Source of the DNA: a virus
Lineage: Duplodnaviria > Heunggongvirae > Uroviricota > Caudoviricetes
IMG/VR virus record: IMGVR_UViG_3300026521_000571
Reading direction: 5' to 3' (one strand)
Length of the DNA stretch: 64,000 nucleotides
Numbering within the stretch: the stretch's first letter is position 1; each line of letters starts with the position of its first letter. The position numbers were made by a program, and so were the translations under genes. The notes beneath the pieces are model-generated. The model ran no database searches, had not been told where the DNA came from, and worked only from the letters and a program-made list of their open reading frames with translations. This document shows, in pieces, positions 1 to 64,000 of the stretch.

Positions 1-131
1 CAAAGAGTTATGTTCCAACATAACTCAAGCCTATGTAAACATTTGGCTTTTGTAAAATATACTCTATTAAAAATTACAAAGAGTTATGTTCCAACATAAC
101 TCAAGCCTATGTAAACATTTGGCTTTTTGAA
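1..131 (+). repeat. Two direct copies (about 1..52 and 77..128) of a ~52-bp element (caaagagttatgttccaacataactcaagcctatgtaaacatttggcttttg) containing the palindrome gagttatgtt-cc-aacataactc; the same element recurs inverted at 41975..42040
   Basis: Direct reading of the sequence; 77-bp spacing between copies; reverse-complement copy at 41975..42040 and partial copies (ctcaagccgatgtaaacatttagcttttg) at 16121..16150, 16262..16290 and 41908..41940. Confidence 0.8.
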
Positions 132-178
132 AAACTCTAAATATTTCAACAAAAGTCAATATATAATTTAAAGGATAA

Positions 179-703
179 TTGATGAAATTAATGGAAAAAG
201 AGGCGCCTGAAATTCAGGATTTTTATCAAAATAAAAAAATTTATAAGATATATTTGCAGGAAAAAGATTCAACTATTATAGAAGGAAATCCTCATTTTTT
301 TATTAAAATTGATCCAAATGATAAACGTTATAGAATATCAACATCATTTGATTTCATGAATAAAAAATGGGGGTTCAATATTAATATAATTAGAGATTTA
401 TCAAAATTAGAAATTCAAGAAGATCAATTAAAGAAAATTATCAAAGAGTGCGAGTTAACTCGCACTCTTTGTAAACCAGGACAACAGAAAATTTTTCAAC
501 CTAGTGGTTCGGAAGAATCCTCAACTCAAGAAGAATCTTCTAATTTTATAGATATATTCGCTTTAAGATCAGATTGTACTTTTATATTTTTAATTGAACG
601 TTTTTATGAAGGCTCAAAAAATTCAACGCTTGTGTTCTTTAGCACTCAGTATTTTAATTTTAATGAATTCGTCGATTGTAATAATTTAAAGGAATGCTTA
701 TGA
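179..703 (+). CDS. Hypothetical protein (174 aa); contains a 30-bp perfect palindrome at 441..470 that is also present intergenically at 41935..41961
   Basis: ORF with AAGGA-like RBS; no recognisable motifs; embedded repeat element lowers confidence. Confidence 0.4.
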   Translation: MMKLMEKEAPEIQDFYQNKKIYKIYLQEKDSTIIEGNPHFFIKIDPNDKRYRISTSFDFMNKKWGFNINIIRDLSKLEIQEDQLKKIIKECELTRTLCKPGQQKIFQPSGSEESSTQEESSNFIDIFALRSDCTFIFLIERFYEGSKNSTLVFFSTQYFNFNEFVDCNNLKECL

Positions 704-1791
704 TTTCATCGATTACACATAATTTTTACAGCGATTTTCTTAGATCTTTTAAGAAATTTATAGGTAAAGTCACTAATGAAACCATTACTAAATATGAATT
801 TAATTATGGTTCAAAGACTGTAGATTTTGATAGAATGATGAAAGATGAATCATTCGAATATCCTACTTGTATAATAGAATTAAATGATACCGTATTAATT
901 GATAACGTTAGTCCAATCGCTAGAAATGCAAATATGAACGTCAATCCAAGTATGCATAATTTTATTATTGCTGAAAATCTAAACCGAAATCAAGGAATTC
1001 TTTTAGATAAACGGTGGATAAATTTACAATTAAATATAATTTTAAACCTAGAAGATGCATCTAGTTTAATAAATTATTACGATTTATTTATCAGTCAATT
1101 ACCGTACAATTTTAGCTTCTATGATTATAAATACATTTCATATATAGATATAACACCATTTGCTAAAGATTGGGATATAACATCAGAAAATGTTTTTAAT
1201 GTTTTTGTAATGCCTGACCCAACCAATGATCGCAATAATTATTATGCGATGGTTGAAAATCAACCGATTATTGAAATGAACTCAGTAACTAAAAACCAGG
1301 ATAAAGAGTCAGGTATGCATCAATTAAATATAAATTTTGATGTAATGATAGAATTACCAAATTTACTGAGAGGTAAAAATTTTCAGGAAATTCGCGGTAT
1401 TTCAATCGTTATTGATTCAAGTGGACGAGAAACACCTATTTTAATTGACGTACCTGATAATTTATTATCTAACAAAAATGTTGATCGAGGGATAGTTCTA
1501 GATAAATCATGTTTCCATCTCGGGCAAGATGGAGAAGATGGTTATTTAGAAATACAAACAGATGTTGATCTATCAGCTTTTAAGCTGTCACTTTGGGCGG
1601 TGGAAGATACAACATCAAATTCTTCCAAGAGATTTTTTATCCCGATTAATGAAAATACAAAAATAGACAAAGACAATAATACTAATACAAGTAACTATAA
1701 AATTTATTTATCAGAAATCGACTGGTTTTTAGATTTTAATTTCGATAATAAATTTGGTTTTTATAATCTAATTTTATTTAAAAAAGGATAA
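694..1791 (+). CDS. Hypothetical protein (365 aa)
   Basis: Long ORF, start overlaps upstream stop (operon-like); no recognised motif. Confidence 0.55.
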   Translation: MLMISSITHNFYSDFLRSFKKFIGKVTNETITKYEFNYGSKTVDFDRMMKDESFEYPTCIIELNDTVLIDNVSPIARNANMNVNPSMHNFIIAENLNRNQGILLDKRWINLQLNIILNLEDASSLINYYDLFISQLPYNFSFYDYKYISYIDITPFAKDWDITSENVFNVFVMPDPTNDRNNYYAMVENQPIIEMNSVTKNQDKESGMHQLNINFDVMIELPNLLRGKNFQEIRGISIVIDSSGRETPILIDVPDNLLSNKNVDRGIVLDKSCFHLGQDGEDGYLEIQTDVDLSAFKLSLWAVEDTTSNSSKRFFIPINENTKIDKDNNTNTSNYKIYLSEIDWFLDFNFDNKFGFYNLILFKKG

Positions 1792-1793
1792 TA

Positions 1794-2264
1794 ATGAGTA
1801 GAGAGATTGTACTCGGAAGTTTGCAAACAGCTTTAGCTGAGGCAAGCAATTATATTACAGATAAATTAGTACTTGAGTCACTAGTAAAAAATGGGAATGT
1901 TTCTCTTGAGGAAGCAAATTTCTTTGATTCGCTAGTAAAAGAAGTTCTAACAGAAGCAGCTGAAGATTTCGTACCTGATGCTTTACCACAACCATCAGAG
2001 CCAATTCTTTTGACAGATGAAGCTGGAAATCAGTACATGTATCAACCTGAAACAGGTGAATTAGTACCAGTAGCAGCTGGCGGTGAAGAAGCACCAGCTG
2101 ATGAAGCAGTAGCTGAATCAACTGAGGTTCAAGAAGAAGCTGGACAAGAGTTGACAGAATCAACTCAAGAAATTCCAACAGATGTAGAAGCTGAAGCAGA
2201 GTCAAACATCTTGACAGAAAACCAAGCTATTGTTTCAAACATAATCAAAAGTCTTAGTGTATAA
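1794..2264 (+). CDS. Hypothetical acidic protein (156 aa, E/A-rich)
   Basis: ORF 3 bp after previous stop; strongly acidic composition. Confidence 0.55.
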   Translation: MSREIVLGSLQTALAEASNYITDKLVLESLVKNGNVSLEEANFFDSLVKEVLTEAAEDFVPDALPQPSEPILLTDEAGNQYMYQPETGELVPVAAGGEEAPADEAVAESTEVQEEAGQELTESTQEIPTDVEAEAESNILTENQAIVSNIIKSLSV

Positions 2265-2273
2265 GGAGAAAAT

Positions 2274-3089
2274 ATGGCGAAATTAGATTTAGTACTAGAA
2301 AGTGTTAGAGATCGTTATATGATCAATGTTCTTGAAGAAGGAACAACAGAACTTGGCGCACTTAAGACAAAAAGATTCTTGACAGAAAGCACTCAAAGAA
2401 TTAAAGAAATTTTAATTCAAGAAGGTGTTATGGATAGTGTTAAAGCTGGTGTTCAAAATGCTTATTTGAAAGCAAAACCAGTTATGATGCAAAATGTTGA
2501 TCCTAGAATATCAAAAGGTGTTATGGGGCTTGGAGCTTTGGCTGGTGCTGGAGCAATTGCTGGTGAATATGGCGATGAAATTGGCGCAGCTTATGATAAC
2601 GTAGCTGATAAAATTAATACAGGTATTAATACTTATAAGGTAGCAGGGACATTTGACCCTAATATGAGTACTTACGATAAATTAACAACAGCAGCTGATG
2701 CAGGTTGGCATAACAATCATCAAGCAGCTGCTGATATGAAAAGAGCTATTTGGGATAAACAATCTAATGAGTATTTAAATCAAGTGCCTGACAATAATCC
2801 TAAGACTGTTGATCCTACATTATTAAAAGCTGAAGCAGATGCTAGAGAATTAATGAATCCTGCGGTACAATCTGCAAATACTGCTTTAAATGGTCTTGTT
2901 GATAAAAATGTTACTCAATCAAATGAAACAGTAGCTGATTTAAATAAACAATCGCAAGTATTTGCACAACCAGCTCCTGTTAAAGTAACTGGTTTAGATT
3001 ACGATAAAACACATGCAGGTGGTTTTGACAATAGAGTTCCAAAAGGATATTGGGATAAACAATCTAATGAGTATTTAGGTATTAAATAG
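2274..3089 (+). CDS. Hypothetical protein (271 aa) with an internal duplicated YWDKQSNEYL motif
   Basis: ORF with GGAGAA RBS; DNA repeat aaggatattgggataaacaatctaatgagtattta occurs twice (about 2745..2790 and 3045..3080). Confidence 0.55.
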   Translation: MAKLDLVLESVRDRYMINVLEEGTTELGALKTKRFLTESTQRIKEILIQEGVMDSVKAGVQNAYLKAKPVMMQNVDPRISKGVMGLGALAGAGAIAGEYGDEIGAAYDNVADKINTGINTYKVAGTFDPNMSTYDKLTTAADAGWHNNHQAAADMKRAIWDKQSNEYLNQVPDNNPKTVDPTLLKAEADARELMNPAVQSANTALNGLVDKNVTQSNETVADLNKQSQVFAQPAPVKVTGLDYDKTHAGGFDNRVPKGYWDKQSNEYLGIK

Positions 3090-3112
3090 ATCTTTATTTT
3101 ATAATCTAACTC

Positions 3113-3156
3113 TCTAGAGATAGGCTTAAGCCTATCTCTAGACCCTCCTGTGCCTC
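3113..3156 (+). terminator. Perfect 13-bp stem-loop (tctagagataggc-ttaa-gcctatctctaga) followed by the CCCTCCTGTGCC motif; putative terminator or processing site
   Basis: Seen directly; same hairpin-plus-CCCTyCyGT(G)CC architecture at 5078..5117 and 58472..58516. Confidence 0.6.
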
Positions 3157-3198
3157 GATTTCAACAAAAAAATCTTATAAAAGATTAAAGGACATCGA

Positions 3199-3696
3199 AT
3201 GTTATCTCAAAAAGATATTGCGCAAAATTTAAATAAAATATCCAATGACACCAATTTAAAAATCAAAGACCAAATCACAACATCAAATGAAATTTTGAAT
3301 CCTTTAAAAACGAAAAATATTTTTAGTGGATTGAAAAGTTCAATGACTTATACAAAAAATAGTAATCAACATTCTGTAGATCAATTAAAAGATTCTTTGA
3401 GAACCCCGGAGTCATTCGGAACTCTTTTTCATGAAGATTCTAATTTGCAACCACCAGTTGGCACAACTTATCGAAGAAATAAAATTAGCCCAGGTGGTTC
3501 CAAGTCGAGTGCTGTTCCACACTCACTCATTCAAAAAACAATTCAATCGAAAAATCCTTATAAACCAAAAGATGGACATGTAAAGACATGGATAGATAGA
3601 ATGCCCGAACGTAAGAAAAATCAAGGTCTAACATATCTGCAAAAGAAAAATACTCTTGAAAGAAAAATGGCTCTTGAAGATAAAGGAAATAATTAA
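3199..3696 (+). CDS. Hypothetical protein (165 aa)
   Basis: ORF with AAGGA RBS. Confidence 0.5.
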   Translation: MLSQKDIAQNLNKISNDTNLKIKDQITTSNEILNPLKTKNIFSGLKSSMTYTKNSNQHSVDQLKDSLRTPESFGTLFHEDSNLQPPVGTTYRRNKISPGGSKSSAVPHSLIQKTIQSKNPYKPKDGHVKTWIDRMPERKKNQGLTYLQKKNTLERKMALEDKGNN

Positions 3697-4034
3697 TGTC
3701 AAGTATATTATTGAATTCAATTAAAACTGAAAAAAATTCTTTAGTCCTTGATACGTTTATAGATCCAAGAATTTTTTTAAATATCTGCACGCAACATAAA
3801 AATATATTAATGGATTCCCCAAAAATTATAGAAATTAATGATTCATATAAATTTAGACCAGATAAGTTAGCTTATGAACTTTGGCATGAAGATCTGTGGT
3901 ACCCAATTATCTTAACGGTGAATAATCTAGGAAGTGTGTTGCAGTTCACACCTCACACAATGGGTTATAAATGTTTAGTACCTGATGATAAAGACCTATT
4001 AAAATTCATGAAACTAATTTTAACAACGCAATAA
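3696..4034 (+). CDS. Hypothetical protein (112 aa)
   Basis: Start overlaps upstream stop (TAATG). Confidence 0.5.
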   Translation: MSSILLNSIKTEKNSLVLDTFIDPRIFLNICTQHKNILMDSPKIIEINDSYKFRPDKLAYELWHEDLWYPIILTVNNLGSVLQFTPHTMGYKCLVPDDKDLLKFMKLILTTQ

Positions 4035-4052
4035 GTATAAAGGTAAAATGAT

Positions 4053-5081
4053 ATGAAAAACATCAAGCAGGAAATAAAGAATGCTAGTATATTTACGGTT
4101 GATTTGACTGAAAAAGATTACAAAGTATTCTATCAAAAGTTATTCGCAACCCTAAGAAAATTCAGCTCATCTAGAAAAACAAGAATAGTTCATAAATTAA
4201 TTGATGATGAAGTTATAAAATTAGCTCTTTTTACAGGTGAAGCTACTGGATTTTTAACAGCAAGTGCAATAAAAGACAACACAAAACTAAGACGTTTATT
4301 TTTAAACATTTATCATTTTGATGATAGTGTTAGTGCTACAGGTGTTGTAACATTAGCTGGAAAAATTAAGCAAATTAAAGATAAAATAGTTAAAGAGAAA
4401 ACATATCTGACTGATAAGCAAATTCTTAATATAGAAAAGCTTCAAGAAGAGTTAGATGAAACTGTAGAAACTCTTTTGGATAATCTAGATTATGTAAAAA
4501 TCATAGATGGTATTTATTTCGAATATCTTAGAATTCTGGCGCTGATAACTGTTACACAAGAAGGGACTGCGAAAGCTAAAGTTGTAACAGCGGCAGCCGA
4601 TTTAATTGCCAGTATAATTAAAAAGATTTATCTTAAAATTAGTAAAACGATTGAGTCAGAAATGCACCAATTAATAGAAGCTGTCAGTGTTTATTTTATA
4701 CTTACTTATTATTATGGAGAAACAGGACCATATGCTTTAGCAAAAATGAAGCAAGGGTTTAAAGAAGAAGTAATCGAAAGTATAAAAAGAGTAAAGGTTA
4801 CTAAATTTAATAAATTTACTGAGTTAGCTATTCTTTTAAAAGAATTGAATATTATTAATGTGACTGAATCAGCTTTCGAGCAACAGCTGAAGAAAATGTA
4901 TGGAAACTATGCTTATAGTACTTATATTGAAAGAGATTTAGTTGATTTTATTGCTGTAAATGCTAATTTAAATTATAGAACGCAACTGTTTAATGCGTTC
5001 CCAATAGTCGATGAATTGCATCAGAGAACAGAAGAATTGATTTTAAATGAGAAGAAAAAACTTGTAGTTTTAAAAACCTAG
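4053..5081 (+). CDS. Hypothetical protein (342 aa)
   Basis: ORF with AAGG RBS; no recognised motifs. Confidence 0.55.
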   Translation: MKNIKQEIKNASIFTVDLTEKDYKVFYQKLFATLRKFSSSRKTRIVHKLIDDEVIKLALFTGEATGFLTASAIKDNTKLRRLFLNIYHFDDSVSATGVVTLAGKIKQIKDKIVKEKTYLTDKQILNIEKLQEELDETVETLLDNLDYVKIIDGIYFEYLRILALITVTQEGTAKAKVVTAAADLIASIIKKIYLKISKTIESEMHQLIEAVSVYFILTYYYGETGPYALAKMKQGFKEEVIESIKRVKVTKFNKFTELAILLKELNIINVTESAFEQQLKKMYGNYAYSTYIERDLVDFIAVNANLNYRTQLFNAFPIVDELHQRTEELILNEKKKLVVLKT

Positions 5082-5117
5082 GGTTAAGCGAGGGCTTAAC
5101 CCTAGCCCTCCTGTCTC
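5078..5117 (+). terminator. Perfect 12-bp stem-loop (ctagggttaagc-gagg-gcttaaccctag) followed by the CCCTCCTGTCTC motif
   Basis: Seen directly; begins at the stop codon of 4053..5081. Confidence 0.6.
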
Positions 5118-5197
5118 TAAAAAATCACAAAGAGTTCTAGTTGACTCTCAACATTAAATAAAATAACATAAGCTAGAATAAACTATAAAGGAAAAAG

Positions 5198-6271
5198 ATG
5201 ATATTAGATTTAGAAACTAAGCCGCAGAATCAGAATAAAATATTCTTCGGTGAGTTCGGCCGTTATATTAGAATTGATGAAATTAGCCATGAAGTTGCAA
5301 AAAATTTAAAAGACCAAAGCGAAGGAAATACTTGGTTTACTAAAGAACTTGATTTTGAAAAAGATAAAGTTCGTGTGCAAGATCTTCCTAAGATACCAAG
5401 TAGGGTGCTTGATTTAAATGTATGCTATCAGAACGCTATGGATTCTGGTGTTACAAATGGTTTTGGTACGATAGTTGCCCCAATGGTTACAAGTTCTATC
5501 TGGGCTCTTTTATACCAAAGGATAGCTGGTGAAGAAGCAATTCATGCTGAAAGTTATTCATACGCATTAAACCAAATCTTCGGACCTAGAGCAACATCAA
5601 TATTGGATTTAGCATATACTGATGAATACATAAGAAATCGTCTTAAAAATGAGGTTAATGAATTCGCTGAAGTTGAAGAACTTGTTATCAAACAAGGCCG
5701 AAAAGATGATGAAGCAAAGAAAGCTATTTTGACTATGCTTTTGAGAATATTTTTCCTCGAGGGTGTAAAATTCCCAAGTAGTTTTTATATTTCTTGGAAT
5801 ATAAATAGAGTTTTTGATAACGCTATTCAAGGTATCAGTCGTCTATTAAAATTAATTGCTCATGATGAATTAAACATACATGTACCAACTGGTATGAATG
5901 TTATGCGTATTCTAAGAAGGGATCCAGAGCAAGAATTTAGTCATCTATTTGAGAGCGGCTGGTTTAATCAAGCCGCTCAAAAAATAGCTCTTGAAACAGT
6001 TAACGATGAACTTGAATGGAATAAATATCTACTAAAAGATGGTAGTTTTCCAGGACATACTATTGAAATTATGGATAATTTTTTAAAGTACTTTGCGAAT
6101 CTTAGACTTCATCAAGTCAAAGTACCTAAAATATTTAATGATAATGAAGCAAAGAAAACAGATATTATTGACTGGTTCGAATCATATAGAGACATAAATA
6201 AACACAACACAATGCTTCAAGAAGCTTCAAATACTTCATATATCAAAGGTGGGTTAAAAAACGACCTCTAA
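5198..6271 (+). CDS. nrdB: Ribonucleotide reductase class I small (beta, R2) subunit
   Basis: 357 aa, typical R2 length; EEAIHAESYSYAL iron-ligand (ExxH) segment characteristic of R2 proteins; lies immediately upstream of the large subunit gene. Confidence 0.8.
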   Translation: MILDLETKPQNQNKIFFGEFGRYIRIDEISHEVAKNLKDQSEGNTWFTKELDFEKDKVRVQDLPKIPSRVLDLNVCYQNAMDSGVTNGFGTIVAPMVTSSIWALLYQRIAGEEAIHAESYSYALNQIFGPRATSILDLAYTDEYIRNRLKNEVNEFAEVEELVIKQGRKDDEAKKAILTMLLRIFFLEGVKFPSSFYISWNINRVFDNAIQGISRLLKLIAHDELNIHVPTGMNVMRILRRDPEQEFSHLFESGWFNQAAQKIALETVNDELEWNKYLLKDGSFPGHTIEIMDNFLKYFANLRLHQVKVPKIFNDNEAKKTDIIDWFESYRDINKHNTMLQEASNTSYIKGGLKNDL

Positions 6272-6315
6272 TTTTAAAATAATTAAAAATATTTCTAAAT
6301 AAATTTTAAAGGGAA

Positions 6316-8610
6316 ATGATGATTAAATTAATTAAGAATAAAAAACATCAAGTTCAAAAACGCTCTGGGAGACTCGAAGATTTCAATCCTGAAAAATTAA
6401 ATAAAGTTATTTTATGGGCATGTGAAGGTAATGAAACCTTTGCTAAAATGATTAACGATGCTTTAAGTATAAAAATATATAATAAAATCCCCATAGAAAA
6501 ATTATACGATGAAGTAATTGCAACCGCTTCAAATTTCATAGGTCCAATGGTAGTTGTTTTTGATAAAATAGCTGCCCGTTTATTATTATTAAAGTACTAT
6601 AAAGAGGTTGCTGGTTTAAAAAAGACTGGAGTGTATCCGAATCTAAAAGAGTTCATAGAGACTGGAATTTTCGGTGATGTATATTCTAAAGAAGTATTTG
6701 ATTCATTTACTAAAGAAGATATCCAGGAATTAAATTCTATTATTTCTCCGGATAAAGATTTTAATTATAATTTCAGTGGTCTGTTCTTTATGAACTCAAA
6801 GTACTGTAAAAAAACTAACAATAGAGTTCAATTTGAATTACCACAGGTTACATATATGCGTTCGGCGATGTATGCATTCCATAAAGATTTCGAGGACGAT
6901 AATCAAAAAAGACTTGAGTTCATCAGCAAATATTATAATATATTAAGTGACTTTAAAGAGACCGCTGGGACACCAAGAATTCTTAATTCAGGAACTATTA
7001 ATAGTCAACTCGCTAGTTGTGTATTAAATACACCAGATGATGATACAGATAGTATTAATGATTGTAATAAAAATATCGGGAAGTATAGTAAATTTGGTGG
7101 AGGAATAGCAATTGATGTTTCAAGAATAAGAGCATCAGGTGCTGTAATTAAAGGAAATAACGGTTATAGTTCAGGGCCTGTACCATTTATCAAGGAGTTC
7201 GAACAGACTATAAGTTCCTTCGATCAAGCTGGGACTAGAAAAGGGTCTGCTGTAATTACTTACCCATTCTGGCATTACGATGTTCAAGATCTTCTTGTAC
7301 TTAAAGACGCAGGAGGAACTGAAGACAATAGAGCTAGAAAATTACAATACGCAATTAAACTTCAAGAAATTTTCTTTGAAAGAGTTCAAATGGACTCAAA
7401 GATAACTTTATTTGATCCTGTTGATGTGCCTGATTTAATTGAAGCTACTGGTGAAGATTTTATAAGAATTTATAAAAGATATGAAAAAACTCCAGGAATT
7501 CGTAAAAGAAAAGTCCAAGCAAAAGAACTAGCTTTTAATTTTATTAAAAATAGAGCTGAAACCGGAAATCTTTATGTAACCTTCTTAGATAATATTAATT
7601 CTCAGAATGCTATGAATTGGCACGTCGGTGCAAGTAATCTTTGCCAAGAAATTACAGTTCGTTCTAAACCGTCTATGTATTTAAAAGATGAATTCAATTT
7701 AGAAACAGGTATTCAAAAAGTTACTAAACAACTCGGTGAGATTGGTCTTTGTAATTTGAGTTCAGTGAATCTTGTTGAATATATTAAAATGACTCCTGAA
7801 GAGAAAGATGAGTTCCTTTATATAATTATGAGAGCAGCTGATAATCTTATAGATTTACAGTTTTATCCAATAGCGGAAGGCGAGTATAGTAATAAAAGAA
7901 ATAGACCGATTGGTATTGGTGTAAGCAATTATGTAAATGCGATGGCTCTTGAAGGTATTGCTATTACGGATCCAGAAGCACTTAAATGGACTCACGAAAT
8001 ATTCGAAGACTTGAATTTTAGAATCTTGAAGGCTAGTGTAGAATTAGCTAAAGAAAGAGGAGCTTTTGATACATTCGATCAAAGTAAATGGGCTCAAGGA
8101 CAAGTACCGATCGATTGGTCAATTCTTCATAATACCGAAGATTCAGGGAAGAATAAATTAAATTTTGATCTTAATCATGATTGGGATTGGCTAAGAGGAG
8201 AAATTAAAAAACACGGTGTTAGATTTAGCTTGCATCAAGCAATTGCTCCGACAAGTTCAAGTGGTAAAATTATTGGTGCGACTGAATCAATTGAGCCAAT
8301 TCACGATTTATTTTCAATACAGGAAGGCACAATTACATTACCAACTTTAGTTCCTAATTTAATTAAAAATAGAGCCAAGTATGTTAAAGCATTTGAAGTC
8401 CCTGCGAAGACATTAATTGATTTAGCAGCAATCCGCCAAAAGTTCTTGGATCAATCACAATCTGTTAATTTATATTACGTTGATCCTTCTTCAGCGAAAG
8501 AACTTTATGATGATATAGAGTACGCTAAAGAAATGGGATTAAAAACTTTATATTATATGAAGACACCGAAATCAAATTATGTTTCAGGTTGCGAAAGTTG
8601 TTCTTCATAA
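6316..8610 (+). CDS. nrdA: Ribonucleotide reductase class I large (alpha, R1) subunit
   Basis: 764 aa; N-terminal ATP-cone-like segment (VQKRSGRLEDFNPEKL); active-site NLCQEI (NxCxE) motif; C-terminal CESC cysteine pair. Confidence 0.9.
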   Translation: MMIKLIKNKKHQVQKRSGRLEDFNPEKLNKVILWACEGNETFAKMINDALSIKIYNKIPIEKLYDEVIATASNFIGPMVVVFDKIAARLLLLKYYKEVAGLKKTGVYPNLKEFIETGIFGDVYSKEVFDSFTKEDIQELNSIISPDKDFNYNFSGLFFMNSKYCKKTNNRVQFELPQVTYMRSAMYAFHKDFEDDNQKRLEFISKYYNILSDFKETAGTPRILNSGTINSQLASCVLNTPDDDTDSINDCNKNIGKYSKFGGGIAIDVSRIRASGAVIKGNNGYSSGPVPFIKEFEQTISSFDQAGTRKGSAVITYPFWHYDVQDLLVLKDAGGTEDNRARKLQYAIKLQEIFFERVQMDSKITLFDPVDVPDLIEATGEDFIRIYKRYEKTPGIRKRKVQAKELAFNFIKNRAETGNLYVTFLDNINSQNAMNWHVGASNLCQEITVRSKPSMYLKDEFNLETGIQKVTKQLGEIGLCNLSSVNLVEYIKMTPEEKDEFLYIIMRAADNLIDLQFYPIAEGEYSNKRNRPIGIGVSNYVNAMALEGIAITDPEALKWTHEIFEDLNFRILKASVELAKERGAFDTFDQSKWAQGQVPIDWSILHNTEDSGKNKLNFDLNHDWDWLRGEIKKHGVRFSLHQAIAPTSSSGKIIGATESIEPIHDLFSIQEGTITLPTLVPNLIKNRAKYVKAFEVPAKTLIDLAAIRQKFLDQSQSVNLYYVDPSSAKELYDDIEYAKEMGLKTLYYMKTPKSNYVSGCESCSS

Positions 8611-8651
8611 TTAAAATGACCAAAAGTCAAATTATTTAGCAATAAAAAATA

Positions 8652-8678
8652 GAAGGGTGAGGCTTACACCTCACCTTC
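8652..8678. terminator. Stem-loop (gggtgagg-cttaca-cctcacc) between convergent nrdA and the 8664..9335 minus-strand gene
   Basis: Seen directly; position between convergent genes suggests a bidirectional terminator. Confidence 0.5.
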
Positions 8679-9335
8679 CAGTTGCATGTTTAACCAAGTT
8701 TCATACAATTGAGTATTTTTACTCATGCACCATAATAATTTATCATCACCATTTTTTTTAAAGTACAGATAATCTTCCTCATCAAGCACCGGCACAAACA
8801 CTGGCTTTATCTCTTTTTCTACTATCTCTTCTACTGTATCATAAACTTCATTATAGAAATCATCAAAAACAGTTGGTTCTTCAACACCTGTTTCTATAAG
8901 ATATCTATTGAATTTTACCTCTTGAGTCACTTGATCACCTATTAGAGTTCTTTTGAAACCTTCTTGTGTTTCTCTAACATTTAATGCAGGAGCAGTAATC
9001 AAGTTTCGCTGCGCCTGTTGTTTTAACAAGAATCTAAATTTCAAACCAGGTTTATCATAACCAAACTCCTTTTTTATTTTATCTTTTAATTCTTCAGCTT
9101 CCTTGAATTCTTCCTCGGTAAATTCTCCGTCAGTTATGAGTTTTTTTTTATTTTCTTCTGTTAGATTGAACTCATAGTCATCAAAAGTGACTTCTACCAT
9201 ATCAAATATAAATGGAGTTAATACTCCAAAATACTCGTTCTTTTTTAAAATTTCAAGTTCTTTTGTGCTTAAATCTTTTTTTAAATATACTATTGCTAAA
9301 GCAGCAACACTTTCACTTACTATGTTTTTATTCAT
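8664..9335 (-). CDS. Hypothetical protein (223 aa); paralog of 9328..9594
   Basis: Shares EAEELKDKIK and LKKxxxFG segments with the adjacent small ORF; ~40-bp DNA repeat at about 9062..9100 and 9352..9390. Confidence 0.5.
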   Translation of the reverse strand: MNKNIVSESVAALAIVYLKKDLSTKELEILKKNEYFGVLTPFIFDMVEVTFDDYEFNLTEENKKKLITDGEFTEEEFKEAEELKDKIKKEFGYDKPGLKFRFLLKQQAQRNLITAPALNVRETQEGFKRTLIGDQVTQEVKFNRYLIETGVEEPTVFDDFYNEVYDTVEEIVEKEIKPVFVPVLDEEDYLYFKKNGDDKLLWCMSKNTQLYETWLNMQLEGEV

Positions 9336-9594
9336 CTATTGTCTCCTTAATTTTATCTTTTAATTCTTCAGCTTCTATAAAATCACTTATTGTAAAATTA
9401 CCAGCTTCTATAAGAACATTTGCATTCTCACCTGTTGCATCAAGATCAGCCAGTTCATAAATACAACTAGCAAGATCAAAAATCTCGTTTGTGTCATCTC
9501 CAAAACATTTTTCTTTTTTTAGAACTTCGAGTTCTTTTTGACTCATTTCTTGAATAAGAATTATAACCACAAGAACCTTCACTTTAATGTTCAT
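9328..9594 (-). CDS. Hypothetical protein (88 aa), truncated paralog of 8664..9335
   Basis: Sequence similarity to its neighbour; start overlaps the next gene. Confidence 0.45.
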   Translation of the reverse strand: MNIKVKVLVVIILIQEMSQKELEVLKKEKCFGDDTNEIFDLASCIYELADLDATGENANVLIEAGNFTISDFIEAEELKDKIKETIDE

Positions 9595-9595
9595 T

Positions 9596-10882
9596 TTATC
9601 CTCCTATTTTATTTCTGATTTTTTCATTCAATGCAATCTCTAATCCAAAACGCAATTGGACACTTTCATCATAGAGCTCTTGTGCCCTTCGCATTGAAAT
9701 ATTTTGAGATCTCGCAAACTCTTTTAAAAATGGATTAAAGAATCTAAATTTAAAACCCAAGATTAAACATTTTTTGATCGAGGCATCAAATTCATTATCC
9801 TCTATTGAAACATTATATGCCAATGGAATTGCATCCATATATTTGGCAGCTTCCGTATCAAAAAGATCATAAATTAAATCTAAAAATTTTTTTTTAGATT
9901 CTGTTACAGATATTTCATGACCAGGTCTTTCTGGTTCACCTGCCAAAAGAAGTCCTTTAAAAAGACTGCTTCTTTTTTGTCTAGGTTGGTTTATAAACCA
10001 ACATTTGAAATCTTTTTTCAATGTCTTGAAATCAAAATAATTTTTATTATTTCTTATAAAATCATTTAATTTCAAAGACGGTACCACATCGAAACTAAGA
10101 ATATCATTTAATATTATTGGTAATGGACCTATTTTTCTATAAAGCCATTTATAAAATTCATGATCTCGTACATTCGACAGCCAATTAATAAAAGAATCAT
10201 TAGCTATACCATTTATGAATTGAAAAAGATTAAAGTTTTTAACTTTGGTTGTTTTCAGGACACCTACCAAATAATTTCTCCTATAGTTTATTCCAGAAAA
10301 AATAAGACCCATGTAATAACTTTTTTTATTTAGATCAATAGATTTTGGCTTAAATTTAATAAAGAACTTCTCAAAAGCAGCTACATTATAATCGAGTCCT
10401 CCTCGGAAGACCCCAAGACTTTCGAATAAATTTGCAGCAAATTTAGTAAATTCTTTTTCGCTAAAAGAACCCGTTGATTTATAACAATCGACATACTCAG
10501 ATAAAATTAAAGAAGCCATCTGAATTTTTCTAGGCGAATTTTTAACCAAGTCCTTAAAATTTAATCTTAATCTTGATTCTGTTTTGCTTACACTTTCGGG
10601 AGATTTTAGTAAAAACATTTCTTCCAAAATACCAGGATGATGTCTTATTAAATTCAAAAAGAATTTGAGGACAATAGAGTTCAAAAACACTCTATTGTCC
10701 TCAATAAGACGAAATTTGAATTTATTACTTGTAGGAATAGATTTAAACATTGCACTCAGATTCAATGCTTCTGGCAAAATCTCTTCACCTGGAATTACTC
10801 GCAAAGATTTTATTTTTTCATGTAAGATTTGGGCATCTTGCATGAAAAACTCTCTTGTTTTTTCATAGTCGTTCATTTTCAT
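9596..10882 (-). CDS. Hypothetical protein (428 aa)
   Basis: Long ORF, tightly packed with its neighbours. Confidence 0.55.
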   Translation of the reverse strand: MKMNDYEKTREFFMQDAQILHEKIKSLRVIPGEEILPEALNLSAMFKSIPTSNKFKFRLIEDNRVFLNSIVLKFFLNLIRHHPGILEEMFLLKSPESVSKTESRLRLNFKDLVKNSPRKIQMASLILSEYVDCYKSTGSFSEKEFTKFAANLFESLGVFRGGLDYNVAAFEKFFIKFKPKSIDLNKKSYYMGLIFSGINYRRNYLVGVLKTTKVKNFNLFQFINGIANDSFINWLSNVRDHEFYKWLYRKIGPLPIILNDILSFDVVPSLKLNDFIRNNKNYFDFKTLKKDFKCWFINQPRQKRSSLFKGLLLAGEPERPGHEISVTESKKKFLDLIYDLFDTEAAKYMDAIPLAYNVSIEDNEFDASIKKCLILGFKFRFFNPFLKEFARSQNISMRRAQELYDESVQLRFGLEIALNEKIRNKIGG

Positions 10883-10906
10883 TTCAATACCTTTACATTT
10901 CGCATT

Positions 10907-12283
10907 TTAGAATGGAATTTGCATACCTGATTCTACATACGAAGAAGGACTATCATATTTGCGTTTGATATTATCCAAATCCTTCAAATTAACTATGTAT
11001 ATATTTAGTCCGGCGTCATTAAGCCCACCAATTAATGTTTGTATTTCTTCAGTCACATCTTCCATGTTCCATATGATAATTGGAAAATCATTATCTTGAA
11101 CACAAGTGGTAATAGTGACACCATTTTGAATCAAAGTTGTAGCTAGTTTTACCATTTGATTTAGATCTCTTATAAGAACTTCTGTTAATCGAATCGCGGT
11201 AATATCAGTCCGGTATCCAATAAACTTTTTTTGAAAGTATTCGAAACATTCATGAACTCTTTCAATTGCAGTTATTTGGAACTGCGAACGTAAAAGTTCT
11301 TGATCAATTAATCGATTTTCATTTCCAATAGTATAAATGAGTTCTTCTGCACTCATTTTGCTATAAAGTTCTTCTGGATACTTGCAATCTTTTAGCAAAT
11401 CCCTGGCGATCAGTTTTATATTAGATGAACCAGATATTGTATTGAATTTAATATCTCCAAAAATTACATTATTTATTAAAAAACTAAATTCTTTAAATGA
11501 TATAAGTTCAGATACTGTTTCAATAAAATCGATGAAATATTTATTGAGTCCGGATGACACAAGTAATAAATGCACCATATCTGATATTCCACTCGAATCT
11601 ATATTCCCAATTAGTAAACCATTCTCGCTATTTTTATAATATAAATAGTATGCTAATATTTTGCCAGGTTTTATGGATAGTTTTATTGAGTTGAGTCTTT
11701 TTAAAGCTTCAACTATAACACTCATATTGAATCGATCATTATAACTAAAACTGATATAAAAAGATACTGCGAAAATTTTTGCAATATCTTGATTTAAATC
11801 AAATTGATTTAAATCACGGTTCTCAATACCTTTGATATATTTTCTAACAAGAAGTATCATAAATCCAGGAGAACTATCTAACATAATTCTATAATCAGAT
11901 GTTCGTAAATAACTAGAAAAATGACAATCTGAGTTCCTGAACTTGATTTGAATACTCGGAAGCATTTTGAAAAATATATCAGGTTTCTCTTGGATTAATA
12001 GAGCATAAAATTGTATTCGAATATTTTTAACTCTATTTAATATCTCTTGAAGATCCTTAAGATTTATAATTTTACTAGATGAGTATTTTTTAATAACAGA
12101 AGATTGCCTCTGAATTTTTTTTAAGTTTATTATTAACTCAAAATAATTCTGAGGAACTGTCTGACAAATATCTTTAAGTATTTTAATATCATTACTTATT
12201 TTAATGTACTCGTCTTCAAAATCTTTTAGAATAATGGAGTCGAGTTCAAAAGAACTCGACTCCATTAATATTACATCTTGCAT
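10907..12283 (-). CDS. Hypothetical protein (458 aa)
   Basis: Long ORF. Confidence 0.55.
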   Translation of the reverse strand: MQDVILMESSSFELDSIILKDFEDEYIKISNDIKILKDICQTVPQNYFELIINLKKIQRQSSVIKKYSSSKIINLKDLQEILNRVKNIRIQFYALLIQEKPDIFFKMLPSIQIKFRNSDCHFSSYLRTSDYRIMLDSSPGFMILLVRKYIKGIENRDLNQFDLNQDIAKIFAVSFYISFSYNDRFNMSVIVEALKRLNSIKLSIKPGKILAYYLYYKNSENGLLIGNIDSSGISDMVHLLLVSSGLNKYFIDFIETVSELISFKEFSFLINNVIFGDIKFNTISGSSNIKLIARDLLKDCKYPEELYSKMSAEELIYTIGNENRLIDQELLRSQFQITAIERVHECFEYFQKKFIGYRTDITAIRLTEVLIRDLNQMVKLATTLIQNGVTITTCVQDNDFPIIIWNMEDVTEEIQTLIGGLNDAGLNIYIVNLKDLDNIKRKYDSPSSYVESGMQIPF

Positions 12284-12324
12284 ATTTTTAACCTTTCAAT
12301 TTCTTTTCAATTTCTATAAGATTT

Positions 12325-13314
12325 TTAATCTATAATATCAGCTTTCATAAGAAGCTGAGGTTTTTCGCCACCGGGGGCATAAACTTTAGGATTTGCCCCA
12401 TCCCAATTTTTAACTTTAATATAATCAAGAAGTTCTCCTTTAATAGATCCACTGATGATTTTATTTGCTTCTGCTTGAGCTTTAGCTTTTTGTAAAATAC
12501 TATAAGCTTCAGCATCCGCCTGAAGCTTTTTCTTTTCTGCTTGAGCTTTAGCTTGGGTAGTAACCTCAATTAGCTTTGTCTCAGCATTGATTCTAGCAAT
12601 ATCTTGCTTCTTCTTCGCTTGTCCCTCAACACGGATTAGTCTTTGCTCTTCTTGCTTCGCCTCTTGAACCTGTTTAATTTTTTTAGTAACGGATTCCGGA
12701 AGTACTATGTTTCTTAAGGACACTTGTTTAATGATAAAAGGACTACCTTTAAAAGCTTCAGGTAGTTTTTGATTTAAAGCAACATTTATAAGATCACGAT
12801 CAAAAGCAATCTTCTCCGCCTCAAATTTACCAATAACATTACGCACAACATCTCTTATGATAGGATTTATACCTTTGTCAAAATAATTCCAACCATATTT
12901 TTGCAGGATATATGGTGCTTGTCTTGCATCAGGCACAAACTGCACTGTCAGTTCAACCGCAATTGGTAGAGTGTTTTTATCTTTCGCCATAATATATGGC
13001 AAATTATAAACTTCGTTATTTGATTTACCGCCATTTGATTTATAATTTACACTATGAACCCTTACACTAAATCTTTCGACTTCCTGAATAAAAGGCATCT
13101 TGAAATGTAAACCTGGAGCTACTGGTTTTTCACTATATTTTGCAAAGGTTGAAAGAATACCAACTTCAGAACTTTTAATAGTATATGAAGTTTTGCTTGC
13201 AATAATAAAGGCTGTTGTAGTCAGCACCGCACCTATAATAACTTTTTTATTTAAGAATTTACTAAACCCAGCGACCATTTCTTGCACACCATTCATTTGA
13301 TTTTCATTATACAT
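12325..13314 (-). CDS. SPFH/band-7 (prohibitin/HflK-like) domain membrane protein
   Basis: N-terminal TM helix (IIGAVLTTTAFIIASK); band-7-like core; C-terminal Ala/Lys/Gln/Glu-rich coiled coil (QAKAQAEKKKLQADAEAYSILQKAKAQAE) typical of SPFH proteins. Confidence 0.7.
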   Translation of the reverse strand: MYNENQMNGVQEMVAGFSKFLNKKVIIGAVLTTTAFIIASKTSYTIKSSEVGILSTFAKYSEKPVAPGLHFKMPFIQEVERFSVRVHSVNYKSNGGKSNNEVYNLPYIMAKDKNTLPIAVELTVQFVPDARQAPYILQKYGWNYFDKGINPIIRDVVRNVIGKFEAEKIAFDRDLINVALNQKLPEAFKGSPFIIKQVSLRNIVLPESVTKKIKQVQEAKQEEQRLIRVEGQAKKKQDIARINAETKLIEVTTQAKAQAEKKKLQADAEAYSILQKAKAQAEANKIISGSIKGELLDYIKVKNWDGANPKVYAPGGEKPQLLMKADIID

Positions 13315-13332
13315 GTTTCCACCTTATTTATT

Positions 13333-13536
13333 TTATTTAAAATTTTTATTTAATAGGATAAGTGTATCCCAAACTAGACCAAGAATAGGAATTAGAGAAG
13401 TTAATCCAGTTATAAACATAAAGATATTGAAGTTTTGAATATCTTCAATATCTTTAAGATCTACTCTAGTTTTGGCCTTAAAAATAAGTCCAATTGCAAT
13501 TAATACTTGCACTATAATAATTATAAACCAAAACAT
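13333..13536 (-). CDS. Small membrane protein (67 aa, two TM helices); possible NfeD-like partner of the SPFH protein
   Basis: Hydrophobic composition; lies directly downstream of the SPFH gene. Confidence 0.4.
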   Translation of the reverse strand: MFWFIIIIVQVLIAIGLIFKAKTRVDLKDIEDIQNFNIFMFITGLTSLIPILGLVWDTLILLNKNFK

Positions 13537-14078
13537 TATTTTTCCTCCATTTTAAATATTTGCCAATCTTGAGCCAAAATGTCAGTTTGACTCGCAAGCC
13601 AAGGAACCATTTTATCATCAGCAGTCTTCATAGTTATATGTGGTTCATAAATAACTGGTTTTTCACCAAATATATTTTTGACCACTTGACAATCCGTTTC
13701 TAAAATCCCTTTCCCTGGTACCATAAATATAAACATACCTTTGCCGTTCCAGCCGGCACGCTGCACAGCATGTCCATTTCTCATCAGAGAGATTGCTTCA
13801 CCAAATCCAAATGGATAATCATTGCTCGCATAATTCTTTGAGAAAAATTCTGCATTGACAAACCAGAAATTTTTCTCATCTGTTGCAATAAAACCAACTG
13901 TTGTATCACAATCTTTCTTTTGACTAATAATTTTTTTATCATCCTCTGCAAAAGAAACAGGTATTCCATCTATCCCATTCACCATTGCGTCGAATGCTTC
14001 TTTACCATTAACTTCTGCTTGCATTACAAAAGTTCTTTTTCTCATATAACTTTTAAAATTCATTTTATTTTTATGCAT
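13536..14078 (-). CDS. Protein with a C-terminal DUF2829 / Tad2-like domain (180 aa)
   Basis: C-terminal NGHAVQRAGWNGKGMFIF ... PHITMKTADDKMVPWLASQTDILAQDWQI closely matches my recollection of the DUF2829 (anti-Thoeris Tad2) signature (RxGWNGKGMY ... KTAD..VPWLASQ.DLLAEDW); recollection, not a database hit. Confidence 0.6.
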   Translation of the reverse strand: MHKNKMNFKSYMRKRTFVMQAEVNGKEAFDAMVNGIDGIPVSFAEDDKKIISQKKDCDTTVGFIATDEKNFWFVNAEFFSKNYASNDYPFGFGEAISLMRNGHAVQRAGWNGKGMFIFMVPGKGILETDCQVVKNIFGEKPVIYEPHITMKTADDKMVPWLASQTDILAQDWQIFKMEEK

Positions 14079-14157
14079 TTTTTTCCTTTAATGTTTTTAA
14101 TATTCATAAGCCTACTTCAAAGTAGGCACCTACGGTATAATAATATTACTATCTATT

Positions 14158-14502
14158 CTACATATTTTCCTCCTTTAAAATATAGAAAATAAAGTCGCTT
14201 GAGTTGCCAAGTGGGTCTTGGCTCTTATCTCTCACTAGTTCATTAATTGATCTTAGAGTAATTAATTTCTCTTTTTGGCTGATAAAATCCAGACTCAAAT
14301 TTGGACATATATAATCAACATCCGTTTCAAACTCACCTAGCTCAATTTTATTTGAGTGCACACAGACACTAACGACAGTTGACTCGTTTAGAAATACATC
14401 ATGTATTTCTAAAGGGAAATCTTTTTTAAGGATTTCTTTTTTTAAATTATTTGAATCAATTTCCTCTGGAATAATAATTCCATAAGCTATAATAGATTTC
14501 AT
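14158..14502 (-). CDS. Hypothetical protein (114 aa)
   Basis: ORF; the conserved 35-nt element overlaps its 3' end. Confidence 0.5.
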   Translation of the reverse strand: MKSIIAYGIIIPEEIDSNNLKKEILKKDFPLEIHDVFLNESTVVSVCVHSNKIELGEFETDVDYICPNLSLDFISQKEKLITLRSINELVRDKSQDPLGNSSDFIFYILKEENM

Positions 14503-14514
14503 TTTATTTCCTTT

Positions 14515-15192
14515 TTATAAAATTTGTGAATTAATATCTATTTCTAACATCAATTCACCTTCAGTTTCAGTTATCAATTTATTATAATTATCCGCCTCAT
14601 TAGATAATTCTGCGAGCACTGTATTTTTATTTTCAATACCTAATAATAATACAGTCGCTACTAATATACCAGCCAAAATAATATCATTGCAAAAATTATA
14701 AAGCGTGTTAAAAGACACACATATTGATATCAAACTTAAGTAATAAATCCAAAGTAGTACTGTGTACGCATCAGATATATTACTATTTATAATACTAGTT
14801 GATTTTAAATTATCATAATCTACTGGTACTATAAATTTAGCCTGGTAGTTATAAAAGAAATTTCCTTTTATATCAAATTGGTCATTTTTATTTTTGGCAG
14901 TTGTTCTATCAAAATGTTTAATCGCCTCTTCTTTTTTTTGGGAAAGAGTTCTTTTTAACTCTCTCCCAAAATTTAAAATACATATTCTCTTTTTTTTACT
15001 AGTGTATAAATAATTATACAGATATAAAAAATTATATCCAGTATTATATAAATATATAGCTATCGCTATCGCCGGATAAAACCATAATTGTATGCCATAT
15101 ATTGATCTATATATTACTAATATAATTATTATAAACACGGCGAGCATCATATTAAAATAAATATATATCATATTATCTCCTATCATCCCCAT
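14515..15192 (-). CDS. Integral membrane protein (225 aa, multiple TM helices)
   Basis: Hydrophobic segments. Confidence 0.5.
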   Translation of the reverse strand: MGMIGDNMIYIYFNMMLAVFIIIILVIYRSIYGIQLWFYPAIAIAIYLYNTGYNFLYLYNYLYTSKKKRICILNFGRELKRTLSQKKEEAIKHFDRTTAKNKNDQFDIKGNFFYNYQAKFIVPVDYDNLKSTSIINSNISDAYTVLLWIYYLSLISICVSFNTLYNFCNDIILAGILVATVLLLGIENKNTVLAELSNEADNYNKLITETEGELMLEIDINSQIL

Positions 15193-15748
15193 TTTTATTT
15201 TTTCTCACTAATGAGTCATGATGTGACACTACTAATGGTGCAACAACAATTGAAATACCAATAAATATAAAAATAACTCCACCAAGAGTCTGGGTACTTT
15301 TCTGAACCCCCATTAAACTACCAAATTTGCCTAAAAAAGGAATATAATAATTTATAATATTTGCAAAAGTGAGTCCAATAATAATTAGATATACGTTTAC
15401 CATTTCTATACCGGTAGTATCACCTCTCAATCGTAAAAAGTCAACTTTAAATAAAGAGACTAAATCTAAAAAAGTATATCTCGCAAAATAATATTTTGGA
15501 TTAATATTATTATTTAATTCAATCGTCATTTTTTGTAAAATATACCACTTGAAAATGATGACTATGACCAATCCGGTCGAGTATATATTCCCGACACTAA
15601 TTAGTATATTTATAAATAATAATAATACTATATCCAAAAATAAATTTATTTCAATATAATCCACAATATGATTGAGTGGACTAAAATTAACTTTATTTGA
15701 GATATATGAATGGATAATTTTATTTATATTAAAATATTTCATAATCAA
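15173..15748 (-). CDS. Integral membrane protein (191 aa)
   Basis: Hydrophobic segments; overlaps neighbours as in an operon. Confidence 0.5.
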   Translation of the reverse strand: MIMKYFNINKIIHSYISNKVNFSPLNHIVDYIEINLFLDIVLLLFINILISVGNIYSTGLVIVIIFKWYILQKMTIELNNNINPKYYFARYTFLDLVSLFKVDFLRLRGDTTGIEMVNVYLIIIGLTFANIINYYIPFLGKFGSLMGVQKSTQTLGGVIFIFIGISIVVAPLVVSHHDSLVRKNKNGDDRR

Positions 15749-15989
15749 ATACTCCTCCTTGAGTAGTTAATTCATCAACATTAATCTGATTAATGAGAAT
15801 ATTATTAAGTATCAAATTCAATGCCTTTTTAAATTTACGGTTAGACATCTTTTTTAGAAATTCATCTGTAAGAAGAATTTCTAAAATAAAAAGATTAATA
15901 TCTTTATTAATATCTATACCGTATCGGCCAAAAAAGATATTAATATAATCTTTTCTTTTCTTTTCTCTCCGATCATAATCGATTTTCAT
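15729..15989 (-). CDS. Hypothetical protein (86 aa)
   Basis: ORF at the head of a minus-strand operon. Confidence 0.45.
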   Translation of the reverse strand: MKIDYDRREKKRKDYINIFFGRYGIDINKDINLFILEILLTDEFLKKMSNRKFKKALNLILNNILINQINVDELTTQGGVFDYEIF

Positions 15990-16020
15990 ATTTACTCCTT
16001 TATTTTAAAATAAAAAATAA

Positions 16021-16300
16021 AAATTAGCCTATTTTAGACAACCTTAAAGAACTTACCCGATGTAAGTTCAATATAATTATTTATATACTAAATTAAGTAA
16101 TTCTAATTATTTAGAAAATGCAAAAGCTAAATGTTTACATCGGCTTGAGTGCTTTAGCACTCGAAGCAATTAAATTAGAAAATGATTTATTTATAATAAT
16201 CATTTCTTGAAGACACTATGTTGGTTTATAAACCAACATAGTGTCGAATTATTTAGAAAATACAAAAGCTAAATGTTTACATCGGCTTGAGTTATAAATA
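16021..16300. promoter_or_regulatory. Divergent intergenic hub holding a ~70-bp promoter-like element (16021..16089), two copies of the GTTTACA-containing motif (16121..16150 and 16262..16290), hairpin gagtgct-tt-agcactc, and a ~100-bp element with a 34-bp perfect palindrome gacactatgttggtttataaaccaacatagtgtc (16212..16245)
   Basis: Seen directly; elements repeated at 24317..24388, 41811..41890 and 42162..42260. Confidence 0.7.
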
Positions 16301-16350
16301 ATCACTATATAAATATTAAAGCATAAGGAAAATATACATAAAGGAAATAT

Positions 16351-16953
16351 ATGCAAAAAATTAGTATTACTCGAGCACTTGCGAATATTAAACTTCTTGA
16401 TAAAAGAATTCGTAAAAAAATAAATACTAGTATATTTATTAAAATAAAACAGACAAATGAAAATACTGATTTAATTTCAAAAGAGATAAAATCAGATAAT
16501 AGATCAATTAATGATTTAATTAAGGAAAGAAATAAACTTAAAAAATTAATTATGATTTCTAATGCAAATACCAAAGTTAATATTGCAGGTGTAACTATGT
16601 CTGTCCAAGAAGCGATAGAACGTAAAAATTCAATCGAATATGAAGAATATTTACTCGAAGAGCTTAAAAGACAATATAGTAATATTGCTTCGGAGGTTGA
16701 AAAGATTAATTCTTTGAATACTGAAAGATTTGATCAATTAATTAATTCAAATTTTAGCAAAGATATAAAAGCAAATAACCAAGAATACCAAGCATTGTAT
16801 AATACATTCTGGGAATCAAATAAAACTGAAGTTATTGATCCACTTAACTTAAAAGAGGTAATAGATAAACTATCCGAATTTATTGATAGTTTTAATTCAG
16901 AGATAGATTTAGTGCTTTCGGAAAGTAACGCTAGAACTGAAATTGAAATTTAA
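16351..16953 (+). CDS. Hypothetical protein (200 aa)
   Basis: ORF with AAGGAAA RBS. Confidence 0.55.
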   Translation: MQKISITRALANIKLLDKRIRKKINTSIFIKIKQTNENTDLISKEIKSDNRSINDLIKERNKLKKLIMISNANTKVNIAGVTMSVQEAIERKNSIEYEEYLLEELKRQYSNIASEVEKINSLNTERFDQLINSNFSKDIKANNQEYQALYNTFWESNKTEVIDPLNLKEVIDKLSEFIDSFNSEIDLVLSESNARTEIEI

Positions 16954-17196
16954 ATTTTAATTCCTCCATATTCTACGAAAATATATAAGTCGGTAACCTC
17001 ACTGGTATTAAAGATTAACCGAGATAATCGCCCAGTGCAAATAAATATTTAATAATATAAAAGTTCAAAAATTATATTTTATATTTTAATATTTAAATAT
17101 CAACTTTAATAATTTCTAAAATTTAACTTTTTAAAGTTTTTTAAAAATCCACGGTTTTGGTTTATGCTTATTATATTATCCACGTGGCTGTAGTTT

Positions 17197-17445
17197 ATGG
17201 ACCAAAGATTAAAAATCAAATTGGAGAAAATAATGTCAAAAAGATTTAGTCATCTTCAAGATTTGGTATTAAATATAGAAGAAAGGAAAGATATTAAAAA
17301 GAGTTTCGAATATTCAAATAAACTTACAATTGAATCTTTCTATATTGATAAAGAATCTCGTGAAGAAATTACGGACATCTATGAGTTCGAAATAACTCCT
17401 CAGGAGTTATTTAAAATAGTTGAAGTCATGAAGACTTTTAAATAA
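17197..17445 (+). CDS. Hypothetical protein (82 aa)
   Basis: ORF. Confidence 0.45.
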   Translation: MDQRLKIKLEKIMSKRFSHLQDLVLNIEERKDIKKSFEYSNKLTIESFYIDKESREEITDIYEFEITPQELFKIVEVMKTFK

Positions 17446-17479
17446 TTAATTATACTACCCAAGTTCAAAGGATATTAAA

Positions 17480-17971
17480 ATGGAAAAAATCAATGCAGTA
17501 AACTTAAGTGGAATCTTTAAAACTGAGCAAGTTACACCAACATTCACAAAGCAAATTCTTGAAATGAATTCTAAAGATAGAGATGGACAATGGCGTCCAG
17601 CACATCTAGATATTTATATAAAAGATGATATTAAGCAAGCAGCTGGCCTTCAAGAAGGATCAGAAATTAAGGTTAAAGGTTGGATTGCATTTAATTTTGC
17701 TTCAGGTGGAAGAGCATTTCCTAAGGTAATAGTTACTGAAATCGAAGAAGTTGAATTAGCTTCTCCAGATAATCAGCAACCAACCCAACAACAAGCTGGA
17801 ATACCACCAATGCCAGGAATGCCTCCACAACCAATGGCCCCAAATACACCACCAGTACAACCTCTTGATTCAATGCCAGGAATGCCTCCACAACCAATGG
17901 CTCCAAATACACCACCTGTACAACCTGCACCAGGTATTCCAACACCTCCTGGAATGTCTACTCCATTCTAA
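17480..17971 (+). CDS. Hypothetical protein (163 aa) with a duplicated Pro-rich C-terminus (MPGMPPQPMAPNTPPVQP twice)
   Basis: ORF with AAGGA RBS; 54-bp coding repeat at about 17807..17862 and 17872..17928. Confidence 0.55.
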   Translation: MEKINAVNLSGIFKTEQVTPTFTKQILEMNSKDRDGQWRPAHLDIYIKDDIKQAAGLQEGSEIKVKGWIAFNFASGGRAFPKVIVTEIEEVELASPDNQQPTQQQAGIPPMPGMPPQPMAPNTPPVQPLDSMPGMPPQPMAPNTPPVQPAPGIPTPPGMSTPF

Positions 17972-17977
17972 GATTAA

Positions 17978-18001
17978 TTCTAAGCCATAACTGGCTTAGA
18001 A
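17978..18001 (+). terminator. Perfect 10-bp stem-loop (ttctaagcca-taact-ggcttagaa) after 17480..17971
   Basis: Seen directly. Confidence 0.5.
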
Positions 18002-18094
18002 TTAATCAAACCTCCACCTCCCATAATACATCACCCTTACTTTAAAAATCTTCGATATTTTCAACAAAATTAAAACAATATCGGAGAAAAATAA

Positions 18095-18670
18095 ATGACA
18101 ACTTATGAAATAGATGTTAAAGAGTTACATCAAAAACTTAATGATATTCAGAATTGCATTACTAATTTTACGAGGATAGAAATCCAAAGCAATGATTTTT
18201 ATCAAAAAATGGTAGAATTAAATAAAGAGAATCCAGAATATTATGGACTCGTTCAAGCAATGATTATGCTTTTTAGTAAAATGGAAACATCAAATAAACA
18301 ATTCCAAGAAAATGTTTATGATTATAGTGTTAAATGTTTAGATTTAAAAAAATATGCTTTGGATATAATATCTCAACAAGAAGAAGAAATTAAAAAATTG
18401 CGTTCTTCCGTGCCTAAAATAGAGTCAAAAAGAACTGAAATTAAATCAAAATCAGTTACCGGAGGATTCAAAACATTATTTTTAAAAGCATTTAATGATA
18501 ATCCTAAAGAATTTTTTAAAATAACATTATTATTTTCAACTATATTTTTATTTATTTTAATGATAGTGCTTGAAATATTTAAACCAAAAATAATTGATTC
18601 GAGTATTAATCACATAGATACAATTATAAAAACAGCTTATATAAAAGATATTAAAAAGGATGGAGAATAA
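18095..18670 (+). CDS. Hypothetical protein (191 aa) with a C-terminal TM helix
   Basis: ORF with GGAGAAAA RBS; hydrophobic segment LLFSTIFLFILMIVLEIF. Confidence 0.5.
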   Translation: MTTYEIDVKELHQKLNDIQNCITNFTRIEIQSNDFYQKMVELNKENPEYYGLVQAMIMLFSKMETSNKQFQENVYDYSVKCLDLKKYALDIISQQEEEIKKLRSSVPKIESKRTEIKSKSVTGGFKTLFLKAFNDNPKEFFKITLLFSTIFLFILMIVLEIFKPKIIDSSINHIDTIIKTAYIKDIKKDGE

Positions 18671-19409
18671 GATGGAGAATAATATATTTAAAAAAATTAA
18701 AAAAGTTATCCAGGGATTTATTAATAATGTTTATAATGAAGACCTAGTTGAAGAGAAACATATTCCAAAAACAACGCCCTTTGAACTCAGGCAAATATAT
18801 AGAGAAAATAGAGTTGATTGGAACTCTATCGAAACAATACATAACTATGATTCGGACAATGATTTTCATATATTAATTGCTGATGATAATCAAGGAGCAT
18901 TGGCATTGCTTGAAATAGATCTGGATATGTTAATGGGGACTAGTAAAATTGCCTCAGATAATAAAATAATTAAAAAAGAAGTAATTGAGTTAATAAGAAC
19001 TATAGAAAAAGAAAATATCTCCCTAGACTTTCTAAAGGTTGGTGGTGATTTTGCACCATATAGTATATATAAAAAACTAGAAGACGATTCAAATTTTAGA
19101 GTAGATTTTGCAGTAATTGATATCATATTTGGTGGTATTGTTTATAAAGATAATTCTCCTATAAAAATAGACGGAATTGATCTTGCGGCATATATCCTAG
19201 ATAAAAATCCAGAAGCAGTGATAATATTATTCACTGGGAGCAGTTTATCAAAAAATTCACTAGAGTATCAAAAGATTCATCAAAAACTTGGGGAATCTTT
19301 CTTTGATAATAATATCCAATTAAAGACCCCAAATTTTGATGAAAGATTAACGTTTTTTATAAAACATTTGAAAAAATCTTTGAATATATTTAAGAGGAGA
19401 TTTAAATGA
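18660..19409 (+). CDS. Putative receiver (REC)-like protein (249 aa), tentative
   Basis: HILIADDNQG (hhhhDD), AVIDIIFGG and IILFTGSS resemble REC beta1, beta3 and beta4 signatures but spacing is atypical; translationally coupled to the histidine kinase gene. Confidence 0.35.
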   Translation: MENKMENNIFKKIKKVIQGFINNVYNEDLVEEKHIPKTTPFELRQIYRENRVDWNSIETIHNYDSDNDFHILIADDNQGALALLEIDLDMLMGTSKIASDNKIIKKEVIELIRTIEKENISLDFLKVGGDFAPYSIYKKLEDDSNFRVDFAVIDIIFGGIVYKDNSPIKIDGIDLAAYILDKNPEAVIILFTGSSLSKNSLEYQKIHQKLGESFFDNNIQLKTPNFDERLTFFIKHLKKSLNIFKRRFK

Positions 19410-20644
19410 GTCTAGAAACACTCTTATCCCCTCTTAAAAAAAATAAGACGATATGTACTACTATTTTATTTTTTCTATTTACTTGTATAGTATTCGTCTT
19501 TTTCTGGTTTGGTGTTATAGAGTCAACAGCAACAACTCTACATTTTTTTAAAAATATTTTTAGTGAAACTCAAATAACTACAGGATTCAACCAAATTAAT
19601 TTAAACTCAGTCTTTGTGAATTTGGTATATCCCACTGAGACTAATCAAAATATATATCTTATTAATAATATATTCGATACAATTAGAGAGCATCCAATAA
19701 ATTATAAAATTTATATTGGATCAAAAGGTGAAAGTTATATTTTATTAGATAATAAATTCTATGAGATAAAGTTGACATCCAATTTTTGGATATGGACTGG
19801 GGTATTATTTATCCAAAATCCAATTTTTTATTTCATAATGACACGTTTATTAAACACACAAGAGTTAAATATTCGAACTGAACATATGATATCTGAGAAA
19901 ATAGACCAAGATTATCTAGCTGATAAAGTTGCACAAACGATGGGTGGTTACATCCATCATGAATTAAAGACACCACTCACAGCAATTGAAGCAATATCCA
20001 CAAAAAATAGATTAATTATTGATAAGTTAAATATTAATGATGACATCAAACAAGAGTTTCTAAATAACTGCAACTTATTGGAAAATAGCATAATGAATAT
20101 GTTTAATACAATAAATGCCGTCCAACAATTAAAAGCAATTGATGATAATGAAAATATTTCAATTTATGATATTATTGAAAGATCATTAAATATCTTTAAA
20201 TTAAGCTCTAATTATAAATTCATATATTTGGTTGATAAAGAACTCAAACGATGTCGCCCAGATAAACTCAATCCACATTTACTTTCGAATATAATAATAA
20301 ATCATGCAAAGAATTCACTCGAAGCCGATGCTAAAATTATAAAATTTGAATACAGTAATTTTTATATAAAGAATAATATAAAATTATTACATATGTATAT
20401 AATTGATGATGGTAAAGGTATTCCAAAGAATATATTAAAAACAGTATATGAATTAAAATTCACTACAAAAGAAAGTGGCACTGGTGTTGGATTATATATA
20501 TGCAAAGGTGTATTAAATCAGTTCGGTGGTGATGAAAATATCCAACAATCATCAAAGTACGGTACTGTCATTGATTTAGAAATACCAGTACTTGAGTGTA
20601 AAAGAACTGATACTGAAGTTGATAGTTTAAAAGGAGAAAAATAG
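19406..20644 (+). CDS. Membrane sensor histidine kinase (412 aa)
   Basis: Two TM segments flanking a ~100-aa extracytoplasmic region; H-box IHHELKTPLTAIEAIS; N-box NIIINHAKNSLEA; G1 IIDDGKGIP; G2 GTGVGLYICKGV. Confidence 0.7.
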   Translation: MSLETLLSPLKKNKTICTTILFFLFTCIVFVFFWFGVIESTATTLHFFKNIFSETQITTGFNQINLNSVFVNLVYPTETNQNIYLINNIFDTIREHPINYKIYIGSKGESYILLDNKFYEIKLTSNFWIWTGVLFIQNPIFYFIMTRLLNTQELNIRTEHMISEKIDQDYLADKVAQTMGGYIHHELKTPLTAIEAISTKNRLIIDKLNINDDIKQEFLNNCNLLENSIMNMFNTINAVQQLKAIDDNENISIYDIIERSLNIFKLSSNYKFIYLVDKELKRCRPDKLNPHLLSNIIINHAKNSLEADAKIIKFEYSNFYIKNNIKLLHMYIIDDGKGIPKNILKTVYELKFTTKESGTGVGLYICKGVLNQFGGDENIQQSSKYGTVIDLEIPVLECKRTDTEVDSLKGEK

Positions 20645-21091
20645 ATGTTAGATAGAAATACAATATTAACTTTAAATAAAGACCCGAAGAGTATTGATCT
20701 ACATAATCTGGCTCTAGCCAAATCAAAGGCCGCAAAATTAAATGCTGGATCAAGTCATCAATTTATTCAGGATAGAGATAGATCAAAAGGCTTTAAAAAT
20801 TATGATGAAGCCTATCAGAAGTATATTAAATTAAAAAACAGTGGATTTCTAGATTTATTTAATAAAAAACATGGGATTGGTACTAACACAAATCCTACTA
20901 TAAATCCAACTAAAAAAATAATAAAAGAGGTTTCTGAAAGTAGTTTAATTCATAAAATAGATAGTTTGATTGAAATGGCACCTATTGCTCCTTTTAATGG
21001 CCCAGGAGCAGGTCCGGATAGCTCATCTAAACAATTCATTTTAAAGGAAGAATATGCCAATAAGTCCAGCAAAAATAAAAAAACATCTTGA
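20645..21091 (+). CDS. Hypothetical protein (148 aa)
   Basis: ORF. Confidence 0.45.
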   Translation: MLDRNTILTLNKDPKSIDLHNLALAKSKAAKLNAGSSHQFIQDRDRSKGFKNYDEAYQKYIKLKNSGFLDLFNKKHGIGTNTNPTINPTKKIIKEVSESSLIHKIDSLIEMAPIAPFNGPGAGPDSSSKQFILKEEYANKSSKNKKTS

Positions 21092-21791
21092 TATAAAAGA
21101 AAATGAGGTAATTGCAAAAGAGAAATGTACTGTGACCATAGATCTTTCGGAATATAAAAATATTGAATCAGAGTACGGTGACGTAATTGATATTGAGGAA
21201 TCAGCTTCTGTTTATAAAATTCCAGGGTTTTTTAGAATCGAATTCGATTCTAATAATGCAATTGAATTCTTTTTCCCTTATAGTGTTTATTTAAATAAAA
21301 TGGAAAATACAATAGAGACCTCAAAAATGATTAAAGTTGAATATCAAGAGGGTGATATTATTTTCTATGCTAAATATAGAGAAGAAGAAACTGATGTTAG
21401 AATCCTGGATAAATTATTTGAGCACGGAGCAAAGTATTTAGCTGATAAACCAGATAAACTTGTTCAAAATATATGGACACAATTAAAACCAAGCTCAAAA
21501 GTCCCATTTCATCATATTGAATTAATAGTAAGTCAATTATATGGATTCTATGATGAAAAGAGTGGTACTTATAAACCATTAAGATTATCAAATTTAAAAT
21601 ACAGTAAAGATTATATTTTAAATACTAAACAATCAAGTCATCATTTAAATAGAGGAATGGGATTCTTGTATGGATATAGTAATGATTCATTAAGGACCTC
21701 AGTACAGAAAAAGAATGAGATAAATAATAATTTCTTCGAAAATATATTAAGTGGTGATTACGACAGACTTATAGAAAATTCAAAAAAATGA
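21054..21791 (+). CDS. Hypothetical protein (245 aa)
   Basis: ORF. Confidence 0.5.
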   Translation: MPISPAKIKKHLDIKENEVIAKEKCTVTIDLSEYKNIESEYGDVIDIEESASVYKIPGFFRIEFDSNNAIEFFFPYSVYLNKMENTIETSKMIKVEYQEGDIIFYAKYREEETDVRILDKLFEHGAKYLADKPDKLVQNIWTQLKPSSKVPFHHIELIVSQLYGFYDEKSGTYKPLRLSNLKYSKDYILNTKQSSHHLNRGMGFLYGYSNDSLRTSVQKKNEINNNFFENILSGDYDRLIENSKK

Positions 21792-21852
21792 TCAAAAAAA
21801 AATCAAGGGTGGAGTTCAAAAGAACCTCACCCTACCCTCTTGTGCTAAAAAT

Positions 21853-22113
21853 TTAACATAATCTTCCAGCACCATGATTCCAATACGCAGGTCCAATTCT
21901 TTCCTCAGGCAATTTTTTCATCTCCTCGAATCGATCAGATATTAAATTAATAGTTTCATCGTAGAGTCCCTCAAGTTCATCTCCTCTTACTTTAACAGAA
22001 TCTATTATTTCAGTTAATAGATTTAAACTATCATCTTTTTTACGAAGTGAATTTAATCTATCAACTCTAGCTAACTTTTCTGAGATTTCTTTTTGGAATT
22101 CAGTTATTATCAT
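21853..22113 (-). CDS. Hypothetical protein (86 aa)
   Basis: ORF. Confidence 0.45.
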   Translation of the reverse strand: MIITEFQKEISEKLARVDRLNSLRKKDDSLNLLTEIIDSVKVRGDELEGLYDETINLISDRFEEMKKLPEERIGPAYWNHGAGRLC

Positions 22114-22303
22114 CTCTGAACTCCTTTTAGATTAAAATCAATCTGAAGTTGAAATCTCTTTGCAAAAGAATATATCTCTTTTATTGAATCAAAGAGTTCT
22201 AAAGAACTCTTTCTTTTTTTCAATTCATCAATCGCTTTAAGATTGGCTGCTAGAATTCTAGCAGCCTTTTGTCTATTAATTTCCATTTCAAATCCTTTTA
22301 TTT

Positions 22304-22504
22304 TTATTTACTTAGAGTCATTTCGAACTCAACCTCACCAGCAAATTCTTCTTCGCCTTGTGAAACCAACCATTTACCAAAATCAGTACTTGCATCTTCA
22401 CAACGCCAGATCGATCCTTCTTCCATTTTATTATAATCGTTATTATCCAATGTTACCTCTAGTTCAGTTTTAAAAGGCTCCGGAATTTCTATAAGATATA
22501 TCAT
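22304..22504 (-). CDS. Hypothetical small acidic protein (66 aa)
   Basis: ORF, start coupled to the upstream gene. Confidence 0.4.
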   Translation of the reverse strand: MIYLIEIPEPFKTELEVTLDNNDYNKMEEGSIWRCEDASTDFGKWLVSQGEEEFAGEVEFEMTLSK

Positions 22505-22926
22505 TACAACTCCTCTATTTGAATTTTAACTTTTTTTGTATCTAGAATCTTTAAAAGATTATCTAGATTTCTATTAAGCTGAGGTTGATTACCAGGTAAT
22601 GGAAAATGTTTAAGAATAATCTTAAACTTATTGCCAGTCACTTCAGCTGCGTCTTTCATAAAAGCTTCTAAATACTCATGCAATCTAAGAATACTTTGAT
22701 TAGCAGCAATGAGTTCCAAAGCACTGATATCAACATCTTTTATTCCATCAATTGCACCAGCTAATTTATTCAAAGAGTTCATTAGAACTCTTTGATCCTG
22801 TTGTAGATTCTCTTCGCAGGCATTTAAAACACCAGCAATCACCTTAGATAAAACCTCTTTAAAAAGAATTTTCTGTGATTGCAATACAACTTGTTCAATT
22901 TCTATCTCTATTTTAACTCTCGCCAT
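22504..22926 (-). CDS. Hypothetical protein (140 aa)
   Basis: ORF with GGAGGA RBS. Confidence 0.5.
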   Translation of the reverse strand: MARVKIEIEIEQVVLQSQKILFKEVLSKVIAGVLNACEENLQQDQRVLMNSLNKLAGAIDGIKDVDISALELIAANQSILRLHEYLEAFMKDAAEVTGNKFKIILKHFPLPGNQPQLNRNLDNLLKILDTKKVKIQIEEL

Positions 22927-22936
22927 TTTTATCCTC

Positions 22937-23446
22937 CTATCTTATTTTTAATTCAACCAAGGCTTCGTCTATCGCTTTACCCAATAGATTCTGTCCAAGC
23001 CATTTGGATTTATCAAAGATCCTATTATCAGACCAATGTAATCCAATCCCCCATACTTTATCATACGGGCTTGCTTCTACAAAGAGCCTTTCTCCAATTT
23101 GCTTCTCAAAAGCTTCAGAGAATTCTTTATCTTTAAAAATCTCACGAAATTTAAAAATATTGCCAGCTTTTACAATTTGGAATTTATGTTCATCCCATAT
23201 CGCTTCATCAAAGCCTTTGACTCTTCTACCGTACTCTTTTATCCTCGCTTGATTTGAGGACTCAAGAATTTTCTTAGCCATCTGATGATCTCCAGATAAC
23301 TGAGCTTTATGATACATCATATATTGCTCAGCTGAATTGAACTCAATACCGGAGGCCTCGAAACTAAATTTGAACCATTGTGAAAATGGCCCATTCCAGA
23401 AGAAAGCATACTCGATACTTCTTCTATTCACCAGTTGCAATTCCAT
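22937..23446 (-). CDS. NADAR (YbiA/DUF1768) family protein
   Basis: FFWNGPFSQWF ... FNSAEQYMMYHKA ... GRRVKGFDEAIWDE ... IVKAGNIFKF ... FVEASPYDKVWGIGL match the conserved NADAR blocks. Confidence 0.85.
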   Translation of the reverse strand: MELQLVNRRSIEYAFFWNGPFSQWFKFSFEASGIEFNSAEQYMMYHKAQLSGDHQMAKKILESSNQARIKEYGRRVKGFDEAIWDEHKFQIVKAGNIFKFREIFKDKEFSEAFEKQIGERLFVEASPYDKVWGIGLHWSDNRIFDKSKWLGQNLLGKAIDEALVELKIR

Positions 23447-23833
23447 TTATTTCTCCAGACGATATATTTCGAGAGTATTCTCATTATATGAAGAATTATT
23501 AATTTTACGCGAACCAAAACCATGCATTGATAATTTTTTATCAATTATTTTTTGAAATTCAGGATAATAATCAAAGATTACTATACTACTTTTATCCAAT
23601 AAATTATTGATAATTTTTATTATCTCAAGTTCGAGATTTGAAATTACAGAGAATGTTTTTGGAGTAATGTTATACTTATTAAAATATTCTCTAGCCGATT
23701 TTGGTGAAGGTAAAAACGGGAATCTTGCATCTTTATCATAGATGCAAATCTGAATATGATATGCACCCAAACAGTTACTAACGATCACCCGATAATCAGT
23801 ATTATCTATATTAACTGATATACTATCTTTCAT
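23447..23833 (-). CDS. Hypothetical protein (128 aa)
   Basis: ORF with AAGGAAA RBS, immediately downstream (minus sense) of repeat copy 1. Confidence 0.5.
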   Translation of the reverse strand: MKDSISVNIDNTDYRVIVSNCLGAYHIQICIYDKDARFPFLPSPKSAREYFNKYNITPKTFSVISNLELEIIKIINNLLDKSSIVIFDYYPEFQKIIDKKLSMHGFGSRKINNSSYNENTLEIYRLEK

Positions 23834-23859
23834 TTTAATTTCCTTCTTATTTTATTTAT

Positions 23860-24044
23860 TTTTATTTTATTTTAAAAAAAATAGATGATTTATAACCCGC
23901 TGTCTCTGCGGCGTATGTTTAGTACCCAAGACTAACGCACATTGGCTGTTAGTGAATACCAGAGCATACATACAGTTTTTGATAACTAAAGTTACTGTAT
24001 AAACTTTAGCCAAGCACCCGACAACTTAATGCCGGACCTGGAAG
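23860..24044. repeat. Copy 1 of a ~185-bp element, 100% identical to 48916..49100 (ttttattttattttaaaaaaaatagatgatttataacccgctgtctctgcggcg ... gccggacctggaag)
   Basis: Base-by-base comparison of the two loci; GC-richer than surrounding DNA; internal hairpins such as ctaaagtt-actgtataa-actttag. Confidence 0.9.
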
Positions 24045-24060
24045 TTATTAATAGATCGGC

Positions 24061-24291
24061 TTAGGCGTTACCCAGCTCCAATCTATTAACAACATATTCT
24101 TTATCTTCGGAGATCTCGAAGACCTCCGAGACTCCGAGATAATCTTCCAGCAAGTGTACACTTGCTGGAAGAACAGAAGATTCGGCGCAAGCTTGCGCCG
24201 AATCTTCATCTCTGAAATGGCCTACGATAGACGCCTCAGCATCTATCACAACGTAGAGCTTAAGCTCTACGTGGCCCAATAGTCTTTTCAT
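24061..24291 (-). CDS. Small acidic protein (76 aa) in a GC-rich island; the ORF contains three perfect palindromes of 22..30 bp
   Basis: AAGGAG Shine-Dalgarno 6 nt before the ATG; codon usage far more GC-rich than its neighbours; the palindromes raise the alternative of a structured RNA or DNA element. Confidence 0.45.
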   Translation of the reverse strand: MKRLLGHVELKLYVVIDAEASIVGHFRDEDSAQACAESSVLPASVHLLEDYLGVSEVFEISEDKEYVVNRLELGNA

Positions 24292-24316
24292 CTTTTCTCC
24301 TTTATTCAGATTGATG

Positions 24317-24388
24317 AAAAATTAGCCTGTTGTAGGCAACATAAAGAACCTACCCGATGTAAGTTCAATAATATTATTTATATACTCA
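24317..24388. promoter_or_regulatory. Conserved ~70-bp promoter-like element (aaattagcctgttgtaggcaacataaagaacctacccgatgtaagttcaataatattatttatatact)
   Basis: Near-identical copies at 16021..16089 and 41811..41890, partial at 50264..50310 and 40836..40890; TATAAATA on the minus strand. Confidence 0.6.
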
Positions 24389-24441
24389 TTAGAGTAATTC
24401 TAAAAAACAAAGGGTTCAAAGTATTTTTAAAAGGATTAAAA

Positions 24442-25002
24442 ATGTCAACACAAAACAGCGCAGACACAGTATATGAATCAGTTCAAAATTATGTACGTCA
24501 TGATTTAAGTGAAAGTTTTACACCTTGGAGTGCTAAAGAACTCGAAGAAAAGAATAAAGAAGTCCGTTATAAATTTAGCTCAAGTAGTCTAAAAAAACTA
24601 GAAGGATTACATCCTGCTTTAGTGGATATTATTTTCGAGGTAGCCAACTCTATAGATTTGACAATAGTTTACGGATTAAGAACAGCTGAGGAGCAACATA
24701 AGTTATATCTAGCTGGAAGAAGTTCTAAAGATGGATATATTAAAAAATCTAGACATCAAAGTGGAAAAGCCGTTGATATATTGCCTCGACCAAGAGGTGT
24801 AAATATGTATAACTCAAAAGATAGAGATAATCCAACACGTTGGGCTTATTTTACAGGATTCTTCCAAGCAACAGCATTGGCTCTTGGATACGAAACTAGA
24901 GTTGGTTGGAAATGGAGAACAGATCCAATGGAAGTTCTAAAAAGACCTCTGAGAGAAAATAGCCTAGTTGATCCAAATCATTTCGAGATTTATATTAGGT
25001 AA
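24442..25002 (+). CDS. Peptidase M15 family endolysin (VanY / L-alanyl-D-glutamate peptidase-like)
   Basis: LRTAEEQHKLYLAG ... SRHQSGKAVDI metal-binding and catalytic motifs typical of M15 peptidoglycan hydrolases. Confidence 0.8.
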   Translation: MSTQNSADTVYESVQNYVRHDLSESFTPWSAKELEEKNKEVRYKFSSSSLKKLEGLHPALVDIIFEVANSIDLTIVYGLRTAEEQHKLYLAGRSSKDGYIKKSRHQSGKAVDILPRPRGVNMYNSKDRDNPTRWAYFTGFFQATALALGYETRVGWKWRTDPMEVLKRPLRENSLVDPNHFEIYIR

Positions 25003-25013
25003 AAGGAAACCGG

Positions 25014-25505
25014 GTGCAAATAAATTTACAAGAAAACATAACAGTAGTAAATAAAATTGATAATATTATAGAAGAAGCGATCAGGGGAAAAATTTCCCCT
25101 GAAATGTGGAGACAATCAGCATATGCTGATCTTACACCAGAAGAGTTACAATACGCTAAAGAAAATCTAGTCAAGAATAAATTAAAAAGTCAAATAAAAC
25201 CAGCAGCCTGGACAATGGGTATTGGAGCAGCTGCTTCATTAGCTACACATAATCCTTTACCATTAATGGGTGCAGCTGGACTTAATACTGGACGAATCAT
25301 CGGAACTGGTTTATTTGCAAAGAAGGTCCAGAAAGAAATAGATCCAGATAGATTAAAAGAATATAAACAAGCTCGTAAGGAAGTCGATAAAATTTATGCG
25401 ACGGACCCCGATGAATTGAAAGTATTTGATGGTGATAAAAAACAACAACAAGCCTTTTTAAATATGCATCGAAATAATACTTTAAAACAGATAGGTGTAT
25501 ATTAA
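25014..25505 (+). CDS. Membrane protein (163 aa), GTG start; candidate holin or spanin-like lysis partner
   Basis: AAGGAAA RBS before GTG; Gly-rich TM segment AAWTMGIGAAASLATHNPLPLMGAAGL; directly downstream of the endolysin. Confidence 0.45.
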   Translation: MQINLQENITVVNKIDNIIEEAIRGKISPEMWRQSAYADLTPEELQYAKENLVKNKLKSQIKPAAWTMGIGAAASLATHNPLPLMGAAGLNTGRIIGTGLFAKKVQKEIDPDRLKEYKQARKEVDKIYATDPDELKVFDGDKKQQQAFLNMHRNNTLKQIGVY

Positions 25506-25507
25506 AA

Positions 25508-26887
25508 ATGCACGGCTCTGATTTTGAAGAAAAATTGCCTCTGGCTGCTCTTCGGACAGTCGGAGCGGCTCTTGCCCTGAAAAAAATTAAAGATAGTGGG
25601 TATTTGACTGGGACGAAAAATTATTATCATGGAACATCGAAAGAAAGAGCAGAAGAAATTAAAAAGAATGGGTTACTTTCAAATAATCTTTTAAATAACC
25701 CGGATTCAATTAAAACAACTGCTACTTTAAATAAGGATGTCGCTGCAAAAAGTGATGATTATGTTTATCTAGCAAATGATAAATCAATAGCAGATGCTTT
25801 TGCAAATTCTTATGTTACTCCAACGAAACGAGCACCAGTTGGGCTTAATACTGAAAAATCACCTTATGGAGAAACACTCGTCGTTCCGATGTCGACTCAT
25901 AAAAAATTTAAGAGAAATCCAGAGACTGAAATGGGTTTCGATGAGTGGTATAAACTTAATTCACTTAATGTCCCTAAATTAGTAGCTAGACAACATTATA
26001 ATTCTATTAATGATGATACAGTTACGATAAAAGATAAGCTTGATCCTAAATATATTAAAGGATCTCCGGATTATAAAAGTCAAGCTTTTAAAAATTATAA
26101 AACTAACTGGGTAAAGGCGCCTGGAAAAGCAGCCCTTGCCCATCTTGGTGTGGCCGGCGTACTTGGAGGAACAGGATATTCAATGTATAGATTATTTGAA
26201 AACATAACAGTGATAAATAAAATTGATTCAATTATAGAGGAAGCTTCTTTTATTAATAAAGTAAAAAATTTCTTTTCTGGGTTCGCAATCCCTAAAAATA
26301 TTTTTAATAATTTATTAAAGAAAGCTAAAGTTAATGGTAGTCAATCTATTAAAAAAGAATTACAAGAGGCAAAGAGTCTTAGAAATATAAATGCCCCTGA
26401 GGTTCATGGGAAAGTAGATTATCAAGGCACATGTTATACCGGCGCTATGAAATTAATTGGTCTTAAAAATCTCGTTAGAAAATATCCGGATTTTTATAGT
26501 TTCTATCAAGCGTATACTAAAAAGACAAAGCCAATATATACAAAAGATCTTACAAAAAAAGAACTTGAATCTCTTCCGAAGGGTACTGTCATGGCAATAG
26601 TTAATAAAAGAGAGAGTCGATCAACAGTAAATACCGAATACAATAAAGAGCTTGGAATGATTCAAGAGACTCGTAAGATGATCGGTCATGTAATGATTTA
26701 TATGGGGAGAGATTCTAAGAAGAAAATAATTATTTTAGAGTTAAGTTATCCAAATGATGATAGAACCTTAAATGGTTCTGAACTTGAGTTGCAATTAGAT
26801 TTTGAAACAGATAGCTTTTTTAAAAGATACAATACTGATAAAAGAGATCTAGTTGTGTTTGACTATAGAGTTATGAAGACCCTTTAA
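25508..26887 (+). CDS. Hypothetical protein (459 aa) with a central hydrophobic segment
   Basis: Shares the ENITV(I/V)NKID(S/N)IIEEA peptide, and ~50 bp of DNA, with the N-terminus of the preceding gene. Confidence 0.55.
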   Translation: MHGSDFEEKLPLAALRTVGAALALKKIKDSGYLTGTKNYYHGTSKERAEEIKKNGLLSNNLLNNPDSIKTTATLNKDVAAKSDDYVYLANDKSIADAFANSYVTPTKRAPVGLNTEKSPYGETLVVPMSTHKKFKRNPETEMGFDEWYKLNSLNVPKLVARQHYNSINDDTVTIKDKLDPKYIKGSPDYKSQAFKNYKTNWVKAPGKAALAHLGVAGVLGGTGYSMYRLFENITVINKIDSIIEEASFINKVKNFFSGFAIPKNIFNNLLKKAKVNGSQSIKKELQEAKSLRNINAPEVHGKVDYQGTCYTGAMKLIGLKNLVRKYPDFYSFYQAYTKKTKPIYTKDLTKKELESLPKGTVMAIVNKRESRSTVNTEYNKELGMIQETRKMIGHVMIYMGRDSKKKIIILELSYPNDDRTLNGSELELQLDFETDSFFKRYNTDKRDLVVFDYRVMKTL

Positions 26888-29800
26888 GAAGGGTCTATCT
26901 GTTTAATAAAGACATAATTGCCTGCGTCGAATATTCTGCGGTAGTCGTTATTGAACATATTCTCAGCTTCAGTAAGTTTTGGATCAAAAACTTTAAGTTT
27001 ATCTTTAAGCTTATGTTTCTGAAAGCTAGCTCTATGCCATAACTGCTGAGGATTATCTGGATGGAAATAATAATAGTTCGGTGAACTTATATTTTTTAGG
27101 GAAAAGCCGAGTGTTTTATATAGATTACCATCAGACCATCGGCGATTCGCATAACTAACCAAGGCTACACTTTTATCCTTAGGTAGATTTCTTTCGAAAG
27201 CCTTAAATAATTTACTAGCAGCTCCTGGAACAGACCAGTCTTTTTTAACAGCGAATCTAATTAATTCATAAGCAAGTCCTTTATTCTTTTCGAACCTTGT
27301 TTTACCAAATGTCATAATTGCAATTAATTCCCCTTTGTATCTTAGACCATATCTAATTGGTCCGATAGCATCTCCACCTTGCAGATGGTTTTCATCAAGA
27401 AAATCTCTAGCTTCAGGTACTTCTACACAAACTGTACACTTTCTAGCAAATACTCTATTTTTCTGTTTATGCATTTTATTCTGAATAACACTAAACCAAA
27501 TATTTTTCTGACGATTATCTAAGAACTCATTTTCATTAATATTCAAAAGATGAATACCTTTAGCTTCGGCATCTTTTAATTTCGAAAGCATTTGATTTCT
27601 ATCTTTACCAGGCGTATTGAAAATACTATGCTTACTTATACCTTGGCTATGGAACATCAAACCGTTGTATTCAATAGCTAGATTATAATCAGGTAGATAT
27701 AAATCTAATTCCTTAGGTGGAATAACATCTCTTGGGTTTCTAATAATTCTAGCATCAGGATCTATTGATTTAATAAAATTATATATTTCATCTTCAGCGT
27801 AGCTGGATGTTCGCTTTTTGTAAGTAATATTATGCTGGCGTAATAATTTATAAGCAGTTGTTTCACTACAGTTGATGGTTTCCATCATCCTGATTAAATC
27901 TAGCTTATTGTCTTCTACAAAAGATTTTAAAAACTCTTCACTGGATGGATATTTATTTTCAATTTTAGCCTTAAAACTATTTGCTTGTTGATAGCTATCG
28001 GCTCCATAACGTTCTCGACAAGTATTTTTGGTTTTAGCTAATGTTTCAGGCAATTTGCTTTGTATGATTGCTTTAAAACTAGGTGTTTGTGGATAATAGT
28101 CTACTCCATAACGTTCGCGATTGGTTTCAATAACTTTTAATTTACATTCATCCGTTTGTGAATAATGTTCTACACCATAACGTTCGCGATTGGTTTTAAT
28201 AACTTTTAATTTACATTCATCCGTTTGTGAATAATTTTTAACACCATATTTTTTAAGGTTAGTAGCTTTGGCTTTTTCTTGATATTCAGGCAACCTTACT
28301 TTATAAACATCAGATTGTGTGTAATTTTTAGCACCGTATTTTTTAAGATTAGTCTCTTGAGATTTCTTAATTATTTCTGGCAGTCTAGTTTTAAAACTAA
28401 TAGATTGCATAAAATGTTCTACACCATAACGTTCGCGATTGGTTTTAATAACTTTTAATTTACATTCATCCGTTTGTGAATAATTTTTAACACCATATTT
28501 TTTAAGGTTAGTAGCTTGAGATTTCTTAATTATTTCTGGCAGTCTTAATTTATAAATATCTGATTGTGTATAATGATCGACACCATACTGCTCACGACAA
28601 GTTGCTTTAGTTTTAGCTATTATTTCAGGTTTTCTTGATTTATAATTAACAGATTGTGTATAATAATCTGTTCCGTAACGCTCTTGGTTAGTTTTAATGG
28701 TTTTAATTTTATATTCATCTGTTTGTGGATAATAGTCTACTCCATAACGTTCGCGATTGGTTTCAATAACTTTTAATTTACATTCATCCGTTTGTGAATA
28801 ACTTTTGACACCGTATCTTTCAAGGTTAGTTTTAAAAATCTGTTTAATTATTTCAGGTAACCTAGTTTTAAAACTAGTTGATTGCGTATAATAATCGGTC
28901 CCATAGCGTTCGCGATTAGTTGCTTTGGATTTTAATTTATATTCATCAGTTTGAGTATAATATTCTACGCCGTATCTTTCGAGGTTGGTTTTAATAATTC
29001 TTAATTTGCATTCATCTGTTTGTGAATAATAATCTGTCCCATATCGTTCGCGATTGGTCTTAATAGTTTTATTTCTATATTCTGGTAATTTAGATTTATA
29101 TTCATCGGATTGTGTAAAATAAGCTGCTCCATACAATTTGCGGTTGGTTTCAATAACTTTTAATTTACATTCATCCGTTTGTGAATAACTTTTCGCCCCG
29201 TATTTTTCTAGGTTGGTTTTAAAAGCCCGTTTAATTATTTCAGGTAGCCTAGTTTTAAAACTGGTTGATTGCATATAACTGTCAGTCCCATAACGCTCAA
29301 GACAAGTCATCTTCGATTTAATTTTAAACTCATCTGTTTGGAAATACCAATCAGCATTATAACGCTCACGATTAGTTTTAATAATTTTTTCTAAAATTTT
29401 GATAGAATTTTCTTTAATAAAATTTTTAAAAGCTTCAGTTTGTGAATAATGTTCTACACCATATCTTTCAAGGTTAGTTGCTTTCGCTTTCTCTTGGACT
29501 TCGGGCAGCATACTTGGGACAGCAACTCCATATGTCTCCAAAAAATAATTTTTAGTTTTTTCTTTAATTTCTTCGGATTGTGCTGCGTGACGTACACCAA
29601 AACGCTCCAAATTAGTCTGTTCCTGTTTTTCTTTAATTTCTTTTACTTGCAAAGCATGTCTTACACCGTATTTTTCTTCGAGAGAATCCTGTGCTTTATC
29701 TACAGTATATCTTCTCATATATTCAGTATGTTCTTGGTCTTTTTTACCGCAGGTATAATAGAATCTACTTCTTCCCTGCTCATAAAATCTTAAGTCACCA

Positions 29801-30072
29801 CAGACTGGACAAAAAGCATCATCACCAATTAAACCATTTCGAATAAATATTAATCTAGTATTATCATCAATATCTTCAGGTAAAAAATCAGTGTACTTTT
29901 TAATAGTGCTTTTGAAACCTAAATATTCTTCTTTTAATTTTTTTCGTCTAGGGCATTTAGCGAAACGCTTTGTTTTTGGATTATATACTTCAACTTCTTC
30001 TAGAAATTTTAAATACATATCTGGTTCAAGATATTTTATTCTAATATGTTCTTTTATATTCTCATCTTGCAT
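26884..30072 (-). CDS. Large tandem-repeat protein (1062 aa) with a C-terminal nuclease-like domain; putative homing-endonuclease-like protein
   Basis: N-terminal Cys pairs (CPRRKK, CPVCG ... TCGKKD); about 30 tandem 24..31-aa units (YSQTDECKLKVIETNRERYGV/DY); then LDLYLPDYNLAIEYNGLMFHSQG resembling the PD-(D/E)xK Vsr/DUF559-type core; conserved tail shared with 32033..33715. Confidence 0.75.
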   Translation of the reverse strand: MQDENIKEHIRIKYLEPDMYLKFLEEVEVYNPKTKRFAKCPRRKKLKEEYLGFKSTIKKYTDFLPEDIDDNTRLIFIRNGLIGDDAFCPVCGDLRFYEQGRSRFYYTCGKKDQEHTEYMRRYTVDKAQDSLEEKYGVRHALQVKEIKEKQEQTNLERFGVRHAAQSEEIKEKTKNYFLETYGVAVPSMLPEVQEKAKATNLERYGVEHYSQTEAFKNFIKENSIKILEKIIKTNRERYNADWYFQTDEFKIKSKMTCLERYGTDSYMQSTSFKTRLPEIIKRAFKTNLEKYGAKSYSQTDECKLKVIETNRKLYGAAYFTQSDEYKSKLPEYRNKTIKTNRERYGTDYYSQTDECKLRIIKTNLERYGVEYYTQTDEYKLKSKATNRERYGTDYYTQSTSFKTRLPEIIKQIFKTNLERYGVKSYSQTDECKLKVIETNRERYGVDYYPQTDEYKIKTIKTNQERYGTDYYTQSVNYKSRKPEIIAKTKATCREQYGVDHYTQSDIYKLRLPEIIKKSQATNLKKYGVKNYSQTDECKLKVIKTNRERYGVEHFMQSISFKTRLPEIIKKSQETNLKKYGAKNYTQSDVYKVRLPEYQEKAKATNLKKYGVKNYSQTDECKLKVIKTNRERYGVEHYSQTDECKLKVIETNRERYGVDYYPQTPSFKAIIQSKLPETLAKTKNTCRERYGADSYQQANSFKAKIENKYPSSEEFLKSFVEDNKLDLIRMMETINCSETTAYKLLRQHNITYKKRTSSYAEDEIYNFIKSIDPDARIIRNPRDVIPPKELDLYLPDYNLAIEYNGLMFHSQGISKHSIFNTPGKDRNQMLSKLKDAEAKGIHLLNINENEFLDNRQKNIWFSVIQNKMHKQKNRVFARKCTVCVEVPEARDFLDENHLQGGDAIGPIRYGLRYKGELIAIMTFGKTRFEKNKGLAYELIRFAVKKDWSVPGAASKLFKAFERNLPKDKSVALVSYANRRWSDGNLYKTLGFSLKNISSPNYYYFHPDNPQQLWHRASFQKHKLKDKLKVFDPKLTEAENMFNNDYRRIFDAGNYVFIKQIDPS

Positions 30073-30168
30073 CTCTTTCCTTTATATTATTGATTCGTAA
30101 CAATAAGCTTAACTAAGTTTAAACACTATGCTTATGAATAATTTATATTAAGTTTAAAAAGGACACAA

Positions 30169-31983
30169 ATGGCTCAATTGACCCACAATTTAAAAGGTTC
30201 CGGAGTTTTTGACAAACACGGAAATGAAATAGATATCGCGAGAGCTTATCTAATGTGTAAAATGTCACCGTTATTTTTTATAGAGAATTTCGTTATTATT
30301 GAGGTTGCTGGAGGTAAAATACCTATTAAAGAATCTGATTTATGGTATAGCACTCCGAAATATAGACAATTAATTCGAGGATTGCAAGAGTTTGACGCCG
30401 TTTCGTTTATGGCATCACGCCAGCACGGGAAAACTCAAACTGTGGCAGAATATTTGCTCTGGGCAATAATTTTCCACCCAGGTCTATTAATTGAGTACGT
30501 CACCTTAGATTCCAAGCGTGCTACTGACTTTATTAAACGTATAAAATTCATGCTCAAAGAATTACCTGATTGGCTTCGCGTTGATTTCAAAGGCAAATCA
30601 GAAAAAGTTACTTTTATTGAGCTTGAAAATGGCGCTAGAATTAACTCAAATTATGTTAGTGGTAGTATTGATCCTGATCGTCTTGGGCGTGGTATGTCAG
30701 CACCAATCATATACATTGATGAAACAGCTTTTATCCCAAAAATGGATATTGTCTGGGTAGCGATGCAACCAGCTATTTCAGCTGCAAGTAGATTTGCCAA
30801 GAAAAATGGATATCCAAATGGAATCATTTATACAACAACCCCAAATGGAGCTGGTGTAAATTTCTTTTATAATGTTTGGACCAGAGGCTGGGATAGCTCA
30901 GAATTATTCGAAGGCGATTCAATAAAAATTAGAGAAGACTGGCGTGATGTATTAGATTCAGACGATAATAAAAATAACTTCGTTAGGTTTAAAATTCACT
31001 GGTCTGAGACTAATAAAGATGAGAAATGGTATAAACAGCAAATTAAAGAATTGAACTTTAATATGAGAAAGGTTTCTCAAGAACTCGACCTGGTATTTCT
31101 TGGATCAAATAATGCTGTTTTCGACGATAGTATTCTTGAAGTTTTTACACCAAAAACAGTCAAAAGTGAACTTACATTGGCTTATGGAGAGAAGTTTAAT
31201 TTATTCGAAGATCTTGATCCAGAGAAAAAATACCTACTTGGGGTTGATACAGCAGCTTCAACTGCAGCTAAAAGCGACTATAGTGCTATGGTTTTGGTTG
31301 AAGCAGAGACTGGTCTTCAAGTTGGTGAATGGCATGGAAAATTCTCGATCGTAAAAAGATTTGCGCTGATGGTTAAATCAACGATCAGAGGACTTCATGA
31401 TATTCATGGATTGACAGATGATAGTTTAACAGTAATAATAGAAAGAAATAGTTTTGGATTAGGTGTTGTGGAAGATATTCTTTATTCGGATGAAGATTTC
31501 GATTATCCAGGTTATATGTACTGGACACAATTAAAACATGATAAAGTTCCTGGAATGCAGACTGACGCCAAACGTCGTGAGAAAATGTTTAATTTACTAT
31601 TGAGTATAATTAATGAAAATCCAAAATTAGCTCAAGGTGTTTTATTACAAGAAGAACTTCGAAATTTAGAGCAGAAACCGAATGGAAGATTTGAGGCGAC
31701 GACCGGAGCACATGATGACGTCGTGCTTTCATACAACTTCTGTCTTTTCGTCCGCGACGAGATGATCAAAGATGGATTAATTACACTAGATGGGAGTTTC
31801 AATAAACTCAATGCTGAACGTATAAATTATTATTTAGATGTAAGTATGAATAGTGTTGATCTCTTGAAAGATCGAAGAAAAAATAAAGAAGAATTAGAGA
31901 TAATCATTATAGATAACGATCATGAAGAGCGGCGCCAAGAAATGGACCAATTTGATTTCTGTAATAATATTATTATGCTTTAG
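30169..31983 (+). CDS. terL: Terminase large subunit (T4 gp17-like ATPase plus nuclease)
   Basis: Walker A SRQHGKTQT; Walker B IIYIDETAF; RNaseH-like nuclease motifs LGVDTAASTA and AHDDVVLSYNF; 604 aa. Confidence 0.9.
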   Translation: MAQLTHNLKGSGVFDKHGNEIDIARAYLMCKMSPLFFIENFVIIEVAGGKIPIKESDLWYSTPKYRQLIRGLQEFDAVSFMASRQHGKTQTVAEYLLWAIIFHPGLLIEYVTLDSKRATDFIKRIKFMLKELPDWLRVDFKGKSEKVTFIELENGARINSNYVSGSIDPDRLGRGMSAPIIYIDETAFIPKMDIVWVAMQPAISAASRFAKKNGYPNGIIYTTTPNGAGVNFFYNVWTRGWDSSELFEGDSIKIREDWRDVLDSDDNKNNFVRFKIHWSETNKDEKWYKQQIKELNFNMRKVSQELDLVFLGSNNAVFDDSILEVFTPKTVKSELTLAYGEKFNLFEDLDPEKKYLLGVDTAASTAAKSDYSAMVLVEAETGLQVGEWHGKFSIVKRFALMVKSTIRGLHDIHGLTDDSLTVIIERNSFGLGVVEDILYSDEDFDYPGYMYWTQLKHDKVPGMQTDAKRREKMFNLLLSIINENPKLAQGVLLQEELRNLEQKPNGRFEATTGAHDDVVLSYNFCLFVRDEMIKDGLITLDGSFNKLNAERINYYLDVSMNSVDLLKDRRKNKEELEIIIIDNDHEERRQEMDQFDFCNNIIML

Positions 31984-32032
31984 TGTTTCTAAATACTACT
32001 ATATAAAATTTAAATTAAAAAGGTTTTATTTT

Positions 32033-33715
32033 ATGGAAAACGATATGTTAGAAAAGTACGATAAATTTATTAAAAAATATAGTTCATTAGGAATAATAAA
32101 TTTTAAAGGGATTCGAGGGAAATCAAAAGCGAATAAAAATCAAAAAAAATTAATACATGAAGCGGAAGATGAATTGTGGAAGCTGACAGATTTTGCACCT
32201 GAAAATTACACCACTAAAGATAGAATGCAATTGATACGTGCCAAAATAACTTCTGAAAATTTTAAATGCCCAGTGTGTTCTAAACCCAGAATTAAATCAA
32301 ATGGGATGAATAAATTTTCAATTACTTGTGGTAAAAAAGATAAAGAACATGTAGAATATGCAAAAAAAGTTTTAAGCGATAGATTAAGAAAACCTAAAAA
32401 ATGTCCAGTTTGCGGGATAATGCATAATAATCGAAGTAAAGCCCAACTATGTGGTCTGATTGATGATGAGCATAAACATCATGCTATATCCTACCAGCAA
32501 TCAAAATATAAAAACACATTAATGGAAAAATATGGTGTCGAAAATGTCTCACAATTGGAAACTACTAAAGAAAAAAAGAAGAAAAAATTTCTAGAAAAAT
32601 ATGGTGTTGAAAACCCATCTCAATTGCATTTTAATCTAGATAATTTTAAAAATCTGAATAAAGAATTTATAGAAAATAATTTTATTATTGATGGCAAATA
32701 TGTTGATTTTGAAAAAATGGAGGAATATCTTGGTTGCTCAATTGTTAAAGTAAAATCAGTTCTTAAAGAGTTTGGTATAAAATATAAAAGACGTATCGGA
32801 GTGAGTAAACCTGAAAAAGAAATTTTAGATTTCATTAAAACAATAGATCCAGATGTTAGAGTTATTATGAATTCAAAGACCATTATTCCGCCTAAAGAAT
32901 TGGATTTATATCTACCTGATTATAATCTAGCTATTGAATACAATGGCTTGATGTTCCATAGCCAAGGTGTAAGTAAACACCGTATTTTCAATACTCCTCT
33001 AAGAAATCGTAATGAATTTTTAATAAAGACTAAAGTTTGTGAAAAAAAAGGAATACAGCTTTTACATATCAATGAAAATGAATGGTTAGATGATAAATTA
33101 AATATAATATGGAAATCAGTAATTAGAAATAAATTAAGAAAGAATACAATAAGTATAGGTGCTAGAAAATGTTTTCTTAGAAAACTAGTAACAGATGAAG
33201 ATCTAAAATTAAGCGCTAATTTTTTTTATGAAAACCATCTGCAAGGTGCAGGTGCTTTGGGTTCAATAAGGTATGGTTTATTTTATGAAGGCGAATTAAT
33301 ATCATGTATGACATTTGGTAAGACTAGATTTAGAAGAGGAGCATATGAATTAATAAGATTTGCTAATAAAATAAATTATAGTGTTCCAGGAGCGGCTAGT
33401 AAACTTTTAAAAGCATTCAGACAAGACCATAGCACAATTATTGTGAGTTATGCCAATCGCCGATGGTCTGATGGTAATTTATATAAAACACTTGGATTTA
33501 AATTAGAAGGAATTTCGAGTCCAAATTACTATTATTTTCATCAAAAAAATAAATTTAAGCTATGGCATAGAGCTAGCTTCCAGAAACATAAGCTTAAAGA
33601 TAAACTTAAAGTTTTTGATCCAAAGCTTACTGAAGCTGAGAATATGTTCAATAACGGCTTCCGTAGAATATTCGATGCAGGCAATTATGTCTTCATCTTA
33701 GAGGAGAAGGGTTAG
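32033..33715 (+). CDS. Paralog of 26884..30072: short-repeat version with the same C-terminal nuclease-like domain and tail
   Basis: Zn-ribbon-like CPVCS ... TCGKKDKEH and CPVCG ... CG; two EKYGVEN repeat units; LDLYLPDYNLAIEYNGLMFHSQG identical to the paralog; 3' ~130 bp about 95% identical at DNA level; start chosen at ATG 32033 to avoid overlapping terL. Confidence 0.7.
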   Translation: MENDMLEKYDKFIKKYSSLGIINFKGIRGKSKANKNQKKLIHEAEDELWKLTDFAPENYTTKDRMQLIRAKITSENFKCPVCSKPRIKSNGMNKFSITCGKKDKEHVEYAKKVLSDRLRKPKKCPVCGIMHNNRSKAQLCGLIDDEHKHHAISYQQSKYKNTLMEKYGVENVSQLETTKEKKKKKFLEKYGVENPSQLHFNLDNFKNLNKEFIENNFIIDGKYVDFEKMEEYLGCSIVKVKSVLKEFGIKYKRRIGVSKPEKEILDFIKTIDPDVRVIMNSKTIIPPKELDLYLPDYNLAIEYNGLMFHSQGVSKHRIFNTPLRNRNEFLIKTKVCEKKGIQLLHINENEWLDDKLNIIWKSVIRNKLRKNTISIGARKCFLRKLVTDEDLKLSANFFYENHLQGAGALGSIRYGLFYEGELISCMTFGKTRFRRGAYELIRFANKINYSVPGAASKLLKAFRQDHSTIIVSYANRRWSDGNLYKTLGFKLEGISSPNYYYFHQKNKFKLWHRASFQKHKLKDKLKVFDPKLTEAENMFNNGFRRIFDAGNYVFILEEKG

Positions 33716-33735
33716 GTTCCATTTGGAACCTAACC
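33710..33735. terminator. Perfect 11-bp stem-loop (ggttaggttcc-attt-ggaacctaacc) between convergent genes
   Basis: Seen directly; overlaps the stop codon of 32033..33715. Confidence 0.55.
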
Positions 33736-34554
33736 TTAGATCTCAAATGTTTCAATTTTATTCAGAGTCTCGCCAGGATAACCGAGTGGGTTGCATTTGA
33801 ACTCAATATCATTTAATTTAAAATTATAGTTATCATGAGTGTGTCCAAAGACATAAACTTTTGGATTTATATCTTTAATTAAATTAAATCTGTTATTCCA
33901 ATAGAATATATTATCCGGGCTGCCAATGTATTTCGAATTCCCGTGCTCCGAATTCCAAGGTATTTGAGGGACATGTGTTACTAAGATATCGCAGCCTTCT
34001 TCAGCAATATCTTTTAATTTCTGAGCCTGATCTTTTTCGTAATTCTCTAGCCAATAATTCTGCTGAAATTTATAGTTAGAAATATATATCATTCTACTAT
34101 CATTTGATACCTGGCGCCAGCGTTCAACATCAATAAACCCATGAATTTGGTACCAGCCCATACAACCACCTATTTTAATATCAGTCCCAAGAATATTTTT
34201 AACTTCACCTCTTAATAAAAATACATCTTCTAGTTCTTTTACTCTATCTTCTAGATCAATAATTCTGCTGATCGAATTCCCATAAATTTTTTTCTGAGAT
34301 CCAGACACAAGATACATATCATGATTTCCCAATACAAAATATATTTCTTTATATATTTCTTTAAGAAGTGTCAAGAATTTTATTGTCAGGTGATTGTAAT
34401 GACTTAAATCACCTGCTATAATTAAAACTTCAGATGGTTCATCTGGTAATATTTTATTAATTAATAATTTAAGTTGTTTTTCTGTCTTCGATAAATTCTT
34501 TAGTTTCACATAGAAATCTAAATGCACATCACTTATGTAATCAATTTTCATCAT
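33736..34554 (-). CDS. Calcineurin-like metallophosphoesterase (272 aa)
   Basis: SDVHLD, AGDLSH, GNHDMY and FGHTHD metallophosphatase signature blocks. Confidence 0.75.
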   Translation of the reverse strand: MMKIDYISDVHLDFYVKLKNLSKTEKQLKLLINKILPDEPSEVLIIAGDLSHYNHLTIKFLTLLKEIYKEIYFVLGNHDMYLVSGSQKKIYGNSISRIIDLEDRVKELEDVFLLRGEVKNILGTDIKIGGCMGWYQIHGFIDVERWRQVSNDSRMIYISNYKFQQNYWLENYEKDQAQKLKDIAEEGCDILVTHVPQIPWNSEHGNSKYIGSPDNIFYWNNRFNLIKDINPKVYVFGHTHDNYNFKLNDIEFKCNPLGYPGETLNKIETFEI

Positions 34555-34612
34555 TTTCCTTTAAAATTAATATTTCCTTTAAAAATTTATAAAAAATAAA
34601 AATAAAAAAATT

Positions 34613-34643
34613 GGGAAGGTTGTGTTCTGAACACAACCTTCCC
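34613..34643 (-). terminator. Rho-independent terminator for the minus-strand operon ending at 34649: perfect 14-bp stem (gggaaggttgtgttc-tg-aacacaaccttccc) followed on the minus strand by a long T-run
   Basis: Seen directly; A-run at 34590..34612 on the plus strand is the U-tract in minus sense. Confidence 0.75.
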
Positions 34644-34648
34644 TCTTT

Positions 34649-34999
34649 CTAGTCTTCTGCACCATCACTATCAGTAAGCATTTCTTTAAAATATTCTACT
34701 TGTCTAGAGATATCATCATCTTTTGCTTCATCCCTATTCTCAAAATTATCGAATGGTTTTAATCCAAGCTTTTCTGCTGCTATTTGATTGAAATCTATTA
34801 AATCATGAAGTGTTGCCTCAGAATCTAATAAACCAACATATTTATATGCACCAAGTATTGAATTAATAGTTAGAAATGATCCATGAATTAGATCTAAAAT
34901 ATTATCTGGATTTATATTCATTTCAAAAGCTGACGACTGCTTAACGACTTTAGCTTCTTTTGATTTCTCTACTTCTTCAACTTTTTTTAAATGTATCAT
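34649..34999 (-). CDS. Hypothetical acidic protein (116 aa)
   Basis: ORF. Confidence 0.5.
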   Translation of the reverse strand: MIHLKKVEEVEKSKEAKVVKQSSAFEMNINPDNILDLIHGSFLTINSILGAYKYVGLLDSEATLHDLIDFNQIAAEKLGLKPFDNFENRDEAKDDDISRQVEYFKEMLTDSDGAED

Positions 35000-35013
35000 T
35001 ATACTTATCCTTC

Positions 35014-35325
35014 CTATGAGAGATCTTTAAAGATCTCTTTCATTTTTGCTTGAGTTTCCTCAAGTTGCTTGACTTTATCTTTTACTTTTTTACGACCTTT
35101 CTTTGTACTAATGTTACGCCCAACAACATCTTCAGGTTTAATATCCATTTTCTTAGCTGTTTTTTTAGCAAATTTAGCTAGATCTTTTAAGGTTGCATCC
35201 TCTGAAAGAATTCCACCTTTTTTATAAGCTTCTAAAAAACCAACCATAGCGACAGTTGTTTCAGCTATAAAATTTGCAGCATCCGGAACATTCACCAACA
35301 TTTGACCTTTTTCTATTGTAATCAT
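35014..35325 (-). CDS. Hypothetical basic protein (103 aa)
   Basis: ORF, start coupled to the Pnkp-like gene stop. Confidence 0.5.
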   Translation of the reverse strand: MITIEKGQMLVNVPDAANFIAETTVAMVGFLEAYKKGGILSEDATLKDLAKFAKKTAKKMDIKPEDVVGRNISTKKGRKKVKDKVKQLEETQAKMKEIFKDLS

Positions 35326-37829
35326 TTTTCTTCCTTTAAAATTTTAATTATTTTTCTTCTTAGTGTCGGAACATCTAGATTGTGTTCACCATTTTCGTGA
35401 ATCTGTTTCAATGCCTCAAGAACCTTAAATTCTTCAGCAATATGTAGTGATTTTTTGACCAGTATCTCTTTCTCTTTGGTGAATCCTCCTTTTTTTTGAT
35501 TCAAGTAATATTTATTAACTTTGTGTTCGATTCCTCTTACTCTTTTCCAAAAACTATACCAAGGTGTTTTTAATTTAAACATTATTGGTGATTGACCATC
35601 GTTTGTGTTATCTTCGAACACAAAGCCTTCAAAGCCATCGTCAATAAATAATGGTTGTCTTTTATACTGGTTTATAAAAGCACTTAAATCCAATGAATTG
35701 TGTAGTTTATCTACGATTTCTTTTACAGGTGCGCCTATATAAACACTATTAAAATCCAATAAACCTTCGTAACTCATTTTTTTGAAGTTCAATTCATTAT
35801 AGATAATATCTAATAGAATCGCTTGCCCTTCAGGATACCCAACGATATGTGGATCTTTGACCGGATCAATAATTTCAAATACCAATGTAGCATTGAGTTC
35901 TTGCAATTTTATTAAAAGATTCGGAGTCAAGAAATCTTTCGTATGTTCTCGAACCATATCTGGATAATCACCTTTTATAGTACTTTTGCTTGCGAAGAAC
36001 CATTTGCCATTTCTAACAGATACTAAACCGAGAAAACCATTAGGTTTATCGAACACGCTAACTGGATAGTTTAAGCTTTCAAAATCAGCTGGTGTTAATC
36101 CCATTCGCTCATTGAGGTTAAAGAATTTATTATAACCACGGGCCACTATTTCGATCGGATTGTTTTGAGTTAAAAATAAACCTCTAGCTCTTAAAGTTAT
36201 ATCCGACCAGTGGCCTTTTTGAAAGACAGATGATTTAAAATTTACACTTTCGATTTTTTCATCACCTTCTTCAAAATATAATTCTTTGCATACAGTTCCT
36301 TGATCAGTTTTGAGTTCTTCTAGAACCTTTTGATGTTCTTCTTCTGGAATTATGTCGACAGCGAAAGCCGCACTTTTTTTAAGACGTCGAGTTCTTAAAC
36401 ACTCTTTTGTCTTTTCTGTCGGCTCTTGATTGATAATCCTTATGTTTGAGTTATTTATAACACAAGCTCGAATACCAATGCTAACATCACCATTTAAGTT
36501 GATTAATGGAAAAGTATCCATAGCCTCTTTATTCTCTGGATTTCTATGGCCCGAGAATTGGATGACATTTTGAGTCCTCTCTTTGAATACATTGGCTATT
36601 TCATATATGTCTTCATATACTCCAATTCCATTTATAAGTTCATTAGCTGGTGTCACAAGATTTGGAACACTCGGAGTTCCGGTGTGGTTCGAGTACAAAT
36701 GAACTCTTTTACCTTGAAATATAAAAGAAGAGATTCTATAAGGAACCATTTTTCGCCAGATTTTCATAAGATCATTTCTAGTTATATGACTCAACATTAG
36801 AATCAACATTGATCTTCTTGCACTAAATCTAATGTTTTTTACATCTGTTGCTGTTGCACTATCAACATTTATAAATTCTTTCTTTTTGAAAAGAGTCCAA
36901 AATAACTCATAACGCAATTCTTTTAAAAGATCTTCATCCAGAATTCTATGAAGTTTATCAATATCTCTATACGCTGCAATCTTGCCGAATCCTTTTTGCT
37001 CCAAGAAAATATTGATATGAGGGAGAGCTGCTTTATATAAACTCTTAAAATATATCATAGAGCCTTCGTGATTGCCTTGAATCAATTGACAATTATGATT
37101 ATCAATCAAATCTAAAAGAATTGTTGCTGTTTCAACAATACTCTTTGCGCTTGGACCTCGATCAAAATAATCACCGAGGAATGTTATATTTTTAGGGGCT
37201 TCATTAGATTCCCAATCAACACCAGCTGCCTTTAGAGTTAATTTTAACTCATCAGCACAACCATGAATATCACCAATATATATTTTCTCATGGGTTTCAG
37301 TTTCATCAAAAGCAGTTCCAGAGAACTCATTAGCAAATTCATGTGGTTTTATTACTGAGTACCAATTTGGATGTTCAATCAATTGACTTCTATACCATAG
37401 GGTTTCAATTCGATCATTTGGAACTTTATTGATTGTCCGGTGCCCGTTTCTTTCAAGAAGAGTTTCTAAAGACACATCAGTAAAATCAATACACTTGATT
37501 TGATATCTATGCTCTTCTTTATATTTTTTATAAATTCTTATCGCAGCCTCACGAGTGTGTGTTGCATCAACTACAATCATTTCACCATTTTTAGCTTTCT
37601 GATCTATAATTTTAAAAACCATTTCCCAAACGAGTTCTTCTGAACTCATTGCGTACCGGCGACTTGCGTCAACCTGTTGCTCTGGGAAATTTATCATTTT
37701 CCTAATGTTATCAGGACTCACAACACAGTGTTGCAAAATATCACTACCAAAAATATCTTGTGATGTTTTTTCAATTAATGTTGTTTTTCCTGCGCCAGGA
37801 GCTCCCAGCATAAAATATAAAACTCTCAT
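35322..37829 (-). CDS. Pnkp-like trifunctional RNA repair enzyme: polynucleotide kinase, calcineurin-type phosphatase and a C-terminal RNA-ligase-like adenylyltransferase
   Basis: N-terminal P-loop MLGAPGAGKTT; central GDIHG, GDYFDRG and GNHEG metallophosphatase motifs; C-terminal KxNG lysine motif (FDKPNGFLG) in a ~380-aa domain; order and size (835 aa) mirror bacterial Pnkp. Confidence 0.75.
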   Translation of the reverse strand: MRVLYFMLGAPGAGKTTLIEKTSQDIFGSDILQHCVVSPDNIRKMINFPEQQVDASRRYAMSSEELVWEMVFKIIDQKAKNGEMIVVDATHTREAAIRIYKKYKEEHRYQIKCIDFTDVSLETLLERNGHRTINKVPNDRIETLWYRSQLIEHPNWYSVIKPHEFANEFSGTAFDETETHEKIYIGDIHGCADELKLTLKAAGVDWESNEAPKNITFLGDYFDRGPSAKSIVETATILLDLIDNHNCQLIQGNHEGSMIYFKSLYKAALPHINIFLEQKGFGKIAAYRDIDKLHRILDEDLLKELRYELFWTLFKKKEFINVDSATATDVKNIRFSARRSMLILMLSHITRNDLMKIWRKMVPYRISSFIFQGKRVHLYSNHTGTPSVPNLVTPANELINGIGVYEDIYEIANVFKERTQNVIQFSGHRNPENKEAMDTFPLINLNGDVSIGIRACVINNSNIRIINQEPTEKTKECLRTRRLKKSAAFAVDIIPEEEHQKVLEELKTDQGTVCKELYFEEGDEKIESVNFKSSVFQKGHWSDITLRARGLFLTQNNPIEIVARGYNKFFNLNERMGLTPADFESLNYPVSVFDKPNGFLGLVSVRNGKWFFASKSTIKGDYPDMVREHTKDFLTPNLLIKLQELNATLVFEIIDPVKDPHIVGYPEGQAILLDIIYNELNFKKMSYEGLLDFNSVYIGAPVKEIVDKLHNSLDLSAFINQYKRQPLFIDDGFEGFVFEDNTNDGQSPIMFKLKTPWYSFWKRVRGIEHKVNKYYLNQKKGGFTKEKEILVKKSLHIAEEFKVLEALKQIHENGEHNLDVPTLRRKIIKILKEEK

Positions 37830-38311
37830 TAATCATCACCTGAATCGCTAGAATAACTTGAGCCGCCTGAACCGCTAGAATAACTTGAGCCACCAGAACC
37901 GCTAGAATAACTTGAGCCGCCTGAACCGCTAGAATAACTTGAGCCGCCTGAACCGCTAGAATAACTTGAGCCGCCTGAACCGCTAGAATAACTTGAGCCA
38001 CCAGAATCTATATCACTACTAGAATCGTCAGTTAACATTTCCGCCATTAAAATATGATCCAATATATCATTATCGTCAAGTTCATTCTTAATTTCATTTT
38101 TTGAATTCTGTCTTGACTTTATTTTACGAGCGTCAGATAATTTAACATTTTCAGATTCTGATCCAGATTCAGACCCAGGTTCTAATTTATAAGGTGCTTT
38201 TTTCTTATAAACATGTTTCTCATAAGTGCTTTGTGAAAAAGTAATATAAATCCAGATTCCAATAATAAAAAGAATACCTAAACCCATTAAAACATAATCT
38301 AAAGTTGTCAT
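37829..38311 (-). CDS. Membrane-anchored protein (160 aa) with six tandem GSGGSSYSS repeats at its C-terminus
   Basis: N-terminal TM helix LMGLGILFIIGIWIYITF; coding 27-bp tandem repeat. Confidence 0.55.
   Translation of the reverse strand: MTTLDYVLMGLGILFIIGIWIYITFSQSTYEKHVYKKKAPYKLEPGSESGSESENVKLSDARKIKSRQNSKNEIKNELDDNDILDHILMAEMLTDDSSSDIDSGGSSYSSGSGGSSYSSGSGGSSYSSGSGGSSYSSGSGGSSYSSGSGGSSYSSDSGDD
37846..38007. repeat. 27-bp tandem repeat x6 (cgctagaataacttgagccgcctgaac) encoding the Ser/Gly/Tyr repeats
   Basis: Seen directly; period 27 bp. Confidence 0.85.
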
Positions 38312-38453
38312 CTTTTTCCTTTAATATTTTTAATATTTTAAACATTTTAAACATTTTTAATGTTCACTAGTCTATTTTTAGACACATAGATCTAACCAAA
38401 GTTTAATTATTATTATCTACTCTACATATTTTCCTCCTTATTAAAGATAAATT

Positions 38454-39005
38454 TTATAATAAATTATCATCTGTTTCACTATTATAATTATCAATAATGA
38501 TATCCTCTTCTATTGAAAACCCTTCCGAGTATTCATTTAAAAAATTTCGATAGAACTTGGTGAAAAAAAGTTCATCTATATCCAAATATTCAGGAATAGA
38601 CATAATATTATAAATATTCAATATATTGAAAGTTGTTGCCATATAACCATCTGTCGGATCTTCATAAGTTGTGAGTATCATCCTATGATGATTTAGAAAA
38701 AGAAGATAGTCCTTATTTTCGTGATATGTTCCATCAAAAATAATATTAACAACTCCCATTAAGTTCAAGAATTTAATTATAATTTCATTGACCTTTAAAA
38801 TATGTATTTTATATCTAAATGCGTCTCGATAAATATCGGTAAAATTCAATAAAAAATATTCCTCAGTTAATCTTAAATGATAAGAATCGAAATTATTATC
38901 TGATTTTGCTCGCTCAATATCCCTAACCAATTTAGTAAATTTAAAATAGAGGCTATTCGGAGGATTAAAATCTATTTTTCTTCCAATTGCATTCATCTCT
39001 CTCAT
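38454..39005 (-). CDS. Hypothetical protein (183 aa)
   Basis: ORF. Confidence 0.5.
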   Translation of the reverse strand: MREMNAIGRKIDFNPPNSLYFKFTKLVRDIERAKSDNNFDSYHLRLTEEYFLLNFTDIYRDAFRYKIHILKVNEIIIKFLNLMGVVNIIFDGTYHENKDYLLFLNHHRMILTTYEDPTDGYMATTFNILNIYNIMSIPEYLDIDELFFTKFYRNFLNEYSEGFSIEEDIIIDNYNSETDDNLL

Positions 39006-39017
39006 TTGAGAATCCTC

Positions 39018-39440
39018 TTAAAAATTATTTAAATCTAATAATAAATAAAAAGCTAAACTTATATTTATTATTTTATGGGCGGCTTGATCAACACCAACAT
39101 TAATCCAGAACTCAGTTCTATAAATATTATATGGTTGTGTAGCTTTCCATCGATCAACTATAAAATGACTACATAGGTCAATTAAACTCAATACAACAAT
39201 AGTCAATAAAAGATCAAATGTTAATTGATAAAAGGTATAAGTAAAGGATAGAAATATTGCCAAAAGCCCAAGAGCATTTACTGAACTATGAAGAAATAAA
39301 GGCCAGAACCAGTTTATACTTCGACCTTTATTTTTCCACATGTATTCGAAAGGCATTTGTAAATAAAAATCACAAATCAAATGTTTCAGTTCCAACGAAA
39401 CCATCAGAATAATAATTTCGAATAATTTTAAATCATACAT
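39018..39440 (-). CDS. Integral membrane protein (140 aa, about 4 TM helices)
   Basis: Hydrophobic segments. Confidence 0.5.
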   Translation of the reverse strand: MYDLKLFEIIILMVSLELKHLICDFYLQMPFEYMWKNKGRSINWFWPLFLHSSVNALGLLAIFLSFTYTFYQLTFDLLLTIVVLSLIDLCSHFIVDRWKATQPYNIYRTEFWINVGVDQAAHKIINISLAFYLLLDLNNF

Positions 39441-39466
39441 TATATCTCCATTTTTAAAGGTTAACT

Positions 39467-39769
39467 ATGTTTCATTACAGCAAAGAAAAAAACACAATTA
39501 TAATTGATAGTAATAATTTCGAAGAAAATAAAAATTATCTTCCGTTTCTAGTTGAGTGCTTAAGAAACCTAAACCAGAAAAAATTAATTACTATCAATTT
39601 TTATATCAAGGTTCCTGTTGCTTTTATCTTATATATTTTAAAAATATTAGATTCAACAGAAACCACCAAATTCCAATTAAATATGCTTGAGGGTCAAAAG
39701 GAACTCGAGGAGTTTCTTGAAGCCCAAAAATATTATCCAGATCGTTTAGATTATTCCTTCATTTCTTAA
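39467..39769 (+). CDS. Hypothetical protein (100 aa)
   Basis: ORF on the opposite strand between minus-strand genes. Confidence 0.4.
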   Translation: MFHYSKEKNTIIIDSNNFEENKNYLPFLVECLRNLNQKKLITINFYIKVPVAFILYILKILDSTETTKFQLNMLEGQKELEEFLEAQKYYPDRLDYSFIS

Positions 39770-40330
39770 TTCTTTTTTATTAAGAATTATGAGATAAGCT
39801 TGGAAGAATCCAGAGATTGCTAGGATCAAAAAAGCTATTGTAGCGTTCGGAATCAATACAGCGATTGTTCCTCCCATTATTGCAGCTGTCCCAAAAAAGA
39901 ATTTCTCATAATAAAGAATATCTTTGAAAAGCTCTGGGACTTGCTGGCTCATCAATCCATCATAATCGACAACATACGACCCAATTACCATAGACATCAA
40001 CGACCCAATAATTGAGAGCCCAAAAACAACAGCACTTGTTTCTAGCTCAGGAAGAAATATAATAGTTAAAATATTCTCGATGATAACATACCAGAATATA
40101 AAATTATATTTCTTCTCAAAACTAATGTTTTTTAATAAAAATGCTAGCGTTCCACTAACACTTGAAAGAAGCATTATTCCAGCAAGAGTATTTTTATCCA
40201 ATAGTTGTCCTTGGAGTTTAATCCAAAAAGGGGCGCTCATTGAAGCCATCAGATAATAAATACTAACTCTAAACATTTCAATGAGCACCCATCTCGGGTA
40301 CTCCAAAACTGTCTTCATTCGAGTTCTCAT
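39746..40330 (-). CDS. Integral membrane protein (194 aa)
   Basis: Multiple hydrophobic segments. Confidence 0.5.
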   Translation of the reverse strand: MRTRMKTVLEYPRWVLIEMFRVSIYYLMASMSAPFWIKLQGQLLDKNTLAGIMLLSSVSGTLAFLLKNISFEKKYNFIFWYVIIENILTIIFLPELETSAVVFGLSIIGSLMSMVIGSYVVDYDGLMSQQVPELFKDILYYEKFFFGTAAIMGGTIAVLIPNATIAFLILAISGFFQAYLIILNKKELRNEGII

Positions 40331-40818
40331 TTAAGATTCCCGAAGAAGTCTTTAGATGTCTGGCGCAAAAATATATTTACACCAACATCAGTAACCTCAT
40401 GAAGTAGTTTATCATTTACTTCAAAGCACTTCAAGAACTTCGCAACCTTATGTAGGTTGATATCGAAGTCAGTGTCTGTTGTTGAGCGACGAGCGACTGG
40501 ATCGCGATGTTTTGAGTGATCCTTCCCAGCTTCAGTATCACTCAATTTTATCTTAGTCTTACAATTATCTCCATGATAAAGATAACAAGCATATTTAATT
40601 ATCCAACCTCGATGCATTCCGAAGTCGAATTTAAAAAGCATGCTTTTAGCTTCATTCTCAGAAGCATCCTCAGTGGGTATATAAATACCCGCGAATGGAA
40701 ACCACTCACCTTTTTTACCAGCGGAACCCGTGCTTTTATACATCGGCACAAGTTTTTTACCCACTTGTACCAGAGCGATTTGACGTCGCCCGTATAATAC
40801 TACCCCAACAATTTTCAT
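40327..40818 (-). CDS. Hypothetical protein (163 aa), GC-richer codon usage
   Basis: ORF; composition similar to the adjacent MYG1-like gene. Confidence 0.5.
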   Translation of the reverse strand: MKIVGVVLYGRRQIALVQVGKKLVPMYKSTGSAGKKGEWFPFAGIYIPTEDASENEAKSMLFKFDFGMHRGWIIKYACYLYHGDNCKTKIKLSDTEAGKDHSKHRDPVARRSTTDTDFDINLHKVAKFLKCFEVNDKLLHEVTDVGVNIFLRQTSKDFFGNLK

Positions 40819-40913
40819 CGTTTCTCCTTCAAATAAAAAAAATAAATTAGCCTATTTTAGGCACCTCTAAAGGGTATTTATAAAAGCGCCCCCCGATTGG
40901 CGCTTTATGAAAT

Positions 40914-41750
40914 CTAGACCCCTTCAAGGATGAGATTATCGAGATCCCAATCCTCTTTAGACCACACTGCAAAGAAGCCGTTCGCGTGAACGAACTTAGC
41001 TCCTTTACTTTTTTTAGTGATTACAAGGTGATCTGTGTCCACAGTCACTTTGATCTCTTGGGTTTGTGGGTCGTGGAATATCGACCCTACCACACCTTCG
41101 TGGTAGGCCTGGATATCTTTAAGGCTGACAAACTCACCGACCTCCACAAAAGCCCAATTCCCAACTTTGAGTGGACGAGCTGCTTTTGCTCTCCCCTCAA
41201 AGATTTTCTCTTTTTCAGATCTAGAAGCTGCAGCTGCAGCCTCTAACTCACCAAAGATTTTACCAGCGGCCGGCGAGAAGATTTCACGGATAATTTTCTC
41301 GGCGAAATTCAAGGCCTTCGAGAAGGCCACCTCCTGATCGATGCCCTGGATATCCAGGGCATTTAGATCCCCTAGATACCCTAAATATCGATCCCATGTA
41401 TTATTTGGATCGTAGTTGACGCGAGTATCCCTCGCGTCAACTGCCTTAACTAGGTCAGCCATAACCTCGTTATCATCATCGGTTCCCCATAAATATTCGG
41501 CAACTAGGCCGAATGCGCTTCGACCATATTGCTCATCATCCTTTTGAAAATGATGGTGATCAAATCTAAAAGCAGCCGGATTATAAACACCACCGACATC
41601 TACCACGATATCCGCGGTTTCAATTATCTCATGATTACGAGATCTTACTATCTCGTAATCATGACCAGCAGCTCTAAGAGCAGCTATAGCAAATACTTCG
41701 TCCGCATGGAAAATTCCATTATGAGTTATTAAAGTTTTCATTATATTCAC
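40914..41750 (-). CDS. MYG1 / UPF0160 family metal-dependent hydrolase-like protein
   Basis: N-terminal THNGIFHADEVFA motif characteristic of MYG1/UPF0160; His-rich FDHHHF; GC content visibly higher than genome average. Confidence 0.7.
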   Translation of the reverse strand: MNIMKTLITHNGIFHADEVFAIAALRAAGHDYEIVRSRNHEIIETADIVVDVGGVYNPAAFRFDHHHFQKDDEQYGRSAFGLVAEYLWGTDDDNEVMADLVKAVDARDTRVNYDPNNTWDRYLGYLGDLNALDIQGIDQEVAFSKALNFAEKIIREIFSPAAGKIFGELEAAAAASRSEKEKIFEGRAKAARPLKVGNWAFVEVGEFVSLKDIQAYHEGVVGSIFHDPQTQEIKVTVDTDHLVITKKSKGAKFVHANGFFAVWSKEDWDLDNLILEGV

Positions 41751-41759
41751 CTTATAAGA

Positions 41760-42365
41760 TTACACCCAATGAAAAGGGCTGCAGCATTACCTGCACTATA
41801 ATATGTCTATTATTGACAACTATAAAGAACCTACCCGATGTAAGTTCAATAATATTATTTATATACTAACTGAAGTAATTCTAAAATGGTTTCAATAGAT
41901 TATGTTTTACAAAAGCCAAATGTTTACATCGGCTTGAGTGCGAGTTAACTCGCACTCTTTGAAATAAATTATTTTATGTTTTACAAAAGCCAAATGTTTA
42001 AACCTATTCCAGTTATGTTGGAACATAACTCTTTAAAAAGTTTAAACTTTTTAAAGACAGATGAACTTGGGTTTAAACCCAAGTTCATAACTCTAGTCAA
42101 TTTTTAATTGACTAGATAAAGGAAAATGATTAAAATCATTTTCCGAACTCTTTGAAATAAAATTAGAAAATGATTTATTTATAATAATCATTTTCTTGAA
42201 GACACTATGTTGGTTTATAAACCAACATAGTGTCGAATTATTTAGAAAATACAAAAGCCAAAACGTCCACAACATTTAGAGTTGATTATTACTATTATAT
42301 AAAAATATATTAGCAGTGCTTTAATCATTTAGCATAAAGACCTGACAATATTAAAAGGAAATAAA
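41760..42365. promoter_or_regulatory. 600-bp non-coding divergent hub packed with perfect palindromes and copies of all intergenic repeat families
   Basis: Promoter-like element 41811..41890; GTTTACA motif plus 26-bp palindrome agagtgcgagttaactcgcactct (41935..41961); inverted copy of the window-start element (41975..42040); palindromes aaaagtttaaactttt, gaacttgggtttaaacccaagttc, ctagtcaattttt-aattgactag, ggaaaatgatt-aa-aatcattttcc; ~100-bp element with 34-bp palindrome (42162..42260). Confidence 0.8.
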
Positions 42366-42890
42366 ATGAGTTTTATAGAAACCTTTCAGAACATGTCTGT
42401 TATTTTATTCGAAAAACTGAATCCAAAAAAGATGGTTATTGATCGTGTAACTTTCAAAGGCCTTGAGAAACTACAGAAAAAAGTAGAAAATCAACGGACA
42501 AACCTTAGTAAGAATAATGAAATTATTAAAGAGCTTAGAGTGCAAAAGAACTCTTTAGAAGAAGAATTAAAAGAACTTCAGGAAGTTGTAGAAACAGTTC
42601 GTCCTGAAATAAATAAAGATAAACTCACGAAGTGGTCCAAAAGAGTTAAAGCTATAGGCAAATGTGATATATGTTCAAGCACAGATAATCTTACAGCTCA
42701 TCATCTTTGGGATAAGAAGAATCATCCATCTTTAATTTATCAAGATGAGAATGGAGTGTGTTTATGCACCAAATGCCATAATGCTTTTCATAACACTTAT
42801 ACACAAAAGTCACATTGCACACCGAGTATTTATAATAAATTTAAAATAAAAAGACAAACTGAAATAAATATGGGGTGGATTGATGACTAG
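42366..42890 (+). CDS. HNH endonuclease
   Basis: CDICSSTDNLTAHHLWDKKNHP ... CLCTKCHNAFH (Cys pairs, HH, N and H of the HNH beta-beta-alpha-metal motif). Confidence 0.8.
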   Translation: MSFIETFQNMSVILFEKLNPKKMVIDRVTFKGLEKLQKKVENQRTNLSKNNEIIKELRVQKNSLEEELKELQEVVETVRPEINKDKLTKWSKRVKAIGKCDICSSTDNLTAHHLWDKKNHPSLIYQDENGVCLCTKCHNAFHNTYTQKSHCTPSIYNKFKIKRQTEINMGWIDD

Positions 42891-44553
42891 TTTAATAACA
42901 TTTCAAGAATATATTTCAATTAAGCAGTATGGAAATCTGGATAAAGACTATCCGAAAGTTTCAGAATTTTTAGATAATGCTTGTGTGTTTTATGACTCAA
43001 ACCAAGAATTTTTCGACTGGTTTAAAGTCAGAGAGTTTGAACATAAAGACCCAGCTTATGTTTTAGTACCGAAATTCTTTTGGGAATTTCATAAAAATAT
43101 TCCAGATATGATTCATGTAGAATCTGATCCTCTTAAAAATTATTTTGCAGGTGTACAAGACCATCCAGTTTTTCAACCAGCTGATGCTTTCGAGTGCCCA
43201 GCGACTCCAAGAGAGGAACAGGTACCTCTGATAGAAAAAATTACAAAAGAGTTCCAAAGCACTCAAAGGGTCAATGGAATTATTTCAGCCGCTCCAGGCT
43301 TCGGTAAAACATTCATTAGTATTAAACTATCTGCTTTATTGAATCTAAAAACTTTAATAATAATTCCGAATGAAATTCTAAGTGATCAATGGATTCAAGC
43401 AATAATAAATTTTACTGGTTTGTCTAAAGAAGATATAGGTCTTATAGAAGGCAGTGAGATTAAAGACATTCGAAATGGTCTCGATAAGAAAATTACTTTA
43501 ATTAAAGTCCAGAGTCTCTATAGCCAATTAAAAAGAATTCAGCCCAATAATCTCAAAGAGCTTTATAAAAATATAGGTTTAGTATTTTATGATGAATGTC
43601 ATACGAGTGGCGCAGCCGAAGGTTATGCGAAGACATCAAGTATTTTCACGACGAATAATATCATAGGTTTATCGGCGACACCTTATAGAATTGGCTTAAA
43701 TGATTACCTTATGCAAGTTTCAATCGGCGGTATTCTTTATAGAAGCGAACATAAAAATCTTATTCCTGATTGTGAACTGTATAAATTAAATATCGAATTT
43801 ACAGATAATGAGATTAAAAAACTAGTATCAGTAAGTGGCGATTTTGTAATGTTCAATAGCTTTTTTACAATGTTCCTTGCAAATAAACAACCGTATTTTG
43901 ATTATTTAGCTGATTGGGTTTATTATAATCAAAAGCAGGGACATAAAACTGTCGTTCTTTTTAGCACTAATAAAATGGTTAAAAAATTACACGAAACGTT
44001 TATTAAAAAATACCCAGATTATGATAAAGAAACGACTCTTGTTTTAACAGGAAAAACTAAAAAAGATGTAGCTGATTTGGTTTCAAAAGAGCGAAAAAGG
44101 ATTATGCAAGAATATAAAGCATTTAGAGAGACTCAGGATCAACGAGTTAAAAATAAAGAGATAAAAAGAAAAGAAGCCAACCTAATAATTAAAGAGGAGC
44201 GTAAAAGAATTGATTCCTTGATTGAAGATATAAAAAATAACGCTTATAATTTATACAATCAGAAAAAAGACGCAGCAGATATCATCTTCAGTAATTATAT
44301 ACTCTTGAGTGCTGGCTTTGATAAACCAGAGCTAAGTAATATTATTTATGGTTCACCGAGAATTGGTAAAGTATCAGTAATTCAATCTCTTGGTAGAATT
44401 ACAAGAATCTACGAAGGTAAAAAACAACCTCTAGCTCAGTTTATGCTTCCGGAAGTTTATTTAAGATTTCAAAAATCAGCTCCGGTAATTTTAATTAATA
44501 ATATAAGGATAGAATATGACACAGCTCGAATTAAAAAATTTTACTTCGATTGA
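42880..44553 (+). CDS. Superfamily 2 helicase (DExH-type)
   Basis: Walker A AAPGFGKTF; DExH box VFYDECH; motif III SATPYR; motif VI SLGRITR; charged coiled-coil insertion between the RecA-like domains. Confidence 0.8.
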   Translation: MMTSLITFQEYISIKQYGNLDKDYPKVSEFLDNACVFYDSNQEFFDWFKVREFEHKDPAYVLVPKFFWEFHKNIPDMIHVESDPLKNYFAGVQDHPVFQPADAFECPATPREEQVPLIEKITKEFQSTQRVNGIISAAPGFGKTFISIKLSALLNLKTLIIIPNEILSDQWIQAIINFTGLSKEDIGLIEGSEIKDIRNGLDKKITLIKVQSLYSQLKRIQPNNLKELYKNIGLVFYDECHTSGAAEGYAKTSSIFTTNNIIGLSATPYRIGLNDYLMQVSIGGILYRSEHKNLIPDCELYKLNIEFTDNEIKKLVSVSGDFVMFNSFFTMFLANKQPYFDYLADWVYYNQKQGHKTVVLFSTNKMVKKLHETFIKKYPDYDKETTLVLTGKTKKDVADLVSKERKRIMQEYKAFRETQDQRVKNKEIKRKEANLIIKEERKRIDSLIEDIKNNAYNLYNQKKDAADIIFSNYILLSAGFDKPELSNIIYGSPRIGKVSVIQSLGRITRIYEGKKQPLAQFMLPEVYLRFQKSAPVILINNIRIEYDTARIKKFYFD

Positions 44554-44995
44554 TAAAACACCGAGGCTTCATAAAAGAATACACCTTTTTTTAAAAAGAA
44601 TGTATTTTATTCTGGATAAAGAGATTTGCACAGAAGATGTTCAAAAAGAAGCTTATAAAGAATATCAAGATTTAATACTACTGGGTTTAAGAAATAACCA
44701 AGAAGAGTTCAGTAAGGAATTTTATAAAGTTGCCTTAGCTATGGTAAACAATTTGGTTGATTTAGAAACCAAAACTGAGTTTAGTTTTATTAGATTGAAT
44801 TCTGAAAAACTAAAGGATTTATTCTTAAGTTTTTTAGATGAATTGATAATGAACGCTATTGTTGAATTCGACGGACAAGAAGGTTTTAAACCAACTGTAA
44901 TTTACTATCAAGAGTTATTTTTTCATTCTGGTGAAACGGAATATAAATTATTACAAGATGACATTTCAAATATTTCAATTAAGGATACAATATGA
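44516..44995 (+). CDS. Hypothetical protein (159 aa)
   Basis: ORF overlapping neighbours in an operon. Confidence 0.45.
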   Translation: MTQLELKNFTSIDKTPRLHKRIHLFLKRMYFILDKEICTEDVQKEAYKEYQDLILLGLRNNQEEFSKEFYKVALAMVNNLVDLETKTEFSFIRLNSEKLKDLFLSFLDELIMNAIVEFDGQEGFKPTVIYYQELFFHSGETEYKLLQDDISNISIKDTI

Positions 44996-45906
44996 AGACA
45001 TTAGGTATAGATATTGGATACAGTAGTACAAAAATTGCTTATGATGGACAATTTTATAAATTACCAACGGCTGTAAGTTTTGCAATGGATACCGGAATTG
45101 ATTACGGTGAAGGTTGTATAATTAATTTCGAAGGTGAGCAGCTTTATATAGGTGAAGCTGCTGTATCTGAAGAGAGTTTTACTACGACAGATTATAAGTT
45201 TAAATACAAGTATGATCCAGCGATAATTTATCATATTTTGGTAAAATTAAATCTAATTGAAGATGCAAAAAATGGGAATCTAGTTCTTGCCCTTGGTTTG
45301 GCTCTCGCTGATTGGAAAAATAAAGATGAGTACTTAGAAAGAGTTTCTAATTTCACAATTGATGAAGTAGCTCTTTCTTTTAAAAATATAAATCTAATTC
45401 CTCAAGGAGCTGGAGCTTATATCAATTATATTACTAATAATGGTGGTAATCATCCAAGTAACTGTTCTGTAATTGATATCGGATATAACACAATAAACTT
45501 CTTGTATTTCGAGGGCGGGCAACCGAAAAAGGCACAATGCAAATCATTCCCAGGTCATGGAGTTAGTTCAATTATTAGACCAATGACAAATCATCTTGAA
45601 GCAAATTACGGAATGTCTTTTTCTGAGCAAGAAGTAATTAAAATATTTCAAAATGAAAAGTTTATTTTTAACGGAGTGCCTCAAGAAAATATTACAAAAA
45701 CCATAATTGAATTAAAACAACAGTTCGTTAAAAAATTATTCAGTAGTATCTTAACATCTGAGAAAAAATTACTTGCTACATCTGAAGTTGTATTATTTGC
45801 CGGAGGTGGATGTTATTTGCTTGAAAATATTAAGTTCCCTCCGAATGTTAAGTTCGTAAATAAACCTTATGAACATGCAAATGTTCTTGGTTATATAGGC
45901 AAATGA
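44992..45906 (+). CDS. Actin-like ATPase of the ParM/StbA/Alp family
   Basis: Phosphate-1 GIDIGYSSTKIA; phosphate-2 VIDIGYNTINF; adenosine motif VLFAGGG; size 304 aa typical of ParM-like proteins. Confidence 0.7.
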   Translation: MKTLGIDIGYSSTKIAYDGQFYKLPTAVSFAMDTGIDYGEGCIINFEGEQLYIGEAAVSEESFTTTDYKFKYKYDPAIIYHILVKLNLIEDAKNGNLVLALGLALADWKNKDEYLERVSNFTIDEVALSFKNINLIPQGAGAYINYITNNGGNHPSNCSVIDIGYNTINFLYFEGGQPKKAQCKSFPGHGVSSIIRPMTNHLEANYGMSFSEQEVIKIFQNEKFIFNGVPQENITKTIIELKQQFVKKLFSSILTSEKKLLATSEVVLFAGGGCYLLENIKFPPNVKFVNKPYEHANVLGYIGK

Positions 45907-45920
45907 GGTAAATGAGGTAA

Positions 45921-46514
45921 ATGATGATTATAGGATTTACTGGAGAAAAAGGAAGCGGTAAAGATACTGCTGCTTCTTTTTTAGAAGATTTAATATATTT
46001 TTATAAACCCGAGCTTTTTGTAAGTAAAAATGCTTTCGCTACTCCACTTAAGAAAATAATTCATGGAACATTCGGAATTAGTGATGAAGAAGCAGAAGTG
46101 TTAAAAAGAACTCAAGTGAAATTATTTAATGGTTTAACATTAAGAGAAGTTTACCAAAATCTAGGGGAATCAATGAAATCAATTCACGGTCCTGATGTTT
46201 GGGTAAATATTTTAAAAGAAACTATAGAAAAAGAACATCTTTCCCTAGGCAATAATGTTATTCAAATAGTTACTGATGTTAGGTATCATAATGAGCAAAG
46301 AGGACTCGAAGATTTTTCAGAAAAATATAAAGTTGATTTTAAATTAATTAAGCTAGTTAATTTAAATCAGGAATCTCAAGATGATAAAGAAGATAATCAT
46401 ATAAGTGAAAGATTAGAGGGCATTGAGCCAGATTATATTATAGAAGCAAAATCAGTTCAAGAAATAGAAGAAAAAATAAAGGATATTTATGCAAGATTAT
46501 TCACAACCATATAA
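45921..46514 (+). CDS. P-loop nucleotide kinase, T4 gp1 dNMP kinase-like
   Basis: N-terminal IIGFTGEKGSGKDTAASFL resembles the T4 gp1 N-terminus; 197 aa. Confidence 0.5.
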   Translation: MMIIGFTGEKGSGKDTAASFLEDLIYFYKPELFVSKNAFATPLKKIIHGTFGISDEEAEVLKRTQVKLFNGLTLREVYQNLGESMKSIHGPDVWVNILKETIEKEHLSLGNNVIQIVTDVRYHNEQRGLEDFSEKYKVDFKLIKLVNLNQESQDDKEDNHISERLEGIEPDYIIEAKSVQEIEEKIKDIYARLFTTI

Positions 46515-46836
46515 TCCAGTTATGCAGCCGGCACAACAACCAGCTCCTCAACAACAGGCTACAAGAAGTGGTGGTTTTCAACCAGATGCAAATACAAGAG
46601 AAATACTTTCTAAAGTTCATCCAGAATTGACGAACGCTATGATTTGCTTAGCAATTAAAAAGTTCAGTCTAACAGAAGATTATTTAGATTTCTTTGTAAG
46701 AGATGAATTCAAGCAAATTGTTGAGGAAATTCAAGAAAATTCAAAAACTGAAGCAAAAAAAGAACAAGTTGAGGAAGTTACTCCTCAACAACCGCAGCCT
46801 GCTCAACAAGCGGCAGTAAGTTTTGATTCGTGGTAG
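46489..46836 (+). CDS. Hypothetical Gln/Pro-rich protein (115 aa)
   Basis: ORF; low-complexity ends. Confidence 0.4.
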   Translation: MQDYSQPYNPVMQPAQQPAPQQQATRSGGFQPDANTREILSKVHPELTNAMICLAIKKFSLTEDYLDFFVRDEFKQIVEEIQENSKTEAKKEQVEEVTPQQPQPAQQAAVSFDSW

Positions 46837-47740
46837 ATTCTTCCACTACTATATCAACATCAATGACCGATGGATCTTTCCAGCCTGTTATATAACCAGC
46901 CACAATATCAAACTGCGCTTGGTTTGTAATACATTCCATGCAAGGCCCATCAGTTACTTTTAAATCAATTTTCAGTCCTTTTTGAATCTCTTCGATTGTA
47001 AAATCATTGAGGTTCAAAATTGTACTACATTGATTAAACTCTCCGAAAATTACTCTTCCTGTCTCCATTACAAGTGGTTTGCAGAAACTAGCCCGGCTAT
47101 TTTCTTTAACCAAATTAATTCCTTTTACCAAATCTCCCTGGTGCTTTTGAACACCACTATACATGTTAAAGCAACTAGTTCCTTGACGGAATATAATTCC
47201 GTACTCTTTTGCTTTATCCATATTTTTCAGTGCTCTACCAACAGGCTCTATCCCTAATTCAAGCTCTTCGAAAAAAAGAACTCTGCTGTGCAAATTCTGC
47301 TCCAAGAATTTATAAAGCTCATCCATATTTGATTTAACTTTATTATAATCTGGATATATTTCTGGAACCGAAGTTACCTGTACTAATAAATTTTCGTACT
47401 TCAATAAAAATTTCTGGAGTTTTTTATTGAATTTTTTATCGAAGTTAGAACCATTTGTAAGTAATACCACAGGAATATTTGAAAACTCTTTAAGTGTTTT
47501 TTTTAGGAACTTCCAGAATTTTGGGTGAGATGTTGGCTCACCTCCACTGACATTTAATGTCGTAAGAGATGTTATACTCTTAGCAAACGCTAGAGTTTTT
47601 TTAAACATCTCTTTTGACATATGTTCTCCTCTTGGGGTGCTGTCTTGCATACAATGCCAGCACCCCATTTCACAATAATTAGTGAGTCTTATTGTCATCC
47701 TAATCTCCTTGGATTTCTTTCTCTTCAGCCTCGAGCTCAA
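46778..47740 (-). CDS. Radical SAM enzyme (320 aa) with extra C-terminal cysteines
   Basis: CEMGCWHC (CxxxCxxC) cluster motif; GGEP SAM-binding motif; C-terminal Cys residues (CFNMY ... SFCKP ... NQCST ... GPCMEC) suggest an auxiliary cluster. Confidence 0.8.
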   Translation of the reverse strand: MSSRLKRKKSKEIRMTIRLTNYCEMGCWHCMQDSTPRGEHMSKEMFKKTLAFAKSITSLTTLNVSGGEPTSHPKFWKFLKKTLKEFSNIPVVLLTNGSNFDKKFNKKLQKFLLKYENLLVQVTSVPEIYPDYNKVKSNMDELYKFLEQNLHSRVLFFEELELGIEPVGRALKNMDKAKEYGIIFRQGTSCFNMYSGVQKHQGDLVKGINLVKENSRASFCKPLVMETGRVIFGEFNQCSTILNLNDFTIEEIQKGLKIDLKVTDGPCMECITNQAQFDIVAGYITGWKDPSVIDVDIVVEESTTNQNLLPLVEQAAVVEE

Positions 47741-48122
47741 GGCTTTCGAAATTTAATTTTTCTTGTCGCGCCATCTTTTGCGAAATTTCAATTCCTCTGA
47801 AATTATCTTTCCAAAGGAATATTTCACCACATGCTTGTGATTTTATTGCAAGTAGTTTAATTAACTCCAATCTAATTCTAGAACTACCTTCGATTCCAGA
47901 TACATAAACTTTACCGTATCTGTTTTGAGGACGTCTATCCTCAAAAACTGGGCAACTAGTTGTCCCGAAATCAAAAGCAGTACCTCTTCTAAGAATCAGC
48001 TGTTTACCGTATTTGAGTTCTTTAGCACTCAAATTAAAGTTCCAACATCTGGAACCTTCATCGTTCCAGAATCTACATGATTTACACATTTTTATTTCTT
48101 TTTCTACTCTTGTCATTTTCAT
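47700..48122 (-). CDS. Cys-rich small protein (140 aa) overlapping the start of the radical SAM gene
   Basis: N-terminal CKSCRFW ... RCW zinc-ribbon-like cysteines; 41-bp overlap implies co-translation. Confidence 0.5.
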   Translation of the reverse strand: MKMTRVEKEIKMCKSCRFWNDEGSRCWNFNLSAKELKYGKQLILRRGTAFDFGTTSCPVFEDRRPQNRYGKVYVSGIEGSSRIRLELIKLLAIKSQACGEIFLWKDNFRGIEISQKMARQEKLNFESLELEAEEKEIQGD

Positions 48123-48158
48123 TTCCTTTTAATTTCTTTTTAATTTAATCATATTGCA

Positions 48159-48893
48159 TCATATTGCATCATTATTTAAAAACCCAAAAAGAGTATCTCT
48201 TAGGCGGCTAGGTGCCTCAACAATACTTTTTTTATCATCATCAGCTGCCTGTTTTAAACAACCAGCATCTATAAAATTTTGTGTGCTTGATTCAAGTTTC
48301 TCCAAATATTTTCCCATTTTTAATAGTTCAATATTTTTATCAACCTCATAATCTGGCCCAGCCGCTTGTAAAATACCAGCTCTAAAAGAAAGTCTAGAAA
48401 ATCTTTCAATCCATGAAGATAGTCTAATATTTAACACTCGACATTGAGCATCATAATTAGACTGACTTTCTTTAGGTATTACATTTTTATTTAGATTATA
48501 AATCCTTTTGCCAGCTCCAGAATTTGGATCTGTGTAATCCTTACATTCATTCATTAATAGTACGGTTTTTAATGAATGAAAAACAAGAAACGAGTTTTTA
48601 TTAACAGCAATTGAATCATCTTGAGTTATATATAACTCATCTTCAATTGATTTACATGTTTTCTCTGGGAGTCCATTTCCCGGCTCCATTACTGCAGCCA
48701 CACCCAAATAGCTTAATTGGTCGTATTTCATACCCTCTATAGATTGGATATAAAAATCCCAAATAACCCTCTGGCCTTTATCTGAAATTTTATAATTTAG
48801 AGAATCGTCCGACTTTGCTTCAATCGAAGCACCAATTACGATTGCAATAGCCATCATCAATCCCAATACTAAATCTTTTGTATATTTACTCAT
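48159..48893 (-). CDS. Secreted protein (244 aa) with signal peptide
   Basis: N-terminal LVLGLMMAIAIVIGASIEA signal-like segment; AAGGAAA RBS. Confidence 0.55.
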   Translation of the reverse strand: MSKYTKDLVLGLMMAIAIVIGASIEAKSDDSLNYKISDKGQRVIWDFYIQSIEGMKYDQLSYLGVAAVMEPGNGLPEKTCKSIEDELYITQDDSIAVNKNSFLVFHSLKTVLLMNECKDYTDPNSGAGKRIYNLNKNVIPKESQSNYDAQCRVLNIRLSSWIERFSRLSFRAGILQAAGPDYEVDKNIELLKMGKYLEKLESSTQNFIDAGCLKQAADDDKKSIVEAPSRLRDTLFGFLNNDAI

Positions 48894-48915
48894 TACAATT
48901 TCCTTTTTAATTTTA

Positions 48916-49100
48916 TTTTATTTTATTTTAAAAAAAATAGATGATTTATAACCCGCTGTCTCTGCGGCGTATGTTTAGTACCCAAGACTAACGCACATTG
49001 GCTGTTAGTGAATACCAGAGCATACATACAGTTTTTGATAACTAAAGTTACTGTATAAACTTTAGCCAAGCACCCGACAACTTAATGCCGGACCTGGAAG
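48916..49100. repeat. Copy 2 of the ~185-bp element, 100% identical to 23860..24044
   Basis: Base-by-base identity. Confidence 0.9.
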
Positions 49101-49255
49101 GTTAATCTTTTATTGACACCTCTAACTATTTTCCTTTCCGATCCATATCCCGCTCGGTTGGGTAGAAATATCCCTTACACGGTTGACGACGCCAATTTCA
49201 TTATCTATAGCTTACGCTATCTCCTTATGAAATTAACGTCTGGCAATTGCTGTCC

Positions 49256-49603
49256 TCAGACTCTGAAGAAACCAGCTTTCGCCGTAACAACTCTCTTTTC
49301 AGAAAGTTTAGTCCATCCGTTCTTTGTAGCTCTAAGACCACTCTGAACAGGTGAAACACCTTCCTGACAGAAAGTTGTTACATGAAGAACAGTCCCTGAC
49401 CCTTGATGAGTCAGGCGTTCTCCATTTGGTAATTCTACCTCAACGATATCGCATGCGACATCGTTATCTTGGTATTTACCAACGACGAAAAGCTTTACTT
49501 CAGTTCCTTCCGGAACAGGCAACTTGCACTTTCCAGGAGCGAACTCCCAAGTGCAATGCAACCCATTTTCCAGAAAGAAAGCTGAGTATATTGCTTTTGC
49601 CAT
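49256..49603 (-). CDS. Small protein (115 aa) in a GC-rich island with foreign codon usage
   Basis: Very strong Shine-Dalgarno (AAAGGAGGATAA then ATG); GC-rich codons; no recognised motif. Confidence 0.55.
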   Translation of the reverse strand: MAKAIYSAFFLENGLHCTWEFAPGKCKLPVPEGTEVKLFVVGKYQDNDVACDIVEVELPNGERLTHQGSGTVLHVTTFCQEGVSPVQSGLRATKNGWTKLSEKRVVTAKAGFFRV

Positions 49604-50350
49604 TTATCCTCCTTTCTGGGTAATGACTTAGGAGACATCACCACCCGAAGATAAGATTTTAGCCCATATCCTCTTTTAGGACATTTACCGATATTGTGGT
49701 TTAGAGGACCAAGTCGACCTTGGACGCCCACACGCTCGGTTAACACGCATCGCAGACTACTCACCTCAATTGGAGGCTTCTTTGTGTTTTACACATTGTC
49801 CCTACGACGACATCAGCAACCAGTTTAACCTACTACTGGAAAGAAATAATTCTACTAAAACATCCAATGATATCATAGTAGAATTATTATATTATACACG
49901 TACTCGAGACGAATCTCGAGATTATAACGCCTGCTGGCCAACAGGTTATCCCTTTTGATGCTTTTCACATCAGGCGGACAGTCTAAACTCTCCAACTTAT
50001 ATAGTTATTAATTCCCATATAAGTAGTATTTTGCCGAAATCCGAAGATACGACATGTTTTATGTATATTAAATACTAGAATATACAACCATTATTTAAAG
50101 TTCTAGGGGAACCCGCACAATATAATTAGACTTTTTATCAGACTATCTTTGACTAATGTCCTTTCGATAATCTTCAATACTAATCTAATTGTATGAATTG
50201 CACTAGAGATAGCATACACTTATCTCCTAAAAATACTTCAGAGCAATAAATTACTCCTTGTACTTTCAATAATATTATTTATATACTTCAAGAAGTTATT
50301 CTAAAATAATAAAATGTCCAAAACAAACATTAATACATAGAGGAGTTCAA

Positions 50351-50692
50351 ATGCAACTTAGTAAAGTACATGTGACAATTAAACGGGCTTTGAAAGAGCT
50401 CAAGAATTATTATAATCAAGAGAATATATCAGCAGACGATATTAATTTATGGAATGATCTTGTTAGATTGAGAAATTTATATCCAACTTTTGACAATGGT
50501 TACACTAGAGTTCAAACTAACTCCAATCAAGAGAATACTGTTGTAGATCTGGAAGATTCTGTATCCGGCATCAGATATGTTTCTGAATCTGAATTAGTCA
50601 GACTTTTTGAAGAGACTTGGGAGAATCAAGACCTTCCTGAATTATTAAATCTCCCAGAGAAAATTATAGTTCCGTATAACTGTAAAGAATAA
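50351..50692 (+). CDS. Hypothetical protein (113 aa)
   Basis: ORF with GGAG RBS downstream of the promoter-like element. Confidence 0.5.
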   Translation: MQLSKVHVTIKRALKELKNYYNQENISADDINLWNDLVRLRNLYPTFDNGYTRVQTNSNQENTVVDLEDSVSGIRYVSESELVRLFEETWENQDLPELLNLPEKIIVPYNCKE

Positions 50693-50704
50693 TAAAGGAT
50701 AATA

Positions 50705-51508
50705 ATGTATATATTACCACAAGATTTAAATAATTGGCAGAAGATTGCATCAACAGATCCATATTTTGAACACGTTGATCCATCCAAATATAAATATATT
50801 CCGGCGAAGAATTTTAAAGCTGATTTTATATCCGACTATAGAAATACAATTATTGATTTGAATAGGATACCCACTGTATCAAGCACCCTGATTGAGAATT
50901 ATTATAATCAACATCAAGATGAGTACCCCAATTCAAAAGAAGATATTTTGACGCAAGAAGAAATAGACGCCTCAAAAGAAGATCAAGAATATATACCTGA
51001 AATTGATTATTTTTTACCTAGGAGTGCTTTGAGTGCAGCATCAACTGTTTTTAATAATTCAATGATTGATCCAAGAGATATGCTGTATATAAAAGACAAT
51101 AAAATCCTCAGCGGATTAGGGCATGAAGTTGGAACTTTCGAGACTCAGGATTCCCCACCAAAAGTTACATCTGATTTCCAAAATAAAAATACAATGTATA
51201 CAAAAGCATTCAAAATCCCAAGGAACTTTATAAAAAATAATATAGTTCGTGTAGATAAAATTATTCATTGGTCTGAGACTCCTGAAAGTTTTAAAATTCC
51301 TAGTTGGCAATATAATGATAAAGTCATAATACCTGATTTTCATTGTAAACAATTTGCACCGGAATGTCCTTTTAGATTTCCTGATTGTAGATTCCAGTAT
51401 AATAAATGCTTCTTTATTATATCTCCTGTTTACGCAGCCTCAAAAGACGCAACAGGTATTAATACAACAAGCGAAGAATTTACATTCAGAGATGAGGTAA
51501 AAATATAA
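50705..51508 (+). CDS. Hypothetical protein (267 aa)
   Basis: ORF with AAGGA RBS. Confidence 0.55.
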   Translation: MYILPQDLNNWQKIASTDPYFEHVDPSKYKYIPAKNFKADFISDYRNTIIDLNRIPTVSSTLIENYYNQHQDEYPNSKEDILTQEEIDASKEDQEYIPEIDYFLPRSALSAASTVFNNSMIDPRDMLYIKDNKILSGLGHEVGTFETQDSPPKVTSDFQNKNTMYTKAFKIPRNFIKNNIVRVDKIIHWSETPESFKIPSWQYNDKVIIPDFHCKQFAPECPFRFPDCRFQYNKCFFIISPVYAASKDATGINTTSEEFTFRDEVKI

Positions 51509-51897
51509 TGCAAAATATAAATAATTTTGAAAAATATAAAAATTATATTATTAGAACGGATAAGAATATTGTCGAGATAGTTAGATATGTTAGAGAATAT
51601 TATTCTAAAAAATATAAAGCAACCTTGGTTCCTTTTTGGAAAACTGTTTATGATGATTTAAAAGATGGTAGAAATGGTGCTAAAATATCCGCAGAATATA
51701 TTAGGCAATGCTTCTTTCTTGAATCAGGAGATGTAAATAAATTAGATAAAACAGAATTCAATACTGACGTAACCTTTCTATGTAACCCTGGAAGAGGTGG
51801 TTTTTCAGATGCTTTTTCTTTTAAAGATTTTGATGTAATTTATAATGATTGTGAGAGAAGTTTTGATAGCGATCATGATAGTGATTTTGGTGTTTAA
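51508..51897 (+). CDS. Hypothetical protein (129 aa)
   Basis: Start overlaps the upstream stop. Confidence 0.5.
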   Translation: MQNINNFEKYKNYIIRTDKNIVEIVRYVREYYSKKYKATLVPFWKTVYDDLKDGRNGAKISAEYIRQCFFLESGDVNKLDKTEFNTDVTFLCNPGRGGFSDAFSFKDFDVIYNDCERSFDSDHDSDFGV

Positions 51898-51911
51898 TAG
51901 GGGGAATTAAT

Positions 51912-52322
51912 ATGTTTAGTCTTTTAAAAAATAGAATTGTGTTAGTTGTAACTGCAACACTTGTGACCTTAGTCACTTTAGAATTCATTAAATTAAAATA
52001 TAATTTAAATACAACCACTAAAGAAAAAGAGGTTTTGCAGATAAAAGTTGAATCATTGACATCTGAGATGAAATATAATGAAAAACAATGTGAGTCGAAA
52101 ATAACTCAATTGCAAAATGAATCCGATTTTAATCTGGCACAAGAAATGATTAAGGATATTACAACAAACGTTGATGTATCCAATACAGTAGATATTCCAG
52201 AAATTCATGAAATATCTGAGAATATTCACAAGCAACCTAAGTCATCTAAGAAGCCAAAACAATCCAATTCTTATAAAAAGAAACCAACAATTCATGTTAA
52301 AGAAGGTTATTATAAATTATGA
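51912..52322 (+). CDS. Membrane-anchored coiled-coil protein (136 aa)
   Basis: N-terminal TM helix IVLVVTATLVTLVTL; GGGG RBS. Confidence 0.5.
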   Translation: MFSLLKNRIVLVVTATLVTLVTLEFIKLKYNLNTTTKEKEVLQIKVESLTSEMKYNEKQCESKITQLQNESDFNLAQEMIKDITTNVDVSNTVDIPEIHEISENIHKQPKSSKKPKQSNSYKKKPTIHVKEGYYKL

Positions 52323-52615
52323 AAACGATTATAATATTTTTTAGTATTTTATCTATTGGATTTTTAACTGGTTGTCAAGAGAAAGTGGTTTATATTTATC
52401 CGGAATACCCAAAGACAAAAATTATTCCTAGGATTAAATCTGTCCCAATTAAAGTAAATAAAGATGGTTGTATTGATTATAAAAGTACACCGAAGGTTTT
52501 TAAATTAATTAAACAACTTAGAGTTAAAGAAAACTATAGTGATAAAGCACTCAAACGATTGAATGAATTCAGTGCCGAAATATCCAATAAGAATAAGAAT
52601 AAGGAGACGAAGTGA
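52319..52615 (+). CDS. Putative lipoprotein (98 aa)
   Basis: Signal peptide with lipobox LTGC (MKTIIIFFSILSIGFLTGCQE). Confidence 0.55.
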   Translation: MKTIIIFFSILSIGFLTGCQEKVVYIYPEYPKTKIIPRIKSVPIKVNKDGCIDYKSTPKVFKLIKQLRVKENYSDKALKRLNEFSAEISNKNKNKETK

Positions 52616-53895
52616 AATTCCCTACAAAATTTTCGCTTGATGATATAGAAGAATATTTTCCGACCAATGTGAAAAGAAACATTACTGCAGAAAAGGTAAG
52701 AGCTTTTTTTAAAACAGTAGTTGAAGGACAGTATAATTTTTTAACTAAGTATTCTTGGAGTGAGAATGTTTACGCGTATTATTTAGGTGATGTTCCTAGA
52801 TCAAATGATATTGCATTGCCTGGTCCTTTTGGTGTTGACTTTAGTTTTAGAAGTCAGCCTGCTTTTAAACCTGCTTTTAAACCAGTTAGTATTAAAACAT
52901 CCGCGTCAGAAAGACCGATGGTGCTTAATGCGATTAAAAAAGATAAACCTGATGATAGAGACTATATTTATAAAGGTCCTTTGAAAGATAGTGAGTTACC
53001 TTCAAATGTTGACCTTAGAGAGTATGCTGATGAAATTGAAGATCAAGGGCATATTGGCTCTTGTGTTGGAAATGCAACTTCGAGTGGTTTAGAACTCTAT
53101 TGTCATGCTCAACTTGATAAATCAGATATAAATTTCTCAAGACTTTTCGTGTACTGGAATGCTAGAGAACTTGGTGGTATTGAAGGAGACAATGGTGCAT
53201 ATCTAAGAGATGGAATGAAATCTTGTAATAAGTATGGAATTTGTCACGAAGCTGATTGGAAATACAATGAAGCTGAAGTAAATACAAAACCACCACATGA
53301 AGCTTATGAGGCGGCTGCAGCCAATGTTGTAACTAAGTATGAAAGAATCGAAGTCAGTGATATTAATTCTTTTAAAAGTTATTTATCTCGGGAAAGAAAA
53401 TCAATACTTATTGGTATGGGACTTGGAGAAAAATTTCTAGATATTAGTGGCTCATTATCTGAGCAAAATTATCCAGCAATTAATGATTCGGATAATAAAT
53501 TGATTGGTGGGCATGCAATAAATGTTGTTGGTTATGATGATAACCTCAATGGTGGTAGTTTTATAGTTGAAAATAGCTGGGGTACTCGATGGGGGGATAA
53601 CGGATATTTTGCTTTAAAATACAGCGTATGGGAAGCTGATGGATGGGATGCTTGGGTTGCAACAGAATTCAAATATCAAATGGATTCAGATGATCCAGAT
53701 TATATTGATGTACCAGAGCCAGTTGACCCAAGCTCTGATGTTTTCGTCAAAAGACAGGCTCCAGCTAAAGTTACACGATCTGATGAAAGATGGGAATATT
53801 TAGAGGAACATCTGGATGATATTTTTGGTGCCAATTCGAGTTCAATGTCAACATCAACACCAAATCTAAAAACTATTTTTAAAAAGGGAGTTTAA
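52612..53895 (+). CDS. Papain-like cysteine peptidase (C1 family) with N- and C-terminal extensions
   Basis: Catalytic triad contexts: Q/Cys DQGHIGSCVGNA, His GGHAINVVGYDD, Asn/Trp ENSWGTRWGDNGYF, matching papain blocks. Confidence 0.8.
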   Translation: MKFPTKFSLDDIEEYFPTNVKRNITAEKVRAFFKTVVEGQYNFLTKYSWSENVYAYYLGDVPRSNDIALPGPFGVDFSFRSQPAFKPAFKPVSIKTSASERPMVLNAIKKDKPDDRDYIYKGPLKDSELPSNVDLREYADEIEDQGHIGSCVGNATSSGLELYCHAQLDKSDINFSRLFVYWNARELGGIEGDNGAYLRDGMKSCNKYGICHEADWKYNEAEVNTKPPHEAYEAAAANVVTKYERIEVSDINSFKSYLSRERKSILIGMGLGEKFLDISGSLSEQNYPAINDSDNKLIGGHAINVVGYDDNLNGGSFIVENSWGTRWGDNGYFALKYSVWEADGWDAWVATEFKYQMDSDDPDYIDVPEPVDPSSDVFVKRQAPAKVTRSDERWEYLEEHLDDIFGANSSSMSTSTPNLKTIFKKGV

Positions 53896-53896
53896 T

Positions 53897-56800
53897 ATGA
53901 ATTTTAATATCAATAAAATGTTTGACTTGAATCTGGGACTTCAAGATCAAGTCGGCATTGAAAAAATGATGGAAAATCTTAGTATACCTGAAGAGCTAAA
54001 GAAAGGTTTGGTTGATTTAGAACAAGAATTTTCAAATAATTTCGATCAGGAAAACACCGAAAATCTCGATAAATTCAATACAGTCTTCAATACAGTCTTT
54101 AAACCAGAAATTGAATCAGAAGTTAAATCAGATGTTAAATCAGATGCTGTTGGTTATTCTCAAATGGAATTCCAATCAGCAGTTGCGACGCCAACATTTG
54201 GCGTCGATCAGAAAGACCAAGGTGTTATGGGAATGGTTCATGGTTATCAAAATGAATCGTTTGGTTTAGCACCATCTGTTGGTGGAACTTTAAATGATGC
54301 TGGTTGGTATGATGATGTCAAAGGTTTTGATAATACCCTTGATGTTAAAAATTATTGGGGTTATGGAAATAATGTTCAGGGAGTAAGTACTGCTAGGAAA
54401 ATAATAAATAATGATGGGCAAGATTTTTTAATCAGTTGGAATAATATTCAGGGTTATTTTATTGATGTAAATGGAGCAATGCAAAATATCAATGGATTTA
54501 ATAACGTAGTATCTGATGGATTATATAATAACATTAATGGTCAAAATAATATGGTTAATAAAACATTATATTCTGATATTAATGGATACGGAAATATATT
54601 ACTCAATGAAAGAAAAGCACTTAGGGTTAAAAGAATTAATAAAAATCCAGATGATGCAAGTTTTATAGATATTCATATATTTAATGAAGACAATTATGAT
54701 ATGTATCTTGATGAAAAACTTGAGATCAATTGTGCGGTCGAAGTATTTACTTCAAATCTAATTTCTCAATTAAATACACTAACAGGACAGGTTTCAAATA
54801 TCAATAGAACAGATAATGAGTTCATAATAACTGTTTATCCCAATGCATCTTTGGTCTGGGCAGGTAAAAAACCGAATGCTAATGGTGATTTATATTTCAA
54901 TGAAGATGTTCTTTTAAGTAATGAATTCTATTTTCCAAATGATGATGTTAAATTGCGTGTTTTTCTAGATAAAAATGGTGAGTATTGTTCGAGTGATCAA
55001 GGAACACATGCCTGGGGAATATATGCTGGAAAAGGGCCTATTGAATATCTTGAAACTGGGAATAATGCTTTTACTGTAGTCAATGGTATAAAAAATGTAG
55101 CGGATTCCATCTCATTTAGTAAAATTGATGGTTTTTTCAACTCATGTGCCAATTTAAGATTTGCAGAGGTATCTGGTTTTTCCAATATGGTTCATCAAGA
55201 TGATAGAACTATGTCATTTTTTGGAAAAACATCAGTATCTGGAATGTTTAATAAAGTTACTGCATCAAATTATAATGTATCTGGTGTATTTAATAAAGTA
55301 ATCGGTTCAAAGCAGGGTAGTGATTTTAAAAGTGATTTGATTGATAATCTATCAAATCTAAATAGAGGAAGTTATATCATGCAGTCAAATATCACTGGTA
55401 TGATGAATTCATCACTTGGTTTATCTGGGGGTAGTTCAATAAAAGGAATGTTAAATTCATCTAAAACGACTGCCCTAAAAAATGTCCTACCTTTGATTGA
55501 TTTTATTGCTGAAGATTATAATGGTGTTGAGAGATATGCTTTTGTGATTCCAAGAAATGAAGAATTGGATTTAGATACAACATTCTCAGTTGGTTTTAGT
55601 TATATTGAGCTCGGATCTGCATTTAAATTTGACTTCAATTTAAAATTAATTAATCATGTGGAAATTAATGACAAAGAAGTGACGTTATTATATCCGAAAC
55701 ATAATGAGAAATATAAGATGTTTGTGCAATGGGTGTACTATTTTCAACTTGGATTTTTCGATATAACAGTAGTTGATAAATCTGTTTCGTATTTAAATAA
55801 TATTGCAGGTATGTATAGTAGTATAGTCGGTGATTCTATTGTGAATAATATTAATGGTGCTTTTAATATTATTCAAAATGGTTCAATATCATCAATTAAT
55901 GGAAACGGGAATAGTACAAGTGGTTATAATAATTTTATTAACGGTGATGTGAATTTATTAGTAGGTACCAGTTCTTCGATTAGTGGATCATATAATAAAA
56001 TGATAATAGGGAATCATGAAAGAATTTTAACCATTAAAAACGAAAATCGCCTTATTTCAAATGGTATGTTGAATGGGGTTAAAATTCAGAAAGATATAGA
56101 TATATCAAATTTTGTAGAAAATGACACCATTTTAATAGCATCAAATAATAAAAAATTTAAAACAGTTTATGACGCTTCGGGAGTTGAAGAACTATATTCC
56201 TCAAAAATTACCGAAATAGATACAACATCAGACGATGAATACAATATTATTAAATTCTCTAATGTTCCAGCCGGAGAATATTGGTCAGAAATCTATATTA
56301 TAAGTCCAAATACTTTCGGTCTTAAATCATTGCCGACAGATAGTCATGTAATTATTGAAACCAAAGATCTTCCTTATATATTCCAACCATGTTCCAATAT
56401 AACTGGTCATAATAATAATTTTAATGGTTGGAGTACAAATATAATTGGTGGATATAATTCAATAACAGGATATGATAGTAATATTCTTGGAATTAATAAT
56501 AGTGGTTATTTATCTCATTCAACTATTATCGGAAATCAGAATGTATTTGATAAAAATGTAATTGAATTTGTCAGTTTTCCAAATCATAAAGAGATAAAAG
56601 TTATTCGAAATGAGAGTTCTGATGAACTGAATGAAGATGATGTAATCGCGATCGGCATAAGAAGCCCTAAAATCACTAAGACTTTTTATTTTTCAATAAC
56701 GAACATTGAGGTTGATGGTAACGACAGTACTTGTTATAGAATATCAATCAAGGCACATGTTAATACAGAATCATCAAGGACAAATAAAGTTTACTCTTAT

Positions 56801-57265
56801 CTAATGGAAGACTTTGAAAATTATAATGCTAAATTTGACGTAACCATTACCAAATATGAGAATGGACATAAAAATAATTATAATTATACAACTAACATAA
56901 CAGTAGTTGGGAATCAGAATCATATAAAACAAGATAATTCTTTAGTGTTTGGTGAGCATTTGAATCTAATAAATCAAAACTTCAGTCTTGGTTATTATAA
57001 TATTGATTCAGCGGATAATTTATTTGAAATTGGATTAGGTTCTAAGGATCTACGCCAAAATGGATTAGAGATTAAAAAGACTGGAAATATAAGTGCTCCG
57101 ATGTCAGACACAGAAACAGTTACCGATAAAGATTTAACAACTCTTGAATATTTATTAAGTCCTGAGTTTGGTAAAAAACTACCAACAGAAGATCCGGCTA
57201 TCGAAGGCAAACTCTGGAATGATAATGGTGCTTTAAAAATTAGCTTAGGTGAAACTGAGGAGTAA
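53897..57265 (+). CDS. Large virion fibre-like protein (1122 aa) with Asn/Gly-rich beta-helix-like repeats
   Basis: Recurring NINGxxN / (V/I)xGxxN motifs; size and position in the structural module. Confidence 0.55.
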   Translation: MNFNINKMFDLNLGLQDQVGIEKMMENLSIPEELKKGLVDLEQEFSNNFDQENTENLDKFNTVFNTVFKPEIESEVKSDVKSDAVGYSQMEFQSAVATPTFGVDQKDQGVMGMVHGYQNESFGLAPSVGGTLNDAGWYDDVKGFDNTLDVKNYWGYGNNVQGVSTARKIINNDGQDFLISWNNIQGYFIDVNGAMQNINGFNNVVSDGLYNNINGQNNMVNKTLYSDINGYGNILLNERKALRVKRINKNPDDASFIDIHIFNEDNYDMYLDEKLEINCAVEVFTSNLISQLNTLTGQVSNINRTDNEFIITVYPNASLVWAGKKPNANGDLYFNEDVLLSNEFYFPNDDVKLRVFLDKNGEYCSSDQGTHAWGIYAGKGPIEYLETGNNAFTVVNGIKNVADSISFSKIDGFFNSCANLRFAEVSGFSNMVHQDDRTMSFFGKTSVSGMFNKVTASNYNVSGVFNKVIGSKQGSDFKSDLIDNLSNLNRGSYIMQSNITGMMNSSLGLSGGSSIKGMLNSSKTTALKNVLPLIDFIAEDYNGVERYAFVIPRNEELDLDTTFSVGFSYIELGSAFKFDFNLKLINHVEINDKEVTLLYPKHNEKYKMFVQWVYYFQLGFFDITVVDKSVSYLNNIAGMYSSIVGDSIVNNINGAFNIIQNGSISSINGNGNSTSGYNNFINGDVNLLVGTSSSISGSYNKMIIGNHERILTIKNENRLISNGMLNGVKIQKDIDISNFVENDTILIASNNKKFKTVYDASGVEELYSSKITEIDTTSDDEYNIIKFSNVPAGEYWSEIYIISPNTFGLKSLPTDSHVIIETKDLPYIFQPCSNITGHNNNFNGWSTNIIGGYNSITGYDSNILGINNSGYLSHSTIIGNQNVFDKNVIEFVSFPNHKEIKVIRNESSDELNEDDVIAIGIRSPKITKTFYFSITNIEVDGNDSTCYRISIKAHVNTESSRTNKVYSYLMEDFENYNAKFDVTITKYENGHKNNYNYTTNITVVGNQNHIKQDNSLVFGEHLNLINQNFSLGYYNIDSADNLFEIGLGSKDLRQNGLEIKKTGNISAPMSDTETVTDKDLTTLEYLLSPEFGKKLPTEDPAIEGKLWNDNGALKISLGETEE

Positions 57266-57768
57266 TGATGACAATTGAAGAAATAAATGAAATTTTTGCG
57301 GATAATGCAACTGGTTCAATCACAGCAGAAGATTTAAGATCTTTCGCTGTGTCGACAAAGTCTGAATCAACTCAGACCAATATAAGAATAGATGACCTTA
57401 TAGAGTGGATTAATAATTTAGCTAATGAGACAATTGCATCGTTCAATGATATATCATTGAGAACATCAAAAGAAGTATTTCTAGCAGATGAAGATCAGGA
57501 AGAGTTCCAAATGACTCTTCCTGATGATTTATTTATAAATAATGATGTTAATGATGCTAATGATATATCGATTAGAGTATATAAAAATAGATTAATACAA
57601 CTAGATTCAGATTATAATTTTGAGATTATTCTCGCCAATGATAATGATAATGATAATGATGAATCAGACAATATCTTAAAAATTACTACAAATAAATGCA
57701 ACGAAAATGATGAAATTTATATCGAAATAAACTATATTTATCGAAAAGATATCAAGTTAGTAAATTAA
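57265..57768 (+). CDS. Hypothetical acidic protein (167 aa) with a (DN)n tract
   Basis: Start overlaps the upstream stop (TAATGATG). Confidence 0.5.
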   Translation: MMTIEEINEIFADNATGSITAEDLRSFAVSTKSESTQTNIRIDDLIEWINNLANETIASFNDISLRTSKEVFLADEDQEEFQMTLPDDLFINNDVNDANDISIRVYKNRLIQLDSDYNFEIILANDNDNDNDESDNILKITTNKCNENDEIYIEINYIYRKDIKLVN

Positions 57769-57871
57769 TAATTCTAATTTACTCTTTATTTTATGGAAAA
57801 ATAAGACGGTATTATGGAATACTTTGTCAATTATGACCAATAAAATTATATTATATCATAAAGGATAATAT

Positions 57872-58465
57872 ATGGCTTTACAAGTATGTCCAGTTTACCA
57901 ATTCAGTTCAGTTACAGATACAGGAATTCATCAAGTTCCAACAGGAGCCTTAGTTTTTGTGAAACAACCTGATGGTTCAATATCTCAATTTGTAAAACAA
58001 GCAAATACTGGAATGGATGCTACATCAACAGTGGCTGACATGATGGCTAACCCTGATCTATTCAAACCATCATTTGAAGCACCATCTTCAATGGCTGATT
58101 TTGAAGATGTTGATGTTACAACAACAGCTCCTGTTAATGGGCAAGTTTTGAAATATGATGCAGATACTGAAAAATGGGTGCCTCAAGATGATGTTGGGCC
58201 TGTTTCATATACAGCTGGAAAAGGTTTAGTTTTAAACGAAACAACATTTGAGTTACAAGATCCACAAGAGCTTGATTATACTGCTGAAGATGGGCAAACT
58301 GATTTCGTAATTGCTGGAGCAATTCATTCTTATTTAGGTGTATTTAAGAATGGTATTAAAGTAAAAACATCTGATTTTACACTATCAGATGATGGGACAG
58401 ATACTACTGTTTCTTTCGCTGATGGTTGTAATGAAAACGATTGGATACAACTACTAGTTTATTAA
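57872..58465 (+). CDS. Hypothetical structural protein (197 aa)
   Basis: AAGGA RBS; followed by a strong hairpin. Confidence 0.55.
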   Translation: MALQVCPVYQFSSVTDTGIHQVPTGALVFVKQPDGSISQFVKQANTGMDATSTVADMMANPDLFKPSFEAPSSMADFEDVDVTTTAPVNGQVLKYDADTEKWVPQDDVGPVSYTAGKGLVLNETTFELQDPQELDYTAEDGQTDFVIAGAIHSYLGVFKNGIKVKTSDFTLSDDGTDTTVSFADGCNENDWIQLLVY

Positions 58466-58471
58466 TTATTT

Positions 58472-58516
58472 GGAGGTTGAGTGCTTAAGCACTCAACCTC
58501 CAACCCTTCCGTGCCC
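58472..58516 (+). terminator. Perfect 13-bp stem-loop (ggaggttgagtgc-ttaa-gcactcaacctcc) followed by AACCCTTCCGTGCCC
   Basis: Third member of the hairpin-plus-CCCTyCyGTGCC family. Confidence 0.6.
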
Positions 58517-58552
58517 AAAAAACAAAGGATAATTATAAAATTAAGGACAACG

Positions 58553-58888
58553 ATGAATAATTTAAGAGAAATACTACAAGACAATATATTTACTAAATTG
58601 GTCCGACCGGCCAGTTTCGTGAGTCTATTAATTATATTTATTATATTTTCAATAATTGATGGAAATTTTTTTGATATAAATATTAAAGAAATATATATTA
58701 AATTATTTGGAGAGATTCTACAAACAATGGTGATATTTTATTTTACATCCCGTGGTTTAGAAAAGGTTTCAAGATATCTTGATCCAAATAGATCAAATAC
58801 TCCTTCGAATGTTTCTAATAATCAAGCTGTTAGTGAAATTACTCAAAACGACTCATTTCTAAATAGATATGATCAAGACCCAATTTAA
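58553..58888 (+). CDS. Small membrane protein (111 aa from ATG 58553)
   Basis: AAGGA RBS before ATG 58553; the longer 58481 start would run through the terminator hairpin. Confidence 0.45.
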   Translation: MNNLREILQDNIFTKLVRPASFVSLLIIFIIFSIIDGNFFDINIKEIYIKLFGEILQTMVIFYFTSRGLEKVSRYLDPNRSNTPSNVSNNQAVSEITQNDSFLNRYDQDPI

Positions 58889-58899
58889 AAGGAATTTAT

Positions 58900-61800
58900 A
58901 TGGGAGCAATTAAAAATGAACGTTATCGAAAAGAGATGTTTGATCCGACGGCTAATGATTCATTAGCCGTCCTTCGGGCGCGAGCCCGAATGGATGAAAT
59001 TATGAAGCAAGAAGAAGATTTGCGAAAGAGTGAGTCTAGACTCACTCGAACAGTAAAATCAAAAGCAATGCCTGCTGGATTAATCGGGGCTGGATTAAGG
59101 TTTGCTGACCTTGCTGCAAAAGATAATCCGATGCTCAGTAAAATTTTACAGAGTGGTTACTTAGCATCAAAAGTTCCGAGCCAACTCTTAAATAACGATG
59201 CTAATCGTAAAAAAATTAATGATCTAAAAGCTAAAAAAGAAGCACTTGCTTATGGTGCAGGAAATTCAGGTGGTGGTTTTAAACAGATAGCTAGCAATAC
59301 AGCTAATGTTGGACAACAGGTAATGAAAGTCTCGAGCGGGTTATACGCTGGGGGAGCAGCAGCAAACCTTCTTGGTTATGGTTCTATTGGTGGTCAATTA
59401 ACTTCCATTGGTAAATATGGTTTTATGCATAACCCAATGGTCGCTGGATCTGCGTTAGCCAATGCATCAAGCAAAGCGGCTGGGCAATTTAGTACACAGT
59501 ACTTACCAAACTATTTAGCACATAATCTTGGTGGTGCTTTACAAACAACAGGCCTTTATTCAAACGCGGCTGGTAAAGTTTTTGGGCTCGGTGGACTTTC
59601 AACTGTAGGTGAAGGAATTAGTGGTCTTGGTAAAACTTTAAGTTCTCTTGATATTACCGGTGGTACTGGAACTATGCTCGGTATGCTTATGTCAATGGGA
59701 CTGTCGATGGGGAGTATGAAATTATTCAAAAACATCGGGAAGATGGGTGGAATAAATAGCACACTTTATAATAATAAGTCAATCCGCCCAAATATTCCCA
59801 ACGGTTTTAAAGTGTTTGATCAGTACTTTACTGGAAAAGGACTTGAGAGCATTCATAATATGTACATGAGTTCGCAGATGTATAAATCTCCATTTGAAAG
59901 CATAATGGTTTCAATTGCACTCGTTCAAGCAAAATCATTGGCTGGACTTCCTGCAATCTATGAAATTCTAGCTGGGAATAAAGAAGGAAATACTGTCGGT
60001 GGTCGTATTGCTCAAAATGATCACGAGCTTAGATTTGCAACTACCAAAAAAGACGACATTTTCAGTAGTTCTTTCAGAGATCCAGATAAAACGTTCAGTT
60101 ATTATTTAAATAAATTAGGTGTTTCATTAGAAGAAACCATCACTAAAACTGGTATGGTTTTAAATCCAATGAATTGGATGAGTTTAAAAAATAACCCTTA
60201 TCAATTACTCAAACAGTTTAAGATAGATACTACAGTTAAAGAGGCGAAAAATCAAGTTGCGAAATCCAATGGGATTTCTTTAACGTTTTTAAATGCTGTT
60301 GAAACACCATTCACCAAAAGTGTGGCTGCCGGTCAAACAGTCGAAGAAAAAATACTTCTAGCAACAATGCATATAGGAGAAATAATTAGAGGAGAATCTC
60401 TTCTAAAGAAAAGAGCAAACGGCAAACGTTTACAAGGACAAGTTCAAGATACTCTTAATAAAAAAAGACATTTCGAAGACAAAGAAGGAAATTTTTTAGT
60501 TGATGGGGCTTTAGATATTATGTCAATAATACCTTTGCTTGGTCCTGCTGCCGCACTTACTCTCAAGGGGATAGGAAATACTCTCGATTTCTCTAGAAAC
60601 ATCGGTAAACATTTAAAGAAAGTTACTCACGCCTTCGATTTTCTATCAATTAGCAAAGCAAGAGCTAAATCAAAAAGTACACTAAAAATTGGAAATGATG
60701 TTTCTGACAAAGATAATTTTTATAAATACATGAGCTCTGAATTTCCTAATCGTTTCGAAGAACTCTTAAGTTTAGGAATGACTCGAAATAATTATATTAA
60801 GATGATTGCTGAAAAGCTTGGTGTTGATAAAAAGACTTTAGATTCTGGTGCAGTTTCGACTGGTAAAAAATGGATTAATGAATTAGGTGGGTTATTTACC
60901 AAAGACGAAGCCAAAGAAAAACTCAGTAGAATTCTAAGTACCTTGAGTAAAAAACAATACGTTAACTCATATGGAGAAATGTCTTTATTTGGGCAGAGCT
61001 TCTTTAAATCAATTAAACCTCTAGATAAATATCTAAAGAAAAATATTAAGTCCCAAAGAACTCAAAGTGCAAATGATTTCAATAATAAATTAAATTCTAT
61101 TTTTGATGGGACGTCGACAAGATTGGCTAATAGTGCAAATGCTTCCCAACAAGCTCTACAACAACAACAGCAAACTCAAAATACATTAAATACTTTTACA
61201 AGAATGGCTGATACTTTAGAAGAAATTAGAGACCAAATTAAAGATTGTTGCGAAGACGGGAATGGTGGAACATCCATTAATAACTCAACAAGAGTTTCTG
61301 GTGTTGGAATACTTGGAAGACTAGGTGAATTAATGGGAATTGGTAGCTCGAGAAGAGCCAGAGCTAGAAGACGGTTAATGGGGCGTGGACTTCGAAGACT
61401 TGTCGGTGGAATTCTTCCTTACATAAAAAGAGGCGGAGCGATTACTGCAGCTATTGAATTAGCTTATTATTCTAAAGATATCTATGATTGGGTTTCTAAA
61501 GAATATAAAAATTTAAAAGAGGGTGATTATAAACAGTTCTTTGGACTTAAAAATGAAGCCGGTGAAGATATTACTAAAAAGACTTGGGGTTTTGGAGGAG
61601 ATGTAGCAGATACCTTATGGATGGTTGCTTCAACAAGTGCGCTTATGTTTCCATCTCCATTTACATTAGGATTCGCAGCACTTGCTGGAATGTATAAATG
61701 GGGGCCAGATATATTGAAAGCTGGTGAAACAGCGCTACATTTTGTGAAAGCATCTTTTGGATTAGATGATAGTTTTGATGAAAATCGCCAAGATGCAATT

Positions 61801-62325
61801 CATAAAAAGCGTTGTGAAATGCATCCAGATTTACCTCAATGTCGCAAAAAGAAACATTCAACTCAAAATACAACACAACCGATAGTTCAAAAGAATCCTA
61901 ATATTAAAGATCACCCAACCATCGAAAGATACCAAAGTAAAAATTACGGTCTTTACTTTGGTCAAACGAAAGAAGAGCAAAGAGCTTATTTAAGTTTTAT
62001 AAATAGTCCAACGACTGAAACAGATTGGGTTAAATTACTACAACAAGTTAGAAGAGAATCAGATCTTGATAAATCAGGAACTATAAATTCTCAAGAGGAA
62101 TTAAATAAAATTATCGAAGAACTTACGAAACATCAGAAAGAATTTACTTCGTTAAATGCTGAAGGTCAGACAGCATTGATTGAGGCTATTAATAGACTAT
62201 CAGGTGATTTCCGGATTGGTCAAATACATGTGGCTGATGTTACAAAAGATGCTGTTGATGGATTAAAAATAGTTCTTAATAAAAATGAAGTTTGGTCATT
62301 CGGAAAAGCGAATGCAAAATATTAA
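58900..62325 (+). CDS. Tape-measure-like or internal virion protein (1141 aa), glycine-rich with a hydrophobic segment
   Basis: Size; Gly/Ala/Ser-rich N-terminal third with MLGMLMSMGLSMGSM; coiled-coil-prone regions; location beside the fibre genes. Confidence 0.55.
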   Translation: MGAIKNERYRKEMFDPTANDSLAVLRARARMDEIMKQEEDLRKSESRLTRTVKSKAMPAGLIGAGLRFADLAAKDNPMLSKILQSGYLASKVPSQLLNNDANRKKINDLKAKKEALAYGAGNSGGGFKQIASNTANVGQQVMKVSSGLYAGGAAANLLGYGSIGGQLTSIGKYGFMHNPMVAGSALANASSKAAGQFSTQYLPNYLAHNLGGALQTTGLYSNAAGKVFGLGGLSTVGEGISGLGKTLSSLDITGGTGTMLGMLMSMGLSMGSMKLFKNIGKMGGINSTLYNNKSIRPNIPNGFKVFDQYFTGKGLESIHNMYMSSQMYKSPFESIMVSIALVQAKSLAGLPAIYEILAGNKEGNTVGGRIAQNDHELRFATTKKDDIFSSSFRDPDKTFSYYLNKLGVSLEETITKTGMVLNPMNWMSLKNNPYQLLKQFKIDTTVKEAKNQVAKSNGISLTFLNAVETPFTKSVAAGQTVEEKILLATMHIGEIIRGESLLKKRANGKRLQGQVQDTLNKKRHFEDKEGNFLVDGALDIMSIIPLLGPAAALTLKGIGNTLDFSRNIGKHLKKVTHAFDFLSISKARAKSKSTLKIGNDVSDKDNFYKYMSSEFPNRFEELLSLGMTRNNYIKMIAEKLGVDKKTLDSGAVSTGKKWINELGGLFTKDEAKEKLSRILSTLSKKQYVNSYGEMSLFGQSFFKSIKPLDKYLKKNIKSQRTQSANDFNNKLNSIFDGTSTRLANSANASQQALQQQQQTQNTLNTFTRMADTLEEIRDQIKDCCEDGNGGTSINNSTRVSGVGILGRLGELMGIGSSRRARARRRLMGRGLRRLVGGILPYIKRGGAITAAIELAYYSKDIYDWVSKEYKNLKEGDYKQFFGLKNEAGEDITKKTWGFGGDVADTLWMVASTSALMFPSPFTLGFAALAGMYKWGPDILKAGETALHFVKASFGLDDSFDENRQDAIHKKRCEMHPDLPQCRKKKHSTQNTTQPIVQKNPNIKDHPTIERYQSKNYGLYFGQTKEEQRAYLSFINSPTTETDWVKLLQQVRRESDLDKSGTINSQEELNKIIEELTKHQKEFTSLNAEGQTALIEAINRLSGDFRIGQIHVADVTKDAVDGLKIVLNKNEVWSFGKANAKY

Positions 62326-62343
62326 AATCTCAAAGGAGTAAAA

Positions 62344-63456
62344 ATGGCAGGAATCTCACCTCCAAAAAATACAGCTATAATAGGAAGACTTCCTGGTTAT
62401 AATTCAAATATAGATCCTACGGGTGAGTTTTCTAGTCAGCTCTTAAAAGGTCTAACTTTTATAGATTTAATTCCAACAACATATGCTGCAAATAAAGGTG
62501 GTTATGAAGATGCAATTAAATCAACTACTGATAAAGAAAAATCGACAACTGATTCTTTTATCAAAGCGATCCAGGGTGGTGAAACACCCTGGATCCACAA
62601 AAGTGGAGATACATATCCTGTTACTTTTTTTCAAAATATATTAAAAGGTATGCAAAAAGGATTAAATTTAGATCCAGATTTTGCAAATGTTGAAGCGATA
62701 AGAATAATTGGGGCGAATGATAGTACCTTTACAGAAAACCTTTCGAATATGTTCGATGGTGCCAATAGTTTCACAGAAGGGATCCATAATGCTAAACAAC
62801 GAGTTGATTCTGGTTTTAAAGACGGTATTTCTAAAATGGTTTCCGGTGTAAGAAGTCTTGACTATCAAAAAGCTATGGAAATGTTCTCGGGCAAACAAGA
62901 TTCTTCTCAGATTATGGATACTTTGAAAGGGGCAGCACTTGGTGTAAACTTCGCTAAACCTGGAACTTGGAACTCTTCTCAATATAGTTCAACATTAACT
63001 ATGTTCGTTAAATTGGTAGCACCAAGTGGGCATGAGGAATGTATTAAAAAGAATATCGTCCAACCATTAATGTATTTATTGGCAGCTGGAAGTCCAGTTA
63101 CAACCAAAGGTTTCGCTTATGGATTGCCGATGATTTGGGACGTGCATGCTCATGGAATTACTAGATTTAAAATTGGTAGTATCGCCGCCTTAACAATCTC
63201 GAGAGGTAGTTTTGAAACGACATTCAATGACAAATTTCAACCAACGGTTATTGATGTTCGAATGACAATAATCCCTCTTGTTCAGGATTTTGCCGTACAA
63301 CATACTGATGACGGTGCAGGTGATATGTATAATAAACATTTAGATAATTTAGGTGTTCAACATCCAGGAGATATATATTCTGGGACAATGAATAGTATAG
63401 GTAGTGCTGCTGGTATGAAGAAAGCACTCACCGAAGTAAAAATTATAGAATTATAG
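62344..63456 (+). CDS. Hypothetical structural protein (370 aa)
   Basis: GGAG RBS; part of the structural operon. Confidence 0.55.
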   Translation: MAGISPPKNTAIIGRLPGYNSNIDPTGEFSSQLLKGLTFIDLIPTTYAANKGGYEDAIKSTTDKEKSTTDSFIKAIQGGETPWIHKSGDTYPVTFFQNILKGMQKGLNLDPDFANVEAIRIIGANDSTFTENLSNMFDGANSFTEGIHNAKQRVDSGFKDGISKMVSGVRSLDYQKAMEMFSGKQDSSQIMDTLKGAALGVNFAKPGTWNSSQYSSTLTMFVKLVAPSGHEECIKKNIVQPLMYLLAAGSPVTTKGFAYGLPMIWDVHAHGITRFKIGSIAALTISRGSFETTFNDKFQPTVIDVRMTIIPLVQDFAVQHTDDGAGDMYNKHLDNLGVQHPGDIYSGTMNSIGSAAGMKKALTEVKIIEL

Positions 63457-63487
63457 AATTATAGAATAAGGGATAAATTATAAAATT

Positions 63488-63805
63488 ATGCGTGATTATA
63501 AAGAGGAATTAAATAATTTAGATAATCAAGAGCCGCAAGAAACAGTGCGGCGTGAAGTTGACCTATCAGATGGTTTAAATATAGATTTAAATTTAGATTT
63601 TAATAAAGAAACATTCAACACAAAAATAAAAATAAACAGTTTTCAGGAAATACATAAACCATTAGATATAATTTTAGATGATGGTGATTGTTTTTTAGAG
63701 CTGTCAACTACTGAGCTTTTGAAATTAATACAAGATGAATTAGATGGAGATTTCAATGAACTACTTTTCGACGACGGAGATGAATATAACGACATCCTTT
63801 CTTGA
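63488..63805 (+). CDS. Hypothetical acidic protein (105 aa)
   Basis: ORF. Confidence 0.5.
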   Translation: MRDYKEELNNLDNQEPQETVRREVDLSDGLNIDLNLDFNKETFNTKIKINSFQEIHKPLDIILDDGDCFLELSTTELLKLIQDELDGDFNELLFDDGDEYNDILS

Positions 63806-63809
63806 TACG

Positions 63810-64000
63810 ATGAATACGTTTAGAGTTATTATTAACACAAATGAAATTTATTTTAATATATTCTTTGGGATCTTTGTATTGTTAATTATTTATTTTTTTA
63901 CAGATGTATTATTTAGAGTCACCAAAGAACCTCAAAAACCGACAGAAAATATCCAAGAATCCATTGATAATAATGAAACACCTTCTAAGGTTATAGATAA
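63810..64000 (+). CDS. Membrane protein, partial (continues beyond the window)
   Basis: ATG at 63810 right after the upstream stop; hydrophobic N-terminus IFFGIFVLLIIYFF. Confidence 0.4.
   Translation, partial: MNTFRVIINTNEIYFNIFFGIFVLLIIYFFTDVLFRVTKEPQKPTENIQESIDNNETPSKVID

Follow-up and report, generated by a model that had tools for sequence, protein, structure and literature searches.

A palindrome-packed divergent gap of a large uncultured phage: a mosaic of recurring modules and a candidate promoter/hairpin cassette array

The closest described counterparts of the region analyzed here are the PeSLs (promoter-early stem-loops) of T4-type phages (Arbiol et al. 2010, PMC2839356; Comeau et al. 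2014, PMC4122927). They carry sigma-70-consensus promoters and stems that are typically GGGG...CCCC, and each normally flanks an ORF (PMC2839356, PMC4122927). A second point of comparison is provided by the early promoters of AR9-type phages, which are invariant AT-rich ~10-mers with the start about 6 nt downstream, e.g. AR9 AAATATATATTAT-6N-G (PMC7598289, PMC5312081).

Our subject is a divergent gap of 624 bp (41742-42365) within the window, i.e. the whole 64-kb stretch of phage DNA that was analyzed and whose coordinates are used throughout. As originally predicted, genes diverge from it: a leftward MYG1-like gene ends at 41741 (reverse strand), and a rightward HNH gene starts at 42366 (forward strand). 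The gap is placed directly upstream of genes encoding the HNH protein, an SNF2-type helicase, an actin-like protein (ParM/Alp, 2.6 kb downstream) and a dNMP kinase. We assign a probability of about 0.55 to the reading that it is a non-coding transcription-control region composed of reusable modules, namely an expanded, PeSL-like array of promoter/hairpin cassettes. A region of this kind is more likely here than a replication origin.

Megablast and blastn searches of the phage collection revealed no close relatives, and the best matches of the terminase and helicase among its cultured phages share 24-26% identity. By these sequence comparisons, the lineage is one without a cultured relative.

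Architecture of the gap

Eight perfect hairpins or palindromes with stems of 9-17 bp lie within 299 bp (41936-42234), while about 0.08 would be expected per 624 bp (8.5 +/- 2.3 per whole 64 kb, block dinucleotide shuffles). All seven palindromes of the original prediction were recovered, together with an eighth, AGTTATGTTGGAACATAACT, and their cluster is narrower than the ~450 bp given there. The first of the seven is present in a different form from the one reported: it is the 22-nt perfect palindrome GAGTGCGAGTTAACTCGCACTC (41936-41957), and the preceding base is T, not A. The A-flanked 30-nt form is located at 442-471. Folding of 41890-42250 gave -120.6 kcal/mol on the forward strand and -126.1 on the reverse strand, compared with about -55.5 +/- 5 for shuffled sequences (z-scores of -13.7 and -13.9, respectively).

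The palindrome-packed gap is therefore real, but it is one among several similar non-coding regions of a large uncultured phage. Modules that have copies elsewhere (paralogy) make up 55% of it. It is neither unique nor conserved as a whole, and constitutes a mosaic of three types of parts: the E1 module, A units and extra palindromes. The earlier statement that every intergenic repeat family is represented was too strong. The gap contains E1, A units and the P6/P7 block, and at least three other families are missing from it (14080-14104 = 38313-38337; the 208-nt repeat 23837-24044 = 48897-49100; and "hairpin + CCCTCC"). The features, as read directly from the sequence, are listed below; numbers beginning with L denote fetched loci.

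41742-41826, reverse strand: leader and ribosome-binding site of the MYG1-like gene, with a sigma-70-like match TTTATA-17-TATTAT (41826 to 41798; consensus match only)
41822-41886, no strand assigned: E1 promoter-like module, with an imperfect hairpin GAACCTACCCGATGTAAGTTC (41827-47) and the core TTATTTATATAC-N8-GTAATTCTAA (41855-84)
41894-41968, forward strand: A unit 1, box TTATGTTTTACAAAAGCCAAATGTTTACATCGGCTT, hairpin a (41936-41957) and tail TTTGAAATAAA; copies at 16119-16160, 16261-16292, 1-140 (reverse strand), L001 and L007
41968-42031, forward strand: A unit 2, same 27-nt start as unit 1, diverged 3' half of the box, hairpin b CAGTTATGTTGGAACATAACTC (42010-42031)
42030-42057, no strand assigned: P3, 28-bp perfect palindrome TCTTTAAAAAGTTTAAACTTTTTAAAGA; no second copy in the window or any fetched locus
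42061-42088, no strand assigned: P4, 28-bp perfect palindrome ATGAACTTGGGTTTAAACCCAAGTTCAT; single copy, terminator-like on the reverse strand only
42092-42116, no strand assigned: P5, hairpin TCTAGTCAATT-TTT-AATTGACTAGA; single copy
42121-42144, no strand assigned: P6, GGAAAATGATT-AA-AATCATTTTCC; two copies in the L007 array, each adjoining P7
42147-42196, no strand assigned: second hairpin-a tail (ACTCTTTGAAATAAA), then P6', AGAAAATGATT-N10-AATCATTTTCT, with TATAAT in the loop
42201-42234, no strand assigned: P7, 34-bp perfect palindrome; two further copies in L007
42236-42262, forward strand: A unit 3, truncated (TTAGAAAATACAAAAGCCAAA), without hairpin
42282-42365, forward strand: sigma-70-like match TTGATT-18-TATATT (consensus match only), then leader and ribosome-binding site of the HNH gene (ATG 42366)
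42366-42890, forward strand: free-standing HNH endonuclease gene, between the gap and the helicase gene

When the window and the fetched loci were compared, P6 and P7 were found to recur elsewhere, and P3-P5 are confined to this gap. P7 belongs to a 107-nt block (42156-42262) sharing 97% identity with 16168-16273, and its 18-bp core is found again at 9985-10002, inside ORF 9596-10882. The sigma-70-like scan yielded 7 matches against 5.2 in shuffles; the best one in the gap (TTGACT-17-TAAAAT, 42108-42136) draws its TTGACT from the right arm of P5.

The E1 module and its distribution among relatives

The E1 core, TATTTATATAC-N8-GTWATTCTAA, has four exact copies in the window (16077, 24374, 41855 and 50275; 0.01 expected), and E1 occupies four of the five divergent gaps. 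It is also present in intergenic gaps, mostly divergent ones, of independent relatives whose helicases are 45-56% identical. Two invariant blocks are common to all 15 aligned copies, which include five independent relatives. TATTT.TATA is invariant and is followed on one strand by a conserved G 8 nt downstream; on the other strand a G occurs 6 nt downstream in the copies of the window, L013 and L014, and at ~7 nt in more distant relatives. Pairing in the E1 hairpin is preserved by a compensatory change (T-A in the 16-kb copy, C-G in L014), the intermediate form of which would be G.U on the reverse strand only.

E1 resembles the early promoters recognized by the virion RNA polymerases of jumbo phages (AR9, phiKZ, phiR1-37) in its invariant AT-rich core (TATTTATATAC, or TATATAAATAAT on the other strand), its conserved G 6-8 nt downstream and its location between divergent operons. 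It differs from AR9-type promoters in that another invariant block, TnATTCTAA, lies 8 nt away from its core. The sequence thus fits an invariant AT-rich motif of ~10 nt with a start-like position ~6 nt downstream. The reverse-strand reading is AGTATATAAATAAT-6N-G, and the reverse strand is the sole gene-ward direction at L014:10170, L010:11183 and L015:11306. From these features we infer that E1 is a promoter module of ~45-65 bp, common to the whole phage lineage and placed at almost every operon divergence point. It would probably fire leftward (AGTATATAAATAAT-6N-G), into the operon of the MYG1-like and RNA-repair genes, and may also fire rightward; a virion RNA polymerase of the AR9/phiKZ type could be the enzyme that reads it.

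Several other signals were considered. The T4 late promoter sequence TATAAATA is present on the E1 reverse strand and was noted as a resemblance. Bacteroidetes-type promoters were rejected, since none of their motifs is present and strong Shine-Dalgarno sequences precede the genes. Neither inspection by eye nor pattern search yielded convincing Fur, LexA, sigma-28 or DnaA look-alikes.

A companion 137-kb contig, probably from the same genome as the window, encodes pieces of a split RNA polymerase beta' subunit of the AR9/phiKZ type (phrog_2986, 3e-39; phrog_3015, 3e-27; Pfam RNA_pol_Rpb1_5 above cutoff), which are 30% identical to those of AR9-like Staphylococcus jumbo phages. No RNA polymerase genes were found among the scanned ORFs of the window. 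Like AR9/phiKZ-type phages, the E1 lineage appears to encode split beta/beta' subunits, with the genes on this putative companion contig.

Cassettes 84-98% identical to those of the window occur on the Ga0256828 contigs, which share no genes with it. Horizontal transfer between unrelated phages was considered for these cassettes and rejected. The tetranucleotide correlation (r = 0.98-0.99), a matching array junction and the fact that the window's own contig is missing from the searched collection together suggest that the Ga0256828 contigs are pieces of the same or a near-identical genome. The viral motif-search matches L003-L006 were dismissed as chance matches, and a motif search of the species-genome collection gave no match.

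The closest relatives at this junction (L009, L010 and L011) have a gap of 195-285 bp that contains E1 and lacks A units and a palindrome array. In L002 the same junction is a co-directional gap of 135 bp. The HNH gene is absent from this junction in L009, L010 and L011, and the closest relative is among those without it; array and HNH gene are both present in the window and both absent in L009. The actin-like gene adjoins the helicase gene in all relatives compared.

A units, interchangeable hairpins and palindromes across the genome

Each of the 2.5 tandem A units in the gap is composed of a conserved box of ~30 nt followed by an interchangeable perfect hairpin, the last copy being truncated. 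Further units are located at 1-140 and 16119-16292, and contig ends carry long arrays of them; in all, four or more loci have A units, with a period of 69-76 nt. They are arranged head to tail without an ORF between them, at least eight in a row in L007. Inside a common GAGT...ACTC frame, five different inner stem sequences were distinguished (perfect stems of 6-17 bp). Hairpin b has copies at 5-26, 81-102 and in L001, and a solitary one at L014:7353, where genes converge. In a strain variant sharing 93% identity with the window, hairpin b is replaced by hairpin a at the corresponding position. In all three cases available (42236-42262, 16264-16300 and L001), the gene-proximal A unit has no intact hairpin.

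A units and PeSLs are alike in being conserved composites of ~70-100 bp, with a promoter-like box and a stem-loop, that are repeated in many intergenic positions. Both are associated with indels or module swaps among close relatives and with accessory genes such as homing endonucleases. Of the features typical for PeSLs, the composite repeated motif, the stable stem-loop and module exchange were found in the A units, while a sigma-70 promoter and ORF flanking were not. Unlike PeSLs, the A units have a box without sigma-70 consensus and AT-rich, perfectly palindromic stems in the GAGT...ACTC frame, and they follow one another with no ORF between. The box matched no recognizable promoter consensus; its reverse reading gives weak sigma-70-like matches (TAAACA-16/18-CATAAT or TAAAAT, 9 of 12 positions). 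GTTTACA of the box was rejected as a sigma-70 -35 element, as no -10 hexamer follows TTTACA at 16-18 nt in any unit. The direction assigned to the A units was deduced indirectly. A CRISPR array or repeat mimic was also rejected: although a period of 69-76 nt would be suitable, the "spacers" are palindromes that recur and have their flanks in common. A weak Rfam CRISPR match (E = 0.53) is located on E1.

The invariant part of the A unit lies just upstream of the hairpin, the sequence further upstream occurs in three versions, and hairpins a and b have a U-rich flank on the forward strand (UUUGUAAUUUUU). This arrangement, along with the retention of hairpins by internal units and their loss from the gene-adjacent one, could be expected if each unit were a small-RNA gene whose short transcript combined a conserved single-stranded 5' part (AAAUGUUUACAUCGGCUU) with a variable 3' hairpin and acted as a regulator or decoy. 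We consider such genes highly improbable: the units are missing in relatives, they have no defined promoter or known target, and no Rfam family reached the gathering score. The best E-value in the gap search was 0.1, and the gap and two other gaps gave implausible weak matches.

The box can also be viewed as a quasi-palindromic 23-bp site, AAGCC-G-ATGTAAACAT-TT-GGCTT, and the variation in its stem does not agree with RNA pairing on either strand. Exactly four copies of GAAAATGATT lie within 42122-42195, and the one other copy in the window is at 16178, inside the paralogous 16-kb gap. The four copies in the gap form two inverted pairs with different spacings, each pair around a -10-like hexamer. 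Among 32 hairpins with loops of 0, 2 or 4 nt, 19 are complete palindromes without an unpaired centre, compared with 1.1 in shuffles and a share of ~8% that we estimate from base composition for random tetraloops. Such a proportion suggests that, besides RNA folding, the symmetry of the DNA itself matters, as in sites bound by dimeric proteins.

All of these features would suit an array of protein-binding sites in which the A box and the arms of P6 and P6' serve as operators for a phage DNA-binding protein. The protein may be a global regulator or, given that an actin-like gene lies beside the helicase gene in all relatives, a centromere-type adaptor loading the conserved actin-like (ParM/Alp) protein. 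Models for the latter are the tandem 43-bp repeats of plasmid F sopC and the dispersed palindromic centromere sites of phage N15. We nevertheless regard a protein-binding array as unlikely. Both A units and a palindrome array are missing from relatives that carry the actin-like gene, the hairpin sequences are swapped freely, unlike a sequence-specific site, the same hairpins occur at gene 3' ends, and no candidate adaptor protein was identified.

Perfect hairpins are in excess throughout the window (61 observed, 8.5 expected; 38 against 0.7 for stems of at least 11 bp), and the gap is the densest palindrome spot, not the sole one. More than half of the palindromes (33 of 61) are inside ORFs. 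One of them, a 30-bp perfect palindrome in ORF 179-703, matches hairpin a over 27 nt; another case is the P7 core in ORF 9596-10882. Copies also differ in the orientation of the loop with respect to the A box. These observations, and an array that is absent in relatives and adjoined by an HNH gene, are compatible with selfish or neutral repeats (REP/BIME-like, MITE-like or by-products of template switching) that pile up where tolerated, in which case the gap would be a nest with little function. The protein encoded by ORF 179-703 has no homologues outside its own cluster, which holds just a near-identical strain variant.

REP/BIME elements of enterobacteria are imperfect palindromes mobilized by RAYT transposases and are credited with roles in termination and mRNA stabilization. 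The gap resembles REP/BIME mosaics in its palindromic units, its few conserved types of linker and its extragenic location. Its palindromes differ from REPs in being perfect, many are in ORFs, and no transposase or RAYT-type gene was seen among the scanned window ORFs. The A box is conserved far beyond its surroundings, hairpins are placed non-randomly after stop codons, and gene-proximal units consistently lack a hairpin. Accumulation of repeats with little function is thus a distinctly unlikely explanation.

The placement of hairpins at gene 3' ends bears on the preferred reading, a transcription-control cassette array. Of 15 junctions between co-directional or convergent genes (14 gaps of at least 60 nt and the short convergent junction 33716-33735), 10 have a perfect hairpin of at least 9 bp. 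Hairpins of the gap's own family also follow stop codons elsewhere, one of them in a convergent gap. A scan for intrinsic terminators flagged four sites against 0.3 in shuffles. Most hairpins of the gap have no U tract on either strand, which argues against canonical intrinsic terminators there. Most of those at gene 3' ends have no U tract either, and several are followed by CCCTCC.

As similar hairpins appear to act in this way after stop codons elsewhere in the genome, we infer that the hairpins of the gap could be transcript-end or attenuator structures. To the right of E1, this phage would have added 2.5 tandem A units and six further palindromes, which would insulate the two divergent operons from each other. 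The last A copy, devoid of a hairpin, would let transcription enter the HNH-helicase-ParM-like operon, and recombination among cassettes would allow the array to grow, shrink and swap hairpins. Eight terminator-like hairpins in one divergent gap exceed the apparent need, which counts against an insulating role.

Under the cassette-array reading, E1 at divergence points, the A units and the gene-end hairpins form a self-consistent candidate set of regulatory signals, useful since the lineage has no cultured relative. The set would supply candidate promoters and terminators of a phage that probably encodes a multisubunit RNA polymerase of its own. The concept introduced with PeSLs, namely that promoter/hairpin cassettes are reused and serve as substrates for recombination, would be extended to phages other than those of the T4 type. 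A more speculative proposal, which we rate as a long shot, unites the A-unit arrays and the genome-wide perfect palindromes in one phage-specific system. Perfect hairpins in the GAGT...ACTC frame, of any inner sequence, would be recognized as stop, processing or loading signals by the RNA polymerase of the phage or by another of its proteins, and the arrays would be sets of genes for small hairpin RNAs or sites at which the actin-like protein is loaded. If true, this would be a hairpin-defined code for transcript ends or DNA handling in a bacterial virus, the nearest parallel being the "hairpin rule" for Mimivirus transcript ends.

Replication origin and packaging site

The original prediction offered a replication origin, a packaging site or a cluster of operators and promoters. 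The last of these fits best, and the first two found no support. The notion of a single "master" locus also failed, because modules of the gap are found again in three or more further gaps of the window and in long arrays at contig ends.

An origin in which the tandem units are iterons or promoter-primed sites, with AT-rich spacers unwinding beside the helicase operon, would be in keeping with the direct and dense inverted repeats and with the genes directly downstream. Promoter-primed origins are exemplified by oriF/oriG of T4 and phi1.1A/B of T7; T4-type phages have several promoter-dependent origins, so the multiple copies alone do not exclude this function. A units are also like iteron origins and sopC-type centromeres in that direct repeats, with an inverted repeat in each, are arranged in tandem close to genes for replication or segregation. 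They differ from both in their 70-76 bp period, their interchangeable palindromes, their presence at several loci and their absence from relatives with the same set of replication and actin-like genes.

No DnaA box was detected in the gap (TTWTNCACA, within one mismatch keeping the CACA core), and no gene for a replication initiator was identified. With a GC content of 0.27 and a longest A/T-only run of 20 nt (28-37 nt elsewhere), the gap is no more AT-rich than other gaps. Helically phased repeats of 17-22 bp, as in iterons, were not found in it; the direct repeats are a 27-mer in two copies spaced by 74 nt and a 13-mer in three copies, at 74 and 268 nt. A conserved origin should persist in relatives, and none of them has the array at this junction. 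Independent relatives have a short gap with E1 alone, which counts against this function, as does the presence of the same modules upstream of a gene annotated as tail-fibre-like (16351) and in long arrays elsewhere. Palindrome density is, moreover, a poor signature of an origin in genomes rich in palindromes everywhere. Judged by these sequence features, a replication origin at the gap is unlikely, and the model with iterons or promoter-primed units appears very improbable.

The GC-skew check proposed originally, carried out within the window, did not point to the gap either: the skew follows gene orientation and has its minimum near 50 kb, not 42 kb. As for a packaging site, the gene encoding the large terminase subunit (30169-31983) lies 11.6 kb away. 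Contig breaks fall at another A-unit array, the one at the window start.

The divergent gap and its palindromes

The 624-bp gap at 41742-42365 contains no credible ORF and, as originally noted, is a region from which genes diverge:

40914-41741, leftward, gene with a MYG1-like N-terminus, left of the gap
42366-42890, rightward, HNH endonuclease, first gene right of the gap

The rightward operon encodes the HNH endonuclease, a SNF2/ResIII-type helicase, a 159-aa ORF, a ParM/Alp-like actin and a dNMP kinase. The seven palindromes previously listed for this region were all recovered, together with an eighth, and all lie within 41936-42234. Perfect hairpins (stem ≥9, loop ≤12) were counted against block dinucleotide shuffles. 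These yield 8.5 +/- 2.3 hairpins per whole 64 kb and hence ~0.08 in the gap, where eight were observed. The predicted fold of 41890-42250 consists of nine hairpins in a row, with folding energies of -120.6 kcal/mol (+ strand) and -126.1 kcal/mol (- strand) versus about -55.5 +/- 5 for shuffles (z = -13.7 and -13.9, respectively). The cluster is real and far above chance expectation. Among the functions proposed for it (origin, packaging site, or cluster of operators and promoters), the promoter-type one is best supported: the gap would be an expanded array of cassettes, putative promoters and hairpins, that adjoins a conserved divergent promoter. Small-RNA genes are a main rival explanation.

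Palindrome richness characterizes the genome as a whole and does not single out this locus. The window contains 61 perfect hairpins (8.5 expected from shuffles), 38 with stems ≥11 (0.7 expected) and 19 complete palindromes without an unpaired centre (1.1 expected); examples lie at 10665-10704, 12232-12267, 41629-41664 and 58470-58503. GAGT/ACTC occurs in the stems of 13 of the 61, versus 5.6% in random draws. Selfish palindromic repeats are another main rival to the cassette array; 33 of the 61 hairpins are ORF-internal, with stems of up to 16 bp. The densest spot is the gap itself, with eight, other gaps holding at most three each.

Several ORF-internal palindromes were distinguished. A 30-bp perfect palindrome at 442-471, within ORF 179-703, matches hairpin a of the gap (41936-41957) over 27 nt and contributes ten in-frame codons (KECELTRTLC); no homologues of this ORF's protein were found except a near-identical strain variant. 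The 18-bp core of palindrome P7 reappears at 9985-10002, inside ORF 9596-10882. Three tandem perfect palindromes without loops (arms of 15, 16 and 11 bp) at 24066-24290 fall in a putative 75-codon minus-strand ORF, a stretch that may be either coding or a structured RNA.

A promoter-like module and a lineage-specific array

Short-word comparison revealed that 55% of the gap has copies elsewhere in the window. The recurrent elements are:

41822-41886, promoter-like module E1, further window copies at 16045, 24341 and 50265
41894-42034, two tandem A units, each with the box TTTTACAAAAGCYAAATGTTTACATCGGCTT and, after it, a perfect hairpin within a GAGT...ACTC frame
16119-16160 and 16261-16292, and 1-140 in inverted orientation, A units outside the gap
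42156-42262, palindromes P6' and P7 (P7 of 34 bp) and the first part of a truncated third A unit, 97% identical to 16168-16273

No second copy of palindromes P3, P4 and P5 was found in the window or any fetched locus. The claim that every intergenic repeat family is represented here was overstated, since other families of the window are missing from the gap. One repeat of 208 nt (23837-24044 and 48897-49100; 97% identical, GC-richer, ORF-free) immediately precedes two different minus-strand genes. Rfam gave no match to it, and it may be either a structured leader common to both genes or a non-coding RNA. The motif AAGGAGGAAAATATGTAGARTAGATA, which may represent a second promoter class, precedes two minus-strand window genes (14080-14104 and 38313-38337) and is also present in the 136,864-bp companion contig described below (L012:5732-5759).

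E1 is a lineage-wide putative promoter module, and the window contains four copies of its core, TTATTTATATAC-N8-GTWATTCTAA (0.01 expected), all on the + strand and in four of the five divergent gaps. Independent relatives were located via helicase homologues (56% identity for L009; ~45-47% for L010, L011, L015 and L016), and E1 was found in L009, L010, L011 and L015. Copies lie mostly in divergent gaps, two weaker ones between co-directional genes, and the blocks TATTT.TATA and T.ATTCTAA are invariant across 15 aligned copies. A hairpin within E1 keeps its pairing through compensatory change, an intermediate form having a G.U pair on the minus strand only.

The strand reading AGTATATAAATAAT-6N-G usually faces runs of small unannotated ORFs, and at L014:10170 (companion contig), L010:11183 and L015:11306 it is the only one with a downstream gene. 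On the opposite side, a start codon lies 37-55 nt away in several gaps, which is too little room for a separate promoter, so E1 may be bidirectional. An ORF-free, GC-richer stretch of ~600 nt (49604-50260) separates a minus-strand gene start from an E1 copy. In the companion contig, another E1 copy is adjoined by a comparable stretch (L012:12285-12480), dissimilar to the first.

At the corresponding junction in L009, the gap is 195 bp long and holds E1 alone, lacking A units, palindrome array and HNH gene; L010 and L011 resemble it, whereas in L002, a more distant relative, the gap is co-directional and 135 bp long. The array is thus specific to the lineage, having arisen in this phage through insertion of ~480 bp of cassettes and the HNH gene between E1 and the helicase gene.

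Properties of the hairpins

In the window, 10 of 15 co-directional or convergent junctions carry a perfect hairpin, placed just 3′ of a stop codon or within the convergent gap. Hairpin b (42010-42031) also occurs on its own in the companion contig, in a convergent gap where two other hairpins flank it. The GAGT...ACTC frame 3′ of the A box encloses five different inner stems. In L018, a co-occurring strain variant from the same ENA sample (ERZ27262639, 1,106 bp; 93.4% identical to window 23-1125), hairpin a sits exactly at the position of window hairpin b (81-102) within conserved flanks. It is a hairpin that is retained, whatever its sequence, and hairpins move by exchange from one site to another.

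In all three cases of an array running up to a gene in the forward direction (16264-16300, 42236-42262 and L001), the hairpin of the final, gene-proximal A unit is lost or broken, as expected if A units point toward the gene and hairpins impede transcription. Most hairpins have no U tract on either strand, which counts against a simple terminator reading. Complete palindromes without an unpaired centre make up 19 of the 32 hairpins whose perfect stems leave loops of 0, 2 or 4 nt (~8% expected, as we estimate from base composition), a hint of recognition in the DNA itself or on both strands. A protein-binding array, operator or centromere-like, is likewise a main rival to the promoter-hairpin cassettes.

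The closest known analogue is the promoter-early stem-loop (PeSL) of T4-type phages (PMC2839356, PMC4122927). The A units lack a sigma-70-consensus promoter and the array does not provide one cassette per ORF; it is therefore a new variant rather than a PeSL member.

Hairpins 3′ of stop codons at 3113-3156, 5078-5117, 17972-18022, 58470-58510 and L014:7246-7312 have behind them, in place of a U tract, a C-rich motif (CCCTCCTGT, CCTCCACCTCCC or CCCTTCC) resembling an anti-Shine-Dalgarno sequence. At 58470-58503, GGAGG and CCTCC pair with each other within the stem, around the start of the following gene.

Companion contigs, replication and other genes

No close cultured phage was found. Searches with the A-box pattern retrieved only two contigs, from one metagenome: the 136,864-bp contig (L001/L008, L012-L014) and a 9.9-kb contig (L007) with at least eight A units in head-to-tail order, the short ones carrying one hairpin each and the long ones P6 then P7, paired as in the gap. 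Non-coding modules common to these contigs and the window are 83-100% identical, and only one ORF across 54.8 kb of them resembles anything in the window. Cassette exchange between unrelated phages was rejected on four grounds: near-identical composition (tetranucleotide r 0.98-0.99; GC 29-31%), absence of the window's own contig from the searched collection despite exact matches to the pattern, a spacer version of the window-start array otherwise found only at the 137-kb contig end, and continuation of that array exactly as this end begins. The companions are therefore most likely pieces of the same or a near-identical ~250 kb genome, broken in assembly at long tandem arrays. Window 1-140 lies inside an A-unit array, its start coinciding with contig ends in two assemblies (L017:1-9), and the 137-kb (L001:10930-11126) and 9.9-kb (L007:1-600) contigs likewise end in such arrays, suggesting a jumbo genome.

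Split RNA polymerase beta' pieces are encoded beside a primase on the 137-kb contig (phrog_2986, 3e-39; phrog_3015, 3e-27; Pfam RNA_pol_Rpb1_5 above cutoff); among cultured phages, AR9-like Staphylococcus jumbo phages match them best (30% identity). Promoters that the virion polymerase of these phages uses are long, invariant and AT-rich, with a start ~6 nt downstream (AAATATATATTAT-6N-G in AR9), and occupy gaps between divergent operons (PMC7598289, PMC5312081). E1 fits this description and is, by resemblance and circumstantial context, a candidate promoter of this type.

Nothing supports an origin or packaging site. The gap repeats are not helically phased iterons, no DnaA box was matched in the gap within one mismatch keeping the CACA core, and no exceptional AT-richness was found there. 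GC skew follows gene orientation, with a minimum near 50 kb. The array is missing from relatives with the same replication genes, and the same modules lie upstream of a gene annotated as tail-fibre-like at 16351. The terminase gene lies 11.6 kb from the gap. In T4 and T7, origins primed from promoters are known, so transcription control and origin function are not mutually exclusive. An origin, also one of the main rivals, is here considered very improbable.

Two large repeat-rich proteins (26884-30072, 1062 aa; 31922-33715, 597 aa) have hits to phrog_3339/phrog_559, whose annotation is homing or HNH endonuclease; their genes lie on either side of the large terminase gene and on opposite strands, and a third copy is present in L001. 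A possible RNA-repair set comprises:

35322-37829, 835-aa polynucleotide kinase/phosphatase/RNA ligase fusion
40914-41741, MYG1-like protein
44516-44995, weak, sub-threshold archease-like match
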